A stretch of DNA of 64,000 bases from Flavobacteriales bacterium (GTDB lineage Bacteria; Bacteroidota; Bacteroidia; UBA10329). The notes below the pieces were generated by a model that saw only the letters and a list, made by a program, of their open reading frames with translations, ran no database searches and was not told the origin of the DNA. Shown here piece by piece: positions 1 through 64,000 of the stretch. Location of the stretch: positions 132,053 through 196,052 of the forward strand of contig JBIKWM010000002.1 in assembly GCA_044356305.1 (NCBI GenBank). Reading direction: 5' to 3'. Within the stretch, counting starts at the first letter, position 1. Every line of letters begins with the position of its first letter. Both the position numbers and the translations under genes were made by a program.

Positions 1-1304
1 GTGTTGGCATCGCTGTAGGTGTTGATGTAGAACCGCATGCCCGTGCTGAACTCGGCATTGTGCCAGCCCTTGCCGCTGCTGATGGAACTGGACCCGCTGC
101 CGTCCACCGCAGCGCGATACAGGTTGCGCTGCATGGGCATCTCATCGGCCGCCTGATAGAAGATGTTCCTACCATCGGCATCGGCCCCGTAAAAGGCCGT
201 CACGTCCCAGTCGCCTCTGGTGAGCTGGCGCACCTCTTTCCCGTCCATATCGAACAGGTACAGGTGGTTGTATCCGCTCTTCTCGCTGCTGTGGATGAAG
301 TGCCTGCCATCGGGCAAAAAGGTGAGGTCGTCTGTGATGTCAATGTAGGTGGCGGCCTCCTCGGTCAGCACGGTGCGCAGCCTGCCGGTGGCGGCATCGG
401 CCAAAATGAGCTCCAACTTGTTCTGCAGCCTGTTCATGCGCTGCACGCACAGGGTGTTGGGGTCGTTGGTCCATTTGATGCGGGGGATGTAGAAATCGCC
501 CCCGTCCATGGTCAGTGCCAGCTCGGTGGTAGTGCCGGTGGCCAGGTCGTGGATGAAGATGGACACCAGCGCGTTGGCCTCGCCCGCCTTGGGGTATTTG
601 AATCGTTCGTTCTGCGGGTACAGCTCGCCCTTATAGGTGTCCATGCCGAACTCGGGCACCTTGCGCTCATCAAAGCCATAATAGGCCAGCTTCTTGCCGT
701 CAGGCGACCAGTGAAAGGCCTTGGTGAACGAGAATTCCTCCTCATACACCCAATCGGCCATGCCGTATATGAACTCGTTCTTCTTGCCCTTGGTGGTGAT
801 GGCCGAGACCTTGCCCGACCTCAGGTCCTCGACCCACAGGTTGTTGTCGCGCACAAAGGCCACGCGGTCAGCGCTCGGGGCCAGGTCGGCCAGGAACACA
901 TGGCCATCGGCCACCTTGCGCAGCGAGCGCGCCTTCATGTCAAACAGCATGTACTGGTAGGCCGATGAGTGGCGATACAGGGGCCGCTCCTCGGTGCCTA
1001 TCATGGCAAAGGCCATATCGGGCGTGAAACTGTATTCCTCCACCGCAGTGCCGCTCAGCTCCTTGGCGCTGATCAGGGTGCCTGTGCGCTCACCGGTGCG
1101 GTAGGAGTACTTCACTATCTGCTGGGCATCGCCATCGGCCTCCACGGCCGAATAGTGTTCGCCATCGGGCAGCGATTCGAGGCCGCGCACCACCTCGGCC
1201 GTGAAGCGGCCATTCTTCCAGATATCCTCGAGGGTGATCTGGGCGTGGGCGCAAAGGCTGGTAAGACTCAGGAAGTGTGCAGCAGCAAGCGTTCTGATGT
1301 TCAT
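1..1304 (-). CDS. Dipeptidyl-peptidase IV-like S9 family peptidase, N-terminal beta-propeller part (partial; C-terminus lies beyond window start)
   Basis: Reverse-complement from ATG at 1302-1304 gives MNIRTLAAAHFLSLTSLCAHAQ (signal peptide) then ITLEDIWKNGRF...AEVVRGLESLPDGEHYSAVE, typical DPP-IV N-terminus. The plus-strand ORF 60..968 is its antisense shadow. Confidence 0.65.
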   Translation of the reverse strand, partial: MNIRTLAAAHFLSLTSLCAHAQITLEDIWKNGRFTAEVVRGLESLPDGEHYSAVEADGDAQQIVKYSYRTGERTGTLISAKELSGTAVEEYSFTPDMAFAMIGTEERPLYRHSSAYQYMLFDMKARSLRKVADGHVFLADLAPSADRVAFVRDNNLWVEDLRSGKVSAITTKGKKNEFIYGMADWVYEEEFSFTKAFHWSPDGKKLAYYGFDERKVPEFGMDTYKGELYPQNERFKYPKAGEANALVSIFIHDLATGTTTELALTMDGGDFYIPRIKWTNDPNTLCVQRMNRLQNKLELILADAATGRLRTVLTEEAATYIDITDDLTFLPDGRHFIHSSEKSGYNHLYLFDMDGKEVRQLTRGDWDVTAFYGADADGRNIFYQAADEMPMQRNLYRAAVDGSGSSSISSGKGWHNAEFSTGMRFYINTYSDAN

Positions 1305-1391
1305 TCTCAATTTGATAAAGAGGGGCGCAAATCTATCGCAGCAAGGCGGGGCGCACGTGCCTTGCAAATGTTTAAGAATCAAAAAGAAACA

Positions 1392-1745
1392 TCAATACCT
1401 GCGCTGTCTGATCAAATCGCGGTCCACAACCGTGAGGCGTCCGGTCAGTTCCCGTGCATCGCGCATCAGCTCAATGAGCATGAGGCCGGGCTCTGTGGGT
1501 CTGAAATCGGGCACCCTGAAATAGACCACACCACCGCGGGGCCTGAACCCATGCCTGAAGATCAGCTCCCCGAAGTCGCTGTCGTGGGTAAGTATCGTAC
1601 GGCTGTCAACATCGGCCATGCCAATTATCTTTCTGTCAGATAAACCAGGTGCAATCTCTGCAACCCAGTTCACATCAAAGCCGTGTCCGCGCAACAGCGA
1701 GACACTCGGACCATCAAAATTCTCATCGGCAAGGAACACGGTCAC
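1392..1745 (-). CDS. DUF5615-family protein (PIN-like putative toxin)
   Basis: 117 aa starting MTVFLADENF..., characteristic DUF5615 N-terminus. Overlaps upstream DUF433 gene by 4 bp (ATGA). Confidence 0.6.
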   Translation of the reverse strand: MTVFLADENFDGPSVSLLRGHGFDVNWVAEIAPGLSDRKIIGMADVDSRTILTHDSDFGELIFRHGFRPRGGVVYFRVPDFRPTEPGLMLIELMRDARELTGRLTVVDRDLIRQRRY

Positions 1746-1981
1746 GCGGCCTTCGACCTCGGCTCAATCATCAGTCCGTCCTTCACACAGTCATTGAGAT
1801 AGGCGAACACAGCCTTCAGATCATCCATGCTCAGGTGCGGGTAACTTGTAAGCAGATCCTGCTCAGACCAACCATTGGCCATCCGCTCCAGAATAAACTC
1901 AACAGAGATACGGGTGCCACGCACAGTTGGCTTTCCCAGCAGTACTTCACGGTCAGATACAATGCGGTCGCGCCAGTTCAT
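1742..1981 (-). CDS. DUF433-family protein (putative antitoxin partner of DUF5615)
   Basis: 79 aa with LLGKPTVRGTRISVEFILERMANGWSEQDLLTSYPHLSMDDLKAVFAY, the DUF433 signature. Confidence 0.65.
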   Translation of the reverse strand: MNWRDRIVSDREVLLGKPTVRGTRISVEFILERMANGWSEQDLLTSYPHLSMDDLKAVFAYLNDCVKDGLMIEPRSKAA

Positions 1982-2052
1982 GATTACAAAGATAGACCAC
2001 CCTATCGGGTGCCCTGATGCGGCATTCTACCTTCGCGACCTTACACTGCCCG

Positions 2053-3468
2053 ATGCCAGAATTCGTCCCTAACCCGGCCCTTATCAATGCCCTCGGAGCC
2101 ATTGTAGGTCAGGATAATGTCCGCACTGACTCTGACACGCTGACCACGTGCGCCTCAGACATGACCGAGGACCATGTGTACATGCCACAGGTGGTGGTGA
2201 CGCCCGGCACGCCCGAAGAGGTGGCCGCGGTGCTGAGCGTGTGTGACGCTGCCAACATACCTGTCACACCGAGGGCCGGGGGCACCAGCCTGAGCGGAGG
2301 GGCACTGCCCGTTAAAGGCGGGGTGGTGGTGTGGATGAAGCGTTTCAACCGGATCATCAGCATCGATGAACTGAACCTACAGGCCACCGTAGAGCCGGGC
2401 GTGATCACGGAAGTGTTTCAGAACGCGGTGAAGGAGAAAGGCCTGTTCTACCCGCCCGACCCCAGCAGCCGCGGCACCTGCAACCTGGGCGGCAATCTGG
2501 CTCACAATGCCGGAGGGCCCAAGGCGGTGAAATATGGCGTCACGCGCGACTATGTGCTCAACCTGCAGGTGGCGCTGCCCAACGGACAGCTGATCTGGAC
2601 CGCGGCCAACGTGCTCAAGAACAGCACGGGCTACAACCTTACACAGCTCATGTGCGGCAGCGAGGGCACGCTGGGCATCATCACGCAGATCGTGTTCAAG
2701 CTCAGGCCCTACCCGAAGAAGGATGTCACCCTGCTCGTGCCCTTCAGCACCAGCGAGGAGGCCTGCCGCGCCATCAGTGCCATCTACATGGCCGGAGTGA
2801 CGCCCTCGGGTATGGAGTTCATGGAGCGCGATGCCATTGTGCTCACCATGGACTATCTGGACAAGGTGCTCTCGAAACCGGTCAGCATAGACCTGCCCGG
2901 ACACATCAACGCCCATCTGCTCATTGAATTGGATGGCAACGATGAGGAGATGTTGCTGCGCGATGCCGAGACCATCACGCAGGTGCTTGAAGGATTTGAG
3001 ACGGGCGAGGTCTATTTTGCCCAGACCGAGAGTGAGAAAGAGGCCCTGTGGCGGCTGCGCAGGAATGTGAGCCCCGGAGTGAACGCCTACTCGCTCACCA
3101 AGGCCGAGGATGTGGTGGTGCCACGCGGCAATCTGCCAGCGTTGGTAACCTCCATTAAGGACATTGGGGCGAAGTACAACTTCCGCAGCGTTTGTTACGG
3201 CCACGCGGGCGATGGCAATCTGCACATCAACATCATGAAAGAGCAACTCTCTGACGCATGGTGGGACAACGAGGTGAATCTTGGTATCACCGAGATATTC
3301 AGGCGGGTGGTTGAACTGGGCGGAACCCTGAGCGGTGAGCACGGCATAGGCATTGCCAAACGGCCTTACATGCACATCGCCATGCCCGATATCAACCTCG
3401 AACTGATGCGCGGCATCAAGCGGGTGTTCGACCCGAACGGAATCATGAACCCGGGCAAGGTGTTCTGA
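2053..3468 (+). CDS. FAD-binding oxidoreductase, GlcD/D-lactate dehydrogenase family
   Basis: FAD-binding PCMH motif RAGGTSLSGGALP; C-terminal FAD-linked oxidase domain (GEHGIGIAKRPYM). Start could alternatively be 2017. Confidence 0.75.
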   Translation: MPEFVPNPALINALGAIVGQDNVRTDSDTLTTCASDMTEDHVYMPQVVVTPGTPEEVAAVLSVCDAANIPVTPRAGGTSLSGGALPVKGGVVVWMKRFNRIISIDELNLQATVEPGVITEVFQNAVKEKGLFYPPDPSSRGTCNLGGNLAHNAGGPKAVKYGVTRDYVLNLQVALPNGQLIWTAANVLKNSTGYNLTQLMCGSEGTLGIITQIVFKLRPYPKKDVTLLVPFSTSEEACRAISAIYMAGVTPSGMEFMERDAIVLTMDYLDKVLSKPVSIDLPGHINAHLLIELDGNDEEMLLRDAETITQVLEGFETGEVYFAQTESEKEALWRLRRNVSPGVNAYSLTKAEDVVVPRGNLPALVTSIKDIGAKYNFRSVCYGHAGDGNLHINIMKEQLSDAWWDNEVNLGITEIFRRVVELGGTLSGEHGIGIAKRPYMHIAMPDINLELMRGIKRVFDPNGIMNPGKVF

Positions 3469-3545
3469 TCACCCAAAAAGACCCTGATCAGAATTACAGC
3501 AGCAGTAAAGGGAATTGGTCCATGCAATAGGCATGGTAGATCGCC

Positions 3546-4094
3546 ATGACCTTGGTTTACTTTGCGCAACATCCGACTTACAACATGGATAAGGAACTGA
3601 TAGGCGTGGTACCGGCATTCTATAGCCGCTATGCCGAGCGCATGGAAGGGCGCGACCTGCTCACTGAGCTCGAGTTCCAACGCGAGAATCTGCTGCGTCT
3701 ATTGGGCAATCTGCCCGAGGCCCGTGGGCTGCACCGCTATGCTGAGGGCAAATGGAGCCTTGTGACCGTGGTGCAGCACATGACCGATGCCGAGAGGGTG
3801 TTTGCATACCGCGCCCTGTGTTTCGCCCGGGGCGACCGCACCCCGCTTCCGGGATTTGAAGAGGACGATTACGCAGCCCAATCGAGGGCCGATGCCGTTG
3901 GTCTGCGGGCCGCACTCGAGGAGTTCAGTGCGGTGCGCGAGGCCACCATCTGCCTGTACCGCAATATGGACAAGGCCACCCTTGCCCGTGTGGGCACAGC
4001 TAACGGCAGCCCCATCAGCGTTGCCGCCATCGGAGTGTGCATTGTGGGCCACGCCATGCACCATACCGAGGTGCTTCGCGAGCGTTACCTCTGA
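3546..4094 (+). CDS. DinB family (DinB_2) metal-dependent protein
   Basis: 182 aa with VVQHMTDAERVFAYRAL and C-terminal GHAMHHTEVLRE His-rich motifs typical of DinB_2. Confidence 0.55.
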   Translation: MTLVYFAQHPTYNMDKELIGVVPAFYSRYAERMEGRDLLTELEFQRENLLRLLGNLPEARGLHRYAEGKWSLVTVVQHMTDAERVFAYRALCFARGDRTPLPGFEEDDYAAQSRADAVGLRAALEEFSAVREATICLYRNMDKATLARVGTANGSPISVAAIGVCIVGHAMHHTEVLRERYL

Positions 4095-4136
4095 GGCGTA
4101 CATTCGCGCTGCGCTAACGGAAAATGGCGCAGAACG

Positions 4137-6215
4137 ATGAGACGTACCCTACTTTCCTTAGTGCTGATGGCCGCAACATGCACGGCCAGCCTTGCCCAGA
4201 ACAACCACTGGTGCGCCACAGAACAGAACGCCCTGCGCCAGTTGGAGGCCGATCCGGGCCTGATTCAGACCATTGAACAGATGCAGCGGGATCAGGCTGC
4301 TGCTGGACACAATGGCCCCGTGCGCGGGGGTGGTATGCGCATCATCCCCGTGGTGTTCCATGTCATTCATATGGGTGGTGCCGAGAACATTTCCCGTGCT
4401 CAGATCCTGGATCAGGTGCAGACCCTTAACCTCGACTACAGCCGTACCAACCTCGACACGGCCAACACCCGCCCTATCTTCAAACCGGTGGCCGCAGGGG
4501 CCAATGTTGAGTTCCGTCTGGCCACGCTTGACCCCAACGGCAATTGCACCGATGGGGTGGTAAGGGTGATGAGCCCGCTGACCGAGAACGCAACCGATGC
4601 CGTTAAGGCCGTGAGCTATTGGCCTAGCAACAAATACTTCAATGTCTGGGTGGTCAAATCGATTGACAGCGATGGGGGAGGCGGCACCACGCTCGGCTAC
4701 GCACAGTTCCCTGGTTTCGGCAGCGCACAGACCGATGGGGTGGTGATCCGGCACGACTACACCGGCAGCATAGGCACTGCCGCACCCTTTGGTGGCGCGG
4801 GCCGCACGCTCACGCACGAGGCGGGCCACTGGCTGGGCCTTTTCCACACCTTCCAAGGTGGTTGCGCAGGCGGCTTTTTCGGTGAGGCGATAGATGACAC
4901 CCCGCCAGTTCTTGAAGCCAATTCCACATGCAGTTTCAGCACTAACACCTGCACAAACGATAATCCTGATCTGCCCGATCAGATTGAGAATTACATGGAT
5001 TACACTGGTGGAACATGCCAGAACATGTTCACAATCGGTCAGGTCGATGCCATGAACACGGTGCTCAATTCTACCCGCTCCAACATTCATAGTCAGGCCA
5101 ACCTCACTGCCACAGGAACAGCCCAGCTCATTGAGCCGCAGTGCGCTCCCGTGGCGGCCCTCACCGCATCTACATGGCTTGCCTGCACAGGCGATAATGT
5201 GACCTATACCGATGCATCGTACAACGGCACCGTCACCGACTACGACTGGCAATTGCCAGGGGCATCTCCCGCCAGCAGCACTTCGGCCAGCCCTACGGTC
5301 ACGTATAGTTCACCAGGGGTTTACAGTGCCACCCTCACAGCCGGTAATGCCAATGGCAGCGACAGCTACACCGCGCAGAATCTCATCACCATCATCCCTT
5401 CGACTGTTCAGCTCAGCACTTTTCAGGTACAGGAGGGGTTTGAGCAGGTCAACCCTGATATTGTTGTCTACAACCAAGGCAATCTTGGGTCTATGTGGGA
5501 GAGAGATGCAGCGGCCGCGACCGGCTCCTACGGTTATCGCATCGACACGCGCGATGGCAACCCGGCCGGGGTATTGGACGAGTTCGTTCTTCCATCTATG
5601 GATCTTACGCAGATGGGCAATAGCCCGTCCCTCACCTTCAAAGTGGCCTACCGGCAACGCAACAGCAACAACACCATTAGCCAAGAGCGGCTGCGGGTGT
5701 ATGTCAGCGTGAACTGTGGCCAGACATGGGCCGTGCGTTACAATAAGGTGGGTACCAGCCTCTCATCGGTGAGCGGTGCCGTGACCAACGACTGGGCACC
5801 GACCACAGCGGCCGACTGGAAAGAAGAGTCTGTTAGCATGACCAATTTTATAGGCGAGTCCCACGTCCTGGTCAAGTTCCAGAGCACGAGCGATGCCGGC
5901 AACAGCATCTACATTGACGATATCAATATCAGTGGCCCTTTAGGAATTGATGGTGCCCATGCCTATGGCGCAGCTTCCATCAGTCCTTTGCCTGTTGATG
6001 CCACAAGTACACTCACGCTGCAGTGCAAACAAGGTGGGCAGGTCCATTTGAGCGTGATTGATGCCGCTGGCCGTGTGGTAGTTCAGCGCACAGAACAAAC
6101 GGGTGTCGGGGAGCAGCGAATAGCGCTCGGTTCATTGGCCCAGATTCAAAACGGATGGTACTCCCTGCGCATCAGCGGTATAGATGGCGTAAGGGCCTTG
6201 CCTTTTGTGCGGTGA
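4137..6215 (+). CDS. Secreted M43 (pappalysin/ulilysin-like) zinc metalloprotease with PKD domain and T9SS C-terminal sorting domain
   Basis: Signal peptide MRRTLLSLVLMAATCTASLAQ. Metzincin motif HEAGHWLGLFHTF (HExxHxxGxxH). PKD-like segment. C-terminal Por_Secre_tail-like beta strands (LSVIDAAGRVVVQ...GWYSLRISG). Confidence 0.8.
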   Translation: MRRTLLSLVLMAATCTASLAQNNHWCATEQNALRQLEADPGLIQTIEQMQRDQAAAGHNGPVRGGGMRIIPVVFHVIHMGGAENISRAQILDQVQTLNLDYSRTNLDTANTRPIFKPVAAGANVEFRLATLDPNGNCTDGVVRVMSPLTENATDAVKAVSYWPSNKYFNVWVVKSIDSDGGGGTTLGYAQFPGFGSAQTDGVVIRHDYTGSIGTAAPFGGAGRTLTHEAGHWLGLFHTFQGGCAGGFFGEAIDDTPPVLEANSTCSFSTNTCTNDNPDLPDQIENYMDYTGGTCQNMFTIGQVDAMNTVLNSTRSNIHSQANLTATGTAQLIEPQCAPVAALTASTWLACTGDNVTYTDASYNGTVTDYDWQLPGASPASSTSASPTVTYSSPGVYSATLTAGNANGSDSYTAQNLITIIPSTVQLSTFQVQEGFEQVNPDIVVYNQGNLGSMWERDAAAATGSYGYRIDTRDGNPAGVLDEFVLPSMDLTQMGNSPSLTFKVAYRQRNSNNTISQERLRVYVSVNCGQTWAVRYNKVGTSLSSVSGAVTNDWAPTTAADWKEESVSMTNFIGESHVLVKFQSTSDAGNSIYIDDINISGPLGIDGAHAYGAASISPLPVDATSTLTLQCKQGGQVHLSVIDAAGRVVVQRTEQTGVGEQRIALGSLAQIQNGWYSLRISGIDGVRALPFVR

Positions 6216-6590
6216 CACCATTTAGTATTCTATCCTAACGGCACCCAATCATATAGCGCCCTTGAGGCTGAAGAAGTATCACGGTCATTTGAGGCAGACG
6301 TACTCTGCCTTAGAAATATCGTTCCGCAATGCTGGGGAGGGCAATCGACACCACCCAGTAGCGATCATTTTTGGCTCGCAGGGCTAATCAGTGTGGTGGC
6401 CCACCGTTACCTCTCGAAACAGACCACATTCACGTCCTTCATGACTGAGGGCGGTTGAGTCCTTCGCTTGTCAGTTCAATGCAGCCCGCGGTGCATGTCC
6501 GTCTATCGGATGTGCTTGGCCTGGCACAAGTGCCTCGCCTCGAGCCATTCAACGACCGGCAACCATAACCCGTTTGCCCACACCTTACCC

Positions 6591-6878
6591 TTACTCAGGT
6601 TTTATCCCATACTTCTTGAAATAGGCCGCCTTCTTCTCATTCAAGCGGGCCCGTTCTCCCTCATAGTCATTGATGTTGTTCTTATTCGCCTCAATCTTGG
6701 CCTCAAACTCTTTTATCGCTCTCAGTTCGCGCGCAGCCTCATTCTCCTGTTCAACTGACTGGGTGCTGGTGGTTGTGCCCTGCGAAGTGCCCTGCGAAGT
6801 GCCCTGCGATGTACTCTGCGCCACGCAAATGCCACTGAATGCGGCCACCAGTATGAATGTTAGCGTCTGCTTTTTCAT
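6591..6878 (-). CDS. Small secreted protein (95 aa), paralog of 18346..18663 and 18716..18994
   Basis: Signal peptide MKKQTLTFILVAAFSGICVAQ, STSQGT x3 linker, then charged helix AIKEFEAKIEANKNN. Similar architecture to the two other small secreted ORFs. Confidence 0.5.
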   Translation of the reverse strand: MKKQTLTFILVAAFSGICVAQSTSQGTSQGTSQGTTTSTQSVEQENEAARELRAIKEFEAKIEANKNNINDYEGERARLNEKKAAYFKKYGIKPE

Positions 6879-6910
6879 TTTCCGTTTATCTGATTTGATT
6901 TCAAATGTAT

Positions 6911-6938
6911 GGAAAAAGGAAAGGGGCCGAAGCCCCTC
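6911..6938 (-). terminator. Intrinsic terminator downstream of giant adhesin gene
   Basis: Hairpin aggggc-cgaa-gcccct at 6922-6937, followed on the minus strand by ttcctttttcc. Confidence 0.45.
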
Positions 6939-6961
6939 GCCCTTTCCCTTTCACTGCGCTC

Positions 6962-9900
6962 TCAACGCATCACTTGTATCAGGCTCGATGTCCCTCGCCC
7001 ATCATTGTTCAACACCTGCAGCAGGTATGTACCGCTGGCCACATCGAGGCTGATCTCCTGCCTGATGTCGCCCATCTGCGCAATGGTCTGCCTGAACAGC
7101 ACTCGGCCAGTGAGTTCGGTCACAATGAAGGTAAGCTCCTCTTTGGCCTCACCCACTGCCACGGTGAACTGACCGCCCGATGGGTTGGGATACACGCTGA
7201 TGTAGTCGAAGCCCACCTCCTCAATACCAATGTAGGAGAACTCAATGGTATCAGAGCTCGTTTCGCAACCATTCGGATCTGTGTAGATCACCCAGTAGTA
7301 TCCGCTCTCCACCGCGTCATACGACTGGTCATTGGCACCTGGAATCGGGTCACCGTTGTGGAACCACTGGTACCCGGTTGTCACTTGATCCACGGTCAGC
7401 GTGTTACCGTTGGCAGTGATAATGCCTGTGGTCACCGGCAGGTTAGTCACGACAACCGGTGCAGATGTGGCTATACAACCGTTTGCATCAACTGTGGTGA
7501 CCGTATAGTCTCCAGGGGCCGAAGCATGGGTGAATGATGCAGTGGCCTGATTCGGCAGCCACAGGTACTGTGAAGCGGTTGAAGAGGTCAACAATACAGC
7601 ATCTCCTGGGCAGATATCAGTAGGACCTTGTGGAGTAACAACAGGCACCACAGGTGTGACCACATTGAAGTTGACACCAGACAGGGCCAACGATGCGCAT
7701 ATGGCTCCTCCACCCTGCAGCAACTGGGCATTGACCGAAGCCACGGTAGTCACGCCATTCTGTATCGTTGCTGTGCTGAACGTGTTAGGATCATACACGA
7801 ACGTGTGAATTGTGTAAATGCCATTGGAATTCACAGCAAATGAAGGAGTGGTGTTGGTCTGCTGAATTATCCCTCCCTGAACCAAGAGATACAAAGTCTG
7901 GAAGCCTGTGGGGACAATTGAGTTACCCGAAGGTGTGGCGTCAAGTGTCACTGTCTGTCCAGGGGTGAGGCATGCGGGAGCAGCACTCGCGTTCAGTGTG
8001 CCCGCACTCACCGGGCAAGCATTGCTCGACACGGTCACAGTCTGGCAGAACTGGTCAGTTCCGCAGCTGTTCGTGACAGTGAGGCACACATTGTACGTGC
8101 CATCGGCCAGATACGTGTGGGTCGGGCTGGCGCTTGTTGAAGTACCGCTGTCACCGAAATCCCAAGCGTATGTGGTGGCATCTGTGCTAGCATCAGTGAA
8201 TGTCACAGTAAGCAGGTTGGCCGATGCCGTGAATGATGCAACCGGCAGATTGCCGCCTGTTGTAACAGTCGCTGTTCCGCTCACAGTTCCAGGGCAGCCT
8301 GAGGCGTCAGAGACGCTTATGAGTATATAATCACCAGGAACGGTCACATTCTGGCTATACGGACTGGCGGTGATTCCCGTGATTGGGAAAGGTCCGCCTG
8401 GGGTGCTGACCACAACATCCCATGGACCGACACCAGTCAAAGTCCCGGTAATATCCACACCAGCACCTGCGCAGATGGCGCCTCCACCACTGATATCGGC
8501 AGTCGGGCCTGAATTCACGGTCACATCAATCGTGTTCGATGTGGCCGAGCAGCCGTTTGCGTCCACGGTGGTAACGCTGTACGTGCCAGTAGCTGTGGCT
8601 GTGATGGTCTGTGTATTGCCCGATGGTGTCCAAGAATAACTGTTGGCCGTGCTCGATTGAATATCCACACTACCACCTTGACAGAAAGACACGGGGCCAA
8701 GGGCAGTAACGGTCGGAACGATGGCATCAACCACAGTCACAGTGGCACCTACCAGATCTAGCGAACCACAGAAAGTGCCGCCACCTTGGATCAACTGGCC
8801 ATTTACAAGTGCCACAGGCACAGGCAATGGAACGGATGTCGGATCAATGTCGGCAGGGTTGTACACAAGAGTGTGCAGCGTATAGGTGCCCGTTGCAGTT
8901 ACCGTGAATGTCGGTGTGGCCGACACCTGAACAATGTTGGTGCCTTGGCTCAGTGCATAGACTGTGGCAAATCCGCCAGGCACAACAGCATTGCCTCCAG
9001 GGGTGCCGGTCAGCGTAGCTGTTCCATTAACAAGGCAGGCTGTTGCGCTGCTGCTAATGGTTCCCGCAGCCGCAGTACAGCTCGCGCTGGTCACAGTCAC
9101 CGACTGGCATATCTGGTTCGTGCCGCAATTGTTCGTCACAGTAAGACACACGTTATATGTGCCCGCAGTTGTGTAAGTATGGGTCGGATTCTGTTGGGTC
9201 GATGTATTGCTGTCGCCAAAATCCCAGGCCCATGTTGTCGGAGAACCTGTGCTCGCATCGGTAAACACAACTGTCAGGTCTGTCGGGGCCGAGGTGAATG
9301 CAGCTGTAGGTCCATTCCCTGAAGTTACTATGGCTGAACCGCTGACAGTTCCTGGGCAGCTGGTGGCATCAGTAACCGAAACGATGGTGTAAGTGCCTGG
9401 CAACGTCACATTCTGAGTGAATGGGCTAGTGACAATCGGAGGTAGTGGAATATCGTTCAAACCATCATTCAGTACCACCGTCCAAGGGCCTGTTCCTGTA
9501 AATGTGCCTGTGATATCAACACCGACTCCGTTACATACCTGCCCGCCTCCGCTGATGGTGGCAGTCGGAGAAGTAGTAACAGTAACAGTTGCGCTACCTG
9601 AAACTGTACCAGGACATGACGAAGCATCGGCCACTGACACGAGGGAATAGTTCCCTGCTGCGCCAACAGCTTGGGTAAACGGACTACTGGTCACATTAAT
9701 TGTTGAGTTAGTGCTTCCATCGTTCATCACAACTGTCCATGGGCCAGTGCCTGTAGTGGTAATTGTCAGATCAACAGTCTGACCAGAACAGGCGGTACCT
9801 CCACCACTCAAGGTAGCGGTCGGGGCCGGGTTCACAGTGACAACAGTGGCTGTAGAAGTGGCAGAACAGTTGTTGAGGTCATTCACTGTTACAGTGTAAG

Positions 9901-12900
9901 ATCCAGCGGTTGTAATGGTTGCAGACTGAGCAGTTCCACCGCTCGGGCTCCAGTTATAGGTGTTGGCTGTGCTCGAGGTCAGAGTAACGCTGCCGCCTTG
10001 GCAAATTGCAATTGGACCGCCCGCTGTAACAGTAGGCACAGTCGGAGCAATGTCGTTGCTCAGGGTGAATGCCCCCGTGCCGGTCCCGAATCCTGTGACA
10101 TAAACAAAATACTGCGTTCCAGCTGTGGTGGCCGCTGTCACACTGCTCTGAAGGCCGCAGGCATCGTCATTACCGCCCACGCAGACCAAAGAGGTGCAAG
10201 GCCCTTCAAACACACCTATCTTACTATCGTAAGTAGTGCCAGTGCATGTGTTCAAGGTCACTGCGGCTCCTGTACCGAAGAACGAATACCATACCCCTGG
10301 AGCTGTATTGAGGGTCGTGGTACATGTGGCCGGGGCATCACTTGCATCTGCGCCCACTGTGGTCCCGTTCACTGGCGTTCCGCATGTAAGTGGCAATGCT
10401 CCACCGCACAGATCATTTACCGGAGCTGGGGTACAGGTCAACGTCAGTGTGAAGTCACCTGAATTGGTCCCGAATCCGGTCACGTAGATAAGGTACTCCT
10501 GTCCCACTATAGAAGTGAATGCCACACTGCTCTGAAGGCCGCAGGCGTCATCATTTCCAGCCACGCATCCCAAGGTGGCACAAGGACCGGTGAACACCCC
10601 GATCTTGGTGTCCCAAGCAGCACCCCCACAGGTTGATACTGTAACAGCATCGCCTGTTCCGGTGAATGTGTACCACACACCGGGTGACGTGTTCAATGTC
10701 GTGGTACATGTGGCCGGGGCATCTGCCGCATCAGCTCCGGTAGTTGTACCGTTTACCGATTGTCCACATGTAATTGCAATTGCCCCACCGCACAGGTCGT
10801 TGGGGATTGTATTCGATGTCACAGTCACGGGTTGGCAATCTTGGTCGGTACCACAGGTGTTTGTAACCGTGAGGCAAACTGTGTATGTCCCTGCCGCGGC
10901 ATAGGTATGTGCAGGGTTGGCCGTGTTGTCAGTGCCCCCATCACCAAAATCCCACGCATAGGTTGTTGGCCCACCGGTGCTGGCATCAGTGAAGGTGGCG
11001 TCCAAGTTATTGGTCACTGAAGTGAATGAAGCCGTTGGTGCTGTATTGACCGCTACAGTAGCTGTACCGCTTCCCGTGCCTGTACAAGTCGTTGCATCAG
11101 TAACGTTTGGTATTGTGTAAGTCCCAGCAGTGCTCACGGTCTGAGTGAACGGGCTTGTGGTGATGTTCAATGTCGAATTAGAAGTGCCATCATTCAGAGT
11201 AACTGTCCAAGGGCCTGTGCCGGTGAGGGTGATTGTCAGGTCGGTTGTCTGACCCTGACAGATGGTGGCCCCACCAGATAGTGTTGCGGTCGGGGCCGGG
11301 TTAACAGTGACTACAGTTGGAAGCGATGTAGCCTGGCAATTATTGACATCAACCGTTGTAACGGTATAAGAACCAGAAGTGGTCACCGTATTGGTCTGCC
11401 CTGTTCCACCTGTCGGGGCCCATGTGTAAGAAGCAGAAGTATTTGCCGAAAGGGTAACACTTCCACCCTGACAGAAGGTCGTTGGGCCTCCTGCAGTGAT
11501 GGTCGGGCCGATTGGCGTCATGTTATTGCTGAGTGTGAACGCTCCCGTTGCCGTACCGAAGCCGGTCACATACACGAAGTACTGGGTGCCGGCCGTGGTG
11601 TTTGCCGTCACACTGCTCTGTAGGCCCGAACCGCAACCTGTTGCATCATCATTTCCGGCTATACAGGTAAGTGCGGTGCACGGCCCTTGATAGACCCCTA
11701 TCTTACTGTCATATGTTGTGCCGGTGCAGGTGTTGAAGGTGACCGGGGCGCCCGTACCAAAGAAAGAGTACCACACACCACCTGCAGTATTGAGCGTTGT
11801 GGTACAAGGCGAGAGGGCGCCTGTCGTGGTGGAATTCACAGTGGTGCCGTTCACAGCCACTCCGCATGTGAGCGGAATTGCATTGCCACACAGGTCATTG
11901 GCAGGAGGGGGCGGTGCAACGCAGGTATTGCAGGTCACCGTGGTGGTGCGGCATGTGTTCTGGGTTCCGCACGCATTGCTAGTGCTGATATGCAGCCTAA
12001 CTGTTCCTGAGAATGTGGCCGTCCACGTGATTGGGGTGGTGCCAGAGGCAAGTACAGGCGTAGAGCTTGTCCCATCGGTGAGCACCAGCCAATCTGTTGC
12101 AATACTCGAGGTGAAGGTGTAGGTCTGACCGGCCACCACATTGTTTATCACAGCAAACTCACCAGCGAAATTGCAGGTTGAGATAGTGACTGTTGTCGGT
12201 GTGGTCGGTGCGTTGGCGGTACCGAATTGCGGAGTATGAATGCAGTCAACAGTCCCGACAACCGTCACATTCTGACAGATCTGGTTACTGCCGCAGCCAT
12301 TGGTGGCGGTCAGGCATACGTTATAAGTGCCTCCGGCCGCATAGGTGTATGTCGGGTTCTGAAGGGTCGAGGTGCCTCCGTCACCAAAGGTCCATGCCCA
12401 AGAGGTGGGAGTACCTGTGCTCGCATCCGTGAAGCTCGCGTCAAGTGCAGCCGTTGTCGATGTGAATGCCGCAACCGGGGTGCTGCCCGTGGTCACTGTG
12501 GCCGATCCGCTCGATGTGCCTGTGCAGCCGGTGGCATCGCTCACACTCGATACGGTGTACGTGCCGGCAGTGGTGACCGTGGTGGTGAATGGGCTGGTCA
12601 AAATCCCTGTGGTGGGTGTGCCGTTCAGCACAATACTCCACGGGGCCGTGCCTGTAAGGGCAACGCTCACCGTCACCCCCACTCCGTTGCACACCACACC
12701 ACCACCACTCACCGTGGCTGTTGGGGCCGTGTTCACTGTCACAGTGGTCGGGGCCGATGTCGCAGCGCAGTTGTTCAGATCATTCACTGCAACGGTGTAT
12801 GAACCGGCAGTGGTTATAGTAGCCGACTGAGCCGTGCCTCCACTTGGAGACCATGCATAGGTGTTGGCCGTGCTCGAAGTAAGAGTAACACTGCCGCCCT

Positions 12901-15205
12901 GACAGAAAGTGGTAGGCCCACCGGCAGTCACTGTAGGAGTCACCGCGGTCAAATCATTGCTCAAGGTAAATGCTCCCGTTGCAGTACCGAAGCCGGTCAC
13001 ATACACAAAGTACTGGGTGCCGGCAGTTGTAGCCGCATTCACTGTGCTCTGGAGGCCGCAGGCATCATCATTTCCACCTACACAGGTCAATGAGGCACAT
13101 GGGCCCTGAAACACCCCTATCTTGCTATCATAGGTGGTGCCAGTACATGTATTGAGACTAACTGTGGCACCTGTTCCAAAGAAAGAATACCAAACCCCGG
13201 CAGCTGTATTCAATGCGGTGGTGCACGTTGCAGGAGCGTCAGCAGCGGTGGCACCCACCGTGGTGCCGTTCACCGGAGTACCGCAAGTCAGGGGAATGGC
13301 TCCACCGCACAAGTCATTGGTAGGGGGAGATACGCAAGTGATGCTCATGGTGAATGCACCTGTATTTGCTCCGAACCCAGTAACATAAATGAAATAGGTG
13401 GTTCCTACTGCACTTGTGAAAGTCACGGTGCTCTGCAATCCGCATGCATCGTCATTTCCTGCAACACAGGTCAGCGCCCCGCATGCCCCACTGAATACCC
13501 CAAGTTTACTGTCGTAGGCCGTGCCAGTGCATGTGCTGACTGTAACAATGTCACCCGTTCCCACAAAACGGTACCATATACCCCCAGAAGTATTTAAGGT
13601 CGTAGTGCAGGTTGCTGGTGCATCGGCAAGGTCGGAACCAACCGTGGTACCGGTCACCGTCTGACCGCAGGTAACGGTTATCGCACCGCCACAAAGGTCA
13701 TTCACTATACCACCGGACACAGTCACATTCTGGCAGATCTGATTGCTGCCGCAACCGTTGGTCGCAGTAAGGCACACGTTATAGGTGCCACTCGCTGCGT
13801 AGGTGTAGGATGGGTTCTGCAGGGTCGAGGTGCCTCCGTCACCAAAAGTCCATGCCCAAGAGGTAGGGCTTCCTGTACTTGCATCAGTGAAACTCGCAGC
13901 AAGCGCAGCTGTGGTGGAGGTGAATGCCGCGGTAGGCGTGACTCCCGTAGTAACGACAGCTGAGCCACTCGATGTGCCCGTGCAGCCGTTAGCATCAGTC
14001 ACACTCGATACAGTGTAAGTAGCTGCGGCAGTTACGGTAGTGGTGAATGGGCTCGTAGCGATTCCGTTGAATGGCGTGCCATTAAGGACAATGTTCCAAG
14101 GGGCCGTTCCCGTAAGGGCCACTGAAACTGGCACTCCTACTCCGTTACATACCACGCCACCGCCACTAACTGTGGCTGTTGGGGCTGTGAACACAGTGAC
14201 CGCAGTGGCTGCCGAAGTTGCCGCACAACCATTGATGGTGCCGGCAACGGTGTAGCTTCCTGCAGCAGATACGGTAGCCGATTGGGCCGAACCACCGCTC
14301 GGGCTCCATGCATAGGTGCTTTGGAAAGAAGATGTGAGGGTGACGCTACCACCGGGGCAGAATGAAGTAGGACCGCCAGCTGTAACGGTCGGAGTAACCG
14401 CTGCCAGATCATTCGACATTGTGAAGTTGCCTGTATTGCCACCGAAACCGGTCACATAAACAAGGTAATTCGTCCCAAGAGTGGAGGTGAATGTCACGGT
14501 TGATTGAACCCCGCACGCATCATCATTACCTGCCACACATGTCAGTGCCCCGCATGTGCCCGTGAACACCGCAATCTGGCTGTCGTAATCAGTTCCAGTG
14601 CACGTTGACAGGGTTACAGAAGCTCCGGTTCCAACAAAGCTGTACCATACACCTCCGGCCCCGGTCAGCGCAGCCGATGTTCCACAAGCCGCCCCTGGGG
14701 CACCGGTTGTCGTGGCATTGATGGTTGACTCCGACACAGAAACACCGCAGGTCAATGGAATCGCATCAGCACACAGGTCATTGGCAGGGGGAGTGACAGC
14801 TCCGAACAGACAGCCTGCGCAAGCAGGTTCGGCAGCAGCCTCACCGGCACAGATACCGTCCCATTGGGTATTACAACAGAATGGGTCTAGGGCGCAAATG
14901 GCCGTCTCGCAAGCAGGGTCGCTCGGAAATCCAGCTGTGGCCTGGGTCTGGTCGCAGAATGCACTCCCACCTGTGCTCAAGCAGCCAGCACAAGCAGGTT
15001 CCGCGGCCGCACTCGCTGCACAAATTCCATCCCAAAGGGTGTTGCAACAAAACGGGTCTGCAGGACAAATGGCATTCTGACAGTTGATGTCTGATGGAAA
15101 TCCTGCCGTTCCCTGCGCCTGATCACAGAACTGGGCGAATGCACTTTGAAACCCGAATAGGGCGAATGCGATTGTCGCAATTGTCTGAATGGAGAAATTT
15201 CTCAT
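6962..15205 (-). CDS. Giant (2747 aa) T9SS-secreted adhesin-like repeat protein: two N-terminal 8-Cys modules, many PPC-like domains, PKD domains, Ig-like repeats, type-A sorting domain
   Basis: Signal peptide MRNFSIQTIATIAFALFGFQSAFAQ. Two copies of FCDQxQxTAGFPSD..CxxAICxxDPFCCNTxWDGICA..AAEPACAGCL. ~110-aa modules NDLCGGAIPLTCG...GVWYSF.GTG..VT.STC.GT.YDSKIGVF.G.C..L.CV.GNDDACGLQS.V...GFG..TGAFTLS repeated >8 times. WAWTFGDGGTST..NP.YTY PKD motifs. C-terminal VYPNPSGGQFTV...GTYLLQVLN CTD. Confidence 0.85.
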   Translation of the reverse strand: MRNFSIQTIATIAFALFGFQSAFAQFCDQAQGTAGFPSDINCQNAICPADPFCCNTLWDGICAASAAAEPACAGCLSTGGSAFCDQTQATAGFPSDPACETAICALDPFCCNTQWDGICAGEAAAEPACAGCLFGAVTPPANDLCADAIPLTCGVSVSESTINATTTGAPGAACGTSAALTGAGGVWYSFVGTGASVTLSTCTGTDYDSQIAVFTGTCGALTCVAGNDDACGVQSTVTFTSTLGTNYLVYVTGFGGNTGNFTMSNDLAAVTPTVTAGGPTSFCPGGSVTLTSSFQSTYAWSPSGGSAQSATVSAAGSYTVAGTINGCAATSAATAVTVFTAPTATVSGGGVVCNGVGVPVSVALTGTAPWNIVLNGTPFNGIATSPFTTTVTAAATYTVSSVTDANGCTGTSSGSAVVTTGVTPTAAFTSTTAALAASFTDASTGSPTSWAWTFGDGGTSTLQNPSYTYAASGTYNVCLTATNGCGSNQICQNVTVSGGIVNDLCGGAITVTCGQTVTGTTVGSDLADAPATCTTTLNTSGGIWYRFVGTGDIVTVSTCTGTAYDSKLGVFSGACGALTCVAGNDDACGLQSTVTFTSAVGTTYFIYVTGFGANTGAFTMSITCVSPPTNDLCGGAIPLTCGTPVNGTTVGATAADAPATCTTALNTAAGVWYSFFGTGATVSLNTCTGTTYDSKIGVFQGPCASLTCVGGNDDACGLQSTVNAATTAGTQYFVYVTGFGTATGAFTLSNDLTAVTPTVTAGGPTTFCQGGSVTLTSSTANTYAWSPSGGTAQSATITTAGSYTVAVNDLNNCAATSAPTTVTVNTAPTATVSGGGVVCNGVGVTVSVALTGTAPWSIVLNGTPTTGILTSPFTTTVTTAGTYTVSSVSDATGCTGTSSGSATVTTGSTPVAAFTSTTAALDASFTDASTGTPTSWAWTFGDGGTSTLQNPTYTYAAGGTYNVCLTATNGCGSNQICQNVTVVGTVDCIHTPQFGTANAPTTPTTVTISTCNFAGEFAVINNVVAGQTYTFTSSIATDWLVLTDGTSSTPVLASGTTPITWTATFSGTVRLHISTSNACGTQNTCRTTTVTCNTCVAPPPPANDLCGNAIPLTCGVAVNGTTVNSTTTGALSPCTTTLNTAGGVWYSFFGTGAPVTFNTCTGTTYDSKIGVYQGPCTALTCIAGNDDATGCGSGLQSSVTANTTAGTQYFVYVTGFGTATGAFTLSNNMTPIGPTITAGGPTTFCQGGSVTLSANTSASYTWAPTGGTGQTNTVTTSGSYTVTTVDVNNCQATSLPTVVTVNPAPTATLSGGATICQGQTTDLTITLTGTGPWTVTLNDGTSNSTLNITTSPFTQTVSTAGTYTIPNVTDATTCTGTGSGTATVAVNTAPTASFTSVTNNLDATFTDASTGGPTTYAWDFGDGGTDNTANPAHTYAAAGTYTVCLTVTNTCGTDQDCQPVTVTSNTIPNDLCGGAIAITCGQSVNGTTTGADAADAPATCTTTLNTSPGVWYTFTGTGDAVTVSTCGGAAWDTKIGVFTGPCATLGCVAGNDDACGLQSSVAFTSIVGQEYLIYVTGFGTNSGDFTLTLTCTPAPVNDLCGGALPLTCGTPVNGTTVGADASDAPATCTTTLNTAPGVWYSFFGTGAAVTLNTCTGTTYDSKIGVFEGPCTSLVCVGGNDDACGLQSSVTAATTAGTQYFVYVTGFGTGTGAFTLSNDIAPTVPTVTAGGPIAICQGGSVTLTSSTANTYNWSPSGGTAQSATITTAGSYTVTVNDLNNCSATSTATVVTVNPAPTATLSGGGTACSGQTVDLTITTTGTGPWTVVMNDGSTNSTINVTSSPFTQAVGAAGNYSLVSVADASSCPGTVSGSATVTVTTSPTATISGGGQVCNGVGVDITGTFTGTGPWTVVLNDGLNDIPLPPIVTSPFTQNVTLPGTYTIVSVTDATSCPGTVSGSAIVTSGNGPTAAFTSAPTDLTVVFTDASTGSPTTWAWDFGDSNTSTQQNPTHTYTTAGTYNVCLTVTNNCGTNQICQSVTVTSASCTAAAGTISSSATACLVNGTATLTGTPGGNAVVPGGFATVYALSQGTNIVQVSATPTFTVTATGTYTLHTLVYNPADIDPTSVPLPVPVALVNGQLIQGGGTFCGSLDLVGATVTVVDAIVPTVTALGPVSFCQGGSVDIQSSTANSYSWTPSGNTQTITATATGTYSVTTVDANGCSATSNTIDVTVNSGPTADISGGGAICAGAGVDITGTLTGVGPWDVVVSTPGGPFPITGITASPYSQNVTVPGDYILISVSDASGCPGTVSGTATVTTGGNLPVASFTASANLLTVTFTDASTDATTYAWDFGDSGTSTSASPTHTYLADGTYNVCLTVTNSCGTDQFCQTVTVSSNACPVSAGTLNASAAPACLTPGQTVTLDATPSGNSIVPTGFQTLYLLVQGGIIQQTNTTPSFAVNSNGIYTIHTFVYDPNTFSTATIQNGVTTVASVNAQLLQGGGAICASLALSGVNFNVVTPVVPVVTPQGPTDICPGDAVLLTSSTASQYLWLPNQATASFTHASAPGDYTVTTVDANGCIATSAPVVVTNLPVTTGIITANGNTLTVDQVTTGYQWFHNGDPIPGANDQSYDAVESGYYWVIYTDPNGCETSSDTIEFSYIGIEEVGFDYISVYPNPSGGQFTVAVGEAKEELTFIVTELTGRVLFRQTIAQMGDIRQEISLDVASGTYLLQVLNNDGRGTSSLIQVMR

Positions 15206-15236
15206 GTTGTCGAGATGTTGATGGGGCGCTGCCCGG

Positions 15237-15614
15237 TCATTTGAAGTTGAACTGTCGCCTCGCTGCTCGCGATTCCATTATCATGTCTCTGAATCCAATG
15301 GGATCAGCAGCTACTGCTCTTAGGTATTCTGGGCCTTCCTTGTTCACAAACTGAGGAAAGCGGGAATTGACATTCTTGATGGCCTCATCTATCGAGGCAG
15401 CGTTGCTTATATGGTCCGGAGTCTGATAATCAGCTGGTATTGGCGCGCCAAGTACCTCTTTCACATACCCTTTGATGGTCGGGATGTCCGCAAGTGCCAT
15501 GCGGCCAATCAAACCCTGCTCGGCCTGCGTGTAAGGACGCACTTTATTCGGGGCAATCCCAGCCTGTGCCCAGCAGGAAACGGTGAAATGACACAACAAA
15601 AATGTTGCGATCAT
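15237..15614 (-). CDS. Hypothetical secreted protein (~125 aa) immediately upstream of giant adhesin gene
   Basis: ORF 15237..15692. Best start at internal Met giving signal peptide MIATFLLCHFTVSCWAQA. 31-bp gap to the giant gene start. No recognisable domain. Confidence 0.4.
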   Translation of the reverse strand: MIATFLLCHFTVSCWAQAGIAPNKVRPYTQAEQGLIGRMALADIPTIKGYVKEVLGAPIPADYQTPDHISNAASIDEAIKNVNSRFPQFVNKEGPEYLRAVAADPIGFRDMIMESRAARRQFNFK

Positions 15615-15772
15615 AAGCTTGAAACCTTGGCCAAGAGCGTACACGTTTTCCTTCCCCTTTCTTTTTCCAGAAAAGCCGCCAATAATAAGCATTTAATCGA
15701 AATGAAGATGTCGGAACAGGGACCAATTGTCGGTAGCACAAAACAGATCTCCGTGCGGATTAAATTCCCAGA

Positions 15773-15802
15773 CCAAAAAAAAAGGGGGCCAGTGGCCCCC
15801 TT
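15773..15802 (-). terminator. Intrinsic terminator downstream of 826-aa PPC protein gene
   Basis: Perfect hairpin gggggccaGtggccccc at 15784-15800 with A-run 15773-15783 (T-run on minus strand). Confidence 0.55.
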
Positions 15803-15828
15803 TCCTTTCCGATCCAATGAAATCAGCC

Positions 15829-18261
15829 TTAACGGGAGATGGAGATCCGCTTAGATGCAATCAGACCATCGGCCCCAACAATATTCAGTAGGTAGGTGCC
15901 CGCAGCCAGATCTACATTCAGATTCTGGCGGATGTTGGCCCCGCCCTGAAGCTGATGCGCAATGAGTTTGCGACCACTAAGATCTGTAAGCTCTGCCTGA
16001 ACATTGCCCTGTGCACCTTTCACCTCTATCGTCAGCTCTCCAGCCGATGGGTTGGGGTAAACAGAAAGCGAAACAGCTTCAACTGAATTCAGGCCTGTCA
16101 CTATCACAGTTACCGATTGGCAGTCCTGGTCGCTTCCGCACGCGTTGGTGGCTGTGAGGCAAACGGTATAAGTGCCATTGGCGGTATAGGTATGCGATGG
16201 GCTGGTTGAAGTGCTCGACCCCCCATCACCGAAATCCCATGCATAGGAGGTGGCACCGCCAGTGCTCTGATTGGTGAAGTTAACTGTTGGGTCGGCATTC
16301 TGGAAAGTATAGCCAGCGGTCGGACTATTGCCTGTACCTATAGTAACCGAATTGCTGCGCTGACAGCCATTGCTATCTGTGACGGTCAATGTGTGGGTTC
16401 CAGATGACACAGAGATTGACTGTGTGGTCTGACCACCCGGTGACCACAGGTAACTGAATCCTGTTCCGGCAGGACCACCAATGGTCACGGGATTCCCGTT
16501 GCATGAAGTTGGGCTAGAAGGACTGATGGTGGCATCCGCTACGTACTGGTTGTCGGTGAGCTGAACAAAGAGGTCAGCAGCAGCACCTTGGTAGCCATCC
16601 ACTTGAACATAGTAGACCTGTCCAGCGGTGAGGCAGGTCACTGTCACTTCAGACGAGAACTCGGTTGTCACAAAATTCGGGTTGTCGTCATTGGCGCCCT
16701 CAATAACTGCACCACCACTGGTTATGGCGATGCAGCTTGCCGCACTGTAAACCGCTAGCTGTGTGTCATACGAACCATCGGTGCTGATGGTCACATTACC
16801 CGATGCTGGGGCGACAAATGTGAACCATACCGAATTGTCTACAATCAGGTCGCCACCACACCAGCCATCCTGCGACTCGCAGTTGTTTGTGGTGTTAGAG
16901 CCTTGTGGTGGTACAGGCTCGCCCGCCTCAGCCGTGGCCCCTGTGGTGACGAAAGGCCCATTGGCTCCGAAACTGAGCGGGATAGCCGAACAGACATCAT
17001 CATTGGTGGCCACGACAGCGCCATAAACGCATATATCAAAAGTGGTTGTGGCCGGAATTCCAATGTTGTAGTCATAGACACGCACAAAAATCGTAGCTCC
17101 CGGGGTTGCTCCGGTAAGTACTCCGGCCTCTGCTTCCCCAGACAATGTGTTGTCGAGACAACCCAACGAGGTTAACGCCCCACATGTTCCATCAAACACT
17201 TCCAGAACCGCATCGAACGAGGTTGAGCCGAGCACTTCAATGTTGGCAGCACCATTGGCAGGTACTACAAATGAGTACCATACATCGTCATCGGCAGTAC
17301 CTGCGCAGCCCGCCTGACTCTCAGTGGCTGTGGTCACATCGCCTGATACGGGCACACACGATGTGCCTACCGCAAGGCTCGTTGCACCGGCACACTCGTC
17401 ATTGCCTGTGGCACTCGGGTCGTATACGCATATATCGAAAGTTGTGGTCAGGGGTGCTCCAGTGTAGTAGTCGTACACGCGCAGATAGATGGTCTCACCT
17501 GGCACCCCTCCTGTAAAGGCAGCGGACTCCAACTCGCCTTCCAATGTACCGTCTACACATCCTACGGAAACCAGAGTGGCACAGTCGCCAGTGAAGGCTT
17601 CGACAACCGCATCAAAATTGGCAGAGCCTTGAACATCAATGGTCGCATTACCCGAAGGAGGAACAACAAAGCTGTACCACACATCGTCATCGGCCGTTCC
17701 AGAACAACCTGCCTGACTCTCTGTGGCATTGGTGACATCTCCACTGGTTGGGGTGCAATTGACCGTCACAGATAATGAAGTGGCAGTGGCACACTCATCA
17801 TTGGTGGCCATAGGAGTCTCGTATACGCACATCAGAAAATCTGTGGTGGCCGCCACATCAGCGTCAAAGTCATAAACTCTATAGAAGATTGTGGTACCAG
17901 CCACACCGGTCACTAATACTCCCTCAACTTCTCCATCAACTGTCGCATCAATACAACCAATAGATGTCAAGGCCCCACAAGACCCTTCAAAGAATTCGAG
18001 CACAGCGTCAAATGCCGTGTTACCAAGCACTTCCACTGTGGTAGAGCCGCTCGCTGGCATCACAAAACGGAACCAGATATCATCATTCGCTGTGCCTGCA
18101 CAACCCACTTGGGACTGGGTTGCCCCGGCCACATCGTAGGTGCCGGGCACACAGTCAGCGTTTACCGTCATCAAGATTGAACCTGAACAGTTGTCGTTCT
18201 GGGCCGAAGCGCCAAATGCCAAAAGGCTTAAGGAGGCAAGAAGCGTAAATCTATTTTTCAT
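15829..18261 (-). CDS. T9SS-secreted protein with four PPC (pre-peptidase C-terminal)-like domains, PKD domain and type-A sorting domain
   Basis: Start at MKNRFTLLASLSLLAFGASAQ (ATG 18259-18261). Four ~125-aa modules NDxC..A..L....C....GDV..ATESQAGC.GTADDDVWYSFVVP..G...I.V.G...FDAV.E.F.G.C..L.S.GC.D......E.......G...IY.RVYDY......TFDICVY. YAWDFGDGGSST PKD motif. CTD LSVYPNPSAGELTIEV...GTYLLNIV. Confidence 0.8.
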   Translation of the reverse strand: MKNRFTLLASLSLLAFGASAQNDNCSGSILMTVNADCVPGTYDVAGATQSQVGCAGTANDDIWFRFVMPASGSTTVEVLGNTAFDAVLEFFEGSCGALTSIGCIDATVDGEVEGVLVTGVAGTTIFYRVYDFDADVAATTDFLMCVYETPMATNDECATATSLSVTVNCTPTSGDVTNATESQAGCSGTADDDVWYSFVVPPSGNATIDVQGSANFDAVVEAFTGDCATLVSVGCVDGTLEGELESAAFTGGVPGETIYLRVYDYYTGAPLTTTFDICVYDPSATGNDECAGATSLAVGTSCVPVSGDVTTATESQAGCAGTADDDVWYSFVVPANGAANIEVLGSTSFDAVLEVFDGTCGALTSLGCLDNTLSGEAEAGVLTGATPGATIFVRVYDYNIGIPATTTFDICVYGAVVATNDDVCSAIPLSFGANGPFVTTGATAEAGEPVPPQGSNTTNNCESQDGWCGGDLIVDNSVWFTFVAPASGNVTISTDGSYDTQLAVYSAASCIAITSGGAVIEGANDDNPNFVTTEFSSEVTVTCLTAGQVYYVQVDGYQGAAADLFVQLTDNQYVADATISPSSPTSCNGNPVTIGGPAGTGFSYLWSPGGQTTQSISVSSGTHTLTVTDSNGCQRSNSVTIGTGNSPTAGYTFQNADPTVNFTNQSTGGATSYAWDFGDGGSSTSTSPSHTYTANGTYTVCLTATNACGSDQDCQSVTVIVTGLNSVEAVSLSVYPNPSAGELTIEVKGAQGNVQAELTDLSGRKLIAHQLQGGANIRQNLNVDLAAGTYLLNIVGADGLIASKRISISR

Positions 18262-18345
18262 GTATTGGTTTTTAATGGTAGTTGGGATGAAAAAGGGAAA
18301 ACCGCCCATCGGTCAGAGGGGCGGTTGATTTTGTTAAGAAACAGG

Positions 18346-18663
18346 TCATTTCTTCTCAGCCAAAACGCCCTTGATCTCACCGATGAGTTTATTCAACTCA
18401 GCTTTTGCGGCTTCGGTGGCGTTCTGATTCGCGGCCAACTTGGCCTCATATCGCTCAAGATGTTTCTGAAGGTCCTCCTTTGTCATGGCCCGGTAACGGG
18501 ACATGCGTGCATCAGATTCGTTCACCACTGTTTTGGTCACGGGACCTTGGCTCTCCACCTTGGTCGTGGTCTTTTGGGCAGGAGCTGCCGTGCTGTTGTT
18601 CTGTGCGCTTGCTGACAAGCTGAAAAGCATCAGCGCAACGGGTACGAAAAAAGTCTTCTTCAT
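18346..18663 (-). CDS. Small secreted coiled-coil protein (105 aa), LTXXQ-like (Spy/CpxP-like) candidate
   Basis: Signal peptide MKKTFFVPVALMLFSLSASAQ. S/T-rich linker. MTKEDLQKHLERYEAKLAANQ helix. Terminator-like hairpin accgccc...gggcggt at 18299-18325, downstream of this gene's stop codon. Confidence 0.5.
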   Translation of the reverse strand: MKKTFFVPVALMLFSLSASAQNNSTAAPAQKTTTKVESQGPVTKTVVNESDARMSRYRAMTKEDLQKHLERYEAKLAANQNATEAAKAELNKLIGEIKGVLAEKK

Positions 18664-18715
18664 CTCGATTTCGTTAAGGTTTGTGTGGTTCTCGGAGTTC
18701 GTTCAAGTAGGTTTA

Positions 18716-18994
18716 TCACTCATCAGACGCACGGAGGCCCTTCAGGTGGCCCAGTCTGCGTTCGTAAGCAGCACTGTCAAAATTTGCGTCATTCCTATGT
18801 TCCTCAATGTGGGCCTCCAATTGTTTGATGGCCTTATTGATCTGTTCGCGTGTCATGCCCGAATGTCGCGGCTGAGGCGATTCCTCGGTCACCGCTACCT
18901 TGGCCTCGTTTGGGGCTGCAGAGCTGCCTTCCGATTGTGCAATGGCGCAAAACGAGATAAACACAAGGCTCGAAGAAAGAATCAGTTTCCGCAT
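18716..18994 (-). CDS. Small secreted coiled-coil protein (92 aa), paralog of 18346..18663
   Basis: Signal peptide MRKLILSSSLVFISFCAIAQ. Linker. MTREQINKAIKQLEAHIEEHRND. Confidence 0.5.
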   Translation of the reverse strand: MRKLILSSSLVFISFCAIAQSEGSSAAPNEAKVAVTEESPQPRHSGMTREQINKAIKQLEAHIEEHRNDANFDSAAYERRLGHLKGLRASDE

Positions 18995-19038
18995 GAGATT
19001 CGGATTAAGCGCCCAAATGTAGGACGAATTAGAGATGA

Positions 19039-20280
19039 TCAGGAAACTACCCTTCGCAAAGAGTCAGCTTGGGCGTTGTTGCGCGAAACGACTTGCTTGA
19101 ATCTCTCAATCAGGTCGGCAGGTATGGGCTCCGACCTTGGGGGCACCTCTTTTCTGTGATCAATCTGTTTGCCATTCTTCCAGAAGCGGAAACAGACATG
19201 AGGCCCGGTTGCAAGACCGGTGCTACCGACATATCCGATAACCTCGCCCTGCCGTACACGCACACCCTTACTTATGCCGCTCCTGAACTTGGACATGTGC
19301 AGATACTGGGTCTCGTATGTCTTGTTGTGCCTGATCTTCACATAGTTCCCGTTGCCCGAGGTGTAGCGTGCCTCTGATACTGTGCCATCGCCAACGGCCA
19401 TGATTGGCGTTCCGTGCGGGGCTGCGTAATCGGTGCCGAGGTGTGGCCGTAGGGTCTTGAGCACTGGATGGAGACGTCCCTTTGAAAAGGCACTGCTGAT
19501 GCGAGAGAATTTTAGAGGGGCCTGCAGAAAAGCCTTTTTGAGGCTCTGGCCATCGCTGGCGTAGTATCCCTTCAGCCCGTCAACTTCAAAATAATGTGCA
19601 TCGTTGGCCTTGCCACCGCTCTCAAAATTGGCGGCCCTAATCCTGCCAATGCCTACGCTCTGACCTTCCACCACATCCTCCTCGTACAGGGCAAAGAACC
19701 GGTCGCCTTTCTGTATGCGGTAAAAATCAACAGTCCATGCAAAAATCTCCGATAGCTCGACCGCGAGGGCGGGGCTGTGCCCGAGTTTCTCCAACTCGGC
19801 ATAGAGCGATGACCGTATCTCACCTTCAATGAGCCGCAACTTCCGCTCTACGGGTCTTTGTACCACATAGACATTCAGGCTGTCGCGTAAATCGAACACA
19901 ACGTACTCCTTATCGCTCGACTCATAAACAAAGCACTTGGCCACTCCTTCGGCATCCTTTGAGCAGAACACCGTTAGAGGCCTGCCTGCGGCCAATTTCC
20001 GCACATCCCAAACATCCTTTGATGCTTCGGCAATCTCATGCACGGTCTTGCCCTGAACACCGTACTTCTGTAAAATCTGAGAAAGGCTCTGGTTCTTCTG
20101 GACGTGGCCTTTAATGACAGTAAAGGAGTCGGTGCTTATCCCATACTCAAGTTGAGGCTCGGCCGCGAGCGTGTCACTTACCGGCACATTGTCCGGGTCA
20201 GGGGCCAAACAGCCCTGCCACGGTACCATAAGAAACAGCATGCTCAGGACGCTGCCGCAGGCAACAAGGGCTCTCAGCAT
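19039..20280 (-). CDS. M23 family peptidoglycan DD-metalloendopeptidase
   Basis: HLGTDYAAPHGTPIMAVGDGTV ... YLHMSKF ... GYVGSTGLATGPHVCFRF (HxxxD and HxH motifs of LytM/M23). Confidence 0.8.
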   Translation of the reverse strand: MLRALVACGSVLSMLFLMVPWQGCLAPDPDNVPVSDTLAAEPQLEYGISTDSFTVIKGHVQKNQSLSQILQKYGVQGKTVHEIAEASKDVWDVRKLAAGRPLTVFCSKDAEGVAKCFVYESSDKEYVVFDLRDSLNVYVVQRPVERKLRLIEGEIRSSLYAELEKLGHSPALAVELSEIFAWTVDFYRIQKGDRFFALYEEDVVEGQSVGIGRIRAANFESGGKANDAHYFEVDGLKGYYASDGQSLKKAFLQAPLKFSRISSAFSKGRLHPVLKTLRPHLGTDYAAPHGTPIMAVGDGTVSEARYTSGNGNYVKIRHNKTYETQYLHMSKFRSGISKGVRVRQGEVIGYVGSTGLATGPHVCFRFWKNGKQIDHRKEVPPRSEPIPADLIERFKQVVSRNNAQADSLRRVVS

Positions 20281-20281
20281 A

Positions 20282-21952
20282 TCAACGCAGAAGTGTCAGA
20301 AATCCCTGTCGGCTCTGGGTAGACCCATCCAGACCAGTCAAATTGAGCAGATAGTAGTATGTTCCCTGTTCCGCCTCGGCATTGCCATTTATTCGGCCGT
20401 CCCATCCCCAGTCACTCCCAGCGGTCAAAGTTCCTTCCATCTCATGCACCTTCAGCCCCCACCTGTTGTAGATCTTCATTGCGGCAGCAGTGTAACCATA
20501 GACGAAAGGTTCCCACAACCTGTTCATATCATCACCATTCGGGGTGAACACATTCGGCACTTCCAACATGGGCATGCCCTCAATATGAATGGATTGCATG
20601 GCCGTGTCGGCACATCCGAACTCATTGGTAACGATCAGGGTCACCACATAGGTGCCGCTGTCTGGAAAAACGTACTCGGCATCTTGACCATTAAGTATGG
20701 TGTCTCCCACCATCCACTGGTAGGTCGTGGCCTGGCCCTGGGCCGAAAACGAACCATTTAGGTAGGCGGCATCAATCAAAGCAGTGGCCGTGGGCACCGG
20801 ATTCACCGTGACTGACTGTGTCACGGTGTCTGTGCAGCCATCGGCCGTTATGAGCAATAGCGCTGCATCGTATTCACCAGCTTCGGCAAATAAATGGAAA
20901 TGGTCAATGGTGGAGGCCGTGGACCCATCACCATGATCCCAAGAATAGGTGGTCCCCTGTCCGAGAGCATTGCCCGTGAAGTCAAATGCTGTGGTATCGC
21001 CCGCACAGACCGGCCCGGTATTAAAGGCAGCGGTCGGCAGCGGGTCTATCACCACATCAAAACTGTCGGTGGCCGTGCACCCTGCCATGTCTGTTATGGT
21101 CTGAACTATGGTGTAGGTGCCAGGGGCGGCATAGGTCACATCCCCAGGGTCAATCTGGTCGGAGGTCTGGCCGTTGCCCAGATCCCAGTTCACTGCCGTC
21201 ACAGCTCCCAGAGCGCTATAGGACGCATCTGCAATGTTGATGGCCTCGCCAAGGCACACCTCATCATCGCTCAATGTGGCATCGGGCAGCATGGCCAGGC
21301 AAAACCTGTGCTCGTTGTTCAAACCGCCAGTACTGGCCGTGAATCCCCAATAGACCTCAGGATTGCCCGAAAAAAGGTCATTGACAATATCTGTGTTGAG
21401 TTCAACCCTCAGGTCGCTATCCATGTAGACGGAGAATGTGTTCGTGCCGGGCGCCCAGACCACGCGCATGAGATGTTCAGCCGCATCTTCAATATTGCCT
21501 CCGCTGGCAAGGGCTGTGACAGGCCCCATCAGGTTATTGGCCGTGCCATGGTCCACCACCCCATTGCTCATCAGTGCAATGTGGTCATAGACAGGGTCCC
21601 ATCCGTTCTGATAGGTGTCGACCTCCACGGCCAGAGACGGACTGATGCCCTCATAGCCCAGCCCACCACCTGTGCTGCCGATGCTGGTGCTTATAGGTTG
21701 CAACATGAATGCGATGCCATCGGCCCCGCCATCATTGGCCCCCAGGTACACATTGAATGTGAAATCAAAAGGGTCGGTCAGGTCTATCAGGTTCTCGTTC
21801 CAGACCGAGCCCCCCTGAGTGTTGATGGCCTGGGTGAGTCGGTAACAGTTGCATGAGAGCTGCACGGCATTCCCGTTCACAACGTATTGGGCCGTGCCTA
21901 TCAACGGAAGGGAAGAGAGGAGGACAAGCAGGAGTCTTTGCATATCATTCAC
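20282..21952 (-). CDS. T9SS type-B cargo: L-type (legume-like) lectin domain + PKD domains + gliding-motility-associated C-terminal domain
   Basis: Signal peptide. N-terminal lectin-like beta-sandwich (GGADGIAFMLQP..., VYWGFTASTGGLNNEHRFC). C-terminal VPNVFTPNGDDMNRLWEPF...GTYYYLL type-B CTD. Confidence 0.7.
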   Translation of the reverse strand: MNDMQRLLLVLLSSLPLIGTAQYVVNGNAVQLSCNCYRLTQAINTQGGSVWNENLIDLTDPFDFTFNVYLGANDGGADGIAFMLQPISTSIGSTGGGLGYEGISPSLAVEVDTYQNGWDPVYDHIALMSNGVVDHGTANNLMGPVTALASGGNIEDAAEHLMRVVWAPGTNTFSVYMDSDLRVELNTDIVNDLFSGNPEVYWGFTASTGGLNNEHRFCLAMLPDATLSDDEVCLGEAINIADASYSALGAVTAVNWDLGNGQTSDQIDPGDVTYAAPGTYTIVQTITDMAGCTATDSFDVVIDPLPTAAFNTGPVCAGDTTAFDFTGNALGQGTTYSWDHGDGSTASTIDHFHLFAEAGEYDAALLLITADGCTDTVTQSVTVNPVPTATALIDAAYLNGSFSAQGQATTYQWMVGDTILNGQDAEYVFPDSGTYVVTLIVTNEFGCADTAMQSIHIEGMPMLEVPNVFTPNGDDMNRLWEPFVYGYTAAAMKIYNRWGLKVHEMEGTLTAGSDWGWDGRINGNAEAEQGTYYYLLNLTGLDGSTQSRQGFLTLLR

Positions 21953-22051
21953 TTTTCGGGTGGCTAAATTAGACCTGTCAATCCTTCAAACGTTCATTTT
22001 ACCGAGATTGGCGGGGGGTGCCGCTAGGTCCATGGGTCTACCTTTGGCCCC

Positions 22052-22708
22052 ATGTGGAGGCAGGTGAGCACACTGTTCGTCAAGGAGATGAGTCTTGAGT
22101 GGCGCAACAGATATGCCCTCAACGCCATTGCGCTCTATGTGGTGAGCACCGTCTTCGTTTGTTACCTGTCGTTCAAGCAAGTGGTTGAGGCGCCTGTTTG
22201 GAACGCCCTGTTTTGGGTGATCATGTTATTCGCATCGGTAAATGCCGTAGGCAAGAGCTTCATTACCGAGCGGTCTGGCCGCATGTTGTATTACCATCTG
22301 CTGTTCGGCCCGCAGGCGTTCATATTGGCCAAACTGCTGTACAATGCCCTGTTGCTGTTGGCGTTGGCCCTGGTCTGCTCGGGTGCATACATGCTTCTTA
22401 TAGGTGACCTCGTGCAGGACCACCTCATGTTCTATGTGGCGCTGGTGCTTGGCAGCCTGGGGTTCAGCGGCATTTTCACGCTCATGTCGGCCATAGCCGC
22501 CAAGACCGAGAACAACCTGAGCCTCATGGCCATCCTGAGTTTCCCGGTGCAGCTGCCATTCCTCATCACTCTTATCAAACTGTCAAAGAACGCAGTGGAC
22601 GGCCTCGACCGCTCCCTGAGCCTGGATCTGGTGGTGGTGCTGGTGCTGATCAACGTCATCGTTGTGGCATTGGCCTACCTGCTGTTCCCGTACCTTTGGC
22701 GCGACTGA
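22052..22708 (+). CDS. ccmB: Heme exporter permease CcmB (cytochrome c maturation system I)
   Basis: 218-aa six-TM protein directly upstream of ccmC/ccmD/ccmE homologs. Size and hydrophobicity profile fit CcmB. Confidence 0.6.
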   Translation: MWRQVSTLFVKEMSLEWRNRYALNAIALYVVSTVFVCYLSFKQVVEAPVWNALFWVIMLFASVNAVGKSFITERSGRMLYYHLLFGPQAFILAKLLYNALLLLALALVCSGAYMLLIGDLVQDHLMFYVALVLGSLGFSGIFTLMSAIAAKTENNLSLMAILSFPVQLPFLITLIKLSKNAVDGLDRSLSLDLVVVLVLINVIVVALAYLLFPYLWRD

Positions 22709-22738
22709 GCGGAATGGCCCGCCCCGCCTATCAGAGGG

Positions 22739-23434
22739 ATGTTCAAAACCGGAAACGATTCGCCTGCTCTATTCGGCCTTGCCTGGTGGAAATGGCTCGG
22801 AGCCGCCCTGGTACTCTATTCGGTGCTTGCGGGGCTGATCATCCCCGTGCCCGCACTGCCCATATTGCACGAGACTATCCGCAATCTCTTTTACCACGTC
22901 ACCCAGTGGTTCGCCATGATGTTGCTGCTCACCGTGGCCCTGTGGCACAGCATCATGCATCTGGCCAAGGGAGACAGACGGTCGGATATCATAGCGGCCG
23001 AGGCGGTTAACGTAGGGCTGTTCCAGGGCATCCTCGGCCTGCTTACAGGCATGCTGTGGGCGCGATACACCTGGGGCGCCTGGTGGGTCGGAGATGCCAA
23101 GCTGAACGGAGTGGCAGTGGCAATGCTCATTTACCTTGCATACAATGTGCTGCGCGGCAGCTTGGACGATGTGCAGAAACGGGGGCGTGTAGCCGCTGTG
23201 TTCAACATATTCGCCTATGTCATGTTCATGGTGATGGTAATGGTGATGCCACGGTTGGCTGATAGCCTGCACCCCGGCAACGGTGGCAACCCGGGCTTTG
23301 GCGGTTACGACCTCGATAATACCATGAAACTCGTGTTCTATCCGGCCGTGATAGGTTGGATTCTCATGGGCCTGTGGATAGTTGACATCAGGGTGCGGCT
23401 GGCATCCATCTTAGAGAAACGGAACAATGACTGA
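22739..23434 (+). CDS. ccmC: Heme exporter / cytochrome c assembly protein CcmC
   Basis: Trp-rich WWD-like loop TWGAWWVGDAKLN flanked by conserved His (ILHETIRN, LHPGNGG). Multi-TM. Confidence 0.75.
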   Translation: MFKTGNDSPALFGLAWWKWLGAALVLYSVLAGLIIPVPALPILHETIRNLFYHVTQWFAMMLLLTVALWHSIMHLAKGDRRSDIIAAEAVNVGLFQGILGLLTGMLWARYTWGAWWVGDAKLNGVAVAMLIYLAYNVLRGSLDDVQKRGRVAAVFNIFAYVMFMVMVMVMPRLADSLHPGNGGNPGFGGYDLDNTMKLVFYPAVIGWILMGLWIVDIRVRLASILEKRNND

Positions 23435-23648
23435 ACTGCTCAGACGTACGGCCCTGTGCCTCATCCTGCTCATGGGGCCACTTGCCCTGCACGCGCAAGA
23501 TGCCGTAGATATGGCCGACACCATGCGGGCCAACGGCAAGCTCTATGTGGTGGTGGGTGTTATGGCCATCATTTTCATCGGTCTGTTCATATACCTGCTC
23601 ATCATAGATAGGAAGCTGAGCCGCATGGAACGGGGCTCCAAGGACTGA
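23427..23648 (+). CDS. CcmD-family small membrane protein (Bacteroidota-type CcmD)
   Basis: 73 aa, single TM (VVVGVMAIIFIGLFIYLLII), overlapping the ccmC stop. Matches position and shape of the alternative CcmD family. Confidence 0.55.
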   Translation: MTELLRRTALCLILLMGPLALHAQDAVDMADTMRANGKLYVVVGVMAIIFIGLFIYLLIIDRKLSRMERGSKD

Positions 23649-23651
23649 ACC

Positions 23652-24059
23652 ATGAAGAAGACCCACATCATAGGCATAGTGGTGATAGCCGTGGCCATTG
23701 GGGCCATACTGGCCACTGTGAGCGATAGCAGCACATACGCCTCGTTTAATCAGGCAGTGGCCAATCCGGGCAGCGAGTACCACGTGGTGGGCCGATTGAA
23801 TAAGGCAAAGGAGATGGTGTACGACCCCCAGGTGAGCACCAACCTGTTTACCTTTTATATGACCGACAATGAGGGCACCGAGACCAAGGTGCATTTCAAA
23901 GGGTCAAAGCCTCAGGATTTTGAAAAGTCTGAGCAGGTTGTCCTTATCGGCAATTACAACGGTCAGGTGTTCGTGGCCGAAAAGATCCTTATGAAGTGCC
24001 CATCGAAGTACAATGATGGTCAACAGGGCGAGATGCAGGAGTTCAAGGCTCAAGGATAG
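23652..24059 (+). CDS. ccmE: Cytochrome c-type biogenesis heme chaperone CcmE, cysteine (CxxxY) variant
   Basis: N-terminal membrane anchor, OB-fold region (FYMTDNEGTETKVHFKGSKPQDF..VVLIGNY). C-terminal KCPSKY in place of the canonical HxxxY heme-binding motif. Confidence 0.7.
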   Translation: MKKTHIIGIVVIAVAIGAILATVSDSSTYASFNQAVANPGSEYHVVGRLNKAKEMVYDPQVSTNLFTFYMTDNEGTETKVHFKGSKPQDFEKSEQVVLIGNYNGQVFVAEKILMKCPSKYNDGQQGEMQEFKAQG

Positions 24060-24100
24060 AAACTGAGGTCATAATGACTGGGCCGCTGCCCATCCTCAGA

Positions 24101-26695
24101 TCAGTCTCCCTCTAAACCCAGATAGTTCTTGCGGAAAAAACGCATGTACTCTGGTACATCCTGGCGCTGATAGAACTTGGCAAAGTTGCCGACCGCTATA
24201 AGGAAACGGAACGCATCAGTCTCGTTGAGGCCGTTGAATACAGTGGAATCGGCCTTGATCAGCTCGTAATAATCGCGCGCTTTGGCCGGAGTACTGAATC
24301 CCTGCACAAATACAAGGTCCTTGTCACGGCCCATCTTCATGTCCTTCACCATCAAGGTCTCGTTGCTGTAGTTAACGGCATTGAAGTCCGAGAGGCGCGC
24401 CTTCATATCTGCCGGACGGAATCCCGGACGGTTGACCACCACCATGAAATACTGCACGGTATCGGCATTGTGGCGATAGAGGATGAGCGGTTCGGCAGGC
24501 AGCACCTCATCGGGCATCTTCTCGCCCGTCAGGTCATTCACATAGGCCAGCAGTTCCACAGCCATGGCCTTTTCCTCATCCTTCGGATATTTCTTGATGA
24601 ACTCATCCAGGGCGGCCTTGTACACATCGAGGCGTTGGGTGCGGCCTATGCACATGGCCTTCAGCAGCGCGAACTTGGGTATCAGCTTGTGCTTGTCCAC
24701 CTTTCCAACAACACTGTCTATAGTGGCCAGGGCGTCCTCAAACCGGTCTTCGCGGTAAGATGTCATTGCGCGCTCATACATCCCGCTCAGGCGGTTGCGC
24801 ATGGCCTCCATTTTCTTGAGGTGGTTGGGGTCGGTCAGTATCTTGGCATAATCGCTCTCAGGGAACTCTCGCACAATGCGCTGCTTGCAACGCTCGGCAT
24901 TGGCCATATCGTTCTTCTGTGTGTAGAGACGGTGAAGCTGATAGAGCGATTCGAGGGTCCAGATGCCTTTCGGATACTTCTGCAACAGGTCCTCATAGGT
25001 CTTTATGGACCGGTCAATGTCCGACAGTTGGTCCTTGTAGATGCCACCAAGGTCGTAATAGGCGTTCTGCACCAGGCGCAGCGAGCTGTCGCGTTGGGCC
25101 TCGGTGAGGGGCAGGCCCTTGCGGTAGAACTCTGGGTCGAGTAATACCGAATCCTTATTGGAGGCGGTGTCCGCATCGGCCGTGGTCGACATCTCAAGGC
25201 TGCGCTTGTTGCTCCTGCGCCAGTTGTCCTCCAGTTTCCTGTCGCCCCATTTGCGAAGGAAGTCGCTCACACCGAAACTGAGTGCGGTGGGGTTGTAGAA
25301 ATACCAACTGCCTGCTGCCGAACCGCTGGGGGTCTGAGCCGCGGGCTGGTTGCCGGCAGCCATGGCGGCCTGACGGTCGGCCTCGGCCTGACGGGCCGCT
25401 TCCTGCCTATCGAACTCCTTGCGGATCACATCAGCGATGAAACGGTCTATCTCATTCGGGCTCATGGCCGCTATGCGCAGCAGGCTGTCCTGCGTGCGTA
25501 TGATGTTCACATTCTTGATCAGCTCCGCGAGACTCTCCTTGCGGGTCTTCACATGGTCATATTTCTCGTGACGTTCGCTTATGACGGCCAATGAGCTGTC
25601 GTAATACAGGCCGCTCTCCTCGTACTCGGGAATATCGAACAGTATATCGGCTATGGTGAAGTAAGACTCGGCCTTCTGTGCCGTATTGCCGGTATTGGCG
25701 GCAATGGACTTCTTAAAATAGTCCATGGCCACAGGCTGGTCCTTTTCCTCGTAGGCAATCTTACCCAGGGCGAAATAGATGCGGTCAAGGAAATCAACGT
25801 TCTTCTCATCCTTGGCCATCTTCTCCAGCTCCTTCTTTATGCTGGCCAGCTCGCCCGATGTGCTGTTGGTCATCAGCGCCCTGTTGATGCGGGCGTTGAA
25901 CTCCATGTCATACGGTGTGCTCCTGCGCAGCACCTGGGTGTAGAAGTATGCCGCGCTGTCGCGGTTGTTCATCTCCTCATGCAGCTGTGCCTCAATGAAG
26001 GTGTAGCGCGTCTTCTTCCTGCGGGCCTTGGTATAGGCTATGGCCTTACGTATCTCCTCCAAAGCCTTGGGGTAGTCCTGTTTCTCAATCCAGTGGTCGG
26101 CCATCACGGCCCCATATTCTCCTTTCTTCTTCTTCGGGAATTTCTCCTCAGCCTCCAGCGCGGTGATTATCAGTTCGGCATCTTTGAACCGGGCCGATCG
26201 CGAATAGGTGCGCACCAGCCACAGGTAACCATCAATGCGGATGGGCTTGGTGGCATACTGTTTCACCACATAATTGAACACCTCGATGGCCGGCAGGTAG
26301 TCGCGCTTGTAATAGTTGGCCTGCCCTATCAGCATATACGAGTCATCTATCCAGTTGCAGTACTCCCGGCCTTTTATCAGCATAGAGTGGCGGTCTATCA
26401 CAAATGCGCCCTTTTGCAGGGCGCGGTCCATCTGTGGATAAACCGCCCTCGATTCCTCTTCGCCACCGGCAGGGAAAACGGGGATTATCCGCGTGAAATC
26501 GTCCTTATTGGCAACGCCTAGGGCAGCAACACCCTCTTTCAGGCTCTCGCGTCCGTTCCAATAGCCGTTGTAGTGCGAGGTCACATTATGATACGCGCGG
26601 TTCAAGATGCCCTTCTTCTTGGTAGAGCATCCGGCCAGCAGAAGTACCGAGGCACAGAGGGCTGCGAGAATGAGATATGGCCGCGTGGGTGTCAA
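24101..26695 (-). CDS. TPR-repeat lipoprotein, candidate SprE/PorW-type T9SS component
   Basis: 864 aa. Lipobox LLLAGCS. NRAYHNVTSHYNGYWNG N-terminal motif. Multiple TPR-like helical repeats. Size and lipoprotein character match SprE (~870 aa). Confidence 0.5.
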   Translation of the reverse strand: MTPTRPYLILAALCASVLLLAGCSTKKKGILNRAYHNVTSHYNGYWNGRESLKEGVAALGVANKDDFTRIIPVFPAGGEEESRAVYPQMDRALQKGAFVIDRHSMLIKGREYCNWIDDSYMLIGQANYYKRDYLPAIEVFNYVVKQYATKPIRIDGYLWLVRTYSRSARFKDAELIITALEAEEKFPKKKKGEYGAVMADHWIEKQDYPKALEEIRKAIAYTKARRKKTRYTFIEAQLHEEMNNRDSAAYFYTQVLRRSTPYDMEFNARINRALMTNSTSGELASIKKELEKMAKDEKNVDFLDRIYFALGKIAYEEKDQPVAMDYFKKSIAANTGNTAQKAESYFTIADILFDIPEYEESGLYYDSSLAVISERHEKYDHVKTRKESLAELIKNVNIIRTQDSLLRIAAMSPNEIDRFIADVIRKEFDRQEAARQAEADRQAAMAAGNQPAAQTPSGSAAGSWYFYNPTALSFGVSDFLRKWGDRKLEDNWRRSNKRSLEMSTTADADTASNKDSVLLDPEFYRKGLPLTEAQRDSSLRLVQNAYYDLGGIYKDQLSDIDRSIKTYEDLLQKYPKGIWTLESLYQLHRLYTQKNDMANAERCKQRIVREFPESDYAKILTDPNHLKKMEAMRNRLSGMYERAMTSYREDRFEDALATIDSVVGKVDKHKLIPKFALLKAMCIGRTQRLDVYKAALDEFIKKYPKDEEKAMAVELLAYVNDLTGEKMPDEVLPAEPLILYRHNADTVQYFMVVVNRPGFRPADMKARLSDFNAVNYSNETLMVKDMKMGRDKDLVFVQGFSTPAKARDYYELIKADSTVFNGLNETDAFRFLIAVGNFAKFYQRQDVPEYMRFFRKNYLGLEGD

Positions 26696-26747
26696 ATCGG
26701 GGCCGCCCGAACGGACGGGTCGCGAATTTATTGCTTTCGCGGGGATT

Positions 26748-27677
26748 CTAGGTGGTCTTATCGGCTTTCGACCCGCGAAGCCTCCCCCAGGCCGCCATGA
26801 GGTACAGCAACATCATCACCATGGCCAACGAGAACAGGGCCTGCAAGGGGTTGTCGCGGCCGGTTGAATCAATGCCCTCGCGAATCGTGCCGTCAGCCTG
26901 ACCGTACACCAGCACCACAGCCATGGCATTGTTGACAAAGTGCGCCACAACCGGATAGGCCAACCTCCCACCGAATGCGAAAAGATAACCCAATCCGGCA
27001 CCCAGCATCAACCTCGGGACAAAGCCGAAGAACTGCATGTGTATGGCGCTGAAAAGTGCGGCCGACACCCACACCGCCACATGCACGTTGCCCAACCGCT
27101 GCGCCAGACTGCGCTGAATCAACCTGCGGAAAATGAGCTCCTCGCCCACTGCGGGCACCACCCCGAACATTAACAGGTTGAACACCAGGTGCCACACGGT
27201 GGGCATGTGCAGGAATGCCTCGGTCAGCTTCTGGGCCTCATCCTCGCTGGCGCGCATCCAATCATGTACTGCCTCCACGGGGAACACGAGGCCCTCGTTT
27301 ATGCCGGCCAGCCAATTGACCAGCGGCAGGGCCACAGGCATCAGCACGAAACTGATGAGCAGCGGTTGGCGCTCCAGTCCGCGCCATGTGGGCAGCGGCT
27401 CGGCCCTGAGCCACAGCCACAGCAACGGGGCCGCCACCAGCAGGCCCGCCCCGCCCAACAGCTGCACCATGCGCAGGGCAGGCACCGCGGCCCCCACATC
27501 GGTGCCATTGAGCAGCTCAGGGTGCGTGAGCACGGGTATGCCCAGCCCGAAATGCACAACCATCTGCGCTATCAGTGTGGCCACCGAACCACACACGAAC
27601 ATGAGCAGCACCAGCACGGCACCCGAACGGGCCGCTGAGCGGTGCATGAACTGACGTACGGCCTCTACGGCTTGCAT
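26748..27677 (-). CDS. CPBP family intramembrane glutamic metalloprotease (CAAX protease/Abi-like)
   Basis: EELIFRRLIQ (EExxxR), FSAIHMQ (FxxxH) and HFVNNAMAV (HxxxN) motifs. Start set at the ATG complementary to 27675-27677, because the longer ORF would overlap dusB. Confidence 0.7.
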   Translation of the reverse strand: MQAVEAVRQFMHRSAARSGAVLVLLMFVCGSVATLIAQMVVHFGLGIPVLTHPELLNGTDVGAAVPALRMVQLLGGAGLLVAAPLLWLWLRAEPLPTWRGLERQPLLISFVLMPVALPLVNWLAGINEGLVFPVEAVHDWMRASEDEAQKLTEAFLHMPTVWHLVFNLLMFGVVPAVGEELIFRRLIQRSLAQRLGNVHVAVWVSAALFSAIHMQFFGFVPRLMLGAGLGYLFAFGGRLAYPVVAHFVNNAMAVVLVYGQADGTIREGIDSTGRDNPLQALFSLAMVMMLLYLMAAWGRLRGSKADKTT

Positions 27678-27741
27678 GGAGGGTATCTTTGCCGGGCCGC
27701 GAAGTTCGGGCCAATGAGGGTCCGTGGCGGCATTGCCCCTC

Positions 27742-28734
27742 ATGCCCTCCATTGGCGACATACTTCTGCCCGATTTCCCACTGCTGCTGGCTCCCATGGA
27801 GGATGTGAGCGACCCGCCTTTCCGCGCGGTGTGCAAGCGCAACGGGGCCGATGTGATGTACACCGAGTTCATTTCGAGCGAGGCCCTTATCCGCGATGCG
27901 GCCAAGAGTGTCAAGAAGCTCGACATCTTTGAATACGAAAGGCCCATCGGCATCCAGATATTCGGGAGCAACATTCCCGCCATGGCCGAGAGCACACGCA
28001 TTAGCACCGCTGCCGGGCCCGACCTGATTGACATCAACTACGGCTGCCCGGTGAAAAACGTGGCCTGCAAAGGGGCCGGGGCCGGTATATTGCAGGATGT
28101 GCCCAAAATGGTGGCTATGACCAAGGCCGTGGTCGAAAGCACCCACCTGCCCGTTACCGTAAAGACACGCCTTGGCTGGGACGACAGCACCAAGAACATC
28201 CTGGAGGTGGCCGAACGGCTGCAGGATGTAGGCATCAAGGCCCTTACCGTGCACGGCCGCACCCGCAGCCAGATGTACAAGGGCAGTGCCGATTGGACAT
28301 TGATAGGCCGCCTCAAAGAGAACCCGCGCATCACCATTCCCATTTTCGGCAATGGCGATGTGGACAGCCCCGAAAAGGCCGTGCGCATGCGCGACACCTA
28401 TGGGGTGGACGGCATCATGATCGGCCGCGCCAGCATCGGCTACCCGTGGATCTTCAACGAGGTGAAGCACTACCTGGCCACGGGCCTCAGACTGGCACCG
28501 CCTACCATTGACGACCGCGTCAACACATGCCTCGACCACCTGCGTTTCAGCCTCGAATGGAAGGGAGAGCGGGTGGGCCTTTTCGAGATGCGCGTGCATT
28601 ACGCCAATTATTTCAAGGGCTTTGAGGGGTTCAAGGAGTTCCGCACCACCTTGGTCACGGCCGATTCGGCCCAGGCCGTGACCGACACCTTAGAGCTCGT
28701 GCGCCAACATTACCAACAGGTGGTCGCCCACTGA
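27742..28734 (+). CDS. dusB: tRNA-dihydrouridine synthase
   Basis: LLLAPMEDVSDPPFR..., INYGCPVKNVACKGAGAGILQD, HGRTRSQMYKG: Dus family TIM-barrel motifs. Confidence 0.8.
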   Translation: MPSIGDILLPDFPLLLAPMEDVSDPPFRAVCKRNGADVMYTEFISSEALIRDAAKSVKKLDIFEYERPIGIQIFGSNIPAMAESTRISTAAGPDLIDINYGCPVKNVACKGAGAGILQDVPKMVAMTKAVVESTHLPVTVKTRLGWDDSTKNILEVAERLQDVGIKALTVHGRTRSQMYKGSADWTLIGRLKENPRITIPIFGNGDVDSPEKAVRMRDTYGVDGIMIGRASIGYPWIFNEVKHYLATGLRLAPPTIDDRVNTCLDHLRFSLEWKGERVGLFEMRVHYANYFKGFEGFKEFRTTLVTADSAQAVTDTLELVRQHYQQVVAH

Positions 28735-28782
28735 ACCTATCCTACATTCGGCTGTTCAATCCGCCACAATCAAAACCATAAG

Positions 28783-29319
28783 ATGAGAACATTCCTTACC
28801 CTTGCCGCCATGACCATAGCGCTTGCCTCCTCCGCCCAGACCAAGTCGTTCTACGATTTCAAGGTGCAGACTTTGGACGGGGCCGAGTTCGATTTCGCTT
28901 CGCTGAAAGGGAAAAAAGTCATGATAGTGAACACCGCCAGCAAGTGCGGCTACACCCCGCAGTACACCAACCTCGAGAAACTTTACAAGGAAAAGGGCGG
29001 AAAGGACTTCGTGATCATCGGTTTCCCGGCCAACAACTTTGCCGGTCAGGAACCGGGCAGCAACAAGGAGATCGCAGATTTCTGCCAGAAGAATTACGGG
29101 GTCACCTTCCCCATGATGGGCAAGGTGAGCGTGAAAGGCAGCGACCAGCACGCGCTTTACCAATGGCTGACACAGAAGGCCCAGAACGGGGTGGGCGATG
29201 CCAAAGTGGGTTGGAACTTCCACAAGTTCCTCATCGATGAGAACGGTAAGTGGGTCAAGTCGCTTTCGTCCAATGTGGACCCCATGAGTGCCGAGGTGCT
29301 CACCTGGCTCGGTAAATGA
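28783..29319 (+). CDS. Glutathione peroxidase (secreted/periplasmic)
   Basis: Signal peptide. VNTASKCGYTPQY, WNFHKFLIDENGKWV: GPx signature motifs. Confidence 0.85.
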   Translation: MRTFLTLAAMTIALASSAQTKSFYDFKVQTLDGAEFDFASLKGKKVMIVNTASKCGYTPQYTNLEKLYKEKGGKDFVIIGFPANNFAGQEPGSNKEIADFCQKNYGVTFPMMGKVSVKGSDQHALYQWLTQKAQNGVGDAKVGWNFHKFLIDENGKWVKSLSSNVDPMSAEVLTWLGK

Positions 29320-29332
29320 GCCTCCCCACAGC

Positions 29333-30049
29333 ATGAAGCTTGATATTCTGGCCTTTGGGGCACACCCCGATGATGTGGAGATATCGTGCAGTGGCACGTT
29401 GCTCAAGCACATCGCATTGGGCCAAACGGTGGGGGTTATAGACCTCACGCAGGGCGAGCTGGGCACCCGTGGCAACGGCACCCTGCGCATGCAGGAAGCT
29501 GACAGGTCGGCCGCCATCCTCGGGCTTTCAGTGAGGCAGAACCTCGGGCTGCGCGATGGTTTTTTCAGGGTCGATGAAGAGTCGCTCCACGCGGTCATCA
29601 GCGCAATACGGCACTTCAGGCCTGACGTAGTTCTGGCCAACGCCACCACCGACCGCCACCCCGACCACGGCCGTGCGAGCCAATTGGTGGCCGAGGCCTG
29701 CTTCCTCTCAGGGCTGCCAAAGGTGCTCACCGAGCGCGGGGGCGCACAACAGGAGGCCTGGCGCCCAAGGTTGGTGCTCCATTACATTCAGGACTACCAC
29801 CAGCGGCCCGATGTGGTGATGGACATCACACCCCATTTTGAGCGGAAACTTGAGGCTCTCAGGGCCTTTTCATCACAGTTCTTCGACCCCGCCAGCACCG
29901 AGCCCGCCACGCCCATCTCAGGCCAGGACTTCTTCGACTTTCTGCGTGGCCGCGCCAAGGAGATGGGCCGACCCATCGGGGCCGCCTATGCCGAGGGCTT
30001 CACTGCTTCGCGCCACCTCGGGGTCGAGCGGTTCGATCACCTGGTCTGA
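29333..30049 (+). CDS. LmbE/PIG-L family N-acetylglucosaminyl deacetylase, BshB1-like
   Basis: MKLDILAFGAHPDDVEISCSGT ... HPDHGRASQL (His/Asp zinc motifs of LmbE-like deacetylases). Confidence 0.65.
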   Translation: MKLDILAFGAHPDDVEISCSGTLLKHIALGQTVGVIDLTQGELGTRGNGTLRMQEADRSAAILGLSVRQNLGLRDGFFRVDEESLHAVISAIRHFRPDVVLANATTDRHPDHGRASQLVAEACFLSGLPKVLTERGGAQQEAWRPRLVLHYIQDYHQRPDVVMDITPHFERKLEALRAFSSQFFDPASTEPATPISGQDFFDFLRGRAKEMGRPIGAAYAEGFTASRHLGVERFDHLV

Positions 30050-30873
30050 ACCGCCCGGGCCGCCTCCGGCACCGCTGACAGCTCGTGCCTCAGTCCTTTG
30101 GCACCCGTCAGCTCGGCCCGTACACGGCCCACACGCAGCGGTGCCTCTATCAGCACCGGCACCCGGTTGTCATCGGCCGTGAACCACACGGTCATCTCGG
30201 CATCCTTGTCAAAAACACTCCCGGCTATCACCTCGGTCACCACGCGGTGGCACCGGTAGCGCGACCTTTTCAGCTTCACCTCCTCTAGCCCCACATAACG
30301 CACCATCAGGTCATACACCTTCTCATCCAGATACACCGACAGGCCCAGCCGCTCACCCTTTGCCAGGCTGTCCATGTCTATGCTGCGGGCGTTGTAGAAC
30401 ATGCTCACCGCATCGTACGTGCAGGCATGTATGGCTATGGTGTCCTTCACGCGCTCCACGCCATCGCGTCTGCGCCACGCCACTGCCCTCAGGGCCCTGT
30501 GGTCAAAGAAGTTGTTGTTGTACACCTTGAAACCCCCATCGTCCGTGTCGCGCAGATACTGCACAGGGCGCAGGTCCACTCTGCGCGCAAGGCTCTCAAA
30601 CCGGTCGCGCACCCTGTACACGATGTCGTAGCGCGGGGTGGTGCGCCCTATGGCCACAAAATGATACAGCGGCTGTCCGTTACGCGTCAGAGTGTCGGCC
30701 GTCAGGCTCACCGCCCCGGCATTGGCCCGTACTATTCCCCATCGGTAGCTTACCCGGTAGTACAGTTCCTCGCCAGCGCTGAACGCGGTCGGAAGCTGCG
30801 CACACACCTGCTGACCCAATGCCCTGACCGAGATGAGGGGCAACAGGGCCAGAAAGAAAAGAAGACGCATCAA
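30037..30873 (-). CDS. DUF3108 domain-containing protein
   Basis: Signal peptide MMRLLFFLALLPLISVRALGQ. YRVSYRWGIVRANAGAVSL... pattern typical of DUF3108. Converges on and overlaps the 3' end of the deacetylase gene. Confidence 0.5.
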   Translation of the reverse strand: MMRLLFFLALLPLISVRALGQQVCAQLPTAFSAGEELYYRVSYRWGIVRANAGAVSLTADTLTRNGQPLYHFVAIGRTTPRYDIVYRVRDRFESLARRVDLRPVQYLRDTDDGGFKVYNNNFFDHRALRAVAWRRRDGVERVKDTIAIHACTYDAVSMFYNARSIDMDSLAKGERLGLSVYLDEKVYDLMVRYVGLEEVKLKRSRYRCHRVVTEVIAGSVFDKDAEMTVWFTADDNRVPVLIEAPLRVGRVRAELTGAKGLRHELSAVPEAARAVQTR

Positions 30874-31763
30874 TGCAGCACAGGCCGCAATGCACGGCCA
30901 TCGGCAAATCGCAGCGAATACACACCCTGCCGAAGTCCACCAAGGTCAATGACATCTGCGCCCCCTTTCAGTTCAAACTGCGCCACGGTGCGCCCATGCA
31001 TGTCTGCAAGAGTGGCCATCCCGGCCGGGGCACCGTGCACATGCAGCACACCGTCAGTCGGGTTGGGGCCCATGCTCAGCGCCTGTGCGGCACGTGCATC
31101 ATCAATGCCCACCTGCAGCACGCAGGTCGACCCCTGCGTGGGCACATAGCTCACATCGCCCAGACCGAAACACACCAGATCATATCCGCACTCCAATATG
31201 GGCGGCACAGGCTCTATCAGACCCCCCGTGAAACCGATCCCCTCATACAGATATCCCGCATAGGACCCCTCTAGCGTAAACCGCCTGCGCATCGTCCCGC
31301 CCACCGAGAAACTGTCCACGGCCGTCACCAGAATATCAGTCCAATTGTTATTGTGGGTCAGTGGCAGATGGTCGCCCACCTGCAGGTCAAAGTCGTAGAG
31401 CAGCGTGTCTACTGTCCCGTTCCAGGTATACAGCCTACGCCCCTCCTGTCTGAGTAGGAAAGACGGCAACGGGTCGCTGAAGGTGAACGAACCGCTGCAC
31501 GATGGCGGCACCGGAGGCCCACCGAAATACTCGTAGGTCCCTATCCCCGAGCGGTACATCTTGTGGTACAGGTGGCCTCCTACAGTGCTGTCGCCTACAG
31601 GCATGTAGTTGTAATCAGAATTCAGGATGCACGGGTATGGCACTGCGCACATCGCACTTATGGTCCACACCGGACTGCCCTCAAAGTAGTCGGGTATCTG
31701 AGCCATGGCATGCGCAGACATGAGCAGCCAGGCCGAAAAGGTGACAAGCTTTTTCATCAGCAT
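30870..31763 (-). CDS. Hypothetical T9SS type-A cargo protein
   Basis: Signal peptide MLMKKLVTFSAWLLMSAHAMAQ. C-terminal MGPNPTDGVLHVHG...GVYSLRFADG sorting domain. Confidence 0.6.
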   Translation of the reverse strand: MLMKKLVTFSAWLLMSAHAMAQIPDYFEGSPVWTISAMCAVPYPCILNSDYNYMPVGDSTVGGHLYHKMYRSGIGTYEYFGGPPVPPSCSGSFTFSDPLPSFLLRQEGRRLYTWNGTVDTLLYDFDLQVGDHLPLTHNNNWTDILVTAVDSFSVGGTMRRRFTLEGSYAGYLYEGIGFTGGLIEPVPPILECGYDLVCFGLGDVSYVPTQGSTCVLQVGIDDARAAQALSMGPNPTDGVLHVHGAPAGMATLADMHGRTVAQFELKGGADVIDLGGLRQGVYSLRFADGRALRPVLH

Positions 31764-31772
31764 CTCAGATCA

Positions 31773-31940
31773 TGAATTGAACACAATGTTAAGGATGAAT
31801 GCCAGCAGCCCACCATAACCTATTACAGCCATGATGAACGACCGTGCAAAACCATGACCCCTGCTGCGCTGCACCAGGGCAGTGAGCAGCGCCAGCATCA
31901 CTACACCCACCGCCATCAGCCACCATTGCCATGCACCCAT
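31773..31940 (-). CDS. Possible small (55 aa) two-helix membrane protein
   Basis: Manual translation MGAWQWWLMAVGVVMLALLTALVQRSRGHGFARSFIMAVIGYGGLLAFILNIVFNS. Below the ORF-track length cutoff. Confidence 0.2.
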
Positions 31941-32206
31941 CCCCGACTGCGCAAATCGTACCCGACAAAACTATGAGGTATATGTTAAGCAGATCTCCCA
32001 CCGCCATTCCTCTAAGCGAACAGCCCATGGAATATCCGCACTGATTCTGAAATGACAGAAGCCGCTGTATCGATTGCCTTTATCCATGACCACCGCACTT
32101 GCGCGGTCTGCATCTCTTATGAAGTCACAGAGACTTCGAGCGTCATGTTCCGCACGGGTTATCCCGTGGAACGCATGAGCGAACGGGGGTTTATTAACCC
32201 ATTGCC

Positions 32207-33388
32207 CTAATTTTTTAGTAACCGGCTCCTTACCACCGAACCATCTCTCAATTTGACCGAAACAACATATACCCCCGAGTACAGGTGCTCAACATGGATT
32301 GTACTCTTCAAACCACTCACCTTCTGAACAGCCACCACTTTGCCCAATTGGTCTTGGATGGTGACATGTTCTATTTCAGAATTTGAGCCTGTAACATTGA
32401 ACTGTACTTGATCATTTGCTGGGTTTGGATAAAGTTCAAGGGTGTATTCCTCCGATTCTCGAATGCCGATGCTATTATCCTCACGCAATTCAACGGCATC
32501 GATGAAGTAAGAACTTGCTTCCCAACTATTGATAAGGGGTGGGTTGGAACTGACACGTTGAAAACTCAGTTCATCCTCTGAGCGGAAAACACCAATGGTC
32601 ATGAACTTCTCGCCACCATGAGCAATAAATTGCCCACTGATCTCAACCCAATTCACCCTGTCCTCCAACAAAAAACTATCCGGGCTCTCCACCTGTGGTT
32701 TGGCCACAATAAAACTATCAATAGGAAGAAAGCGGGTGGTATTCTCAGTAAACAGGGCCCCAATGTTGGCTACAGCGAAATTCACACTATCAGCAAGATT
32801 CACACGGCATTTGAACAGATAACCGTGGCCACTATTTAGGCTTTCAGGCAGTTCCATCCACAGGTATTCTCGGGCATTTGCCCAAAATGGGGTGTAGCAG
32901 GCAAAGTGGCCATAGGCTACCCCATCATATGCATCTTGATAACCATATTGATTGTTTGGCACCCCAAACTTTGGCCAATCCTCGTTGCTGCATGCATTGA
33001 AGTAATCAACTGACCCATAGGCTGAGCCCCAATACTCTGACACAGTTATCCAGCCTGGGCTAGAAGGGCATGCCGGGTCACCGTTTACATCCAATTCTAT
33101 CTCTTCAAAACTATAGTTCGGAATAATATTAGGCCCTAACTGGGCAATTGCGTTTTGTACATTAAACAATGTGACCCAAAGAAAGAAATATGTAGTGGTG
33201 GTTCTCCCCCTTTCGCTCGCGTCTCGCGAGTGAGAATTTCTCTGCCTCTGGCATTCTGAGAAAATTCTTTTCCATTGACGCGCCCGAGCGAGGCTGTGCG
33301 GTGTGCTGGCGCGTAGGGTCTTTCCCTCGCGCCTTTTATTCGGTGGTCTCCAGCCCACCCAGTGGCCAGTGTTCTCATGCCTCATCAT
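32207..33388 (-). CDS. Low-GC T9SS type-A cargo protein; 5' end runs into repeat unit, start codon uncertain (possible pseudogene)
   Basis: C-terminal ELYPNPANDQVQFNV...GVYVVSVKL sorting domain. Signal-peptide-like ...YFFLWVTLFNVQNAIAQ has no in-frame ATG/GTG. The ORF-track N-terminus MMRHENTGH... is repeat-derived. GC ~44% vs ~60% flanks. Confidence 0.55.
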   Translation of the reverse strand: MMRHENTGHWVGWRPPNKRREGKTLRASTPHSLARARQWKRIFSECQRQRNSHSRDASERGRTTTTYFFLWVTLFNVQNAIAQLGPNIIPNYSFEEIELDVNGDPACPSSPGWITVSEYWGSAYGSVDYFNACSNEDWPKFGVPNNQYGYQDAYDGVAYGHFACYTPFWANAREYLWMELPESLNSGHGYLFKCRVNLADSVNFAVANIGALFTENTTRFLPIDSFIVAKPQVESPDSFLLEDRVNWVEISGQFIAHGGEKFMTIGVFRSEDELSFQRVSSNPPLINSWEASSYFIDAVELREDNSIGIRESEEYTLELYPNPANDQVQFNVTGSNSEIEHVTIQDQLGKVVAVQKVSGLKSTIHVEHLYSGVYVVSVKLRDGSVVRSRLLKN

Positions 33389-33470
33389 CAGTTCCGTTCA
33401 CCAAAGGTCAACAATTATCTGAGTCACACACCATTCCGGCTCATCCAGATCCTTCCATTACGACCCCCTC
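33205..33470. repeat. Tandem repeat unit A copy 1 (~265 bp, hairpin-rich)
   Basis: ccccct-ttcgctcgcgtctcgcgagtgagaatttctctgcctctggcattctga...cattacgaccccctcc. ~90% identical to copies 2 and 3. Confidence 0.85.
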
Positions 33471-33736
33471 CCCCCCCTTCGCTCGCGTCTCGCGAGTGAG
33501 AATTTCTCTGCCTCTGGCATTCTGAAAAAATTCTTTTCCATTGGCGCGCCCGAGCGAGGCTGTGCGGTGTGCTGGCGCGTAGGGTCCTTCCCTCGCGCCA
33601 TTTATTCGGTGGGCTCCAGCCCACCCGGTGGCCAGTGTTCTCATGCCTGCTCATCATTCCGATTCACCAAAGGTCAACAATTATCTGATTCACACACCAT
33701 TCCAGCTCATCCAGATCCTTCCATTACGACCCCCTC
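33471..33736. repeat. Tandem repeat unit A copy 2
   Basis: Directly abuts copy 1 head-to-tail. Same internal palindromes (ctcgcgag, gagaatttctc, ggtgggctccagcccacc). Confidence 0.85.
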
Positions 33737-33900
33737 CTCACAAACAGCCAACAGCCATCTGTAAATCTGTACTCATCCATAATCCACATCAGCCTTAACA
33801 CCCGGTACCTTCCACCACACCCCTCCTCGCAAATAGCCATCAATCATTTGTATATCCGTACTCATCTGTAATTCGCATCAGCCCCTAACAGAAAACCCCG

Positions 33901-34167
33901 ACCCCCCCCTTCGCTCGCGTCTCGCGAGTGAGAATTTCTCTGCCTCTGGCATTCTGAAAAAATTCTTTTCCATTGGCGCGCCCGAGCGAGGCTGTGCGAT
34001 GTGCTGGCGCGTAGGGTCCTTCCCTCGCGCCATTTATTCGGTGGGCTCCTGCCCTCCCAGTGACCCGTGTTCTCATGCCTCATCATCAGTTCAATTCACC
34101 AAAGGTCAACAATTATCTGAGTCACACACCATTCCGGCTCATCCAGATCCTTCCATTACGACCCCCT
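33901..34167. repeat. Tandem repeat unit A copy 3
   Basis: Separated from copy 2 by a 164-bp spacer made of sub-repeat B. Confidence 0.85.
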
Positions 34168-34480
34168 CCTCGCAAATAGCCATCAATCATTTGTATATCC
34201 GTACTCATCTGTAATTCGCATCAGCCCCTAACAGAAAACCCCGACCATACCGGCCGGGGCCTTCCCTTTCACTCTCACCCTCACTTTCACTCTCACCCTA
34301 CCAAATGGCCAACAGCCAACGGCTATCAACCATTTGTATATCCGTACTCATCTGTAATTCGCATCAGCCCTAAACAGAAAACCCTCACCACACCGGCCAG
34401 GGCCTTCCCTTTCACTCTCACCCTCACTTTCACTCTAACAAATGGCCAACAGCCAACGGCTATCAACCATCTGTGTCTCC
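34168..34480. repeat. Mosaic of sub-repeats B/C (70-90 bp units)
   Basis: tcgcaaatagccatcaatcatttgtatatccgtactcatctgtaattcgcatcagcccctaacagaaaaccccgacc occurs at 33825 and 34159. ggccttccctttcactctcaccctcactttcactct...aaatggccaacagccaacggctatcaaccat occurs at 34258 and 34401. Confidence 0.8.
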
Positions 34481-34637
34481 GCCAACCCCACAAATCCCTG
34501 CCCCATCACCATAGGGCAACGGGTATTTGACGGGCCTCGGGCCATCAAAACCAGCATTATCCTCCTTTTTGGTAGCCCCTCTTCACAGAAAACTGTCGGA
34601 GGGCACCAGATTGCTGAAAGCCGCGCCATCACTGCTT

Positions 34638-34770
34638 TCGTACGATCCATAATTGCTATCGCACGATCCATAATTGCTGTCGCACGTCTCATAATTGCTG
34701 TCGTACGATCCATGATCGCTGTCGTACGTATCGCACATTGCTGTCGCTTGCTTCCCGAATGCTGTCGTTC
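34638..34770. repeat. Six degenerate 21-bp direct repeats (iteron-like) upstream of the sensor-phosphatase gene
   Basis: cgtacgatccataattgctat / cgcacgatccataattgctgt / cgcacgtctcataattgctgt / cgtacgatccatgatcgctgt / cgtacgtatcgcacattgctgt ... spaced 21 bp, ~70-200 bp upstream of 34839. Confidence 0.7.
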
Positions 34771-34838
34771 TCCGCATCTCCCCTGACACTCTACTCCGCA
34801 CAATCATTGACTCTCGCCCCGGCCCCGGCCTACATCGC

Positions 34839-37800
34839 ATGCAGCGCGTGGCGCAGCCCAAGGAGACCCATAACCTAAAGCGCAGCGGTGCCGTATCAGC
34901 GCGCTGCCCTGACCAGGCCCTCTTCATCCGCGCCTTGCGAAACCTACACGGCATAGCGGCCCTTGTGGCCGCCCTTCTGCTGGCCCCATCGGTCACCGCA
35001 CAGACATACGACATCCGCACCTTCGGCATTGACGAGGGTCTGCCGCAGGCCGAGGTCAACCACATGATCCAAGACAGCCGCGGCCACCTCGTAGTGGCCA
35101 CCAACGGGGGCGGTGCGGCCCTCTTTGACGGGTCAGGGTTTGCCGTGATAGGAATGGCCGAAGGACTGCCTGACGTCAAGGTGACCCACGTGGCCGCAGG
35201 CCCTGACGGCTCCCTTTGGCTTGCACACCCGGGGCACGGCCTGAGCAGGGGTACCGGCCAGGCCCCGCTCAGCTTCAGTGCTCTGGCCGGCCTTCCGAGC
35301 CAACAGGTGAACACCCTACTGGCCGATGGCGACAGCGTGCTCTGGGCCGGAACCTTTGGTGGGCTGTGCGCTGTGCGCGGCAAGGACCTGCGCCTACTGA
35401 CCAAGGCCGATGGTCTTCCGTCTGACGACATACGCGCCATATGCCGCGACCGGGCGGGTGCGCTCTGGGTGGGCACTTACGGGGGCGGTGTGGCCCGCCT
35501 CGACAACGGCACGTTCGTGCCCTTCGGCATCGAGGCCGGACTCACTGACGGCTTCATCTCCGATCTGTTCCTGGCCCGTGACGGCCGCATGCTGGTGGCC
35601 ACTGCCTCGGGCGTGCTGGTGTGGGACGGCCAATCGTTCGCACCCCTGCGCAATGCAGGGGCCGTGCGTGTCAATGCCATGGCCGAGGATGCACAGGGCA
35701 ACATCTGGCTCGCCACCCCCGAAGGGGCCCTCATGGTGGGCGACCTGGGCCGCGAACTGCTCTCTGACCGCAACGGACTGCCCCACCCCGAGGTGCTCAG
35801 CATCTGTATAGACCGCGAACAGAACATCTGGTTCGGCACGCGCAAGGGCCTGGCCCGGCTCGCACACAGGGCCATGGCCCACTTTGCCCCGCAGGGCCGC
35901 CCCGCCCTCGAGCCGAGCGCCTTTGGCCGGTTGCCCGATGGCACGCTGGTGCTCACCGACCGCACTGGCGGGGCGCTGCGTATTGACGGCAATGCATTTA
36001 TTCCCATTGTCAACGATGCCGATGTGGCCAGCCACCCGTTCAGCAGCCTCGCCACCGGGGCCGATGGCAGGCTATGGCTGGGCACCTCCGATTTCGGTGG
36101 TCTCTTCAGCATCAGCGATGGCAAGGTGAGCATCTATTCTGATGAGCCCGGGCTGATGGACAACAGCATCTCGGCCCTGGTCACTGGGGCCGACAGCCGC
36201 CTCATCATCGGTACCCCGGGCGGACTGAGCTATTTCGATGGCGACCGGTTTGTGCCCGGCCCGTCCGATCTGGGCCACATCACCGCCCTCACTCCCACCG
36301 TGGGGTCCGATGTGCTTGTAGGGACACTTTCGGGGGCCGTTCTGCACCTGCATGCCGACCGCGCAGACACGGTACACAGCGCCAAGGTGCCCATCACGGC
36401 CCTGGTGGCCATGCCCGATGGGCGCAAGGCCATAGGCACCGATGGCGAGGGCGTGGTGGTAATTGGCAAAGAGAGCCGTTTCGCAGTGACCGAGGCCGAT
36501 GGCCTCACCTCGCGGTTTGTGCGCAGCCTTGTGTGGGACGGCCGCCACCTGTGGGCAGGCACGGCCAAAGGCGTGTCGCGGCTTCTCCTCGGTGCCGATT
36601 CGGCCCAAGTGCTCGCCATCACCCAGGCGCACGGATTCAGCGGCAGCGAGTGTCTGCCGGGCGCACTGATGACCGATGGCGATATGCTGTGGGTGGGCAC
36701 CATCAAGGGCGTCACACGCATCAACAAATCGCTGGTCGGGCGCGATACCGTCCAGCCTGTGGTGTTCCTCACATCGGTTCAGCTATTGCTGCAGGAGGTG
36801 AACAGCGGGGCCGGCACCTCCGCCCTACCCCACAGCCTCGACCTCGGCCACGATGACAACCACCTGCGATTCAGTTTCAAGGCCATCTCCCTTACCAATC
36901 CGGAGCTTATCACCTATCGTTGGCGACTGGTGGGGTATGATGTCGAATGGAACGAGGGCAGCAGCGGGGTGGCCAATTATCCGAACCTGCCTCACGGAGA
37001 GTATGTGTTTGAAGTGGTGGCCTGCAACAGCGATGGCGTGTGTACCGAGGCTCCGGTGCAATTCAGCTTCCGCATCCGCCCTCCCTTCTGGAAAACGGTC
37101 TGGTTCTATGTCGTTGTGGCCTTTGCCGTCATGACCACCGTGGTGCTGTGGGTGCGCTGGCGCGAGCGCAGGCTGCTGGCCCTCAACCGCGAACTGGAGG
37201 ATAAGGTGGACCTGCGCACCCGCGAGCTGAAGGAACAGCGCGACCTGGTGGAGGAGAAGAACAGGCACATCACCGAAGGGATAGAGTATGCCCGCAACAT
37301 CCAGATGGCCATTCTGCCCTCGGCTTCCGAGCTCGATAGGGCGTTCAGTGAACATTTCGTGATCTACATGCCCAAAGACACCGTGGGGGGCGACTTCTAT
37401 TGGGCCTATACCAGCGGCACGGTCACATGGGCCGTGGCAGCCGACTGCACCGGACATGGTGTGGCAGGGGCATTCATGAGCATGATAGGCAGCGACCTGC
37501 TCAACCAGCTCATCATTGAGCAGGGGGCCACATCGCCTGCTGCGGTGCTGCGAGAGCTCGACCGCGGCATCAAACTGGCCTTTGCCCAGAGCGCCAAGGA
37601 GTTTGAGAACGATCAGGGCATGGACGTGGCCATGGTGCGCCTTGACCGCGCCTCCCGACACATCACATTTGCAGGGGCCATGCGGCCATTGCTGGTGGTG
37701 GGCCAAGAGGTGAACGAGACCGAGGGCGACCGGCACACCATCTCCAGTGCCGAACATGGGCCGGTCGCCTTCACCGACCGCTCCATCACTCTGGCCGAAG

Positions 37801-38015
37801 GCGAGACCGTTTATATCTATTCCGATGGGCTCTGCGACCAGTTCGGTGGGCCAAGGGGTAAGAAATTCGGGTCGAAACAGCTGCGCGAGCTGATCGCTGC
37901 CATGAACGGACAGCCCCTTGCGGCACAGCACGATGCCCTGCTCAGCGCCATCACCGCATGGAAAGGCCAAGAGCCTCAACAGGACGACATCATGATCCTC
38001 GCATTCAGACCTTGA
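34839..38015 (+). CDS. Membrane sensor: periplasmic two-component-regulator beta-propeller + Y_Y_Y domain, TM helix, cytoplasmic PP2C/SpoIIE serine phosphatase
   Basis: Repeated propeller blades (WFGT.KGL, LWVGTYGGGVARLD etc.). TM VWFYVVVAFAVMTTVVLWV. Coiled coil. SpoIIE core VGGDFYWAYT...AVAADCTGHGVAGAFMSMIG...DGLCDQFGG...QDDIMILAFR. Confidence 0.8.
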   Translation: MQRVAQPKETHNLKRSGAVSARCPDQALFIRALRNLHGIAALVAALLLAPSVTAQTYDIRTFGIDEGLPQAEVNHMIQDSRGHLVVATNGGGAALFDGSGFAVIGMAEGLPDVKVTHVAAGPDGSLWLAHPGHGLSRGTGQAPLSFSALAGLPSQQVNTLLADGDSVLWAGTFGGLCAVRGKDLRLLTKADGLPSDDIRAICRDRAGALWVGTYGGGVARLDNGTFVPFGIEAGLTDGFISDLFLARDGRMLVATASGVLVWDGQSFAPLRNAGAVRVNAMAEDAQGNIWLATPEGALMVGDLGRELLSDRNGLPHPEVLSICIDREQNIWFGTRKGLARLAHRAMAHFAPQGRPALEPSAFGRLPDGTLVLTDRTGGALRIDGNAFIPIVNDADVASHPFSSLATGADGRLWLGTSDFGGLFSISDGKVSIYSDEPGLMDNSISALVTGADSRLIIGTPGGLSYFDGDRFVPGPSDLGHITALTPTVGSDVLVGTLSGAVLHLHADRADTVHSAKVPITALVAMPDGRKAIGTDGEGVVVIGKESRFAVTEADGLTSRFVRSLVWDGRHLWAGTAKGVSRLLLGADSAQVLAITQAHGFSGSECLPGALMTDGDMLWVGTIKGVTRINKSLVGRDTVQPVVFLTSVQLLLQEVNSGAGTSALPHSLDLGHDDNHLRFSFKAISLTNPELITYRWRLVGYDVEWNEGSSGVANYPNLPHGEYVFEVVACNSDGVCTEAPVQFSFRIRPPFWKTVWFYVVVAFAVMTTVVLWVRWRERRLLALNRELEDKVDLRTRELKEQRDLVEEKNRHITEGIEYARNIQMAILPSASELDRAFSEHFVIYMPKDTVGGDFYWAYTSGTVTWAVAADCTGHGVAGAFMSMIGSDLLNQLIIEQGATSPAAVLRELDRGIKLAFAQSAKEFENDQGMDVAMVRLDRASRHITFAGAMRPLLVVGQEVNETEGDRHTISSAEHGPVAFTDRSITLAEGETVYIYSDGLCDQFGGPRGKKFGSKQLRELIAAMNGQPLAAQHDALLSAITAWKGQEPQQDDIMILAFRP

Positions 38016-38040
38016 AAAGCCGCATTACTTTCAGGCCCGC

Positions 38041-40404
38041 ATGTTCCGCCCGCTCATACTGCTCCTCTCTTTCACCGCCCTGATCGGTCAGGCATGGGCG
38101 CAGCAGGCCGAGATTGACCGGCTCAACGACCGCCTGCGGGCCGAGCTTGCCCCCAAGGGTACCAAGGCCGACACGGCCAGGGCTGAGGTGATGGTGCAAC
38201 TGGCCGAGCTCTACGTGAAGGTGGACCCCGACCGCGCACTTGACCTGTGTAAGGATGCGCTCGGTATAAGTATCCGCCACGCCAACAACCGCCTTGTGTC
38301 GCGCATCTACAACTGCACGGGCACCGTTAACCGCATCAAGGGCGACTATGAGAAGGCGATCCAGTTTCACGAACGCGCACTTGAGACTGACCGGAAGTCC
38401 GCTGACCGAATGGGCATCGCCCTGTCGCTCAACAACCTTGGCAACGCCTATCTGGGACAGGGCCGACTGAATGAGGCCAGGCAGCGCTATGCCGAATCGT
38501 TGGCCATCAGGCAGGATCTGGGCGATCAGGCTCCTATTGCCGCATCGCTCAATAACCTTGGAATGGTATACCGCAACATGGGCGACCATGACAAGGCCCT
38601 TGTCTATTACCAGAATGCCCTTAGGATATTCCAACAGCAGAATGACCAGCTCGGCACGGCCAATGCGCTGAACAACATCGGCATCGTTCAGCGCAATCAG
38701 GGAAATCTTGACCGGGCCATGGAGAGTTTCCAATCGGCACTGAAGGTGTTCGAGAAGGAGTACAATAAGGTGGGAATGGCTTTCACCCTCAACAACATTG
38801 GCAACATATACCAGCAGCAGGGCAATCAGGGGCAGGCCCTGAGCCTGTATGACCAATCGTTGAAGCTCAGTGAGGAGCTGGGCGACCGCGCCTCGGCTGC
38901 GGGCAAGTACAACAACATGGGGGCCGTTTATCACGACAAGGGCGATATGAGTTCGGCCCTCGATATGACCCAACGGGCTCTGCGCATACAACGGGAGCTG
39001 GGCGACCAGAGCGGTCAGGCCAACACGCTTAACAATCTGGGGGCCTATTACCGCGAACAGGGCGATGCCGACCGCGCGCTGGAGAGTTTCCTTGAGGCAG
39101 AGCGCATACAGAGGCGCACAGGCGACAACAACTACACCGTGGAGACCCTCACTTCCATTGGCGAACTGTATAGCAAGAAGGGCGAAGGCGGCAAGGGCCT
39201 CCGCTACCTCGAAGGGGCCATGGAGGCTGCCAAAGAGAAGCGGTCAGGACAAGAGCTGCAGCGTGTATACACCGCCATGAGCGAGGCCTATGCGCAGGCA
39301 GGCGACTTTGAACGCAGCTATAGGTACCAAAAACTCAATGCCAATCTCAAAGACTCGCTCGAAAGGACAGTGAATGTGCGCCAATTGGCAGAGATGCAGG
39401 CCAAATTTGAGACCGAGCGCAAACAGCGCGAGATAGACCAGCTGAACCGCGACCGCGAGGTGAAGGACCTTGTCATGGGCCGCCAGCGCATGGTGCGTAA
39501 CCTGATGATCGTGTTGGCGGTGCTGATAATGGCGCTGGCCGTGGTGCTGTTTCAGCGCTACAGGGCCAAGCAGCGGGCCAATGAGGAACTGGGGCGGAAA
39601 AACGAGGAGATAGAGGCCCAACGCTCCATCCTGAAAGAGAAGAACGAGGAGATAACCGATAGCATTGAGTACGCCAAGCGCATTCAGGATGCCATCCTGC
39701 CATCACTTGATGAGGTGACGCGGGTGCTGCCCCAGAGTTTCATCTATTTCCGCCCAAAGGCCATTGTTAGTGGCGATTTCTATTGGTTCAATGAGGTGAA
39801 CGGAACTGCTTTCCTCGCAGCCGTTGACTGTACCGGCCACGGGGTGCCCGGGGCTTTTATGAGTATGATAGGCAACGACCACCTCAACCAGGTGGTTCTG
39901 GTAGAGGGGTGCAAACGCCCCGATGAGATCCTCAACCGCCTGCATGCCGAGGTGCAGCACACCCTGCGCCAGCGCCACGGCCTCACTGAGACCCACGTGG
40001 GCATGGACATTGCCCTTTGCGCCATTGACCTTGAGAGCGGACTTCTGCAATTTGCCGCTGCCAATAGGTATCTGATGCTTTTCCGTGGAGAGGAACTCAC
40101 CGAACTGAAGGGCGACCATCTCAATGTGGGCGGCATCATGCACGAGGATGTGCGCAACTATACACTCCACGAGCTTCAACTCAACCCGGGCGACTGCCTT
40201 TATATGTTCAGCGATGGAGTCACTGATCAGTTCGGTGGACCAGACGACCGCAAGTTCGGTTACCGCAGATTGCGCGAGATGCTGCGCGACATACGCCACC
40301 TGCCCATGCAGGATCAGCGCGCCACTGTTGAACGCGGTCTGCTCTCATGGATGGGCCAACGTGACCAGATTGATGATTTCGTACTGATCGGGGTGCGGGT
40401 GTGA
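38041..40404 (+). CDS. Membrane sensor: TPR-repeat periplasmic domain, TM helix, PP2C/SpoIIE serine phosphatase
   Basis: Signal peptide MFRPLILLLSFTALIGQAWAQ. ~9 TPRs (LNNLGNAYLGQGRLNEA...). TM LMIVLAVLIMALAVVLF. SpoIIE core SGDFYWFNEV...AAVDCTGHGVPGAFMSMIGN...DGVTDQFGG...DDFVLIGVRV. Confidence 0.8.
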   Translation: MFRPLILLLSFTALIGQAWAQQAEIDRLNDRLRAELAPKGTKADTARAEVMVQLAELYVKVDPDRALDLCKDALGISIRHANNRLVSRIYNCTGTVNRIKGDYEKAIQFHERALETDRKSADRMGIALSLNNLGNAYLGQGRLNEARQRYAESLAIRQDLGDQAPIAASLNNLGMVYRNMGDHDKALVYYQNALRIFQQQNDQLGTANALNNIGIVQRNQGNLDRAMESFQSALKVFEKEYNKVGMAFTLNNIGNIYQQQGNQGQALSLYDQSLKLSEELGDRASAAGKYNNMGAVYHDKGDMSSALDMTQRALRIQRELGDQSGQANTLNNLGAYYREQGDADRALESFLEAERIQRRTGDNNYTVETLTSIGELYSKKGEGGKGLRYLEGAMEAAKEKRSGQELQRVYTAMSEAYAQAGDFERSYRYQKLNANLKDSLERTVNVRQLAEMQAKFETERKQREIDQLNRDREVKDLVMGRQRMVRNLMIVLAVLIMALAVVLFQRYRAKQRANEELGRKNEEIEAQRSILKEKNEEITDSIEYAKRIQDAILPSLDEVTRVLPQSFIYFRPKAIVSGDFYWFNEVNGTAFLAAVDCTGHGVPGAFMSMIGNDHLNQVVLVEGCKRPDEILNRLHAEVQHTLRQRHGLTETHVGMDIALCAIDLESGLLQFAAANRYLMLFRGEELTELKGDHLNVGGIMHEDVRNYTLHELQLNPGDCLYMFSDGVTDQFGGPDDRKFGYRRLREMLRDIRHLPMQDQRATVERGLLSWMGQRDQIDDFVLIGVRV

Positions 40405-40421
40405 TGGCACATCACATGGAC

Positions 40422-40453
40422 CGGAAAAAAGAAAACCCCGCCAAATGACGGGG
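40422..40453 (-). terminator. Intrinsic terminator downstream of tRNA-Cys (possibly bidirectional)
   Basis: Hairpin ccccg-ccaaatga-cgggg 40436-40453. On the minus strand it is followed by ttttcttttttcc. Confidence 0.5.
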
Positions 40454-40461
40454 TCTCTTAC

Positions 40462-40535
40462 TGGAGGTCACGAGCGGATTTGAACCGCTGTACGAGGTTT
40501 TGCAGACCTCTGCCTAACCGCTCGGCCACGTGACC
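40462..40535 (-). tRNA. tRNA-Cys (anticodon GCA)
   Basis: Reverse complement GGTCACGTGGCCGAGCGGTTAGGCAGAGGTCTGCAAAACCTCGTACAGCGGTTCAAATCCGCTCGTGACCTCCA. 7-bp acceptor stem, D-arm GCCGAGCGGTTAGGC, anticodon loop CTGCAAA, T-arm GGTTCAAATCC, U73 discriminator, encoded CCA. Confidence 0.85.
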
Positions 40536-40569
40536 GTTAGGGCGGCCAAAAGTAATCAAACTGCGCTGA

Positions 40570-40932
40570 TCAGGGCCTTGCCCATGTCCATTCCACCACA
40601 CTGCTCTCTAAAGGGCCATTGACAGGGGGCGAGAATTTGGTGAGCCGCACCGATATCACCTCCGCCTGACCAAAGGTGGCAACCAAGGATCCAACTATCC
40701 TATTCGCCACATTCTCAATAAGTTTAGCTCTAACTGCCATTTCGGCCCGTACCACCTCAACCACGCGCACGTAGTCAATGGCGTGCTCCAGTTCATCTGT
40801 TGATGCGGCCATGTCCATATCCACTGAGAAGCGCACATCGATGCGATAACGGCCACCGATCACCGCCTCTTCGGAAAGGCAGCCATGGTAAGCCCACAGC
40901 TCTATGCCGTTCACCTCGAGGGTCTGGGTCAT
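40570..40932 (-). CDS. folB: Dihydroneopterin aldolase
   Basis: 120 aa with GIELWAYHGCLSEEAVIGGRYRIDVRF typical of FolB. Confidence 0.75.
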   Translation of the reverse strand: MTQTLEVNGIELWAYHGCLSEEAVIGGRYRIDVRFSVDMDMAASTDELEHAIDYVRVVEVVRAEMAVRAKLIENVANRIVGSLVATFGQAEVISVRLTKFSPPVNGPLESSVVEWTWARP

Positions 40933-42455
40933 GGCAGTTTTGACAATGCTAGGGCTATCCGCTCAACGGTCTCGTCATGGCCCAATAGCACCAGCACCTC
41001 AAAAAGCACCGGCCCTCCCGCCTGCCCGGTGGTGAGTACGCGGAAAAGCTGCATCACCTGACCCGGTTTCATGCCAACGGCCCCTGCTGTGGCGTTGAAA
41101 CACTCCTCTATGGCAGCACCGTTCCATTCGCAGGTGCATAGGGCTGTATGCAGTTTCTCGAAGAATGACTTCGCCTCCGGATTCCAGCGTTTGCCTATCA
41201 CCCCCTCATCATACTCGGCAGGGCGCTCAAAAAAGAATGTGCTCAAGCCCCAGAACTCGTTGGCAAAGTGCGCTTTCTCCTTGACAAGGGCACAGATACT
41301 GGCGGCCCGGTCTTTATCGATGCTGTGCCCGTTAGCTGCCACTTGCGCCATATAGCCGGTGGCCAGCTCTGCCTCAGGGCGCTGACGCAGATACTGCTGA
41401 TTGAACCACTTGGCCTTCTCTGGGTCAAACTTGGCTCCCGACTTGCCCACGCGCTCCAACGAAAATGCATCGACCAGTTCATCGAGCGAGAATATCTCCT
41501 GATTGGTGCCAGGGTTCCAGCCCAACAATGCGAGCATGTTCACAAATGCCTCCGGGTAATAGTCGCGCTCGCGGTATCCGCTGCTCTGTTCGCCCGTGTG
41601 CGGGTCTTTCCAATTGAGAGGGAAGACCGGGAAACCGAGCCTGTCGCCATCCCGTTTGCTCAGTTTTCCGTTTCCATCTGGCCGCAACAGCAGAGGCAGG
41701 TGGGCAAACTGCGGCATGGTGGCCTCCCAACCCAGGTAGCGGTAAAGCAGCACATGCAGCGGGGCCGATGGTAGCCATTCCTCACCCCGTATTACATGGG
41801 TTATCTCCATAAGATGGTCGTCAACAATGTTGGCCAGGTGATAGGTGGGCATGCCATCGCTCTTAAACAACACCTTATCGTCCATCTGTGCGGTCTGCAC
41901 CACCACCCAACCCCGTATCAGATCGTGCACGCGCACCTCTTCCTTGCGCGGAATCTTTATCCGTATCACATAAGGATCTCCGCTATCGATGCGTCTGCGC
42001 ACCTCATCCTCGCTCAGTGTGAGGCTGTTGCGCATCGTCTGCCGGGTCACCGCGTTGTACTGTGGGCTGGCCACCTTGGCGCGGGTCAGGCGTTCGCGCA
42101 TCTCCTCCAACTCCTCGGGTGTGTCAAAGGCATAGTAGGCATGGCCTGCGGCAATCAGCTGCTCGGCATATTGGCGGTACATGGGTTTGCGCTCGCTCTG
42201 GCGATAGGGGCCGTACGGGCCACCCACCCAAGGGCTCTCAACCGGGCTGATGCCACACCACTCCAAAGCTTCGCGTATGTAGTCCTCGGCTCCGGGCACA
42301 AAACGGCCCTGATCGGTATCTTCAATGCGGAGCACGAAATCGCCACCGTTCTTCTTGGCAAACAGATAGTTGTACAGCGCGGTTCGCACACCGCCCATGT
42401 GCAACGGGCCTGTGGGGCTGGGTGCAAAGCGCACGCGGACACGTCTCTCGGTCAT
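40929..42455 (-). CDS. gltX: Glutamate--tRNA ligase
   Basis: RVRFAPSPTGPLHMGG (HIGH-type motif), KLSKR (KMSKS). 508 aa. Confidence 0.9.
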   Translation of the reverse strand: MTERRVRVRFAPSPTGPLHMGGVRTALYNYLFAKKNGGDFVLRIEDTDQGRFVPGAEDYIREALEWCGISPVESPWVGGPYGPYRQSERKPMYRQYAEQLIAAGHAYYAFDTPEELEEMRERLTRAKVASPQYNAVTRQTMRNSLTLSEDEVRRRIDSGDPYVIRIKIPRKEEVRVHDLIRGWVVVQTAQMDDKVLFKSDGMPTYHLANIVDDHLMEITHVIRGEEWLPSAPLHVLLYRYLGWEATMPQFAHLPLLLRPDGNGKLSKRDGDRLGFPVFPLNWKDPHTGEQSSGYRERDYYPEAFVNMLALLGWNPGTNQEIFSLDELVDAFSLERVGKSGAKFDPEKAKWFNQQYLRQRPEAELATGYMAQVAANGHSIDKDRAASICALVKEKAHFANEFWGLSTFFFERPAEYDEGVIGKRWNPEAKSFFEKLHTALCTCEWNGAAIEECFNATAGAVGMKPGQVMQLFRVLTTGQAGGPVLFEVLVLLGHDETVERIALALSKLP

Positions 42456-42528
42456 GGTATCGGGTTAATGAAAAGGGGGGGCAAATGTAGAAGGGGCCAC
42501 CCAAGGGAGGCAGGGCCTCGGCCCAGCT

Positions 42529-43398
42529 TCACCAATCGTAAGTGACGCCCAGCCCGAATTCGGGCCCGATGGCCACTCTGCGGCCGTAGCGGGCCATGAT
42601 CTGCGCATTGATGCCAAGACCCTTGAAACGCTGCTCGAAGCGCATACCGAACTCGGCATACTGCGCCCCATTGGCAAAAAGACCTGTGTGCATCGCCCGC
42701 TCGTAAGTGTAACCGAGCGTGTCGGTTACAGTCTGGTTGACAGCGGGGTCCACTTTTGTGATCGGCAACCTGCCACCAACAAGGACAGCGATGTGGGTCT
42801 TCTTGTTCCACGACACATCTAACACGTAGCGGATGTCAAGGTCACCTGTGTAGCCTTTGAAACGGATACGGTAACCGCCATCGATCCAACTTTCTATCAT
42901 TCCCTTTCGGTAGCCCAGCCTCAGACCAGGATGTATCACAAAGGTCGATGGGCCCGAGCGCAGAGCTGTCACAGAGTCAGTAGTGGGCACATTCGCCTCT
43001 CCGTTTAAGAAGAAACTCAGCCCGAAAGGTCTATTTACAAGATTGTAATTGACGCCCAGCATGATATTGGCAAGACCGAACACCTCGCCCTGAGCCAATG
43101 TGTCAGGGAAATAGGGCGCTGCCTGTATGGCGCTGCCTGTGCCCGCCCACGTCAAGGGCACCGAGCCCATGAAAGTCAGCCGGTCGGTAAGTCCGTATCG
43201 ACCATTTAGGTAGATGTTGACCTGATTCACCTTGCGGTGCAGCGCAACAGTGCTGCCATCGGCCCCTAATATGCTCCCATATCCCAGATAACTGAACCCT
43301 GCACCGACACGTCCACCTCCCTTGCGCACGGGCCACGGTTCCTGTGCCTGAGCCACAAAGCCGAATGAAATGAGGCAGAACAGTACAACCGCTCGCAT
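42529..43398 (-). CDS. Hypothetical outer-membrane beta-barrel protein
   Basis: Start at MRAVVLFCLISFGFVAQAQE. Alternating amphipathic beta-strands. C-terminal GVTYDW aromatic terminus. Confidence 0.5.
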   Translation of the reverse strand: MRAVVLFCLISFGFVAQAQEPWPVRKGGGRVGAGFSYLGYGSILGADGSTVALHRKVNQVNIYLNGRYGLTDRLTFMGSVPLTWAGTGSAIQAAPYFPDTLAQGEVFGLANIMLGVNYNLVNRPFGLSFFLNGEANVPTTDSVTALRSGPSTFVIHPGLRLGYRKGMIESWIDGGYRIRFKGYTGDLDIRYVLDVSWNKKTHIAVLVGGRLPITKVDPAVNQTVTDTLGYTYERAMHTGLFANGAQYAEFGMRFEQRFKGLGINAQIMARYGRRVAIGPEFGLGVTYDW

Positions 43399-43455
43399 GG
43401 CACAAATGTATCGGCTGCCGGTCGGGCTGTAAGAGCGGGTCAGCGAACCCATGTA

Positions 43456-44067
43456 TCAGTAAGACATCATCTTACTGATCTTATTCATGTGGCTCAATTT
43501 CTCGAAGAAACGCCCCAGATTGCCGGCCACCATGATGTGGTGCGAGTTGTAGCCCAACTCGCCCGCCATATTGAAATGGAACATATAGCGAATGGTGATG
43601 GAGGAGTTCTTGATGAACCAGGAACGGGCGGCCGCACTGAAAACGATGCCGTGGCCAAAGCCCTTGTCGGTGTACTCGCCACCATATCCGGCCGCGACAC
43701 CCAAACCGATGGGCTGAAAGAACCGTTTGGTGCTGTAATGACCGAAGCTGCCTTCAATGAGCACAGGAAAATGGCCATAGAAAAAGGTAGAGGGCAAGAA
43801 ACTGGTCTCGATGTGAGCCCCGACAGTCAGTGGCACATCGACCGCGAATGAGAAATCGGGGCCGATCTCTACGAAGGTGAACATGGGGTTGTAGTATGCC
43901 CCGAACGCGGGCGAAACGCCATCTTTCAGCGGATTATGGATAAGCACGATGCTCACACCCACCTCGTTGCGGAAACGGTCTGAAAATTCCAGTTTCCTTT
44001 TGCCCTGGGCTGACGCACTATTGCATATCAGCAGCAACAGGGCTAAGACCATCAGGCGTTGTCTCAT
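43456..44067 (-). CDS. Hypothetical outer-membrane beta-barrel protein (PorT/OmpA-like fold)
   Basis: Start at MRQRLMVLALLLLICNSASAQ. Gly/aromatic-rich strands (GVAAGYGGEY, GHGIVFSAAARSWF). Confidence 0.45.
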   Translation of the reverse strand: MRQRLMVLALLLLICNSASAQGKRKLEFSDRFRNEVGVSIVLIHNPLKDGVSPAFGAYYNPMFTFVEIGPDFSFAVDVPLTVGAHIETSFLPSTFFYGHFPVLIEGSFGHYSTKRFFQPIGLGVAAGYGGEYTDKGFGHGIVFSAAARSWFIKNSSITIRYMFHFNMAGELGYNSHHIMVAGNLGRFFEKLSHMNKISKMMSY

Positions 44068-44180
44068 TGGGCGTGGCTTCATCGATGAACGACCGCGTGT
44101 AACGGATTTTGTGCAAACATGTTTCCGCAAATCGCTGTTGTCGCGCTTCAAAGCCTAACGCCCTTATTTTGCACCTTGCC

Positions 44181-44948
44181 ATGGATGCCTTCTTTCTGAT
44201 AAAAAAGCTGAATTTCCTCCTTCAGCCATGGATCTGGATTCTTGGTCTGATTGTGGCTGCACTACTTGTGCGCGACCAGCGGAAAAGCCGTAGAATCTTG
44301 GCCCTGACATTGGCTATGGCAATCTTTCTTAGCAACAACTTCATTGTGGACGAGCTGCTGCGTGCTTGGGAAGTGCCCGTGCATCCTACTTCAGAATATC
44401 GGAATAAGGTGCAGACCGCCATTTTGTTAGGTGGCGGTCTATCCTATGACAAAGACGTGGACCGGGTCAACTATGGAACCAATGCCGACCGGTACATTCA
44501 GGTGTTAGAGCCATTGCGAAATGGTCTTGCAAAACGGGTGGTGGTGAGCGGTGGTGCTGCAAACCTGCTCGAGCCATGGACCTTCGAGGCAGAGATGTTG
44601 CGCAGGTTCCTGATCAATGCCGGCATAGACAGCTCCCGAATACTCACGGAGCGCAACAGCCGTACCACACACGAGAATGCTGTCTATTGCAAGGCACTGC
44701 TCGATAGTATAGAACCGGGCGGCTCATTTCTGCTGGTCACATCAGCCGTTCACATGCGCAGGGCCATGGCGTGTTTCAGCGCCCAGGGCCTCAATGTGCG
44801 GCCCTACACTGTACAGAAGATGGTTGGCCACCGCAGGTATGATTTATCCTATCTGCTGGTGCCGAGCATGGCCGCCATAGGCCGTTGGGAGCAGCTGATG
44901 CACGAGCTTTTCGGCTATGCATACTACTTCGCCACAGGCCGCGTCTGA
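44181..44948 (+). CDS. YdcF/ElyC family (DUF218) protein
   Basis: TM anchor, then DUF218 core AILLGGGLS...RVVVSGGAANLLEPWTFEAEMLRRFL...LLVTSAVHMRRA. Confidence 0.65.
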   Translation: MDAFFLIKKLNFLLQPWIWILGLIVAALLVRDQRKSRRILALTLAMAIFLSNNFIVDELLRAWEVPVHPTSEYRNKVQTAILLGGGLSYDKDVDRVNYGTNADRYIQVLEPLRNGLAKRVVVSGGAANLLEPWTFEAEMLRRFLINAGIDSSRILTERNSRTTHENAVYCKALLDSIEPGGSFLLVTSAVHMRRAMACFSAQGLNVRPYTVQKMVGHRRYDLSYLLVPSMAAIGRWEQLMHELFGYAYYFATGRV

Positions 44949-45098
44949 TCAGACAATTCGGGGGGTTCATCGATCACTCATAAGGGTTCAGATGGATTGT
45001 CCGCACCTCTATCAGGACTTAAAGCATTGATGATCAGCAACTACGGGTGTTGGGTGGGTGGCAACAGCACACTAAGCACAAAAAGCAGCCTGTGGCCC

Positions 45099-45130
45099 TT
45101 GCAGGTGTGGTGAATTTTTCCTTAATTTTG
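45099..45130 (+). promoter_or_regulatory. Bacteroidota sigma-A-type promoter (-33 TTG / -7 TAATTTTG) for glycogen-synthase-like gene
   Basis: TAATTTTG (TAnnTTTG consensus) at 45123-45130, 28 bp upstream of ATG 45159. cTTG at 45098-45101 with ~21-bp spacing. Confidence 0.35.
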
Positions 45131-45158
45131 CATGTTCTTAACCAAACCCACAGGCCAA

Positions 45159-45989
45159 ATGACGCGTAAAGAAAGAGTCCTGTTCATATCTCAAGAAATA
45201 ACCCCATACCTGCCAGAGAGCCACATTGGGAAGATCGGACGTCAATTGCCGCAGGGAATCCAAGAGCGGGGGAGAGAGATTAGGACCTTCATGCCGCGTT
45301 TCGGCTGTGTTAATGAAAGGAGAAATCAGCTGCACGAAGTGATTAGGCTGAGCGGTATGAACCTGATCATTGACGACAATGACCATCCACTTATCATCAA
45401 GGTGGCGAGCATTCAAAGTGCGCGAATGCAGGTGTATTTCATTGACAATGATGAGTATTTCCTGCGCAAGTTCACCACACACGATAAGGATAACAAGGTG
45501 TTCAAAGACAACGATGAGCGTCTCATCTTCTTCTGTCGCGGTGTTATCGAGACCGTAAAGAAGCTGAACTGGACTCCTGATGTGATTCATTGCCACGGTT
45601 GGATGACTTCGCTGATACCACTGCTCATCAAGAAAGTGTATCACGAGGATCCTGTGTTTGAGAATGCACGCGTGGTATATTCAGTCTATAACGATGGGTT
45701 CAAGGGTTCTCTCGACAAGAAACTGGCCTCGAAACTGCGCATGGACGGGATGAGCGAAGAGGATCTGGCCATGTTCACAGAGCCCACACATGCAGGTCTC
45801 ACTGGGGCTGCATTACGCTATGCCGATGCGGTGGTGAAAGGAGATGAGACCCTTGACCCGAAATTGGCCGAACTGCTCACCACCTTTGACGGCCCGTTAC
45901 TGGGTTCTCACGATCAGGAAAACTACGTTGATGCGTATTCTTCTTTCTATGACGAGGTCTTGGCCACTGAAGGCCTGCTTGCTGAATAA
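45159..45989 (+). CDS. Glycogen/starch synthase-like GT5 N-terminal-domain protein (short form)
   Basis: Start MTRKERVLFISQEITPY (typical glycogen synthase N-terminus). HCHGWMTSL motif. ~275 aa lacking the C-terminal GT1 domain. Confidence 0.65.
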   Translation: MTRKERVLFISQEITPYLPESHIGKIGRQLPQGIQERGREIRTFMPRFGCVNERRNQLHEVIRLSGMNLIIDDNDHPLIIKVASIQSARMQVYFIDNDEYFLRKFTTHDKDNKVFKDNDERLIFFCRGVIETVKKLNWTPDVIHCHGWMTSLIPLLIKKVYHEDPVFENARVVYSVYNDGFKGSLDKKLASKLRMDGMSEEDLAMFTEPTHAGLTGAALRYADAVVKGDETLDPKLAELLTTFDGPLLGSHDQENYVDAYSSFYDEVLATEGLLAE

Positions 45990-46014
45990 CTGCCTCGGTT
46001 TCCCATTTGTTGGA

Positions 46015-47370
46015 ATGACTCTTTTAACCAGCGTCCCTCGGGCCGTTTGCGCCCGCTTTGGGGCCGTGGCCATAGCCGCTATGATAGTCCTTCTGGCTGC
46101 ATCTTGCCAGAAGCCTGAGCTGGCTGGAGAGGGTCTATTACCCGAGTTCGAACACGACAACTTGTTTCAGTCAGACACCTTCACTATTGTGGCTGAGACT
46201 GAGCTTTGGGACTCCATTGATGCCACGGCAGGAGACAACATCTATCTTCTCGGAGATTTTAACGACCCGTTTTTCGGGCGCACTTCGGCAGGGTTCTACA
46301 CCCAGTTCACATATTCTTCGGTTCCGAGTTTCCCAACGGGGTCGGTTGTCGACTCAGTGGTAATGACCCTGAAGTATGCCGGAATCTATGGTAACGCTGA
46401 TAAGTTGACAGGCACTCAGAAGGTTAAGGTGTTTGAACTGAGCGAAAAGCTGACGGACTCCAAGACCTATTTCACCACCGACCAGCATACTTACCACCCG
46501 CAAGAGCTCGGCTCAAAGACATTCTGGCCCGACCTGAGCCATGATGTTGTCCTTGATGGCAACTACTACTCCCCTCACTTAAGGATAAAGCTGAACAACG
46601 ACTTCGGGCAACGTCTGCTCAACATCAACGCCTATGGTAGCGAAGCCACTTTCAAAGAGAATTTCTGGGGCTTTGCTGTGATGCCAGATAACAGCGGTGT
46701 GCCGGTGGATCAGGGTGGTATTGCCTATTTCAAGCTCAGTGATGCCGTATCGGGTGTCACCCTCTACCTGCACACAAGCTCAGACACACTGTCATTCAGT
46801 TATCCAATTAAGACCACCTGCGTGTCGCACAGTTGGTTCAGCCACGAATACGTGTCTGACCTGTTGGCCCACATCGGAAATCCTGATCTGGGACGCCACA
46901 AATTATTTGTTCAGGGCACAGCGGGTACAAGGGTTAAAATCCGTTTCCCATATCTGAGTCAGATGGCTAAGGACGGCCCGATCGCTATAAGTAAAGCTCA
47001 GCTAATCTGTCCGGTTGAGGAGTTCTCTGATGCCCGATACACTGCCTCGCCCGGACTTTTTCTACAGCGTTACATCATGCGCGTATCCTCATCGGGCAAT
47101 GCTGATAGCCTGTCCTTGGCCCTGCTTACCGATATGACTGACAATCAAGTGGGTGGTCTGGCAAATTTTAATGAGGAAGATCGACAGTATGTGCTCGACC
47201 TGCCCCTATTTGCCCAACGGGTGGTGAACGGAGACTTCGGTGCTGATACCGCCATTTACATCACCACATCAGGATATATCCAAGCCGCATACCGCTCGGT
47301 CCTTGTTGGCCCGGGAGACCCGGTGCGGCCCATGAAACTGAGGATTCTTTACACCAAGCTCGAACCCTGA
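46015..47370 (+). CDS. DUF4270-family lipoprotein
   Basis: Start MTLLTSVPRAV...LLAASCQ (lipobox). Sits in the conserved Bacteroidota glycogen synthase - DUF4270 - glmS arrangement. Confidence 0.6.
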   Translation: MTLLTSVPRAVCARFGAVAIAAMIVLLAASCQKPELAGEGLLPEFEHDNLFQSDTFTIVAETELWDSIDATAGDNIYLLGDFNDPFFGRTSAGFYTQFTYSSVPSFPTGSVVDSVVMTLKYAGIYGNADKLTGTQKVKVFELSEKLTDSKTYFTTDQHTYHPQELGSKTFWPDLSHDVVLDGNYYSPHLRIKLNNDFGQRLLNINAYGSEATFKENFWGFAVMPDNSGVPVDQGGIAYFKLSDAVSGVTLYLHTSSDTLSFSYPIKTTCVSHSWFSHEYVSDLLAHIGNPDLGRHKLFVQGTAGTRVKIRFPYLSQMAKDGPIAISKAQLICPVEEFSDARYTASPGLFLQRYIMRVSSSGNADSLSLALLTDMTDNQVGGLANFNEEDRQYVLDLPLFAQRVVNGDFGADTAIYITTSGYIQAAYRSVLVGPGDPVRPMKLRILYTKLEP

Positions 47371-47373
47371 ACC

Positions 47374-49212
47374 ATGTGCGGAATAGTAGGTTACATCGGG
47401 AAGCGCGAAGCCTATCCCATTTTGATAAAAGGCCTTAAAAGGCTTGAATACAGAGGATATGACAGCGCAGGGATATGCCTGCTGAAGGACGGACTGCATG
47501 TGCACAAATGCAAAGGCAAGGTGAGCGAGTTGGAGGCTCATGCCAAAGGCAATGACCTGAGTGCCACAATCGGCATAGGTCATACACGTTGGGCCACACA
47601 TGGCGAACCGAACGATATAAATGCCCACCCACACATTTCAGGCGATGGCAGGTTGGCATTGATTCACAACGGGATCATTGAGAACTATGCCACCCTGAAA
47701 GCTGAACTCAGCCAGCGAGGACATAGCTTTAAGAGCGACACAGATACCGAAGTGTTGACACATCTGATCGAAGAGATCAGAAAGAATGCCAAGGTCGAAC
47801 TTGCTGAGGCGGTGCGTCTCGCATTGACACAGGTAATAGGTGCGTATGCCATTGTTGTTGTGAGTCAAGATGACCCTGATGTGCTAATCGGGGCGAAGAA
47901 GGGCAGTCCGATGGTGGTTGGCATCGGTCGCGATGAGTATTATATAGCCAGTGATGCCACACCCATTGTTGAGTACACCAAAAACGTGGTGTACCTTGAA
48001 GATGAAGAGGTAGTGGAGGTTCGCCCGGGTAAGGAGCTTCGCATCCGTAGCATTCAGAACGAGGAGAAGACCCCCTATGTGCAAGAGCTGGAGATGCAGC
48101 TTGAAGCATTGGAGAAAGGAGGATATCCTCATTTCATGCTCAAAGAGATATATGAGCAGCCGCGCTCAATTGCCGACAGCATGCGTGGACGGATTCATCC
48201 TGACACGGGCACAGTGAGTCTTGGTGGCATACTTGATTACGAACAGAAAATTCTGAACGCCAAGCGCATCATCATCATCGGCTGCGGCACCTCGTGGCAT
48301 GCCGGGCTGGTGGGCGAATATTTGATTGAGGATCTGGCGCGCATTCCCGTAGAGGTGGAGTATGCCTCTGAGTTCCGCTATCGCAACCCTATTATAAACG
48401 AAGACGATGTGGTGCTTGCCATATCGCAAAGTGGCGAAACGGCTGATACCCTGGCCGCCATTGAATTGGCCAAATCAAAGGGTGCTACCATTCTCGGCAT
48501 CTGCAATGTAGTAGGCAGTAGCATTCCCCGCGCCACCCACGCTGGCAGCTACACCCATGCCGGGCCCGAGATAGGTGTGGCATCGACCAAGGCTTTCACT
48601 GCACAGGTAACGGTACTAACGCTCATCGCTCTTCGTCTGGCCCATCGCAAAGGAACCCTCACCGAGTCACGTTACCACCAGATCCTAAACGGGCTTGCCG
48701 GAATTCCGGCCATGGTGAAGGACATGCTGAAAAGCGATGCCCAGACCCGCTACATAGCCCAGACATTTAAGGATGCACGCAACTTCCTTTATCTGGGCCG
48801 TGGCTACAATTTCCCAGTGGCTCTTGAGGGTGCCCTTAAGTTGAAGGAGATTTCGTACATCCACGCAGAAGGATACCCTGCGGCCGAGATGAAGCACGGC
48901 CCCATAGCATTGATTGATGAGGAGATGCCTGTGGTGGTAATAGCCACCAAGCGCGGCAGCTATGAAAAGGTGCTCTCGAACATTCAGGAGGTGAAAGCCC
49001 GCAAAGGGCGCATCATCGCAATCGTATCCGAAGGCGATGAACACGCAGCCGCACTGGCTGACCACATCATTGAGATACCTGAGACCGAGGAGGAACTGGT
49101 GCCACTGTTGGCGTCAATCCCATTGCAACTGTTGGCCTACCATATAGCTGTACTGCGCGGCTGCAATGTCGATCAGCCTCGCAACCTGGCAAAGAGTGTC
49201 ACAGTTGAGTGA
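47374..49212 (+). CDS. glmS: Glutamine--fructose-6-phosphate aminotransferase
   Basis: N-terminal MCGIVGYIG (Ntn Cys). Two SIS domains. C-terminal ...KSVTVE. 612 aa. Confidence 0.9.
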   Translation: MCGIVGYIGKREAYPILIKGLKRLEYRGYDSAGICLLKDGLHVHKCKGKVSELEAHAKGNDLSATIGIGHTRWATHGEPNDINAHPHISGDGRLALIHNGIIENYATLKAELSQRGHSFKSDTDTEVLTHLIEEIRKNAKVELAEAVRLALTQVIGAYAIVVVSQDDPDVLIGAKKGSPMVVGIGRDEYYIASDATPIVEYTKNVVYLEDEEVVEVRPGKELRIRSIQNEEKTPYVQELEMQLEALEKGGYPHFMLKEIYEQPRSIADSMRGRIHPDTGTVSLGGILDYEQKILNAKRIIIIGCGTSWHAGLVGEYLIEDLARIPVEVEYASEFRYRNPIINEDDVVLAISQSGETADTLAAIELAKSKGATILGICNVVGSSIPRATHAGSYTHAGPEIGVASTKAFTAQVTVLTLIALRLAHRKGTLTESRYHQILNGLAGIPAMVKDMLKSDAQTRYIAQTFKDARNFLYLGRGYNFPVALEGALKLKEISYIHAEGYPAAEMKHGPIALIDEEMPVVVIATKRGSYEKVLSNIQEVKARKGRIIAIVSEGDEHAAALADHIIEIPETEEELVPLLASIPLQLLAYHIAVLRGCNVDQPRNLAKSVTVE

Positions 49213-49221
49213 CTCTCTGCA

Positions 49222-49878
49222 TCAATTCCCTCCTTCCTTTTTCTCCTCAGATTTCGGCAACGGTGTATTGGGCCGTTTCGGTTCCCGGCCCCGCTTGCCT
49301 ATCGTGCCGCCCCACAGTCCCATCTGAGGGTCGCGCGGAGGCGGTTGGGGCAGCCGTTGGAATTGGAACGGTTGTGGCTCATGTTTCTTCAGATTCCTAT
49401 TCCTTCGAGTCTGTCTGAAGTGATCCTTGCCTTTTGCCGCACCAGTACCGTTGCGGCCAGAAGTGTTGCCAAAAGCCGAAATCTCGGTATCAATAGCGTG
49501 GCGGTAACGATGATTTCCGAACCCGCTATCGGCTCTATAGCGAGGCGATCGGCCCTTACTGCTCAGAAAATGGTCAGCGCCATCGAATAGGCTACCGCGG
49601 GTGCGCTTGGTGGAAAAAGCGTCCTGGTCGCGGAACCTACCGACTCCGCGTCTGACAACAAATGCATCGGCCATGGCGCCTCGGTTCCGAACCGAAACAG
49701 GCCTCACAAAAAGGTCGGCCTTTGCCGATCCTTTATGATCACCCACCCGCACCATGAACCCTCCCTTGCGTGCCTTGGTTCGAACCCGCTCGTTGGTAAT
49801 GCCCATACTCGGGCACTCTACCTGTGCTGCCGTCACAAGTGGTGTGAAAAGACAGACGAGCATGGCAAATAGTATCAT
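49222..49878 (-). CDS. Hypothetical secreted, highly basic low-complexity protein
   Basis: Signal peptide MILFAMLVCLFTPLVTAAQ followed by an R/K/G-rich, probably disordered sequence. No domain recognised. Confidence 0.35.
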   Translation of the reverse strand: MILFAMLVCLFTPLVTAAQVECPSMGITNERVRTKARKGGFMVRVGDHKGSAKADLFVRPVSVRNRGAMADAFVVRRGVGRFRDQDAFSTKRTRGSLFDGADHFLSSKGRSPRYRADSGFGNHRYRHAIDTEISAFGNTSGRNGTGAAKGKDHFRQTRRNRNLKKHEPQPFQFQRLPQPPPRDPQMGLWGGTIGKRGREPKRPNTPLPKSEEKKEGGN

Positions 49879-49913
49879 TCCTGCTTACTTGTCAGCAACC
49901 AAGGATAATGGCA

Positions 49914-50975
49914 TCATCTCTTGATGTCGCGCTTATTCAGGTTGCGCTGAAACGCACGGGCAAAAGCCAAGTGCTGGTCAAAGGTGACGGAGAAATCATG
50001 ATAACCCGTTCCATCGGGGCGGGCGCAGAAATAAATGTAGCTGTGACGCGGGGCCGATAACACCGCATCGACCGATGTGGGCGAGGGCACACAGATAGGG
50101 CCAGGTGGCAACCCTGTGTATTTGTATGTGTTATAGGGCGATTCAATCTCCTTGTGCCAATTGAGCACCCTGCGGGCATCGAAATCTCGATTGGCATACA
50201 CTAATGTGGGGTCGGCCTGAAGCGCCATTCCCTTCCGAAGCCTGTTGAGATACACACCGGCAATGGTCGGTTTCTCGCTCTCGCGATTGGTCTCTCTCTC
50301 CACAATAGCTGCAAGGATTACGGCCTCGGTGGGCGTGAGGCCCTGCGCCTGCGATTTTCTAATCCTATCAGCATCCCAAAAAAGACGGTGCTCCTTCTCC
50401 ATGCGGTCAAAGAACCCATCGGCATCGGTGTTCCACCACATCTCGTAGGTGTTGGGCACCATCATGGTAAGTATGGTTTCTGGGTTAAGACCGTACCGGG
50501 CTGAATAGCTCGGGTCATTGAGCCTTTCCATGACGGCAACGCTGTCTGTTTCGAGCAAACGGCCTATCCGCGCAGCGAAATCCTCCTTCAACCTGATGTT
50601 GTTGAATGTCACCTTCACCGGTTCCTGAAGCCCGGCCCTGAGAATGTTGACCAACTCGTTGTTGCCCATGCCTTTGCGCAGGCGATATCTGCCCGGACGT
50701 ACATTCCGGTCATACTTCTTCAGTTGGGCCAAAAGGACGAAACGGGCGCGGTCCATCAGTAGTCCATCGGCCTCAAGCCCCGTCACAACATTATCAAAAT
50801 CAGACCCCGTGGCTATGTAAAAAAGCACCGAGGGCTTATCCGTACTGATGTTGGGCGCATACACCAGTCTGTACGCCTGCCACGCCACCAGAGCCCCAAC
50901 GGCAACTAAGGCGAGGACGGTGATCAGAGCCACACGTTTCCAATTCCTCTTTGGCTTGCCTTTCCCCTTGCCCAT
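49914..50975 (-). CDS. mltG: Endolytic murein transglycosylase MltG (YceG family)
   Basis: N-terminal TM anchor. YceG-like domain (NVRPGRYRLRKGMGNNELVNIL, YNTYKYTGLPPGPICVPS). Confidence 0.75.
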   Translation of the reverse strand: MGKGKGKPKRNWKRVALITVLALVAVGALVAWQAYRLVYAPNISTDKPSVLFYIATGSDFDNVVTGLEADGLLMDRARFVLLAQLKKYDRNVRPGRYRLRKGMGNNELVNILRAGLQEPVKVTFNNIRLKEDFAARIGRLLETDSVAVMERLNDPSYSARYGLNPETILTMMVPNTYEMWWNTDADGFFDRMEKEHRLFWDADRIRKSQAQGLTPTEAVILAAIVERETNRESEKPTIAGVYLNRLRKGMALQADPTLVYANRDFDARRVLNWHKEIESPYNTYKYTGLPPGPICVPSPTSVDAVLSAPRHSYIYFCARPDGTGYHDFSVTFDQHLAFARAFQRNLNKRDIKR

Positions 50976-51496
50976 CAGTCGTTGCGATGTGGGTTGAGCA
51001 GTTGCATGAATTCGGCATCGATAAAAGTGTTGCCCCTGCGCATCCATGCCTTACAGGTACCCACACTTTTGTAACCAGCATTGATAAAGGCCCGCAGGCT
51101 GGGCGCATTATCAACAGCAATATGGCAGTATAGCTGACGCAAAGCCAAATTGCCGAATGCCATGGTGCTGAGGCTATTGAGCACCCCCACGGCCAAGCCC
51201 TGTCCGCGCCTCTTGCTGTCAATAAGAATGCCGACCCCGGCCCTCTGATTGACGGGGCAGAAATCGAACAGGTCAATGGTGCCAAAAGCCAGGCCTTGGG
51301 CATCGACCGCCATAAGCCTGAGCTGGCGGTCAATGTAAATGTCGTGGTGCGATGTGCTGATGAAGTCGTTGATGGCCTTGCGAGAGTACGGATGAACCGA
51401 ACCGCTGAGAGGCCACACCTCGGGGTCGTTCTCCCAGAGATGTATCAGGTCGGCATCGGAAGGCTCAACGGCCCGGAGTTGGATGGGTCCTGACAT
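50975..51496 (-). CDS. GNAT family N-acetyltransferase
   Basis: 173 aa with RRGQGLAVGVLNSL (acetyl-CoA binding loop Q/RxxGxG/A). Stop overlaps the mltG start. Confidence 0.65.
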   Translation of the reverse strand: MSGPIQLRAVEPSDADLIHLWENDPEVWPLSGSVHPYSRKAINDFISTSHHDIYIDRQLRLMAVDAQGLAFGTIDLFDFCPVNQRAGVGILIDSKRRGQGLAVGVLNSLSTMAFGNLALRQLYCHIAVDNAPSLRAFINAGYKSVGTCKAWMRRGNTFIDAEFMQLLNPHRND

Positions 51497-51526
51497 CAGC
51501 CCATAAAAAAATCGTTCCTTATGACC

Positions 51527-52864
51527 TCATCGGGCCATGAAGGTCTCCACAAACTTGGTGGTGTAGTTGCCCGAGAGAAACTCTGGGCTTTCCATGATCC
51601 TGACATGAAAAGGTATAGTGGTCTTCACTCCCTCTATCACAAATTCTGAAAGGGCCCTGCGCATCTTGTGTATGGCCTCTTCGCGGGTCTGGGCAACTGT
51701 GATCAGCTTACCGATCATGCTGTCGTAGTGAGGTGGAATGGTGTAGCCCGCATACACGTGGCTATCTATTCGCACTCCGTGGCCGCCCGGTATGTGCAGC
51801 GTGGTGATGGTGCCAGGGCTCGGCCTGAAGTTGTTGTCCGGGTCCTCGGCATTGATACGGCATTCAATGGCGTGCAACTGTGGTGTATAGTTCTTGCCTG
51901 AAATGGGGATGCCGGCCGCCACTTTTATCTGTTCCTGTATCAGATCATAGTCTATCACCTCCTCGGTAATGGGATGCTCCACCTGAATACGGGTGTTCAT
52001 CTCCATGAAATAAAAGTTGCGGTGCTTGTCTACAAGGAACTCAACCGTGCCCACACCTTCATAATTGACTGCCGCAGCAGCTTTGATGGCGGCCTGGCCC
52101 ATGGCCTCGCGCAGCGCATCGGTCATGAATGGGGAGGGTGTCTCTTCGAGCAGTTTCTGGTGCCTGCGCTGAATGGAGCAGTCGCGCTCGCTCAGGTGAC
52201 ATACGGTGCCGTACTGGTCGCCCACCACCTGAATCTCAATATGGCGAGGTTCCTCTATGAACTTCTCCATATACATACCATCGTTACCAAATGCTGCGCC
52301 AGCCTCCTTGCGGGCGGTATCCCAAGCGTTCTGAAGTTCATCCTCGGCATACACTATACGCATGCCCTTGCCCCCGCCCCCGGCCGTGGCCTTGAGCATG
52401 ACCGGGTACTTTATCTTTTTGGCCACTTTACGCGCCTCATCAAGGCTTTCGAGCAACCCTCCTGAACCGGGCACGGTCGGCACCCCGGCACGCTCCATGG
52501 TCTGTTTGGCAGAGCTCTTGTCGCCCATGGCCATTATCATCTCTGGAGACGCACCGATGAACTTAATACCGTTCTCTTTGCAAATGCGCGAAAAGGTGGC
52601 GTTCTCGCTAAGAAAACCATAGCCAGGGTGAATGGCATCAGCATTGGTGATCTCGGCCGCGCTGATGATGTTGGGCATGTTCAGGTAGCTCAGCGCGCTT
52701 GTGGGTGGGCCGATGCATACCGCCTCATCAGCGAATTTCACATGCAGGCTGTCCTTGTCGGCTGTGCTGTACACGGCCACAGTACTTATGCCCATTTCGC
52801 GGCAGGTACGTAACACACGCAGTGCTATCTCGCCCCTATTTGCAATGAGTATCTTCTTGAACAT
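51527..52864 (-). CDS. accC: Acetyl-CoA carboxylase, biotin carboxylase subunit
   Basis: [29 protein letters not shown]-grasp motifs. 445 aa. Confidence 0.9.
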
Positions 52865-52946
52865 CAGTGGTGACTGGTAACGAAGAGGTAACAGCTAAAG
52901 GGATAAAACGCGGAATGGGCAGCCACGACATGGGCTGATTCCGCCC

Positions 52947-53450
52947 TCAGTTCGGCTCAATAAGGAACAGGGGCTGGTCGTATTCGACTGGCGAGGAATC
53001 GTCAGCCAACACTTTAACCAAGCGTCCATCGTATTCACTCTCAATCTCATTGAAGAGTTTCATGGCTTCGATGATGCAAAGGGTCTGACCCTTTTTCACC
53101 TCATCGCCCACCGATACAAAGGGTGGCTTGTCTGGCGATGGGCTACGGTAAAATGTTCCGATCATGGGCGAACGCTGCTGTATTCCACTGGCCTGTTCGG
53201 CCTTGGGAGCAGCGGCCGTAGGGGCTGCCACGGGCTGCGCAGGTGCCGCGGCAGCCGCTGGGGCTGCGGGGGCGGGTGCAGCCATCATTGCTGGCATCAT
53301 CATAGGCTGTGGAATAGCCACAGCCTCGGCACTTTTCTTACCGTTGCCCGTGCGTATAACCAGTTTGAAGCCCTTGGTCTCAAGTTCTACCTCGCTCACG
53401 CCAGCGCGCGACACGAACCGTATGAGTTCCTGTATCTCTTTTACGTCCAT
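52947..53450 (-). CDS. accB: Acetyl-CoA carboxylase biotin carboxyl carrier protein
   Basis: Ala/Pro-rich linker. Biotinylation motif [13 protein letters not shown]. Confidence 0.85.
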
Positions 53451-53495
53451 CTTTATTTAATGTGAGGGATGAGTAGGGGTGTAAATGTAAGTGGA

Positions 53496-54503
53496 TCAGA
53501 CTTGGGCCGGGGTGGGGTCGTAGGCCCATTTCACATAAAGCGCGCCCCATGTGAATCCACCACCGAAGGCCGATATGATGAGGTTGTCGCCACGGTGCAG
53601 CCTGTCCTCCCACTCGTGCAGGCACAATGGGATGGTTCCGTTGGTGGTGTTTCCATAGCGGTCAATGTTCTTCATCACCTTATCATCGCTCAGACCCATG
53701 CGCTCTGCAGCGGCCTGTATGATGCGCTCGTTGGCCTGATGTGGCACGAGGTAAGCGATATCCTTTGCGGACAGATGGTTGCGCTCCATCACTTTGGCAC
53801 TCACCTCGGCCATGCGGGTCACCGCAAACTTGAAAACCGCTTGACCTTCCTGATACACATAATGCTCTCTCCGGTCAACAGTCTCATGTGTGGCAGGTCT
53901 GCGGCTGCCACCGGCTTTCTGATGCAGGTGCACGGCTCCTGCACCATCGGTATGCAGGCTGTGGTCAAGCAGGCCGTAGCCTTCAGTGTTGGGTTCCAAT
54001 AAAACGGCCCCGCCACCGTCACCGAAAATGACGCACGTTTTGCGGTCGGTGTAGTCAATGATGCTCGACATCTTATCCGCTCCAACCACAACCACCTTGC
54101 GGTACTGGCCACTCTCTATGAACTTACTTGCTGTCACCAAGGCATATATGAAACCCGAGCAGGCTGCATTCAGGTCATAGCTGAAGGCATTTACTGCGCC
54201 CACCTGATCGCAGATAATATTGGCCGTGGCCGGAAACTGCATATCGGGGGTCACGGTGGCACATATCAGCAGGTCTATCTCCTTAGCATCGGTGCCGGTC
54301 TTGCGCAACAGGCCGTTAACGGCATGAACGGCCATGACCGATGTGCCCTGGTCCTCGCCTTTCAAAATACGCCTCTCGCTAATGCCGGTGCGGCTGCGTA
54401 TCCATTCATCGTTGGTCTCAACCAGACGCTCAAGCTCAGCATTTGTGAGCCGATACTCCGGTGCCCAGGCGTGTACCCCTGTTATGGCTGCGGTCATTTT
54501 CAT
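53496..54503 (-). CDS. fabH: 3-oxoacyl-ACP synthase III
   Basis: Active-site NAACSGFIYAL (Cys). C-terminal HQAN and GFGGGFTWGA motifs. Confidence 0.85.
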   Translation of the reverse strand: MKMTAAITGVHAWAPEYRLTNAELERLVETNDEWIRSRTGISERRILKGEDQGTSVMAVHAVNGLLRKTGTDAKEIDLLICATVTPDMQFPATANIICDQVGAVNAFSYDLNAACSGFIYALVTASKFIESGQYRKVVVVGADKMSSIIDYTDRKTCVIFGDGGGAVLLEPNTEGYGLLDHSLHTDGAGAVHLHQKAGGSRRPATHETVDRREHYVYQEGQAVFKFAVTRMAEVSAKVMERNHLSAKDIAYLVPHQANERIIQAAAERMGLSDDKVMKNIDRYGNTTNGTIPLCLHEWEDRLHRGDNLIISAFGGGFTWGALYVKWAYDPTPAQV

Positions 54504-54580
54504 GCGCTACGTGGTGCCATAAGCACAGAAAGCGGCCCATAGGCCGCTTCTGGATGTGAACGATGTTACAAGCAGCCCTA

Positions 54581-54769
54581 TCAAGCGGCCTGCTTCTCCA
54601 TCACCACTTTACCCTTGTAGTAAAGCTTGCCCTCATACCAATGGGCCCGGTGATACAGATGCGGTTCGCCCGTGGTGGGGCATATGGCGATAGTGGGAAG
54701 CTCGGCCTTGTAGTGGGTCCTGCGCTTATCCCTACGGGTGCTGCTCTGTCTGCGTTTAGGATGTGCCAT
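54581..54769 (-). CDS. rpmF: 50S ribosomal protein L32
   Basis: [21 protein letters not shown], 62 aa. Confidence 0.85.
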
Positions 54770-54781
54770 GACGTATCGATG

Positions 54782-55315
54782 TCAGTCTTTGAAACGGTCT
54801 TTCATTTTTCCAAGGGCGTCCCACATGGGATTGGCCTCATTTGCCTTGTTCTGCACTTCGAGCATCTGTAGCACCTCTTGGTCGCATAACCCAGTCATGC
54901 CCAGATCTTCGCACGGCACCTTGCGCAATGGCAATGAGAGTGCGATATTCTCGAACACGAACCGGGCCACATCCACCTCATGCGCTTCGGGTGAAAGGAT
55001 GATCATGTCATCATCCACGGCTTCACCGTCAACACCTTCCGCAAACTTCACATACAGCATGTGCCTGCCCATGATGGGCTGAGCGAATGCTGCCGAGCAA
55101 CGGTCGCACTGACTGTCAATCCCGCCATTCATGGTAAATGCGAGCTCGAGCATGTGCGGCCGCTTGGTAAGGATCAGATTGATCTTTACCGAGCCGGTGA
55201 AGTCGGGCGCGTGCCCCAAAGCCTCAAAGAACCGGTCGTCCGCTTCAAGCTCAAAATCGTGGTCTCCGATCTTCAGACCGGAGAACTGGATCTTGAAATC
55301 GTCCAGAACTCCCAT
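54782..55315 (-). CDS. YceD/DUF177 family protein (23S rRNA accumulation protein)
   Basis: Cys cluster CDRC...C.DL....C in a 177-aa protein directly upstream of rpmF, the classical yceD-rpmF arrangement. Confidence 0.7.
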   Translation of the reverse strand: MGVLDDFKIQFSGLKIGDHDFELEADDRFFEALGHAPDFTGSVKINLILTKRPHMLELAFTMNGGIDSQCDRCSAAFAQPIMGRHMLYVKFAEGVDGEAVDDDMIILSPEAHEVDVARFVFENIALSLPLRKVPCEDLGMTGLCDQEVLQMLEVQNKANEANPMWDALGKMKDRFKD

Positions 55316-55399
55316 TTTTTCAGAACAAGGGCCGCAAAAGTAACATTTTTTCCGAAGCGGGGAAGACCCTTTTTCCGGTCTATTTTCGGAGCCGGAGCG

Positions 55400-56875
55400 A
55401 TGGGCACTCTTACCTCAGAAAGCATGCAGAGATGGGCCATTTTCCTTGCCTTTCTGATCCTCACCGGCTTCAATATTTTCTACAAGCTCGATGGCCCCTC
55501 GGTGCGCATGTGGGACGAGAGCCGCAGCGGCATCAATGCATTGGAGATGCTGGAAACGGGCGATTTCATTGTTACCCGATTTGAGGGCGAACCTGACCTC
55601 TGGTACACAAAACCGCCCCTTGTGGCGTGGATGCAGGCGGGGTTCTTTTTGGTGCTCGGCCCCACAGAGCTGGCCCTGAGGCTGCCCTCCGCCCTTGCCG
55701 GGTTGTTCACCTGTCTTCTGCTCCTATGGTTCAGCGCCACGAGACTGGGCAGTTGGCGACCGGGATTCATAGCGGGTTTCGCCCTTGTCGGCATGAAAGG
55801 CTACATAACCCACCATGTGACCCGAACGGGCGACAGCGACAGTGTGCTCATATTCTTTGTCACCGCCTATGCGCTGACATTCTTCAATGCCCTTGAAACG
55901 GAAGGAAGGGAACGGCTGCGCTGGTTGCTGCTATCCACGCTGGAATTGGGTATTGCGGCCATGGCCAAGTCGAGTGCCGCGCTGCTCATGCTGCCGGGCG
56001 TTTTCTTCTTCACCCTTCTACAGCCACGCCCCACCTTGTTTCAGAAGCTCTTGATGCTCGTGGTGCTCACTTCGGGTGCAGGTCTGCTGTTTGTCTACTA
56101 TCTGATCAGAGAGGCTGCCGAACCTGGACTTCTTTCCCTGCTTTGGAACCTCGAGTGGGGCGGTAGGTACATGGGTGGATTCCCTCATCACCACGAGCCC
56201 TGGGACTTCTTCATACATGCCCTGTTCCGCATCGATCTGTTCCCGCATCTGTGGTGGGTGCCGCTAATCCTGTACACATTACTTCAGGTAAGAAAGGAGG
56301 CCGTGGGCAGGGCAGGCCTATACGGCCTGTTATTGGCGGCCATGTATCTTGTCATCATATCTGTCCCCGCCACCAAACTCGAATGGTACGATGCACAGAT
56401 GTGCCCATTCTTCGCCCTATCCATAGGGTGCGCTTTGCATATATTGATAGGATGGGCAGAAAGGAATGTGCCGGAGAAGAACAGCCGAACTGTTGCTGCC
56501 CTGATTGCCGTTTCTCTGCTCGGCCCCAGTTATTATCTCATCTACAGACAGAATATCAGCTGTGCCGACCCCAAGAAACTCGAATATGAGCGGGCCGGAT
56601 ATGCTGTTATGGAGTTATTGCGGCAGCGGCCCGAAATGATTGACTATTCGCTGCTGAGCCCTGGTTTCAACCAAAGTGCGCACTTTTACAAGAAACGGCT
56701 GGCAGCCGGGCACGGGGTGCAGCTGCGCAATCTCGATTCGAACCATCACACACCCGACCCAGGCCTTCCGCTGCTGATCTGCCACGACACCCTGAATCAG
56801 GCATTCAGCCCCGGCACTCGCCCACTGCTGTGGTCCACCAAATATGGCTGCCGCCTCTACGGCCCTGAACCATAG
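55400..56875 (+). CDS. Glycosyltransferase family 39 (ArnT/PMT-like) membrane protein
   Basis: Start MGTLTSESMQRWAIFLAFL. Multi-TM with DES..GINALEM...WYTKPPLVAWMQAGFF loop motifs of GT39. The longer ORF 55061.. would overlap yceD. Confidence 0.65.
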   Translation: MGTLTSESMQRWAIFLAFLILTGFNIFYKLDGPSVRMWDESRSGINALEMLETGDFIVTRFEGEPDLWYTKPPLVAWMQAGFFLVLGPTELALRLPSALAGLFTCLLLLWFSATRLGSWRPGFIAGFALVGMKGYITHHVTRTGDSDSVLIFFVTAYALTFFNALETEGRERLRWLLLSTLELGIAAMAKSSAALLMLPGVFFFTLLQPRPTLFQKLLMLVVLTSGAGLLFVYYLIREAAEPGLLSLLWNLEWGGRYMGGFPHHHEPWDFFIHALFRIDLFPHLWWVPLILYTLLQVRKEAVGRAGLYGLLLAAMYLVIISVPATKLEWYDAQMCPFFALSIGCALHILIGWAERNVPEKNSRTVAALIAVSLLGPSYYLIYRQNISCADPKKLEYERAGYAVMELLRQRPEMIDYSLLSPGFNQSAHFYKKRLAAGHGVQLRNLDSNHHTPDPGLPLLICHDTLNQAFSPGTRPLLWSTKYGCRLYGPEP

Positions 56876-56919
56876 GTGTGCGGTGGTGTTGCCCTACCTT
56901 CATCCCCAAAAACAGAAAC

Positions 56920-58554
56920 ATGACCAAAGTCGGCACACCCCTCAAACGCATTGATGACCTGAGCGGGTACGATGCCATCGTAATCGGTTCAGGGCTTGGC
57001 GGGCTTTGCAGCGGGGCCCTTCTCTCAAAACTTGGCAAGAAAGTACTGGTGCTCGAGAAGCACTACGTGCCCGGGGGATTCACCCATGTATTTAAGCGTA
57101 AGGACTACGAATGGGACGTGGGAATCCATTATATAGGCGAGGTGCACAAGGAGTTCACCTTTATCCGGCAGCTTTTTGATTACATCACCGAGGGGCGGTT
57201 GGAATGGCAGGAGATGGACCCTGTCTATGACAGGGTTATTCTCGGTGAGAACTCTTACGACTTTGAGGCCGGTGAGGAGAAGTTCGTGTCAATGCTCAAG
57301 GAGCGTTTCCCAAAAGAGCATGAAGCCATAGACCGCTATGTGCAACTGGTCAAGGAAAGCGGAAAACAGGGCAAGAACTTCTTTAAGGAGCGGGCATTCA
57401 ACCCGTTCATGTCGGCCCTATTCGGATGGTACATGCGGGGCAGCTACCACAAGTACAGCGACCGCACCACAAAGGAGGTGCTGGATGAACTGACCGATGA
57501 CCCCGAACTGAAGGCTGTTCTGGCCGGACAGTATGGCGACTACGGCCTGCCTCCGAGCGAGAGCAGCTTTGCCATGCAGGCGGTGGTGAACAAGCACTAT
57601 TGGCGTGGAGGGGCCTTCCCTGTTGGCGGCTGCGAGCGCATAGCGCAGAGCATAGCGCCCACCATAGAGGCCGCTGGCGGCCTGATCGCCCTGAGGGCCG
57701 GTGTGATGAGGATTATCACAGACGGTATGCGCGCCACCGGGGTTGAACTGGAGGACGGTCGGACAGTGATGGCGCCAATCATCATCAGCAATGCCGGTTA
57801 CCTCAACACGTTCGGGCATCTGTTGGACAATAAGGTCAGGCAAACCGCAGGCTACAGCCCGGTCACAGCACCCAGGCCATCGGTGGCACACGTGTGCCTC
57901 TACATCGGGCTGAAGCACGACCTGCGCAGTCTGGGCATCGGAAGCACCAATTATTGGGTCTACCCGCACAACGACCACGACCGGGGCGTGCGCGAGTACC
58001 TCAACGACCGCGACAGACCATTCCCCATCACCTACATCTCCTTCCCCAGCACCAAGGACCCCGAGTGGGCAAAGCGCTATCCGGGCAAGGGCACCATAGA
58101 GATGATCACACTTGCGCCCTACGAGTGGTTCTCGAAATGGGAAGATGCGCGTTGGCAGCACCGTGGCGAAGAGTACGAGGCTCTGAAGAAATACTACGCC
58201 CAGCGACTGCTCAAGGAGCTTTATCGCCAATTCCCTCAATTGGAGGGTAAGATTGATTACTACGAACTATCGACTCCGCTCAGCACCAAGGAATTTGTCA
58301 ATTACAGCAAAGGCGAGATCTACGGGCTCGATCATGGCCCGACCCGTTTCCGCAATAGGAATCTGCGCGCCCATACATCAGTGAAGGGGCTGTATCTGAC
58401 GGGGCAGGACATAGTGACCTGTGGCATCGGTGGCGCGCTGATGGGCGGCCTAATAACCGCAGCTGCCATCAGCCGCAAGATGACCATCATTGAGACCATA
58501 CGGGCTGAGGCCGAGAAGATACAGCACGCCAAGAGGGACAGATCCGCGAATTGA
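56920..58554 (+). CDS. FAD-dependent oxidoreductase, phytoene desaturase (CrtI) family
   Basis: Rossmann GxGxxG: YDAIVIGSGLGGLCSGALLSKLGKKVLVLEKH. ~540 aa CrtI-like. Confidence 0.65.
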   Translation: MTKVGTPLKRIDDLSGYDAIVIGSGLGGLCSGALLSKLGKKVLVLEKHYVPGGFTHVFKRKDYEWDVGIHYIGEVHKEFTFIRQLFDYITEGRLEWQEMDPVYDRVILGENSYDFEAGEEKFVSMLKERFPKEHEAIDRYVQLVKESGKQGKNFFKERAFNPFMSALFGWYMRGSYHKYSDRTTKEVLDELTDDPELKAVLAGQYGDYGLPPSESSFAMQAVVNKHYWRGGAFPVGGCERIAQSIAPTIEAAGGLIALRAGVMRIITDGMRATGVELEDGRTVMAPIIISNAGYLNTFGHLLDNKVRQTAGYSPVTAPRPSVAHVCLYIGLKHDLRSLGIGSTNYWVYPHNDHDRGVREYLNDRDRPFPITYISFPSTKDPEWAKRYPGKGTIEMITLAPYEWFSKWEDARWQHRGEEYEALKKYYAQRLLKELYRQFPQLEGKIDYYELSTPLSTKEFVNYSKGEIYGLDHGPTRFRNRNLRAHTSVKGLYLTGQDIVTCGIGGALMGGLITAAAISRKMTIIETIRAEAEKIQHAKRDRSAN

Positions 58555-58665
58555 TGTCTTGTCTTGGTCAGGCTTATTTTTACTTCGCAACTGATGAGGT
58601 CCTGACCTCGGTCATTTATTGCCGGTCGCAGGCCCCTTTACCTTTGGCCCTCATTCCATCCGAAC

Positions 58666-59823
58666 ATGCCCATCTATCACGCACTCGGTAACATTCCACA
58701 CAAGAGGCACACGGTCTTCAAGAAGGCCGATGGCAGCCATCACTACGAGCAACTTTTCGGCACCGTGGGGTTCGATGGCATGAGCAGCCTGCTGTACCAT
58801 CTGCAACGGCCAACACAGATCAGCGAGATCCTTGAACCTTACGATGTGGCGCCCAAAGTGGCCGTGGCGAACAACATGCATCCGCTGCGCCTGCACGGTT
58901 TCAAGGTGGCGCCCGAGGCGGATTTTCTCGACAGCCGCAAGGCGATTCTTGTCAACAGCGATGTGCGCATCGTGCTGGCCTCACCGCAGCAGAGCCTGCG
59001 CGATTACTTTTACAAGAATGCCGACTCTGACGAGATCCTGTTCGTTCATAAAGGCAGCGGCACCCTGCGCACGCTTGTGGGTAACCTTAAGTTCGCATAT
59101 GGCGACTATCTGCTCATCCCTCGGGGAATGATCTATCAGATTGATTTTGACACCAGTGATAACCGACTGTTCATAGTAGAGAGCCACCGCCCGGTGTACA
59201 CGCCCAAGCGTTACCGCAACTGGTTCGGGCAGCTGCTTGAGCATTCGCCTTTCTGCGAACGTGACATACGAAGGCCATCTGAACTGGAGACCCACGATGA
59301 GAAGGGCCGTTTTCTGGTTAAGGTAAAGAAGCAGGACATGATGCACCAGCTGGTGTATGCAACCCACCCTTTTGATGTTGTGGGCTGGGACGGCTACAAC
59401 TATCCCTACGCTTTCAGCATACACGACTTTGAGCCCATCACCGGCAGGGTGCACCAGCCACCGCCCGTACATCAGACCTTCGAGACCGATGCCTTTGTGC
59501 TCTGCTCGTTCGTGCCAAGGCTGTACGACTATCATCCTGATGCCATCCCTGCACCATACAACCACAGTAACATCGATTCTGACGAGGTGCTCTACTACGT
59601 GGATGGCGATTTCATGAGCCGCAACGACATAGGTCCCGGCCACATCTCGTTGCACCCTGCCGGCATACCCCACGGCCCGCACCCGGGCGCCATGGAGCGC
59701 AGCATCGGAAAGAAGGAGACCAATGAGTTGGCCGTGATGGTCGACACTTTCAAGCCCTTGCAGCTGACCGAGGCTGCCCTTCAGATCAATGATGGGAAGT
59801 ATTGGCGGTCTTGGATAGAATGA
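58666..59823 (+). CDS. hmgA: Homogentisate 1,2-dioxygenase
   Basis: 385 aa cupin-fold HGD (HSNIDSDEVLYYVDGDFMSR, HPAGIPHGPHPG). Confidence 0.8.
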   Translation: MPIYHALGNIPHKRHTVFKKADGSHHYEQLFGTVGFDGMSSLLYHLQRPTQISEILEPYDVAPKVAVANNMHPLRLHGFKVAPEADFLDSRKAILVNSDVRIVLASPQQSLRDYFYKNADSDEILFVHKGSGTLRTLVGNLKFAYGDYLLIPRGMIYQIDFDTSDNRLFIVESHRPVYTPKRYRNWFGQLLEHSPFCERDIRRPSELETHDEKGRFLVKVKKQDMMHQLVYATHPFDVVGWDGYNYPYAFSIHDFEPITGRVHQPPPVHQTFETDAFVLCSFVPRLYDYHPDAIPAPYNHSNIDSDEVLYYVDGDFMSRNDIGPGHISLHPAGIPHGPHPGAMERSIGKKETNELAVMVDTFKPLQLTEAALQINDGKYWRSWIE

Positions 59824-59874
59824 CCGATTCCTTCATTTCAATCTTGATTCAAAAACTTTCAATCCATCCTACAG

Positions 59875-61035
59875 ATGCAACAGACATTGAAAAGCGTTGA
59901 CTACGGCCTCGAGAAGATATTCGATGGCGCACAGGATTTCCTTCCGCTGCTGGGCACCGACTATGTAGAACTTTATGTGGGCAATGCCAAGCAGAGCGCC
60001 CATTTCTACAAGACAGCATTCGGTTTCCAGTCATTGGCCTATGCCGGCCTCGAGACCGGGGTGCGCGACCGCACCTCGTATGTCCTCAAACAGGACAAGA
60101 TCCGGCTCGTGCTGACCTCCCCGCTGACCAGCGATTCGCCCATAAATGACCATCTGCGCAAACATGGCGATGGGGTGAAGGTGATAGCACTTTGGGTGGA
60201 GGATGCCACCAAGGCATGGCAAGAGACCACTGCCCGCGGGGCCAAGAGCTATATGGAACCCACCACCGAGCGCGACAGCAACGGTGAGGTGGTGCGCTCT
60301 GGCATATACACATATGGTGAGACGGTGCACATGTTCGTGGAGCGTAAGCGTTACGATGGCCCGTTCCTTCCAGGCTACCAGGTGTGGAAGAGCGACTACA
60401 ACCCATCGCCCGTTGGCCTCAAGTTTATTGACCACATGGTGGGCAACGTGGGCTGGGGCGAGATGAACACCTGGGTGAAGTGGTATGAGGAGGTGATGGG
60501 ATTTGTCAACTTCCTCTCGTTCGATGATAAGCAGATTCATACCGAGTACTCAGCCCTGATGAGCAAGGTGATGAGCAACGGCAACGGCCGCATCAAATTC
60601 CCGATCAATGAGCCGGCCGTGGGCAAGAAAAAGAGTCAGATCGAGGAATATCTCGATTTTTACGAGGGCCCCGGCTGTCAGCACATCGCTGTGGCCACGG
60701 ACGACATCATCAGCACCGTGCGGCAGTTGCGCGAGCGTGGGGTGGAGTTCCTTTCGGCCCCGCCACAGGCCTATTACGATGAGATCCCGGCCCGGCTGGG
60801 CGCGCACATGTCCATTGTAAAGGAGGACCTGAAAGAAGTGGCCAAACTTGCCATCCTTGTCGATGCCGATGAGGAAGGTTATCTCCTACAGATCTTCACC
60901 AAACCCGTGCAGGACCGCCCCACGCTGTTCTTCGAGATCATTCAGCGCATGGGCGCACGTGGCTTCGGTGCAGGCAACTTCAAGGCGTTGTTCGAGAGCA
61001 TAGAGCGGGAGCAGGAGCTGAGAGGAACGTTGTAA
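59875..61035 (+). CDS. hpd: 4-hydroxyphenylpyruvate dioxygenase
   Basis: Two VOC domains. GPGCQHIAVATDDI...GVEFL and FFEIIQR...GFGAGNFKALFESIE C-terminus typical of HPPD. Confidence 0.85.
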   Translation: MQQTLKSVDYGLEKIFDGAQDFLPLLGTDYVELYVGNAKQSAHFYKTAFGFQSLAYAGLETGVRDRTSYVLKQDKIRLVLTSPLTSDSPINDHLRKHGDGVKVIALWVEDATKAWQETTARGAKSYMEPTTERDSNGEVVRSGIYTYGETVHMFVERKRYDGPFLPGYQVWKSDYNPSPVGLKFIDHMVGNVGWGEMNTWVKWYEEVMGFVNFLSFDDKQIHTEYSALMSKVMSNGNGRIKFPINEPAVGKKKSQIEEYLDFYEGPGCQHIAVATDDIISTVRQLRERGVEFLSAPPQAYYDEIPARLGAHMSIVKEDLKEVAKLAILVDADEEGYLLQIFTKPVQDRPTLFFEIIQRMGARGFGAGNFKALFESIEREQELRGTL

Positions 61036-61176
61036 TATTTGGCCCCGCTGGGTAGCAGATGTCTGGGCGGATGGGCCGCCCGGTAGTAGTCCGCTTGGCC
61101 CGTTTTGCAAATGGTCCATGCATCACTTTCACGCACAATGCGTTACCTTTCGCCCTTCAAACATCGATTACTGCAC

Positions 61177-62436
61177 ATGAGAAAGACACTTACCTCCGTA
61201 TTCATCCTGGCCTCTCTCTCCACGACTGCGCAGTCGCCCGTTTCCATCATCGGGCTCGACAGCACCAGCATCCAGACTGCCATCAGCAACCTCATTTTCG
61301 GTGGCTGCGTGCAGGTAAGCAACGTGACGTACACTGGCCACGCCCGTTCTTTTGGGGTGATGCTCGACCCGTCCGGTCAGTTTGGGATGGATACGGCTTT
61401 GGTTATCAGTACCGGAGTGGCAGATTCTATAGAAGGAGCAGCCACAGATTTCATCGGAAGCAACATGGGTACATCTGGCGATGCAGACCTTAGTTCAATA
61501 GCTTCCTTCTCAACCTATGATGCGGCCATTCTTGAGTTCGATTTTACCCCTGCATCTGACACCATATATGCCAGCACCTTCTTTTTCGGCTCTGAAGAAT
61601 ATCCTGAGTTCGTGAATAGTTCCTTTAACGATGTGTTCGCTTTTCACATCAGTGGACCGGGCATTTCGGGTGGTCCGCTGAACATCGCTTATTTGCCCGG
61701 AAGCACGACTCCAATTACCATTAACAACGTGAACGACCAGCTGAATAGCCAGTACTACATTGATAACCAGTCTGGTACTGTGCTGAGGTTGGATGGCCTT
61801 ACAGTGCCCGTGCAACTCGAATACCCCGTAGAACCTGGCCAGACCTATCACTTCAAAGTTGCCATAGCCGATGCCGGAGATGGCGTCTATGACTCAGGTG
61901 TATTCCTCCGCGCACAGAGTTTCTGTGGCAGTTTCTGGGTGCAGCAGGCAGAGTTTGTGCCGATGGACAATGGCGACCTGAGTTTCCAGTTCATGAACAA
62001 CGTGGCCAGTGGCAGCACTTCGTATGTGTGGGATTTCGGAGACGGCACCACCAGCACCGAGGCCAGCCCCACACACATGTATGCGCTGCCCGGCCAGTAC
62101 ACAGTGACCCTCACGGCCAGCAACGCCTGCCAGCAGGTGAGCCAGCAACAGGTGGTTAATGCAAGCCTTGTGGGGATGGATATTGCCTCGCAGCCCGGCA
62201 CCTTGCAGGTGCTGAACGGGGCCGATGGTCAGGTACGGGTCAACTACTCCGCTCCATCTGCGCACCGTCTTGGTCTGAGCGTTCTGGCCCTCGATGGTCG
62301 CGAGGTGATGAACATGCCCCTGGGCACTGCATCAGAGGTGAGCCGGTCCATTGATCTGAGCGGCCTGCCCACAGGTGTTTACCTCATCAGCCTGATGGCC
62401 GATGACCACCGCCACATGGCGCGGGTGGTGCGCTGA
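61177..62436 (+). CDS. T9SS type-A cargo with choice-of-anchor-L-like N-terminal domain and PKD domain
   Basis: Start MRKTLTSVFILASLSTTAQS. FGSEEYPEFVNSSFNDVFAFHISGPGISG / AIADAGDGVYDSGVFL motifs. YVWDFGDGTTST PKD. CTD ...GVYLISLMADD. Confidence 0.65.
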   Translation: MRKTLTSVFILASLSTTAQSPVSIIGLDSTSIQTAISNLIFGGCVQVSNVTYTGHARSFGVMLDPSGQFGMDTALVISTGVADSIEGAATDFIGSNMGTSGDADLSSIASFSTYDAAILEFDFTPASDTIYASTFFFGSEEYPEFVNSSFNDVFAFHISGPGISGGPLNIAYLPGSTTPITINNVNDQLNSQYYIDNQSGTVLRLDGLTVPVQLEYPVEPGQTYHFKVAIADAGDGVYDSGVFLRAQSFCGSFWVQQAEFVPMDNGDLSFQFMNNVASGSTSYVWDFGDGTTSTEASPTHMYALPGQYTVTLTASNACQQVSQQQVVNASLVGMDIASQPGTLQVLNGADGQVRVNYSAPSAHRLGLSVLALDGREVMNMPLGTASEVSRSIDLSGLPTGVYLISLMADDHRHMARVVR

Positions 62437-62515
62437 GCCTTTTGTCGACAAACGACATGCGCGACTGGTTAAACGCTGGACGGAGAAGTATGTCCATGAC
62501 CGAAACAGCATCGCC

Positions 62516-64000
62516 ATGTACCTTAGAATCGCCATCCTGCTCATCAGCATCAGTCCTGCTACTTTGGCAACGAACTATTATGTCGCAGCCAACGGCAATG
62601 ATCTGGTGCCGACCCCATCCATATCTACACCTTGGCAGTCACTCGCCCCATTGGCAGGAGTCACATTCATGCCTGGCGACACAGTCTTTCTGCGAAGTGG
62701 CGATACTTTCAGAGGGACATTGACCATCAATCAGGGGGGCAGCTCCTTGGCCCCATTGGTGATCACCGCATACGGATCGGGTGCCAGACCAGTCATCAGC
62801 GGTGCGGTGGAGGTGACTGGCTGGAGCAGTACAGGGGCGGTTCGTACCGCCACGTTAGGGCTTGAGGCGCACGGACTCTTTGCCAATGGCAACGAACAAC
62901 CGCTGGCCCGGTACCCAGATGATGGACAGTACCTATGGCTAGACAGTGCCCAGACCGGATACCTACACGATAATGACGTTGCAGCCCTTGACCCTTCGTA
63001 TCTTAATGGTTCGCGCCTCTGCATCCATACCGCACAATGGTGCTGGGAGATGACCGGTGTGACAACAGTTCAGGGCGATAAGGTCAATTATTCATTGGCC
63101 ACCCAGATACCGGCCATTGCAGGCTACGCCTATTTTCTGTTCGACAATGTCAATCTCATAAGTATTTCTGGCGAGTGGAAGTATGACCTCCCCGGTCAGA
63201 CCGTTCATTACATGCCCCCTGTCGGCATTGAACCTGCCGAGATGCTGATGGAGGCAAGTGTGTTCAACCACGGGATCGAATTCGCACAGAATGCCAGCCA
63301 CGTGAAAGTCATGGGTGTCGCATTTGAGAAGCAGGCCAACTCGGGTATCTACATTGGCACATCCGACAATCGAAACATAGAAGTACGCAACTGCAGTTTC
63401 GCCCATCAGAATCAGCACGGGGTCCAAGACCGTGGAAGGCACAATACCATTGCTGACTGCACCTTCAGACAGGTCAATGGAATTGCTGTGTACGTTACCG
63501 GTACAGGCGGTGCGACTGAGGTGCATCACAACACATTCAAGCGAATTGGCGAGTATCGTAATCGCGGAATCGGCACCCAGGTAAACCTCTCAGCCATCAA
63601 GGCTGCCTTTGTTGACAGTTGCCATATACATCACAATGACATCGATACCACAGGTTACTGTGGTATCTCGGCCGATGGTGGCCATCACACCATTGAGCGC
63701 AATATTGTCCGCCATGCCATGCGGCTCAACAACGATGGGGCGGCACTTAAGAGTTACGGGCCACTGACGCACCATACTGTGTTCAGGAACAACTTCGTGA
63801 GCGAATCAGACGGAAACACGGAGGGTACTGCAAATGGGAATTTCTTCACCCCGGGCATCTACTTCGATTTTCAGGTAAACAATTGTGAGATCAGCAACAA
63901 CACGGTCTTTGACATGGGCGGGGGCAGAGGGGTTTTCCTTAATAGCGGCACGAGCGACAATCTTGTGAGCGGCAACATTATTCACGGTGGCGATTACCTG
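62516..64000 (+). CDS. Right-handed parallel beta-helix repeat protein (partial, continues past window end)
   Basis: Start MYLRIAILLISISPATLATNYYVAANGND...PGDTVFLRSGDTF. Repeated N..H/I.N.F beta-helix rungs. Open reading frame runs to position 64000. Confidence 0.6.
   Translation, partial: MYLRIAILLISISPATLATNYYVAANGNDLVPTPSISTPWQSLAPLAGVTFMPGDTVFLRSGDTFRGTLTINQGGSSLAPLVITAYGSGARPVISGAVEVTGWSSTGAVRTATLGLEAHGLFANGNEQPLARYPDDGQYLWLDSAQTGYLHDNDVAALDPSYLNGSRLCIHTAQWCWEMTGVTTVQGDKVNYSLATQIPAIAGYAYFLFDNVNLISISGEWKYDLPGQTVHYMPPVGIEPAEMLMEASVFNHGIEFAQNASHVKVMGVAFEKQANSGIYIGTSDNRNIEVRNCSFAHQNQHGVQDRGRHNTIADCTFRQVNGIAVYVTGTGGATEVHHNTFKRIGEYRNRGIGTQVNLSAIKAAFVDSCHIHHNDIDTTGYCGISADGGHHTIERNIVRHAMRLNNDGAALKSYGPLTHHTVFRNNFVSESDGNTEGTANGNFFTPGIYFDFQVNNCEISNNTVFDMGGGRGVFLNSGTSDNLVSGNIIHGGDYL

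What the first reader, a model, noticed from the sequence alone, without database searches (positions are those of the whole stretch)
34638..34770. Iteron-like 21-bp direct repeats immediately upstream of the propeller/Y_Y_Y-PP2C sensor gene
Six consecutive degenerate 21-bp units (core cgyacgatccataattgctgt) lie 70-200 bp upstream of the 34839 start. The 21-bp spacing is two helical turns, which would put repeated sites on one face of the DNA. That is typical of cooperative transcription-factor arrays or iterons. Their position suggests regulation of the downstream sensor-phosphatase pair. The minus-strand ORF 34435..34803 (TAIMDRTTAIMRRATAIM...) and the plus-strand ORF 34442..34786 are translation artefacts of this repeat.
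Basis: seen in the sequence. Interest (0 to 1): 0.6.

Follow-up and report, generated by a model that had tools for sequence, protein, structure and literature searches.

The report
Strain-variable 21-bp repeat array upstream of sensor
A real, copy-number-variable array of 21-bp direct repeats lies in a strain-specific spacer upstream of a sensor-phosphatase gene in an uncultured Bacteroidota bacterium; it is not a replication iteron and not a gene, and it may be a tunable row of protein-binding sites.

Summary
The 21-bp array is real. TRF places it at 34626-34746 (5.7 copies). A 10-bp core, ATTGCTGTCG, recurs in phase at eight positions from 34610 to 34767. The motif occurs nowhere else in the 64 kb.

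The array is the right-hand end of a 1.64-kb gene-free, C-over-G-skewed patchwork of nested tandem duplications (33197-34838). It lies between a swappable T9SS-cargo gene cassette and the sensor/PP2C operon.

The closest relatives (81% identical sensor; three contigs) lack the whole ~2.9-kb segment. Near-identical strains carry 6 or 7 units, each allele seen in two independent assemblies. One 96.8%-identical strain (L060) has an unrelated upstream region with a different 12-unit 21-bp array.

Outer units keep the core but not the other 11 nt (block permutation p=0.015). There is no Rep gene, DnaA-box cluster, AT-rich stretch or plasmid/phage similarity. I found no coding periodicity, no RNA structure and no homologues of the repeat ORFs outside this locus.

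Best reading (about 40%): a same-face array of protein-binding sites upstream of the sensor promoter, with site number changed by slippage. Main rival (about 33%): a neutral minisatellite in a recombination hotspot. Modest interest.

The parts
34631..34736 (.). Central, near-identical 21-bp units (five units; the fifth is 22 bp). This is the recently amplified part, and it is where strains L005 and L059 carry one extra unit.
   Evidence: TRF. Unit table. Allele comparison of window and L001 (6 units) against L005 and L059 (7 units).
34589..34630 (.). Two degenerate left-hand units, in phase. They keep ACTGTCG and ATTGCTG only.
34737..34778 (.). Two right-hand units that keep the 10-bp core (0 and 1 mismatch) but not the other 11 nt (8 and 6 mismatches).
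34779..34869 (+). Lineage-specific stretch between the array and the conserved sequence. The sensor promoter presumably lies here (inferred, not shown). Haplotype breakpoints sit at 34817 (against L060) and 34870 (against L002).
   Evidence: No consensus promoter found.
34839..38015 (+). Sensor phosphatase gene (Reg_prop propeller, Y_Y_Y, SpoIIE/PP2C). The conserved start is probably TTG 34935.
   Evidence: Pfam. Relatives' gene models of 1012 and 1026 aa and the alignment.
38041..40404 (+). Second phosphatase gene (TPR repeats plus SpoIIE/PP2C). It is co-oriented, 25 bp downstream, and syntenic in all relatives.
34482..34588 (.). Unique part of the spacer between the repeat modules and the array.
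   Evidence: no internal repeat match.
34268..34481 (.). Two 'C/B' modules of about 140 nt, 86-90% identical, with TCACTC hexamer runs. They include the ATG of the artefactual plus-strand ORF.
   Evidence: (D2, D6).
33738..33903 (.). Two 'B' modules. 33820-33903 is 100% identical to 34163-34246.
   Evidence: (D3).
33203..33468 (.). 'A1' unit (~266 nt). It abuts the 5' end of the T9SS-cargo gene, and the long minus-strand ORF runs through it.
33469..33737 (.). 'A2' unit, 95% identical to A1. Its plus strand carries terminator-like hairpins.
33904..34169 (.). 'A3' unit, 95% identical to A1.
32162..33200 (-). Swappable T9SS-cargo gene cassette (Por_Secre_tail domain). It lacks the canonical start codon here. 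Strain L059 has an unrelated T9SS-cargo gene in its place, and L006 has a 72% mosaic allele.
31942..32161 (.). Left part of the ~2.9-kb segment that is absent from the 81% relatives. It is shared by all window-type strains and holds the only Bacteroidota -7 box nearby (31973, minus strand).

Best explanation
The array is a non-coding, strain-variable minisatellite. It consists of at least eight copies of a 10-bp core (ATTGCTGTCG) held at 21-bp spacing, which is two helical turns, so all cores face the same side of the DNA.

I think it most likely acts at the DNA level as a row of same-face binding sites for an unidentified protein, or as an architectural element. It would sit just upstream of the promoter of the sensor-phosphatase operon. 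Units are gained and lost by slipped-strand mispairing or unequal recombination (6 versus 7 units between strains). That changes the number of sites without changing helical phase, and so could tune expression.

Shown: the repeat, its phasing, core-biased conservation, copy-number polymorphism, lineage specificity, and the absence of coding, RNA-structure and replicon signals.

Inferred: protein binding, the target gene, and any effect on transcription.
For: 1. Strict phasing over about 170 bp, with spacings of 21, 21, 21, 21, 21, 22 and 21.
2. The outer units keep the core but not the rest. Core mismatches are 5/40 against 24/44 for the remainder (Fisher p=7e-5, core defined post hoc). With the consensus taken from the central units only, a column-permutation test for any contiguous 10-nt conserved block gives p=0.015. 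Uniform neutral decay of old units does not predict this.
3. Copy number differs by exactly one unit between otherwise 97-100% identical strains. Each allele appears in two independent assemblies: 6 units in the window and L001, 7 units in L005 and L059.
4. In strain L060 the sensor gene is 96.8% identical from 34817 onward, but the upstream DNA is unrelated. That DNA carries a different 12-unit, indel-free 21-bp array with an invariant GTTG..AC core.
5. No other 21-bp array was found in about 470 kb of other Bacteroidota sensor loci. A second array by chance is therefore unlikely.
6. The array sits 61-157 bp upstream of the two candidate starts of the sensor gene, on lineage-specific DNA that must contain that gene's promoter.
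7. Direct repeats at a 21-bp period are a known operator geometry. LytTR regulators bind repeats separated by 12 +/- 1 bp (PMC6193735).
Against: - The three contigs of the closest relative type (81% identical sensor) have the same operon with only about 61 nt where the window has 2.9 kb. The array is therefore dispensable for the operon.
- Outside the array the core with up to 1 mismatch occurs 6 times, against 4.8 expected for the whole 64 kb. There is no regulon signal.
- No DNA-binding protein gene was found in the window.
- No recognisable promoter lies next to the array.
- The window and L060 arrays share no detectable sequence, so one specific factor cannot bind both.
- The surrounding 1.6 kb is full of other tandem duplications, so the region is repeat-prone in any case.
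- L060 is a single short-read contig with adapter sequence at one end. Its junction needs checking.
Confidence: 0.4

Rival explanations
1. The array is a neutral minisatellite. It is a by-product of replication slippage and unequal recombination in a hyper-recombinogenic, fast-turnover spacer, with no function of its own.
For: - The array is the end of a 1.64-kb patchwork of nested direct duplications: three A units, B and C modules, and hexamer runs.
- The whole 2.9-kb segment is missing in the nearest relatives.
- The neighbouring gene cassette and the A-unit number differ between co-occurring strains.
- Array copy number is polymorphic.
- The motif is unique to this site.
- Short-read contigs break at these repeats.
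Against: - Core-only conservation in the outer units.
- An independent 21-bp array at the equivalent place in L060, while such arrays are otherwise absent from about 470 kb of comparable loci.
- L060 has 12 units at roughly 25% divergence with no indel.
Confidence: 0.33
2. The repeat encodes a small heptad-repeat peptide (21 bp = 7 codons). Candidates are the minus-strand ORF called by annotation pipelines (74 aa, DSNYGSY heptads) and the plus-strand ORF (IIAVARS heptads). L060 has an analogous LKLLLRS reading.
For: - Five of the six reading frames stay open across the units.
- Gene callers annotated the minus-strand ORF in two assemblies, as P0164 and P0165.
- Both arrays have a period that is a multiple of three.
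- The plus-strand readings in both strains are hydrophobic heptads ending in R-S.
Against: - No Pfam hit.
- No homologue in 5.8 billion proteins other than the two alleles of this locus.
- Variable sites are spread evenly over codon positions in the window array.
- Entropy by phase in L060 is 0.84, 0.72 and 0.62, with no third-position excess.
- One 22-bp unit shifts the frame inside the array.
- The plus-strand ORF starts inside a duplicated module.
Confidence: 0.06
3. The array works at the RNA level. It would be a repeated motif in the 5' leader of the sensor mRNA, or in a separate non-coding RNA, that binds an RNA-binding protein or an sRNA.
For: - The array lies between possible promoter positions and the conserved TTG start at 34935.
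- The plus strand of the spacer is C-rich and G-poor, with GC skew of -0.2 to -0.6. From general knowledge, that composition is typical of Rho-binding RNA.
Against: - No Rfam match, even at E<=5.
- The array folds worse than shuffled sequence: RNA z=+2.5, DNA z=+1.1.
- The array itself is not C-skewed, with 5 C and 4 G per unit.
- No transcript data are available.
Confidence: 0.06
4. The repeats are true iterons or centromere-like repeats of an integrated plasmid, phage or ICE replicon.
For: Repeat length, number and tandem phasing resemble plasmid iterons, which from general knowledge are 17-22 bp and occur in 3-7 copies.
Against: - No Rep, Par or integrase gene among the window's ORFs.
- No DnaA-box cluster and no AT-rich unwinding stretch. 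GC is 0.52-0.60 beside the array.
- No similarity to 72,556 plasmids or 50,697 phage records.
- The flanks are chromosomal genes that are syntenic in relatives.
Confidence: 0.02

Closest known systems
Promoter tandem repeats with copy-number variation (promoter VNTRs, e.g. the dop, lpdA and cysG promoter repeats of Mycobacterium tuberculosis; PMC12817950)
   Same: A tandem repeat lies just upstream of a gene. The unit number differs between very close strains. Strand slippage or recombination is the likely mechanism. The suggested effect is a tuning of expression.
   Different: In M. tuberculosis the repeated unit (57 bp for dop) contains the promoter itself. Here the unit is 21 bp, no promoter element is recognisable in it, and no expression effect has been shown.
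LytTR-family operators (AgrA, ComE, HdrR/BrsR): short direct repeats separated by 12 +/- 1 bp (PMC6193735, PMC4227749)
   Same: A core of about 9-10 bp plus a spacer of about 11-12 bp gives a 21-bp period. The repeats are direct, and they lie upstream of a promoter.
   Different: LytTR sites come as one pair close to the -35 element, whereas here there are 8-9 sites. The core fits the family consensus, as I recall it, at only about 6 of 9 positions. No LytTR gene is present in the window.
Plasmid replication iterons
   Same: Tandem direct repeats of about 20 bp with a conserved core, in phase.
   Different: There is no initiator gene, no AT-rich or DnaA-box module and no mobile-element context. 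The flanks are chromosomal and syntenic in relatives.
BldC-type head-to-tail oligomerisation on variable numbers of direct repeats (PMC5859096)
   Same: A regulator family that binds a variable number of direct repeats as a cooperative filament. Its repeat is AATTxxxx(C), and the window unit contains AATTGCTGTC.
   Different: BldC repeats are contiguous 9-bp units, not 21-bp units. The 9th base does not fit. No BldC-like gene was found.

Membership tests
Replication iterons | Three or more tandem direct repeats of about 17-22 bp | tested here: met
   Period 21, 5.7 copies by TRF; 8 phased cores.
Replication iterons | An adjacent gene for the initiator (Rep) that binds them | tested here: not met
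   Pfam scans of the flanking ORFs and of 36 other large ORFs of the window found no Rep, Par or integrase domain.
Replication iterons | An adjacent AT-rich unwinding element and DnaA boxes | tested here: not met
   GC is 0.52-0.60 around the array. DnaA-box matches number 14 against 11.6 expected, and none lies within 800 bp of the array.
Replication iterons | Location on a plasmid, phage or other mobile replicon | tested here: not met
   No blastn match to the plasmid or phage collections. Chromosomal synteny in relatives.
LytTR operator | Direct repeats of about 9 bp separated by 11-13 bp | tested here: met
   A 10-bp core plus an 11-12-bp spacer. The geometry is taken from PMC6193735.
LytTR operator | Match to the family consensus repeat | tested here: inconclusive
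   I compared by eye with the consensus recalled from memory ([TA][AC][CA]GTTN[AG][TG]). The fit is about 6 of 9 on the minus strand, and the GTT triplet is absent.
LytTR operator | One pair of repeats placed a few bp upstream of the -35 element | tested here: not met
   There are eight to nine sites, and no -35/-10 or -33/-7 element was found next to them.
LytTR operator | A cognate LytTR regulator gene | tested here: not met
   None among the window ORFs that were scanned. The rest of the genome was not available.
Promoter-proximal VNTR / contingency repeat | A tandem repeat in non-coding DNA directly upstream of a gene | tested here: met
   The coding readings were rejected.
Promoter-proximal VNTR / contingency repeat | Copy number differs between closely related strains | tested here: met
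   6 units in the window and L001; 7 units in L005 and L059. Flanks are 97-100% identical.
Promoter-proximal VNTR / contingency repeat | Copy number changes expression of the downstream gene | not testable with these tools
   This needs reporter fusions or strain-resolved transcriptomes.
Coding heptad repeat | Codon-position bias of variation between units, and homologues elsewhere | tested here: not met
   No 3-periodicity. The only database relatives are two alleles of this same locus.
Known structured RNA (Rfam) | A covariance-model match, or folding better than shuffled sequence | tested here: not met

The most novel reading that the evidence does not exclude
Phased 21-bp arrays are selected upstream of this sensor-phosphatase operon whatever their sequence. 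Two strains carry unrelated arrays, with cores ATTGCTGTCG and GTTGAAAC, at the equivalent place. On this reading the arrays act through a sequence-independent property, such as in-phase curvature or a nucleoprotein filament. Their unit number (6, 7 or 12) would then work as a heritable, slippage-driven rheostat for a stress-signalling phosphatase in an uncultured Bacteroidota lineage.
Probability: 0.15. Interest if true: 0.55.

Novelty: new member of a known kind. Interest (0 to 1): 0.33.

Why it matters
If the array binds a protein, it would be a natural example of expression tuning by copy-number change of phased operator sites. It would sit upstream of a partner-switching-type sensor phosphatase, in a phylum where such tandem-repeat control is, as far as I know, little documented. 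The locus also shows population-level cassette swapping of T9SS-cargo genes. If the array is neutral, it is an ordinary minisatellite. Its main practical use would then be as a strain marker and as a warning for assembly and gene calling, because two pipelines annotated a spurious ORF on it.

Tried and rejected
- **Rfam.** Nothing was found in or near the spacer, either at gathering thresholds or at E<=5.
- **Six-frame translation and Pfam of the repeat ORFs.** No family matched.
- **Protein search with the repeat ORF.** Only two alleles of this same locus came back.
- **Exact look-up of the 51-aa and 74-aa ORF versions.** Neither is on record.
- **Metagenome scan for CCATAATTGCTGTCGYACG.** It gave 8 single hits, all in unrelated sequence and none in an array.
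- **Genome-collection scan for the A-unit 31-mer.** There were 0 hits.
- **Sensor relatives in the genome collection.** All are at or below 36% identity, so this lineage is not represented there. None of those loci has a 21-bp array.
- **Viral scan for two phased cores.** It gave 38 hits, all coding low-complexity repeats and irrelevant here.
- **Plasmid and phage blastn of the whole spacer.** No match.
- **Promoter searches.** No Bacteroidota -33/-7 motif and no sigma-70 consensus lies on the plus strand near the array.
- **DnaA boxes and an AT-rich stretch.** Neither was found near the array.
- **Spacer as a decayed upstream T9SS gene.** tblastn found no protein-level remnant. Only three short collinear DNA matches around an ATGAGGCAT start-like site turned up, and these are not significant on their own.
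- **Homology between the window and L060 arrays or spacers.** None was detectable. Smith-Waterman z was below 0, and the best unit register matched 10 of 21 positions.
- **DNA curvature.** I did not compute it, because I could not vouch for the wedge-angle parameters from memory.

Full report
**1. The observation**

The repeat is real. Tandem Repeats Finder reports a period-21 array at 34626-34746 with 5.7 copies, 83% matches, score 138 and consensus CCATAATTGCTGTCGTACGAT. The repeat finder gives the same family at 21-bp spacing.

The 21-mer with up to 3 mismatches matches four times, against 0.00 expected. The 14-mer CATAATTGCTGTCG with up to 2 mismatches matches four times, against 0.51 expected. 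Every match lies inside the array.

Read in register, a 10-bp core ATTGCTGTCG starts at 34610, 34631, 34652, 34673, 34694, 34715, 34737 and 34758. The spacings are 21, 21, 21, 21, 21, 22 and 21. A weaker ACTGTCG sits in phase at 34589.

**2. Context inside the window**

The array is not an isolated element in a normal intergenic region. It is the right-hand end of a 1.64-kb gene-free stretch, 33197-34838. On the plus strand this stretch has 582 C against 297 G, and GC skew reaches -0.6.

The stretch is built from nested direct duplications:
- three ~266-nt 'A' units, about 95% identical, at 33203, 33469 and 33904;
- 'B' modules of 56-84 nt, including one pair that is 100% identical over 84 nt;
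- two 'C/B' modules of about 140 nt with TCACTC runs.

All of these repeats are local and direct. None occurs elsewhere in the 64 kb.

To the left lies a minus-strand T9SS-cargo gene with a Por_Secre_tail domain. To the right are a Reg_prop/Y_Y_Y/SpoIIE sensor phosphatase and a TPR-SpoIIE phosphatase. The abundance of T9SS signals places the organism in Bacteroidota. No gene for a DNA-binding protein was found among the window ORFs that I scanned.

**3. Comparison with relatives**

*The 81% relatives.* The closest relative type has a sensor 81% identical in protein. It is seen in three Logan contigs: L002, L003 and L061. These keep the synteny DUF3108 / T9SS-tail gene / small membrane ORF / sensor / TPR-SpoIIE. 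They have only about 61 nt where the window has 31942-34869. The extra T9SS cassette, the whole repeat patchwork and the 21-bp array are therefore specific to the window lineage.

Homology on the right resumes at 34870. The relatives' gene models (1012 and 1026 aa) point to TTG 34935 as the conserved start. That start is followed by a normal signal peptide.

*Near-identical strains.* L001 has the same 6-unit array as the window. L005 and L059 come from two different JGI metagenomes and have exactly one more unit, a copy of the fourth unit. The flanks are 97-100% identical. Each allele is thus seen in two independent assemblies, so the copy-number difference is probably real.

L059 spans the whole spacer. 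It carries only two A units. Directly after the end of A2 it has an unrelated T9SS-cargo gene with its own start codon.

L006 carries a 72% mosaic allele of the cassette gene, preceded by another T9SS gene. Different alleles co-occur in the same metagenomes. Sample 3300043803 yields both L010, with the window-type cassette, and L059, with the alternative cassette. The locus is therefore a population-level recombination hotspot.

*Strain L060.* This is the most informative contig. Its sensor gene is 96.8% identical in DNA to the window from 34817 onward. Everything upstream is unrelated. The neighbour is a different gene with a CarboxypepD_reg domain. The 722-nt spacer contains a different tandem array: 12 units of exactly 21 bp, no indels, two alternating subtypes, and an invariant GTTG..AC core.

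I could detect no homology between the two arrays or the two spacers. In about 470 kb of other Bacteroidota loci that carry homologous sensors, TRF found no 21-bp array at all. It found only two arrays of any period of 15 bp or more with at least three copies. A second 21-bp array at this position by chance is therefore unlikely, roughly at the 1% level or below.

Two caveats apply. This lineage may simply be repeat-prone at this site. L060 is also a single short-read contig with adapter sequence at its far end.

**4. What the array is not**

*Not a replication origin or partition site.* There is no Rep, Par or integrase gene in the window. There is no DnaA-box cluster and no AT-rich stretch. 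There is no similarity to plasmids or phages. The flanks are chromosomal.

*Not a conserved protein.* The repeat ORFs have no Pfam hit. The only relatives in 5.8 billion proteins are two alleles of this same locus, of 74 and 81 aa. Variable positions are spread evenly over the three codon positions in the window array. In L060 the entropy by phase is 0.84, 0.72 and 0.62. One unit is 22 bp long and shifts the frame inside the array.

*Not a structured RNA.* Rfam finds nothing. The region folds worse than shuffled sequence: z=+2.5 as RNA and z=+1.1 as DNA.

**5. Function versus neutral decay**

The four central units are nearly identical over their full length, which indicates recent amplification. 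The outer units keep the 10-bp core but have essentially random sequence in the other 11 nt. Core mismatches are 5/40, against 24/44 for the remainder (Fisher p=7e-5). That core was defined after looking at the data.

A less biased test takes the consensus from the central units only, considers any contiguous 10-nt block, and permutes columns. It gives p=0.015. Uniform neutral decay of old repeat units does not predict this pattern. A row of binding sites with free spacers does. The L060 array shows the same architecture.

Several facts point the other way:
- The operon functions in relatives without any array.
- Outside the array, the core occurs at chance level in the window: 6 matches against 4.8 expected for the whole window.
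- No cognate regulator is visible.
- No promoter consensus can be placed next to the array.

**6. Verdict**

My best explanation, at about 40%, is a same-face array of protein-binding sites, or an architectural DNA element, upstream of the sensor-operon promoter. Slippage changes the number of sites without changing helical phase.

The main rival, at about 33%, is a functionless minisatellite produced by the same recombination activity that generated the rest of the spacer. Coding and RNA-level readings each get about 6%. True iterons get about 2%.

The nearest known kinds are promoter tandem repeats with copy-number variation (PMC12817950) and direct-repeat operators with 21-bp geometry, such as LytTR sites (PMC6193735). 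Membership in the LytTR or iteron classes fails on defining features. The array is best filed as a new member of the promoter-proximal VNTR kind.

Noticed in passing
L060 1205-1456 (Logan SRR27946786_27713): A different 21-bp tandem array lies upstream of a 96.8%-identical copy of the same sensor gene. It has 12 units, no indels, a consensus near GTTGAAACYTCTTCTAAGATC, two alternating subtypes that give a 42-bp super-period, and an invariant GTTG..AC core. The surrounding spacer is otherwise unrelated and the left neighbour is a different gene.
   Followed up: partly
window 33203-33468, 33469-33737, 33904-34169: Three ~266-nt 'A' units are about 95% identical. Their plus strand carries terminator-like hairpins (stems at 33211, 33478 and 33910). 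A 70-nt core (33557-33626) is 77% identical to the 3' flank of the homologous T9SS gene in another genome (L007 7583-7650). One hairpin plus its T-rich tail is kept through two compensatory pairs. The relative orientation to the gene is opposite in the two genomes.
   Followed up: partly
window 32162-33388 (minus strand): The T9SS-cargo gene has no start codon where its homologues start (MRHLV...). Gene callers use TTG 33169, which lies inside the signal peptide. The only long ORF runs about 60 codons further through unit A1 to ATG 33388. The gene may be a pseudogene or may have an odd N-terminal extension.
   Followed up: partly
window 32162-33200 compared with L059 and L006: The T9SS-cargo cassette is swapped between co-occurring strains. 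L059 has an unrelated 321-aa T9SS gene. L006 has a 72% mosaic allele preceded by a further T9SS gene. The left junction is at 32161, after CATGTTCCGCACGGGTTA, and the right junction is at the G-run that ends an A unit.
   Followed up: partly
window 34839 and 34935: The annotated ATG 34839 lies in lineage-specific DNA. The 81% relatives start at the TTG equivalent to 34935, which is followed by a normal signal peptide. The 32 N-terminal residues are therefore doubtful.
   Followed up: partly
window 32200-33200 and 34900-38000: Base composition is a mosaic. The T9SS cassette has 43-48% GC and the sensor gene 61-69% GC, against roughly 55% for the window. Together with the sensor's different genomic context in L060, this suggests that both were acquired or moved by recombination.
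   Followed up: no
window 6962-15205 (minus strand): A giant 2747-aa PKD/Ig-repeat T9SS protein has internal DNA repeats of about 1.4-1.5 kb, 60-80% identical.
   Followed up: no
window 6775-6820: A 12-bp tandem repeat (GTGCCCTGCGAA, 3.8 copies, 91% matches) lies in the gap between the M43 peptidase gene and the giant T9SS protein gene.
   Followed up: no
window 34555-34567 (minus strand): AAGGAGG followed after 3 nt by ATG opens a 40-codon ORF just downstream of the array on the minus strand. The spacing is too short for a typical Shine-Dalgarno site, and no conservation data are available.
   Followed up: no

What the first reader, a model, noticed from the sequence alone, without database searches (positions are those of the whole stretch)
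34839..40404. Two adjacent transmembrane sensors ending in PP2C/SpoIIE phosphatase domains, without visible partner-switching partners
Gene 1 couples a periplasmic beta-propeller + Y_Y_Y module to a cytoplasmic SpoIIE phosphatase. That propeller module is the ligand-sensing part of Bacteroidota hybrid two-component systems. Gene 2 couples a nine-TPR periplasmic domain to the same type of phosphatase. The two phosphatase domains are clearly paralogous (shared ..DCTGHG..GAFMSMIG.. and DQFGGP motifs). No STAS anti-anti-sigma, RsbW-like kinase or ECF sigma gene lies within reach; the nearest neighbour is a tRNA. This suggests either a distant substrate or a non-canonical output. The tandem arrangement with different sensing domains suggests signal integration at one locus, preceded by the 21-bp repeat array.
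Basis: partly seen in the sequence, partly recalled or inferred. Interest (0 to 1): 0.55.

Follow-up and report, generated by a model that had tools for sequence, protein, structure and literature searches.

The report
Paired SiaA-type membrane sensor phosphatases
Two neighbouring genes of a Flavobacteriales-like bacterium encode membrane sensors (one with a beta-propeller, one with a TPR outer domain) that end in an intact phosphatase of the Pseudomonas SiaA type, an ordinary, widespread kind of signalling protein whose likely partners (SiaB/SiaC-like proteins rather than STAS/RsbW) are usually encoded elsewhere in the genome.

Summary
Gene 1 (34839/34935-38015) is signal peptide, Reg_prop propellers, Y_Y_Y, one TM helix, coiled coil and a PP2C domain. 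Gene 2 (38041-40404) is signal peptide, about 9 TPRs, one TM helix, coiled coil and PP2C. The TM-to-PP2C modules are paralogous (38% identity) and all catalytic Asp/Gly residues are present. No STAS, RsbW-type kinase, sigma factor, SiaB or SiaC gene lies anywhere in the 64 kb.

The interpretation needs refining. Both phosphatase modules are SiaA-type: PDB 6K4E scores E 4e-47 and 9e-38, against about 1e-3 for SpoIIE and RssB, and the only NCBIfam PP2C hit is SiaA. In 84 homologous Bacteroidota loci, the only switch components seen within 10 kb were SiaC (DUF1987) and/or SiaB (DUF6272) genes, in 10 loci. No STAS was detected. Having no adjacent partner is therefore the norm (about 88% of loci).

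The tandem pair is conserved as a unit in at least 5 Flavobacteriales genomes with different flanks, so the two genes are probably functionally coupled. The 21-nt array belongs to a roughly 3-kb lineage-specific insertion and is not part of the locus.

Both architectures are common and already annotated generically in databases. Verdict: new member of a known kind, modest interest.

The parts
34935..38015 (+). Gene 1: sensor phosphatase of 1026 aa from TTG 34935. The longest ORF, from ATG 34839, gives 1058 aa.
   Evidence: ORF. Pfam Reg_prop, Y_Y_Y and SpoIIE. Start inferred from comparison with relative L002.
34935..35000 (+). Gene 1 signal peptide (MRNLHGIAALVAALLLAPSVTA|Q)
   Evidence: Hydrophobicity scan. 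Conserved TTG start with an equivalent signal peptide in L002.
35001..37076 (+). Gene 1 periplasmic sensor: Reg_prop beta-propeller repeats (about 12-14 blade motifs) followed by a Y_Y_Y Ig-like domain (36894-37076)
   Evidence: Pfam. PDB hits 3V9F, 4A2L, 3VA6 and 3OTT, which are Bacteroides HTCS sensor domains. Blade motif count.
37089..37160 (+). Gene 1 single transmembrane helix (WKTVWFYVVVAFAVMTTVVLWVRW), followed by a positively charged cytoplasmic side
   Evidence: Hydrophobicity scan.
37182..38009 (+). Gene 1 cytoplasmic coiled-coil linker plus SiaA-type PP2C domain, with catalytic residues intact
   Evidence: NCBIfam SiaA NF038263, 4e-62, profile positions 382-656 of 658. PDB 6K4E 4e-47.
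38016..38040 (+). 25-nt intergenic gap between genes 1 and 2. Orthologous pairs have gaps of 15-25 nt, so co-transcription is likely.
   Evidence: Sequence and orthologous gaps. No promoter-like or terminator-like site in the gap.
38041..40404 (+). Gene 2: TPR sensor phosphatase, 787 aa
   Evidence: ORF. Pfam TPR families and SpoIIE. About 65 full-length homologue clusters at 51-58% identity.
38164..39360 (+). Gene 2 periplasmic TPR domain of about 9-10 repeats, preceded by the signal peptide at 38041-38100
   Evidence: Pfam. 40-aa periodic motif. Resembles the TPR sensor region of Porphyromonas FimS, NF053520 8e-55.
39493..39558 (+). Gene 2 single transmembrane helix
   Evidence: Hydrophobicity scan.
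39595..40401 (+). Gene 2 cytoplasmic coiled-coil linker plus SiaA-type PP2C domain, with catalytic residues intact
   Evidence: NCBIfam SiaA 5.8e-54. PDB 6K4E 8.7e-38, against SpoIIE 7e-4.

Best explanation
The locus encodes two co-expressed, single-pass membrane sensor phosphatases.

**Anatomy (shown).** Each protein places a ligand-binding domain in the periplasm: a double beta-propeller plus Y_Y_Y in gene 1, and a TPR solenoid in gene 2. Each links that domain through one TM helix and a coiled-coil linker to a cytoplasmic, catalytically intact PP2C/PPM domain. That domain belongs to the SiaA subfamily, not the RsbU/SpoIIE subfamily.

**Signal transmission (inferred from RsbU/PPM work).** Ligand-induced movement of the dimeric sensor passes through the TM helix and coiled coil to the PP2C dimer interface. 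This switches Mn2+/Mg2+-dependent phosphatase activity.

**Substrate (inferred from homologue neighbourhoods and subfamily).** The substrate is a phospho-Thr/Ser SiaC-like (DUF1987) switch protein. A SiaB-like (DUF6272) kinase re-phosphorylates it. Both are encoded elsewhere in the genome.

**Integration.** The two phosphatases would feed two different periplasmic cues into the same switch, as RsbU and RsbP do for RsbV in Bacillus.

**Output.** The downstream output of the dephosphorylated SiaC-like protein in this organism is unknown. No SiaD-type cyclase accompanies the Bacteroidota SiaB/SiaC modules examined.
For: - **Architecture and topology.**
- **Catalytic residues conserved.**, with the residue list from PMC7647112.
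- **SiaA subfamily, PDB.** 6K4E (SiaA-PP2C) scores 164 and 133 bits. The next solved PPMs (RssB, SpoIIE, Rv1364c) score about 19-22 bits.
- **SiaA subfamily, NCBIfam.** The only PP2C-type hit is SiaA, at 4e-62 and 6e-54. The match includes the linker.
- **Partner adjacency in homologues.**
  - P0004 is directly preceded by DUF6272 plus SiaC.
  - P0011/L005 has SiaC 48 nt upstream.
  - The survey of 84 loci found SiaC-like genes in 7 loci and DUF6272 in 6, giving 10 loci in union and 5 within 2 kb.
- **The adjacent genes are true SiaB and SiaC homologues.** They match PDB 6KKO_A at 1.5e-14 and 6KKO_C/6K4F at 5e-21, with the phospho-acceptor 'NTSS' conserved.
- **No STAS detected.** phmmer with recalled SpoIIAA/RsbV sequences found nothing. 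In the Pfam scan of 112 small neighbouring genes, SiaC was the joint-commonest family (5 members, tied with five others that include housekeeping families).
- **Pair conserved as a unit with different flanks.**
- **Same sensor, many outputs.** The Reg_prop/Y_Y_Y sensor is fused elsewhere to HK, GGDEF, cyclase, kinase and sigma-54 activator outputs. This fits the modular coiled-coil model of PMC12143880.
- **Literature.** SiaABC is an established partner switch, and SiaC is STAS-like in fold (PMC8457831).
Against: - **No partner shown in this genome.** No SiaB or SiaC gene is in the 64-kb window, and I could not show one elsewhere in the same genome.
- **Adjacency is a minority pattern.** Only about 12% of homologous loci carry SiaB or SiaC nearby, and none of the closest orthologous pairs (L008, L088, L089) does. 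The link rests on distant homologues (25-31% identity over the full length).
- **Modelled contact residues differ.** SiaA residues modelled to contact SiaC are not conserved: R652 becomes Q or I, and F612 becomes K or R (PMC7647112).
- **Not SiaA orthologues.** Both proteins score far below the SiaA equivalog cutoff (211 and 184 bits against 700), and neither has a HAMP domain.
- **STAS screen was limited.** The seeds were recalled from memory, and only the top 25 of 85 Pfam families were displayed.
Confidence: 0.55

Rival explanations
1. This is a classical RsbU/SpoIIE-type partner switch. The two phosphatases dephosphorylate a STAS anti-anti-sigma factor, which frees an alternative sigma factor from an RsbW-type anti-sigma kinase. 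All partners are encoded elsewhere.
For: - Both proteins match Pfam SpoIIE PF07228.
- JGI names them 'serine phosphatase RsbU'.
- STAS-based switches are the commonest known PPM partners (PMC12143880, PMC11418112).
- The rest of the genome was not searchable.
Against: - The PP2C modules are roughly 110-140 bits closer to SiaA than to SpoIIE, RssB or Rv1364c.
- No STAS or RsbW gene was found in the window.
- None was detected in the 84 homologous loci, whereas SiaC and SiaB genes were.
Confidence: 0.2
2. The two proteins form a heterodimeric phosphatase through their paralogous coiled-coil and PP2C dimer interface. One enzyme would then carry two different periplasmic sensors and act as a coincidence detector. 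The alternative is two independent homodimers converging on one substrate.
For: - The pair is kept adjacent with 15-25 nt gaps in at least 5 genomes despite different flanks.
- The paralogy runs from the TM helix through the linker to the PP2C domain.
- SiaA-PP2C and other PPMs dimerise through helices alpha0-alpha3 (PMC7647112, PMC12143880).
Against: - There is no direct evidence.
- 38% identity does not imply a shared interface.
- More distant TPR-PP2C homologues occur alone, and most propeller-PP2C genes are not paired. Each type can therefore function on its own.
- Operon conservation is equally well explained by co-regulation.
Confidence: 0.12
3. The phosphatases act on other phosphoproteins, such as substrates of Hanks-type Ser/Thr kinases or a fused or unknown target, and not on a partner-switch protein.
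For: - The same Reg_prop/Y_Y_Y sensor is fused to Pkinase domains in other bacteria (P0068, P0088, P0105).
- About 88% of loci have no switch partner nearby.
- The modelled SiaC-contact residues are not conserved.
Against: - From general knowledge, not tested here: phosphatases that oppose Hanks kinases usually belong to a different PPM subfamily (PF13672/PF00481), not PF07228.
- When a small signalling gene is adjacent to a homologue, it is SiaC or SiaB.
Confidence: 0.1
4. The proteins are inactive pseudo-phosphatases that act only as scaffolds.
For: None found.
Against: All metal-binding Asp/Gly residues defined in the SiaA structure are conserved in both proteins and across 17 homologues.
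Confidence: 0.03

Closest known systems
SiaA of the Pseudomonas aeruginosa SiaABCD system (PP2C phosphatase; PDB 6K4E; NCBIfam NF038263)
   Same: - The coiled-coil linker and the whole PP2C domain are clearly homologous (E 4e-47 and 9e-38; the only NCBIfam PP2C hit).
- All active-site residues are conserved.
- Both are membrane-anchored sensor phosphatases.
- Distant homologues with the gene 1 architecture sit next to true SiaB and SiaC homologues.
   Different: - SiaA has two TM helices and a HAMP domain. Here there is one TM helix after a large propeller or TPR periplasmic domain, and no HAMP.
- There is no siaB, siaC or siaD in the operon or within 64 kb.
- The scores are far below the equivalog cutoff.
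- The modelled SiaC-contact residues R652 and F612 are not conserved.
- No SiaD-type cyclase lies near the Bacteroidota SiaB/SiaC modules examined.
Bacteroides hybrid two-component system sensors (BT4663, PDB 4A2L/4A2M; also 3V9F, 3VA6, 3OTT)
   Same: The gene 1 periplasmic module (Reg_prop propellers plus Y_Y_Y) is homologous to them (2e-32 to 2e-20). It is followed by one TM helix, as in HTCS.
   Different: The output is a PP2C phosphatase, not HisKA-HATPase-REC-HTH_AraC. No adjacent polysaccharide-utilisation (SusC/SusD) genes were seen.
RsbU and RsbP converging on RsbV in Bacillus subtilis (two PPM phosphatases with different inputs, one switch protein)
   Same: There are two paralogous PPM phosphatases with different sensor inputs. 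Convergence on a common phosphoprotein is plausible. Control is through a coiled-coil linker (PMC12143880).
   Different: - RsbU and RsbP are soluble, and their partners (RsbT; RsbQ) and substrate are encoded nearby.
- The PP2C subfamily here is SiaA-type.
- No STAS or sigma factor is nearby.
Porphyromonas gingivalis FimS (TPR-containing sensor histidine kinase; NCBIfam NF053520)
   Same: The gene 2 TPR region and TM helix resemble the FimS sensor region (8e-55, profile positions 167-397). Both have the layout signal peptide, TPR, TM helix, output domain.
   Different: The output is PP2C, not a histidine kinase. The score is far below the equivalog cutoff (186 against 600 bits).

Membership tests
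PPM/PP2C phosphatases of the SpoIIE type (Pfam PF07228) | Domain match above the Pfam gathering score | tested here: met
   Gene 1 scores 82.2 bits and gene 2 scores 80.7 bits, against a cutoff of 25.
PPM/PP2C phosphatases of the SpoIIE type (Pfam PF07228) | Metal-coordinating Asp/Gly residues (SiaA D457, D474, G477, D600, G601, D653) | tested here: met
   All are conserved in both proteins in the alignments to 6K4E. They are also invariant across 17 homologues.
SiaA (NCBIfam NF038263 equivalog; SiaABCD system) | Full-length match above the equivalog cutoff (700 bits) | tested here: not met
   The scores are 210.7 and 183.7 bits. Only profile positions about 382-657 of 658 (linker plus PP2C) match.
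SiaA (NCBIfam NF038263 equivalog; SiaABCD system) | PP2C domain closest to SiaA-PP2C among characterised PPMs | tested here: met
   6K4E scores E 4e-47 and 8.7e-38. The next best solved PPMs score E 7e-4 to 8e-3.
SiaA (NCBIfam NF038263 equivalog; SiaABCD system) | HAMP domain between the membrane and the PP2C domain | tested here: not met
   There is no HAMP hit in Pfam at E<=0.01. A plain coiled coil follows the TM helix.
SiaA (NCBIfam NF038263 equivalog; SiaABCD system) | Encoded with siaB, siaC (and siaD) | tested here: not met
   None is present in the 64 kb. Partners are present next to some distant homologues only.
SiaA (NCBIfam NF038263 equivalog; SiaABCD system) | Dephosphorylates SiaC phospho-Thr68 | not testable with these tools
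   This needs a biochemical assay.
RsbU/SpoIIE-type STAS partner-switch module | STAS anti-anti-sigma and RsbW-type kinase (and sigma factor) in the neighbourhood | tested here: not met
   None is in the window. None was detected in the 84 homologous loci.
Bacteroidota hybrid two-component systems (HTCS) | Periplasmic Reg_prop propellers plus Y_Y_Y domain | tested here: met
   Pfam and PDB HTCS sensor structures.
Bacteroidota hybrid two-component systems (HTCS) | Cytoplasmic HisKA, HATPase_c, REC and HTH_AraC domains | tested here: not met
   No such domains were found. The output is SpoIIE/PP2C.

The most novel reading that the evidence does not exclude
In a Flavobacteriales clade, the conserved and tightly spaced pair forms one heteromeric phosphatase. 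It would combine a propeller (glycan-type) sensor and a TPR sensor. It would control a SiaC-like switch whose output is not c-di-GMP, because no SiaD-type cyclase accompanies the Bacteroidota SiaB/SiaC modules examined. This would be part of a many-sensors-to-few-switches network of orphan SiaA-type phosphatases that regulates an uncharacterised Bacteroidota response.
Probability: 0.1. Interest if true: 0.6.

Novelty: new member of a known kind. Interest (0 to 1): 0.3.

Why it matters
- **Abundance.** Sensor PP2C genes are numerous in Bacteroidota.
- **Annotation.** These 'SpoIIE/RsbU' phosphatases are SiaA-type, and the partners seen next to them are SiaB/SiaC homologues, not STAS/RsbW. This corrects the default annotation-based expectation and gives a concrete hypothesis: which substrate to test.
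- **Test case.** The conserved two-gene unit is a tractable case for how two periplasmic cues are combined.
- **Limit.** The domain combinations themselves are common and fit the published idea that sensor modules are exchanged between kinases, cyclases and PPM phosphatases. This is an incremental finding, not a surprising one.

Tried and rejected
1. **The 21-nt array as a regulatory part of the locus: rejected.** It lies in a roughly 3-kb segment absent from the 81% relative. It has no Rfam match, and the orthologous pairs in L008, L088 and L089 have other upstream genes.
2. **Promoter and terminator scan: uninformative.** Counts were not above the shuffled controls. The only good hairpin (40432-40457) follows tRNA-Cys on the minus strand.
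3. **Partner in the same genome: not found.** The source contig (296,080 bp) could not be read beyond the window. A SiaC profile search gave 89 hits, none on a contig of that length or on the contigs of the orthologous pairs. The look-up of Parvicella SiaC (P0278) returned nothing.
4. **STAS search: negative but of limited sensitivity.** It used B. subtilis SpoIIAA and RsbV sequences recalled from memory.
5. **SiaD-like output next to Bacteroidota SiaB/SiaC modules: not found.** The neighbours are heterogeneous and none is a GGDEF protein.
6. **Pseudo-phosphatase idea: rejected.** All catalytic residues are present.
7. **Synteny of the window flanks with relatives.** Only the 81% relative shares the upstream DUF3108 and T9SS genes. 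The 40-55% relatives do not.
8. **Structure prediction was not run.** Sequence-level matches to solved structures were already decisive for fold and subfamily.

Full report
**1. The observation**

Two long ORFs lie on the + strand at 34839-38015 and 38041-40404, 25 nt apart.

Gene 1 matches Pfam Reg_prop (1.5e-40), Y_Y_Y (aa 686-746, 3e-11) and SpoIIE (aa 862-1057, 6e-23). Gene 2 matches many TPR families (TPR_12 1.6e-61) and SpoIIE (aa 588-787, 1.7e-22). A hydrophobicity scan shows an N-terminal signal peptide and one TM helix in each protein, with positive charges on the phosphatase side. The sensors are therefore periplasmic and the phosphatases cytoplasmic. Gene 2 carries a TPR signature every 40 aa: 7 strong repeats plus 2-3 weaker ones.

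The two proteins are 38% identical over 303 aa, covering TM helix, linker and PP2C (E 5e-59). Their sensor domains are unrelated.

tRNA-Cys lies at 40462-40535 on the minus strand.

I annotated all large ORFs and the 60 remaining ORFs of at least 60 aa. No STAS, anti-sigma kinase, sigma factor, SiaC or DUF6272 gene is present in the 64 kb. The window is Bacteroidota-like, with many T9SS C-terminal sorting domains and CHU_C.

Two corrections apply:
- **Gene 1 start.** In the 81%-identical relative the frame upstream is closed by TGA. The first start there is a TTG that aligns with TTG 34935 and gives a good signal peptide in both genomes. Gene 1 probably starts at 34935 and encodes 1026 aa.
- **The 21-nt array.** The array (34610-34768) lies in a segment (31887-34869) that the relative replaces with 118 bp.

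**2. What kind of phosphatase**

The cytoplasmic modules were compared with all PDB sequences.
- Gene 1 (aa 770-1058) hits P. aeruginosa SiaA-PP2C (6K4E) at 4e-47 (164 bits). The next best is RssB at 9e-4.
- Gene 2 (aa 509-787) hits 6K4E at 8.7e-38 (133 bits). The next best is SpoIIE at 7e-4.
- Both alignments include the coiled-coil segment before the PP2C fold.

In NCBIfam the only PP2C-type hit for both proteins is SiaA (NF038263; 4e-62 and 5.8e-54; profile positions about 382-657 of 658). Both score well below the equivalog cutoff, because the N-terminal halves differ.

The active-site residues listed for SiaA (D457, D474, G477, D600, G601, D653, plus D534 and D604; PMC7647112) are all conserved. 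They are also invariant across 17 homologues. The enzymes are therefore predicted to be active.

Two SiaA residues that modelling implicated in SiaC binding (R652, F612) are not conserved.

**3. The sensors**

The gene 1 periplasmic part matches the solved sensor domains of Bacteroides hybrid two-component systems: 3V9F 2e-32, 4A2L/BT4663 3e-28, 3VA6/3OTT 2e-20.

The same sensor is fused in other bacteria to histidine kinases, GGDEF, adenylate cyclase, Ser/Thr kinase and sigma-54 activator outputs. This fits the published view that coiled-coil linkers allow sensor modules to be exchanged between histidine kinases, cyclases and PPM phosphatases (PMC12143880).

The gene 2 TPR region with its TM helix resembles the sensor part of Porphyromonas FimS.

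**4. How common, and with which neighbours**

- The propeller-Y_Y_Y-PP2C architecture appears in about 25 of the 120 best protein hits. These carry names such as 'SpoIIE family protein phosphatase' or 'ligand-binding sensor domain-containing protein/serine phosphatase RsbU'.
About 70 of the 80 best loci are full-length matches, and nearly all are Bacteroidota MAGs.
- Gene 2 has about 65 full-length homologue clusters at 51-58% identity, mostly 'Flavobacteriales bacterium'.

Partner genes in the neighbourhoods of homologues:
- P0004 is directly preceded by DUF6272 plus SiaC.
- P0011 has SiaC 48 nt upstream.
- Local HMM searches of 84 loci found SiaC-like genes in 7 loci and DUF6272 in 6. The union is 10 loci, and 5 of them have the gene within 2 kb. 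Pfam confirmed the assignments.
- These genes are true homologues of SiaB (6KKO_A, 1.5e-14) and SiaC (6KKO_C/6K4F, 5e-21). The phospho-acceptor motif is conserved.
- No STAS gene was detected: none by phmmer with recalled SpoIIAA/RsbV seeds, and none among the 25 Pfam families displayed for 112 small neighbouring genes, where SiaC was the joint-commonest family.

SiaABC is a described partner switch, and SiaC has a STAS-like fold (PMC8457831).

About 88% of loci have no partner within 10 kb, like the window. The 'missing partner' is therefore the rule for this class.

**5. The tandem arrangement**

The pair recurs with 15-25 nt gaps in these genomes:
- the 81% relative;
- L008, where gene 1 is 40% and gene 2 is 55% identical;
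- L088 and L089.

In L008, L088 and L089 the flanks are GH1 upstream and thymidine kinase plus MurF/Alr downstream. The window has T9SS cargo genes upstream and tRNA-Cys, folB and gltX downstream. The two genes have stayed together through rearrangements, which argues for co-expression and functional coupling.

The pairing is clade-specific. TPR-PP2C homologues at 41-42% identity stand alone.

Clustering of SiaA-type sensor phosphatase genes is nevertheless frequent. At least 12 of 83 loci carry two or more such genes, and arrays reach five.

**6. Mechanism**

- **Shown:** the architecture, the topology, the intact active site, the SiaA subfamily and the conserved pairing.
- **Inferred from PPM and SiaA literature:** dimeric sensors transmit ligand-induced changes through the TM helix and coiled coil to the PP2C dimer interface (PMC12143880; SiaA-PP2C is a dimer, PMC7647112).
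- **Inferred from homologue neighbourhoods:** the substrate is a SiaC-like phosphoprotein opposed by a SiaB-like kinase encoded elsewhere. The two phosphatases would converge on it, as RsbU and RsbP do on RsbV.
- **Unknown:** the ligands and the output. No GGDEF/SiaD gene accompanies the Bacteroidota SiaB/SiaC modules I examined.

I could not show a SiaB or SiaC gene in this genome. Confidence in the substrate assignment is therefore moderate.

**7. Verdict**

Neither gene is a SiaA orthologue, an HTCS or a classical RsbU module. Both are members of a large, generically annotated Bacteroidota class of SiaA-type sensor phosphatases. I rate this as a new member of a known kind, with interest about 0.3.

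The most novel reading still open is a heteromeric two-sensor phosphatase controlling a non-c-di-GMP SiaC switch (probability about 0.1).

Noticed in passing
window 31887-34869: This roughly 3-kb segment is absent from the 81%-identical relative, which has 118 bp there. It holds a 393-aa T9SS-CTD ORF (32207-33388, minus strand) and about 1.5 kb of non-coding, purely local tandem duplications. These are a 266-300-nt unit x3, whose first copy overlaps the ORF's start codon, so copies 2-3 look like duplicated 5' ends. There are also 56-125-nt units x4, TCACTC runs, and the 21-nt array x6. There is no Rfam match, no inverted repeat and no copy elsewhere in the window. A Logan assembly contig breaks inside the 21-nt array.
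   Followed up: partly
window 30000-36000: There is a strong excess of C over G on the + strand here (GC skew -0.15 to -0.19), against about 0 elsewhere. GC content dips to 49% at 32-34 kb.
   Followed up: no
window 6962-15205 (minus strand): A very long ORF of 2747 aa was not analysed. The window also holds several T9SS cargo genes: 15829-18309, 20282-21952, 30870-31763, 32207-33388 and 61105-62436.
   Followed up: no
L044 9431-21231; L030 1888-13423; L039; L042: Other Bacteroidota genomes carry tandem arrays of SiaA-type sensor phosphatase genes. L044 has five in a row, and L030 has three propeller-type genes of about 1270 aa.
   Followed up: partly
L061 8897-9910, L040 7484-8917 and 10-11 further loci: In about 11-12 loci the propeller-PP2C gene is preceded by a conserved protein of about 337 aa with no Pfam match, and by a PKD/PD40 protein of about 477 aa. 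PorP/SprF and CHU_C T9SS genes recur near about 8-9 loci. No function is known.
   Followed up: partly
L024 7772-8317; L078 17258-17842; L080 14748-15329: SiaB-like (DUF6272) genes occur here without a detectable SiaC gene beside them. The kinase can therefore also be an 'orphan'.
   Followed up: partly
L041 3914-4285 (minus strand): This SiaC-like protein has Ala at the position aligned with the SiaC phospho-acceptor Thr68, followed by Ser-Ser. The other six have Thr or Ser.
   Followed up: no
window 40432-40457: A GC-rich hairpin with a T-run on the minus strand lies directly after tRNA-Cys, between the tRNA and the end of gene 2. It may terminate both convergent transcripts.
   Followed up: no
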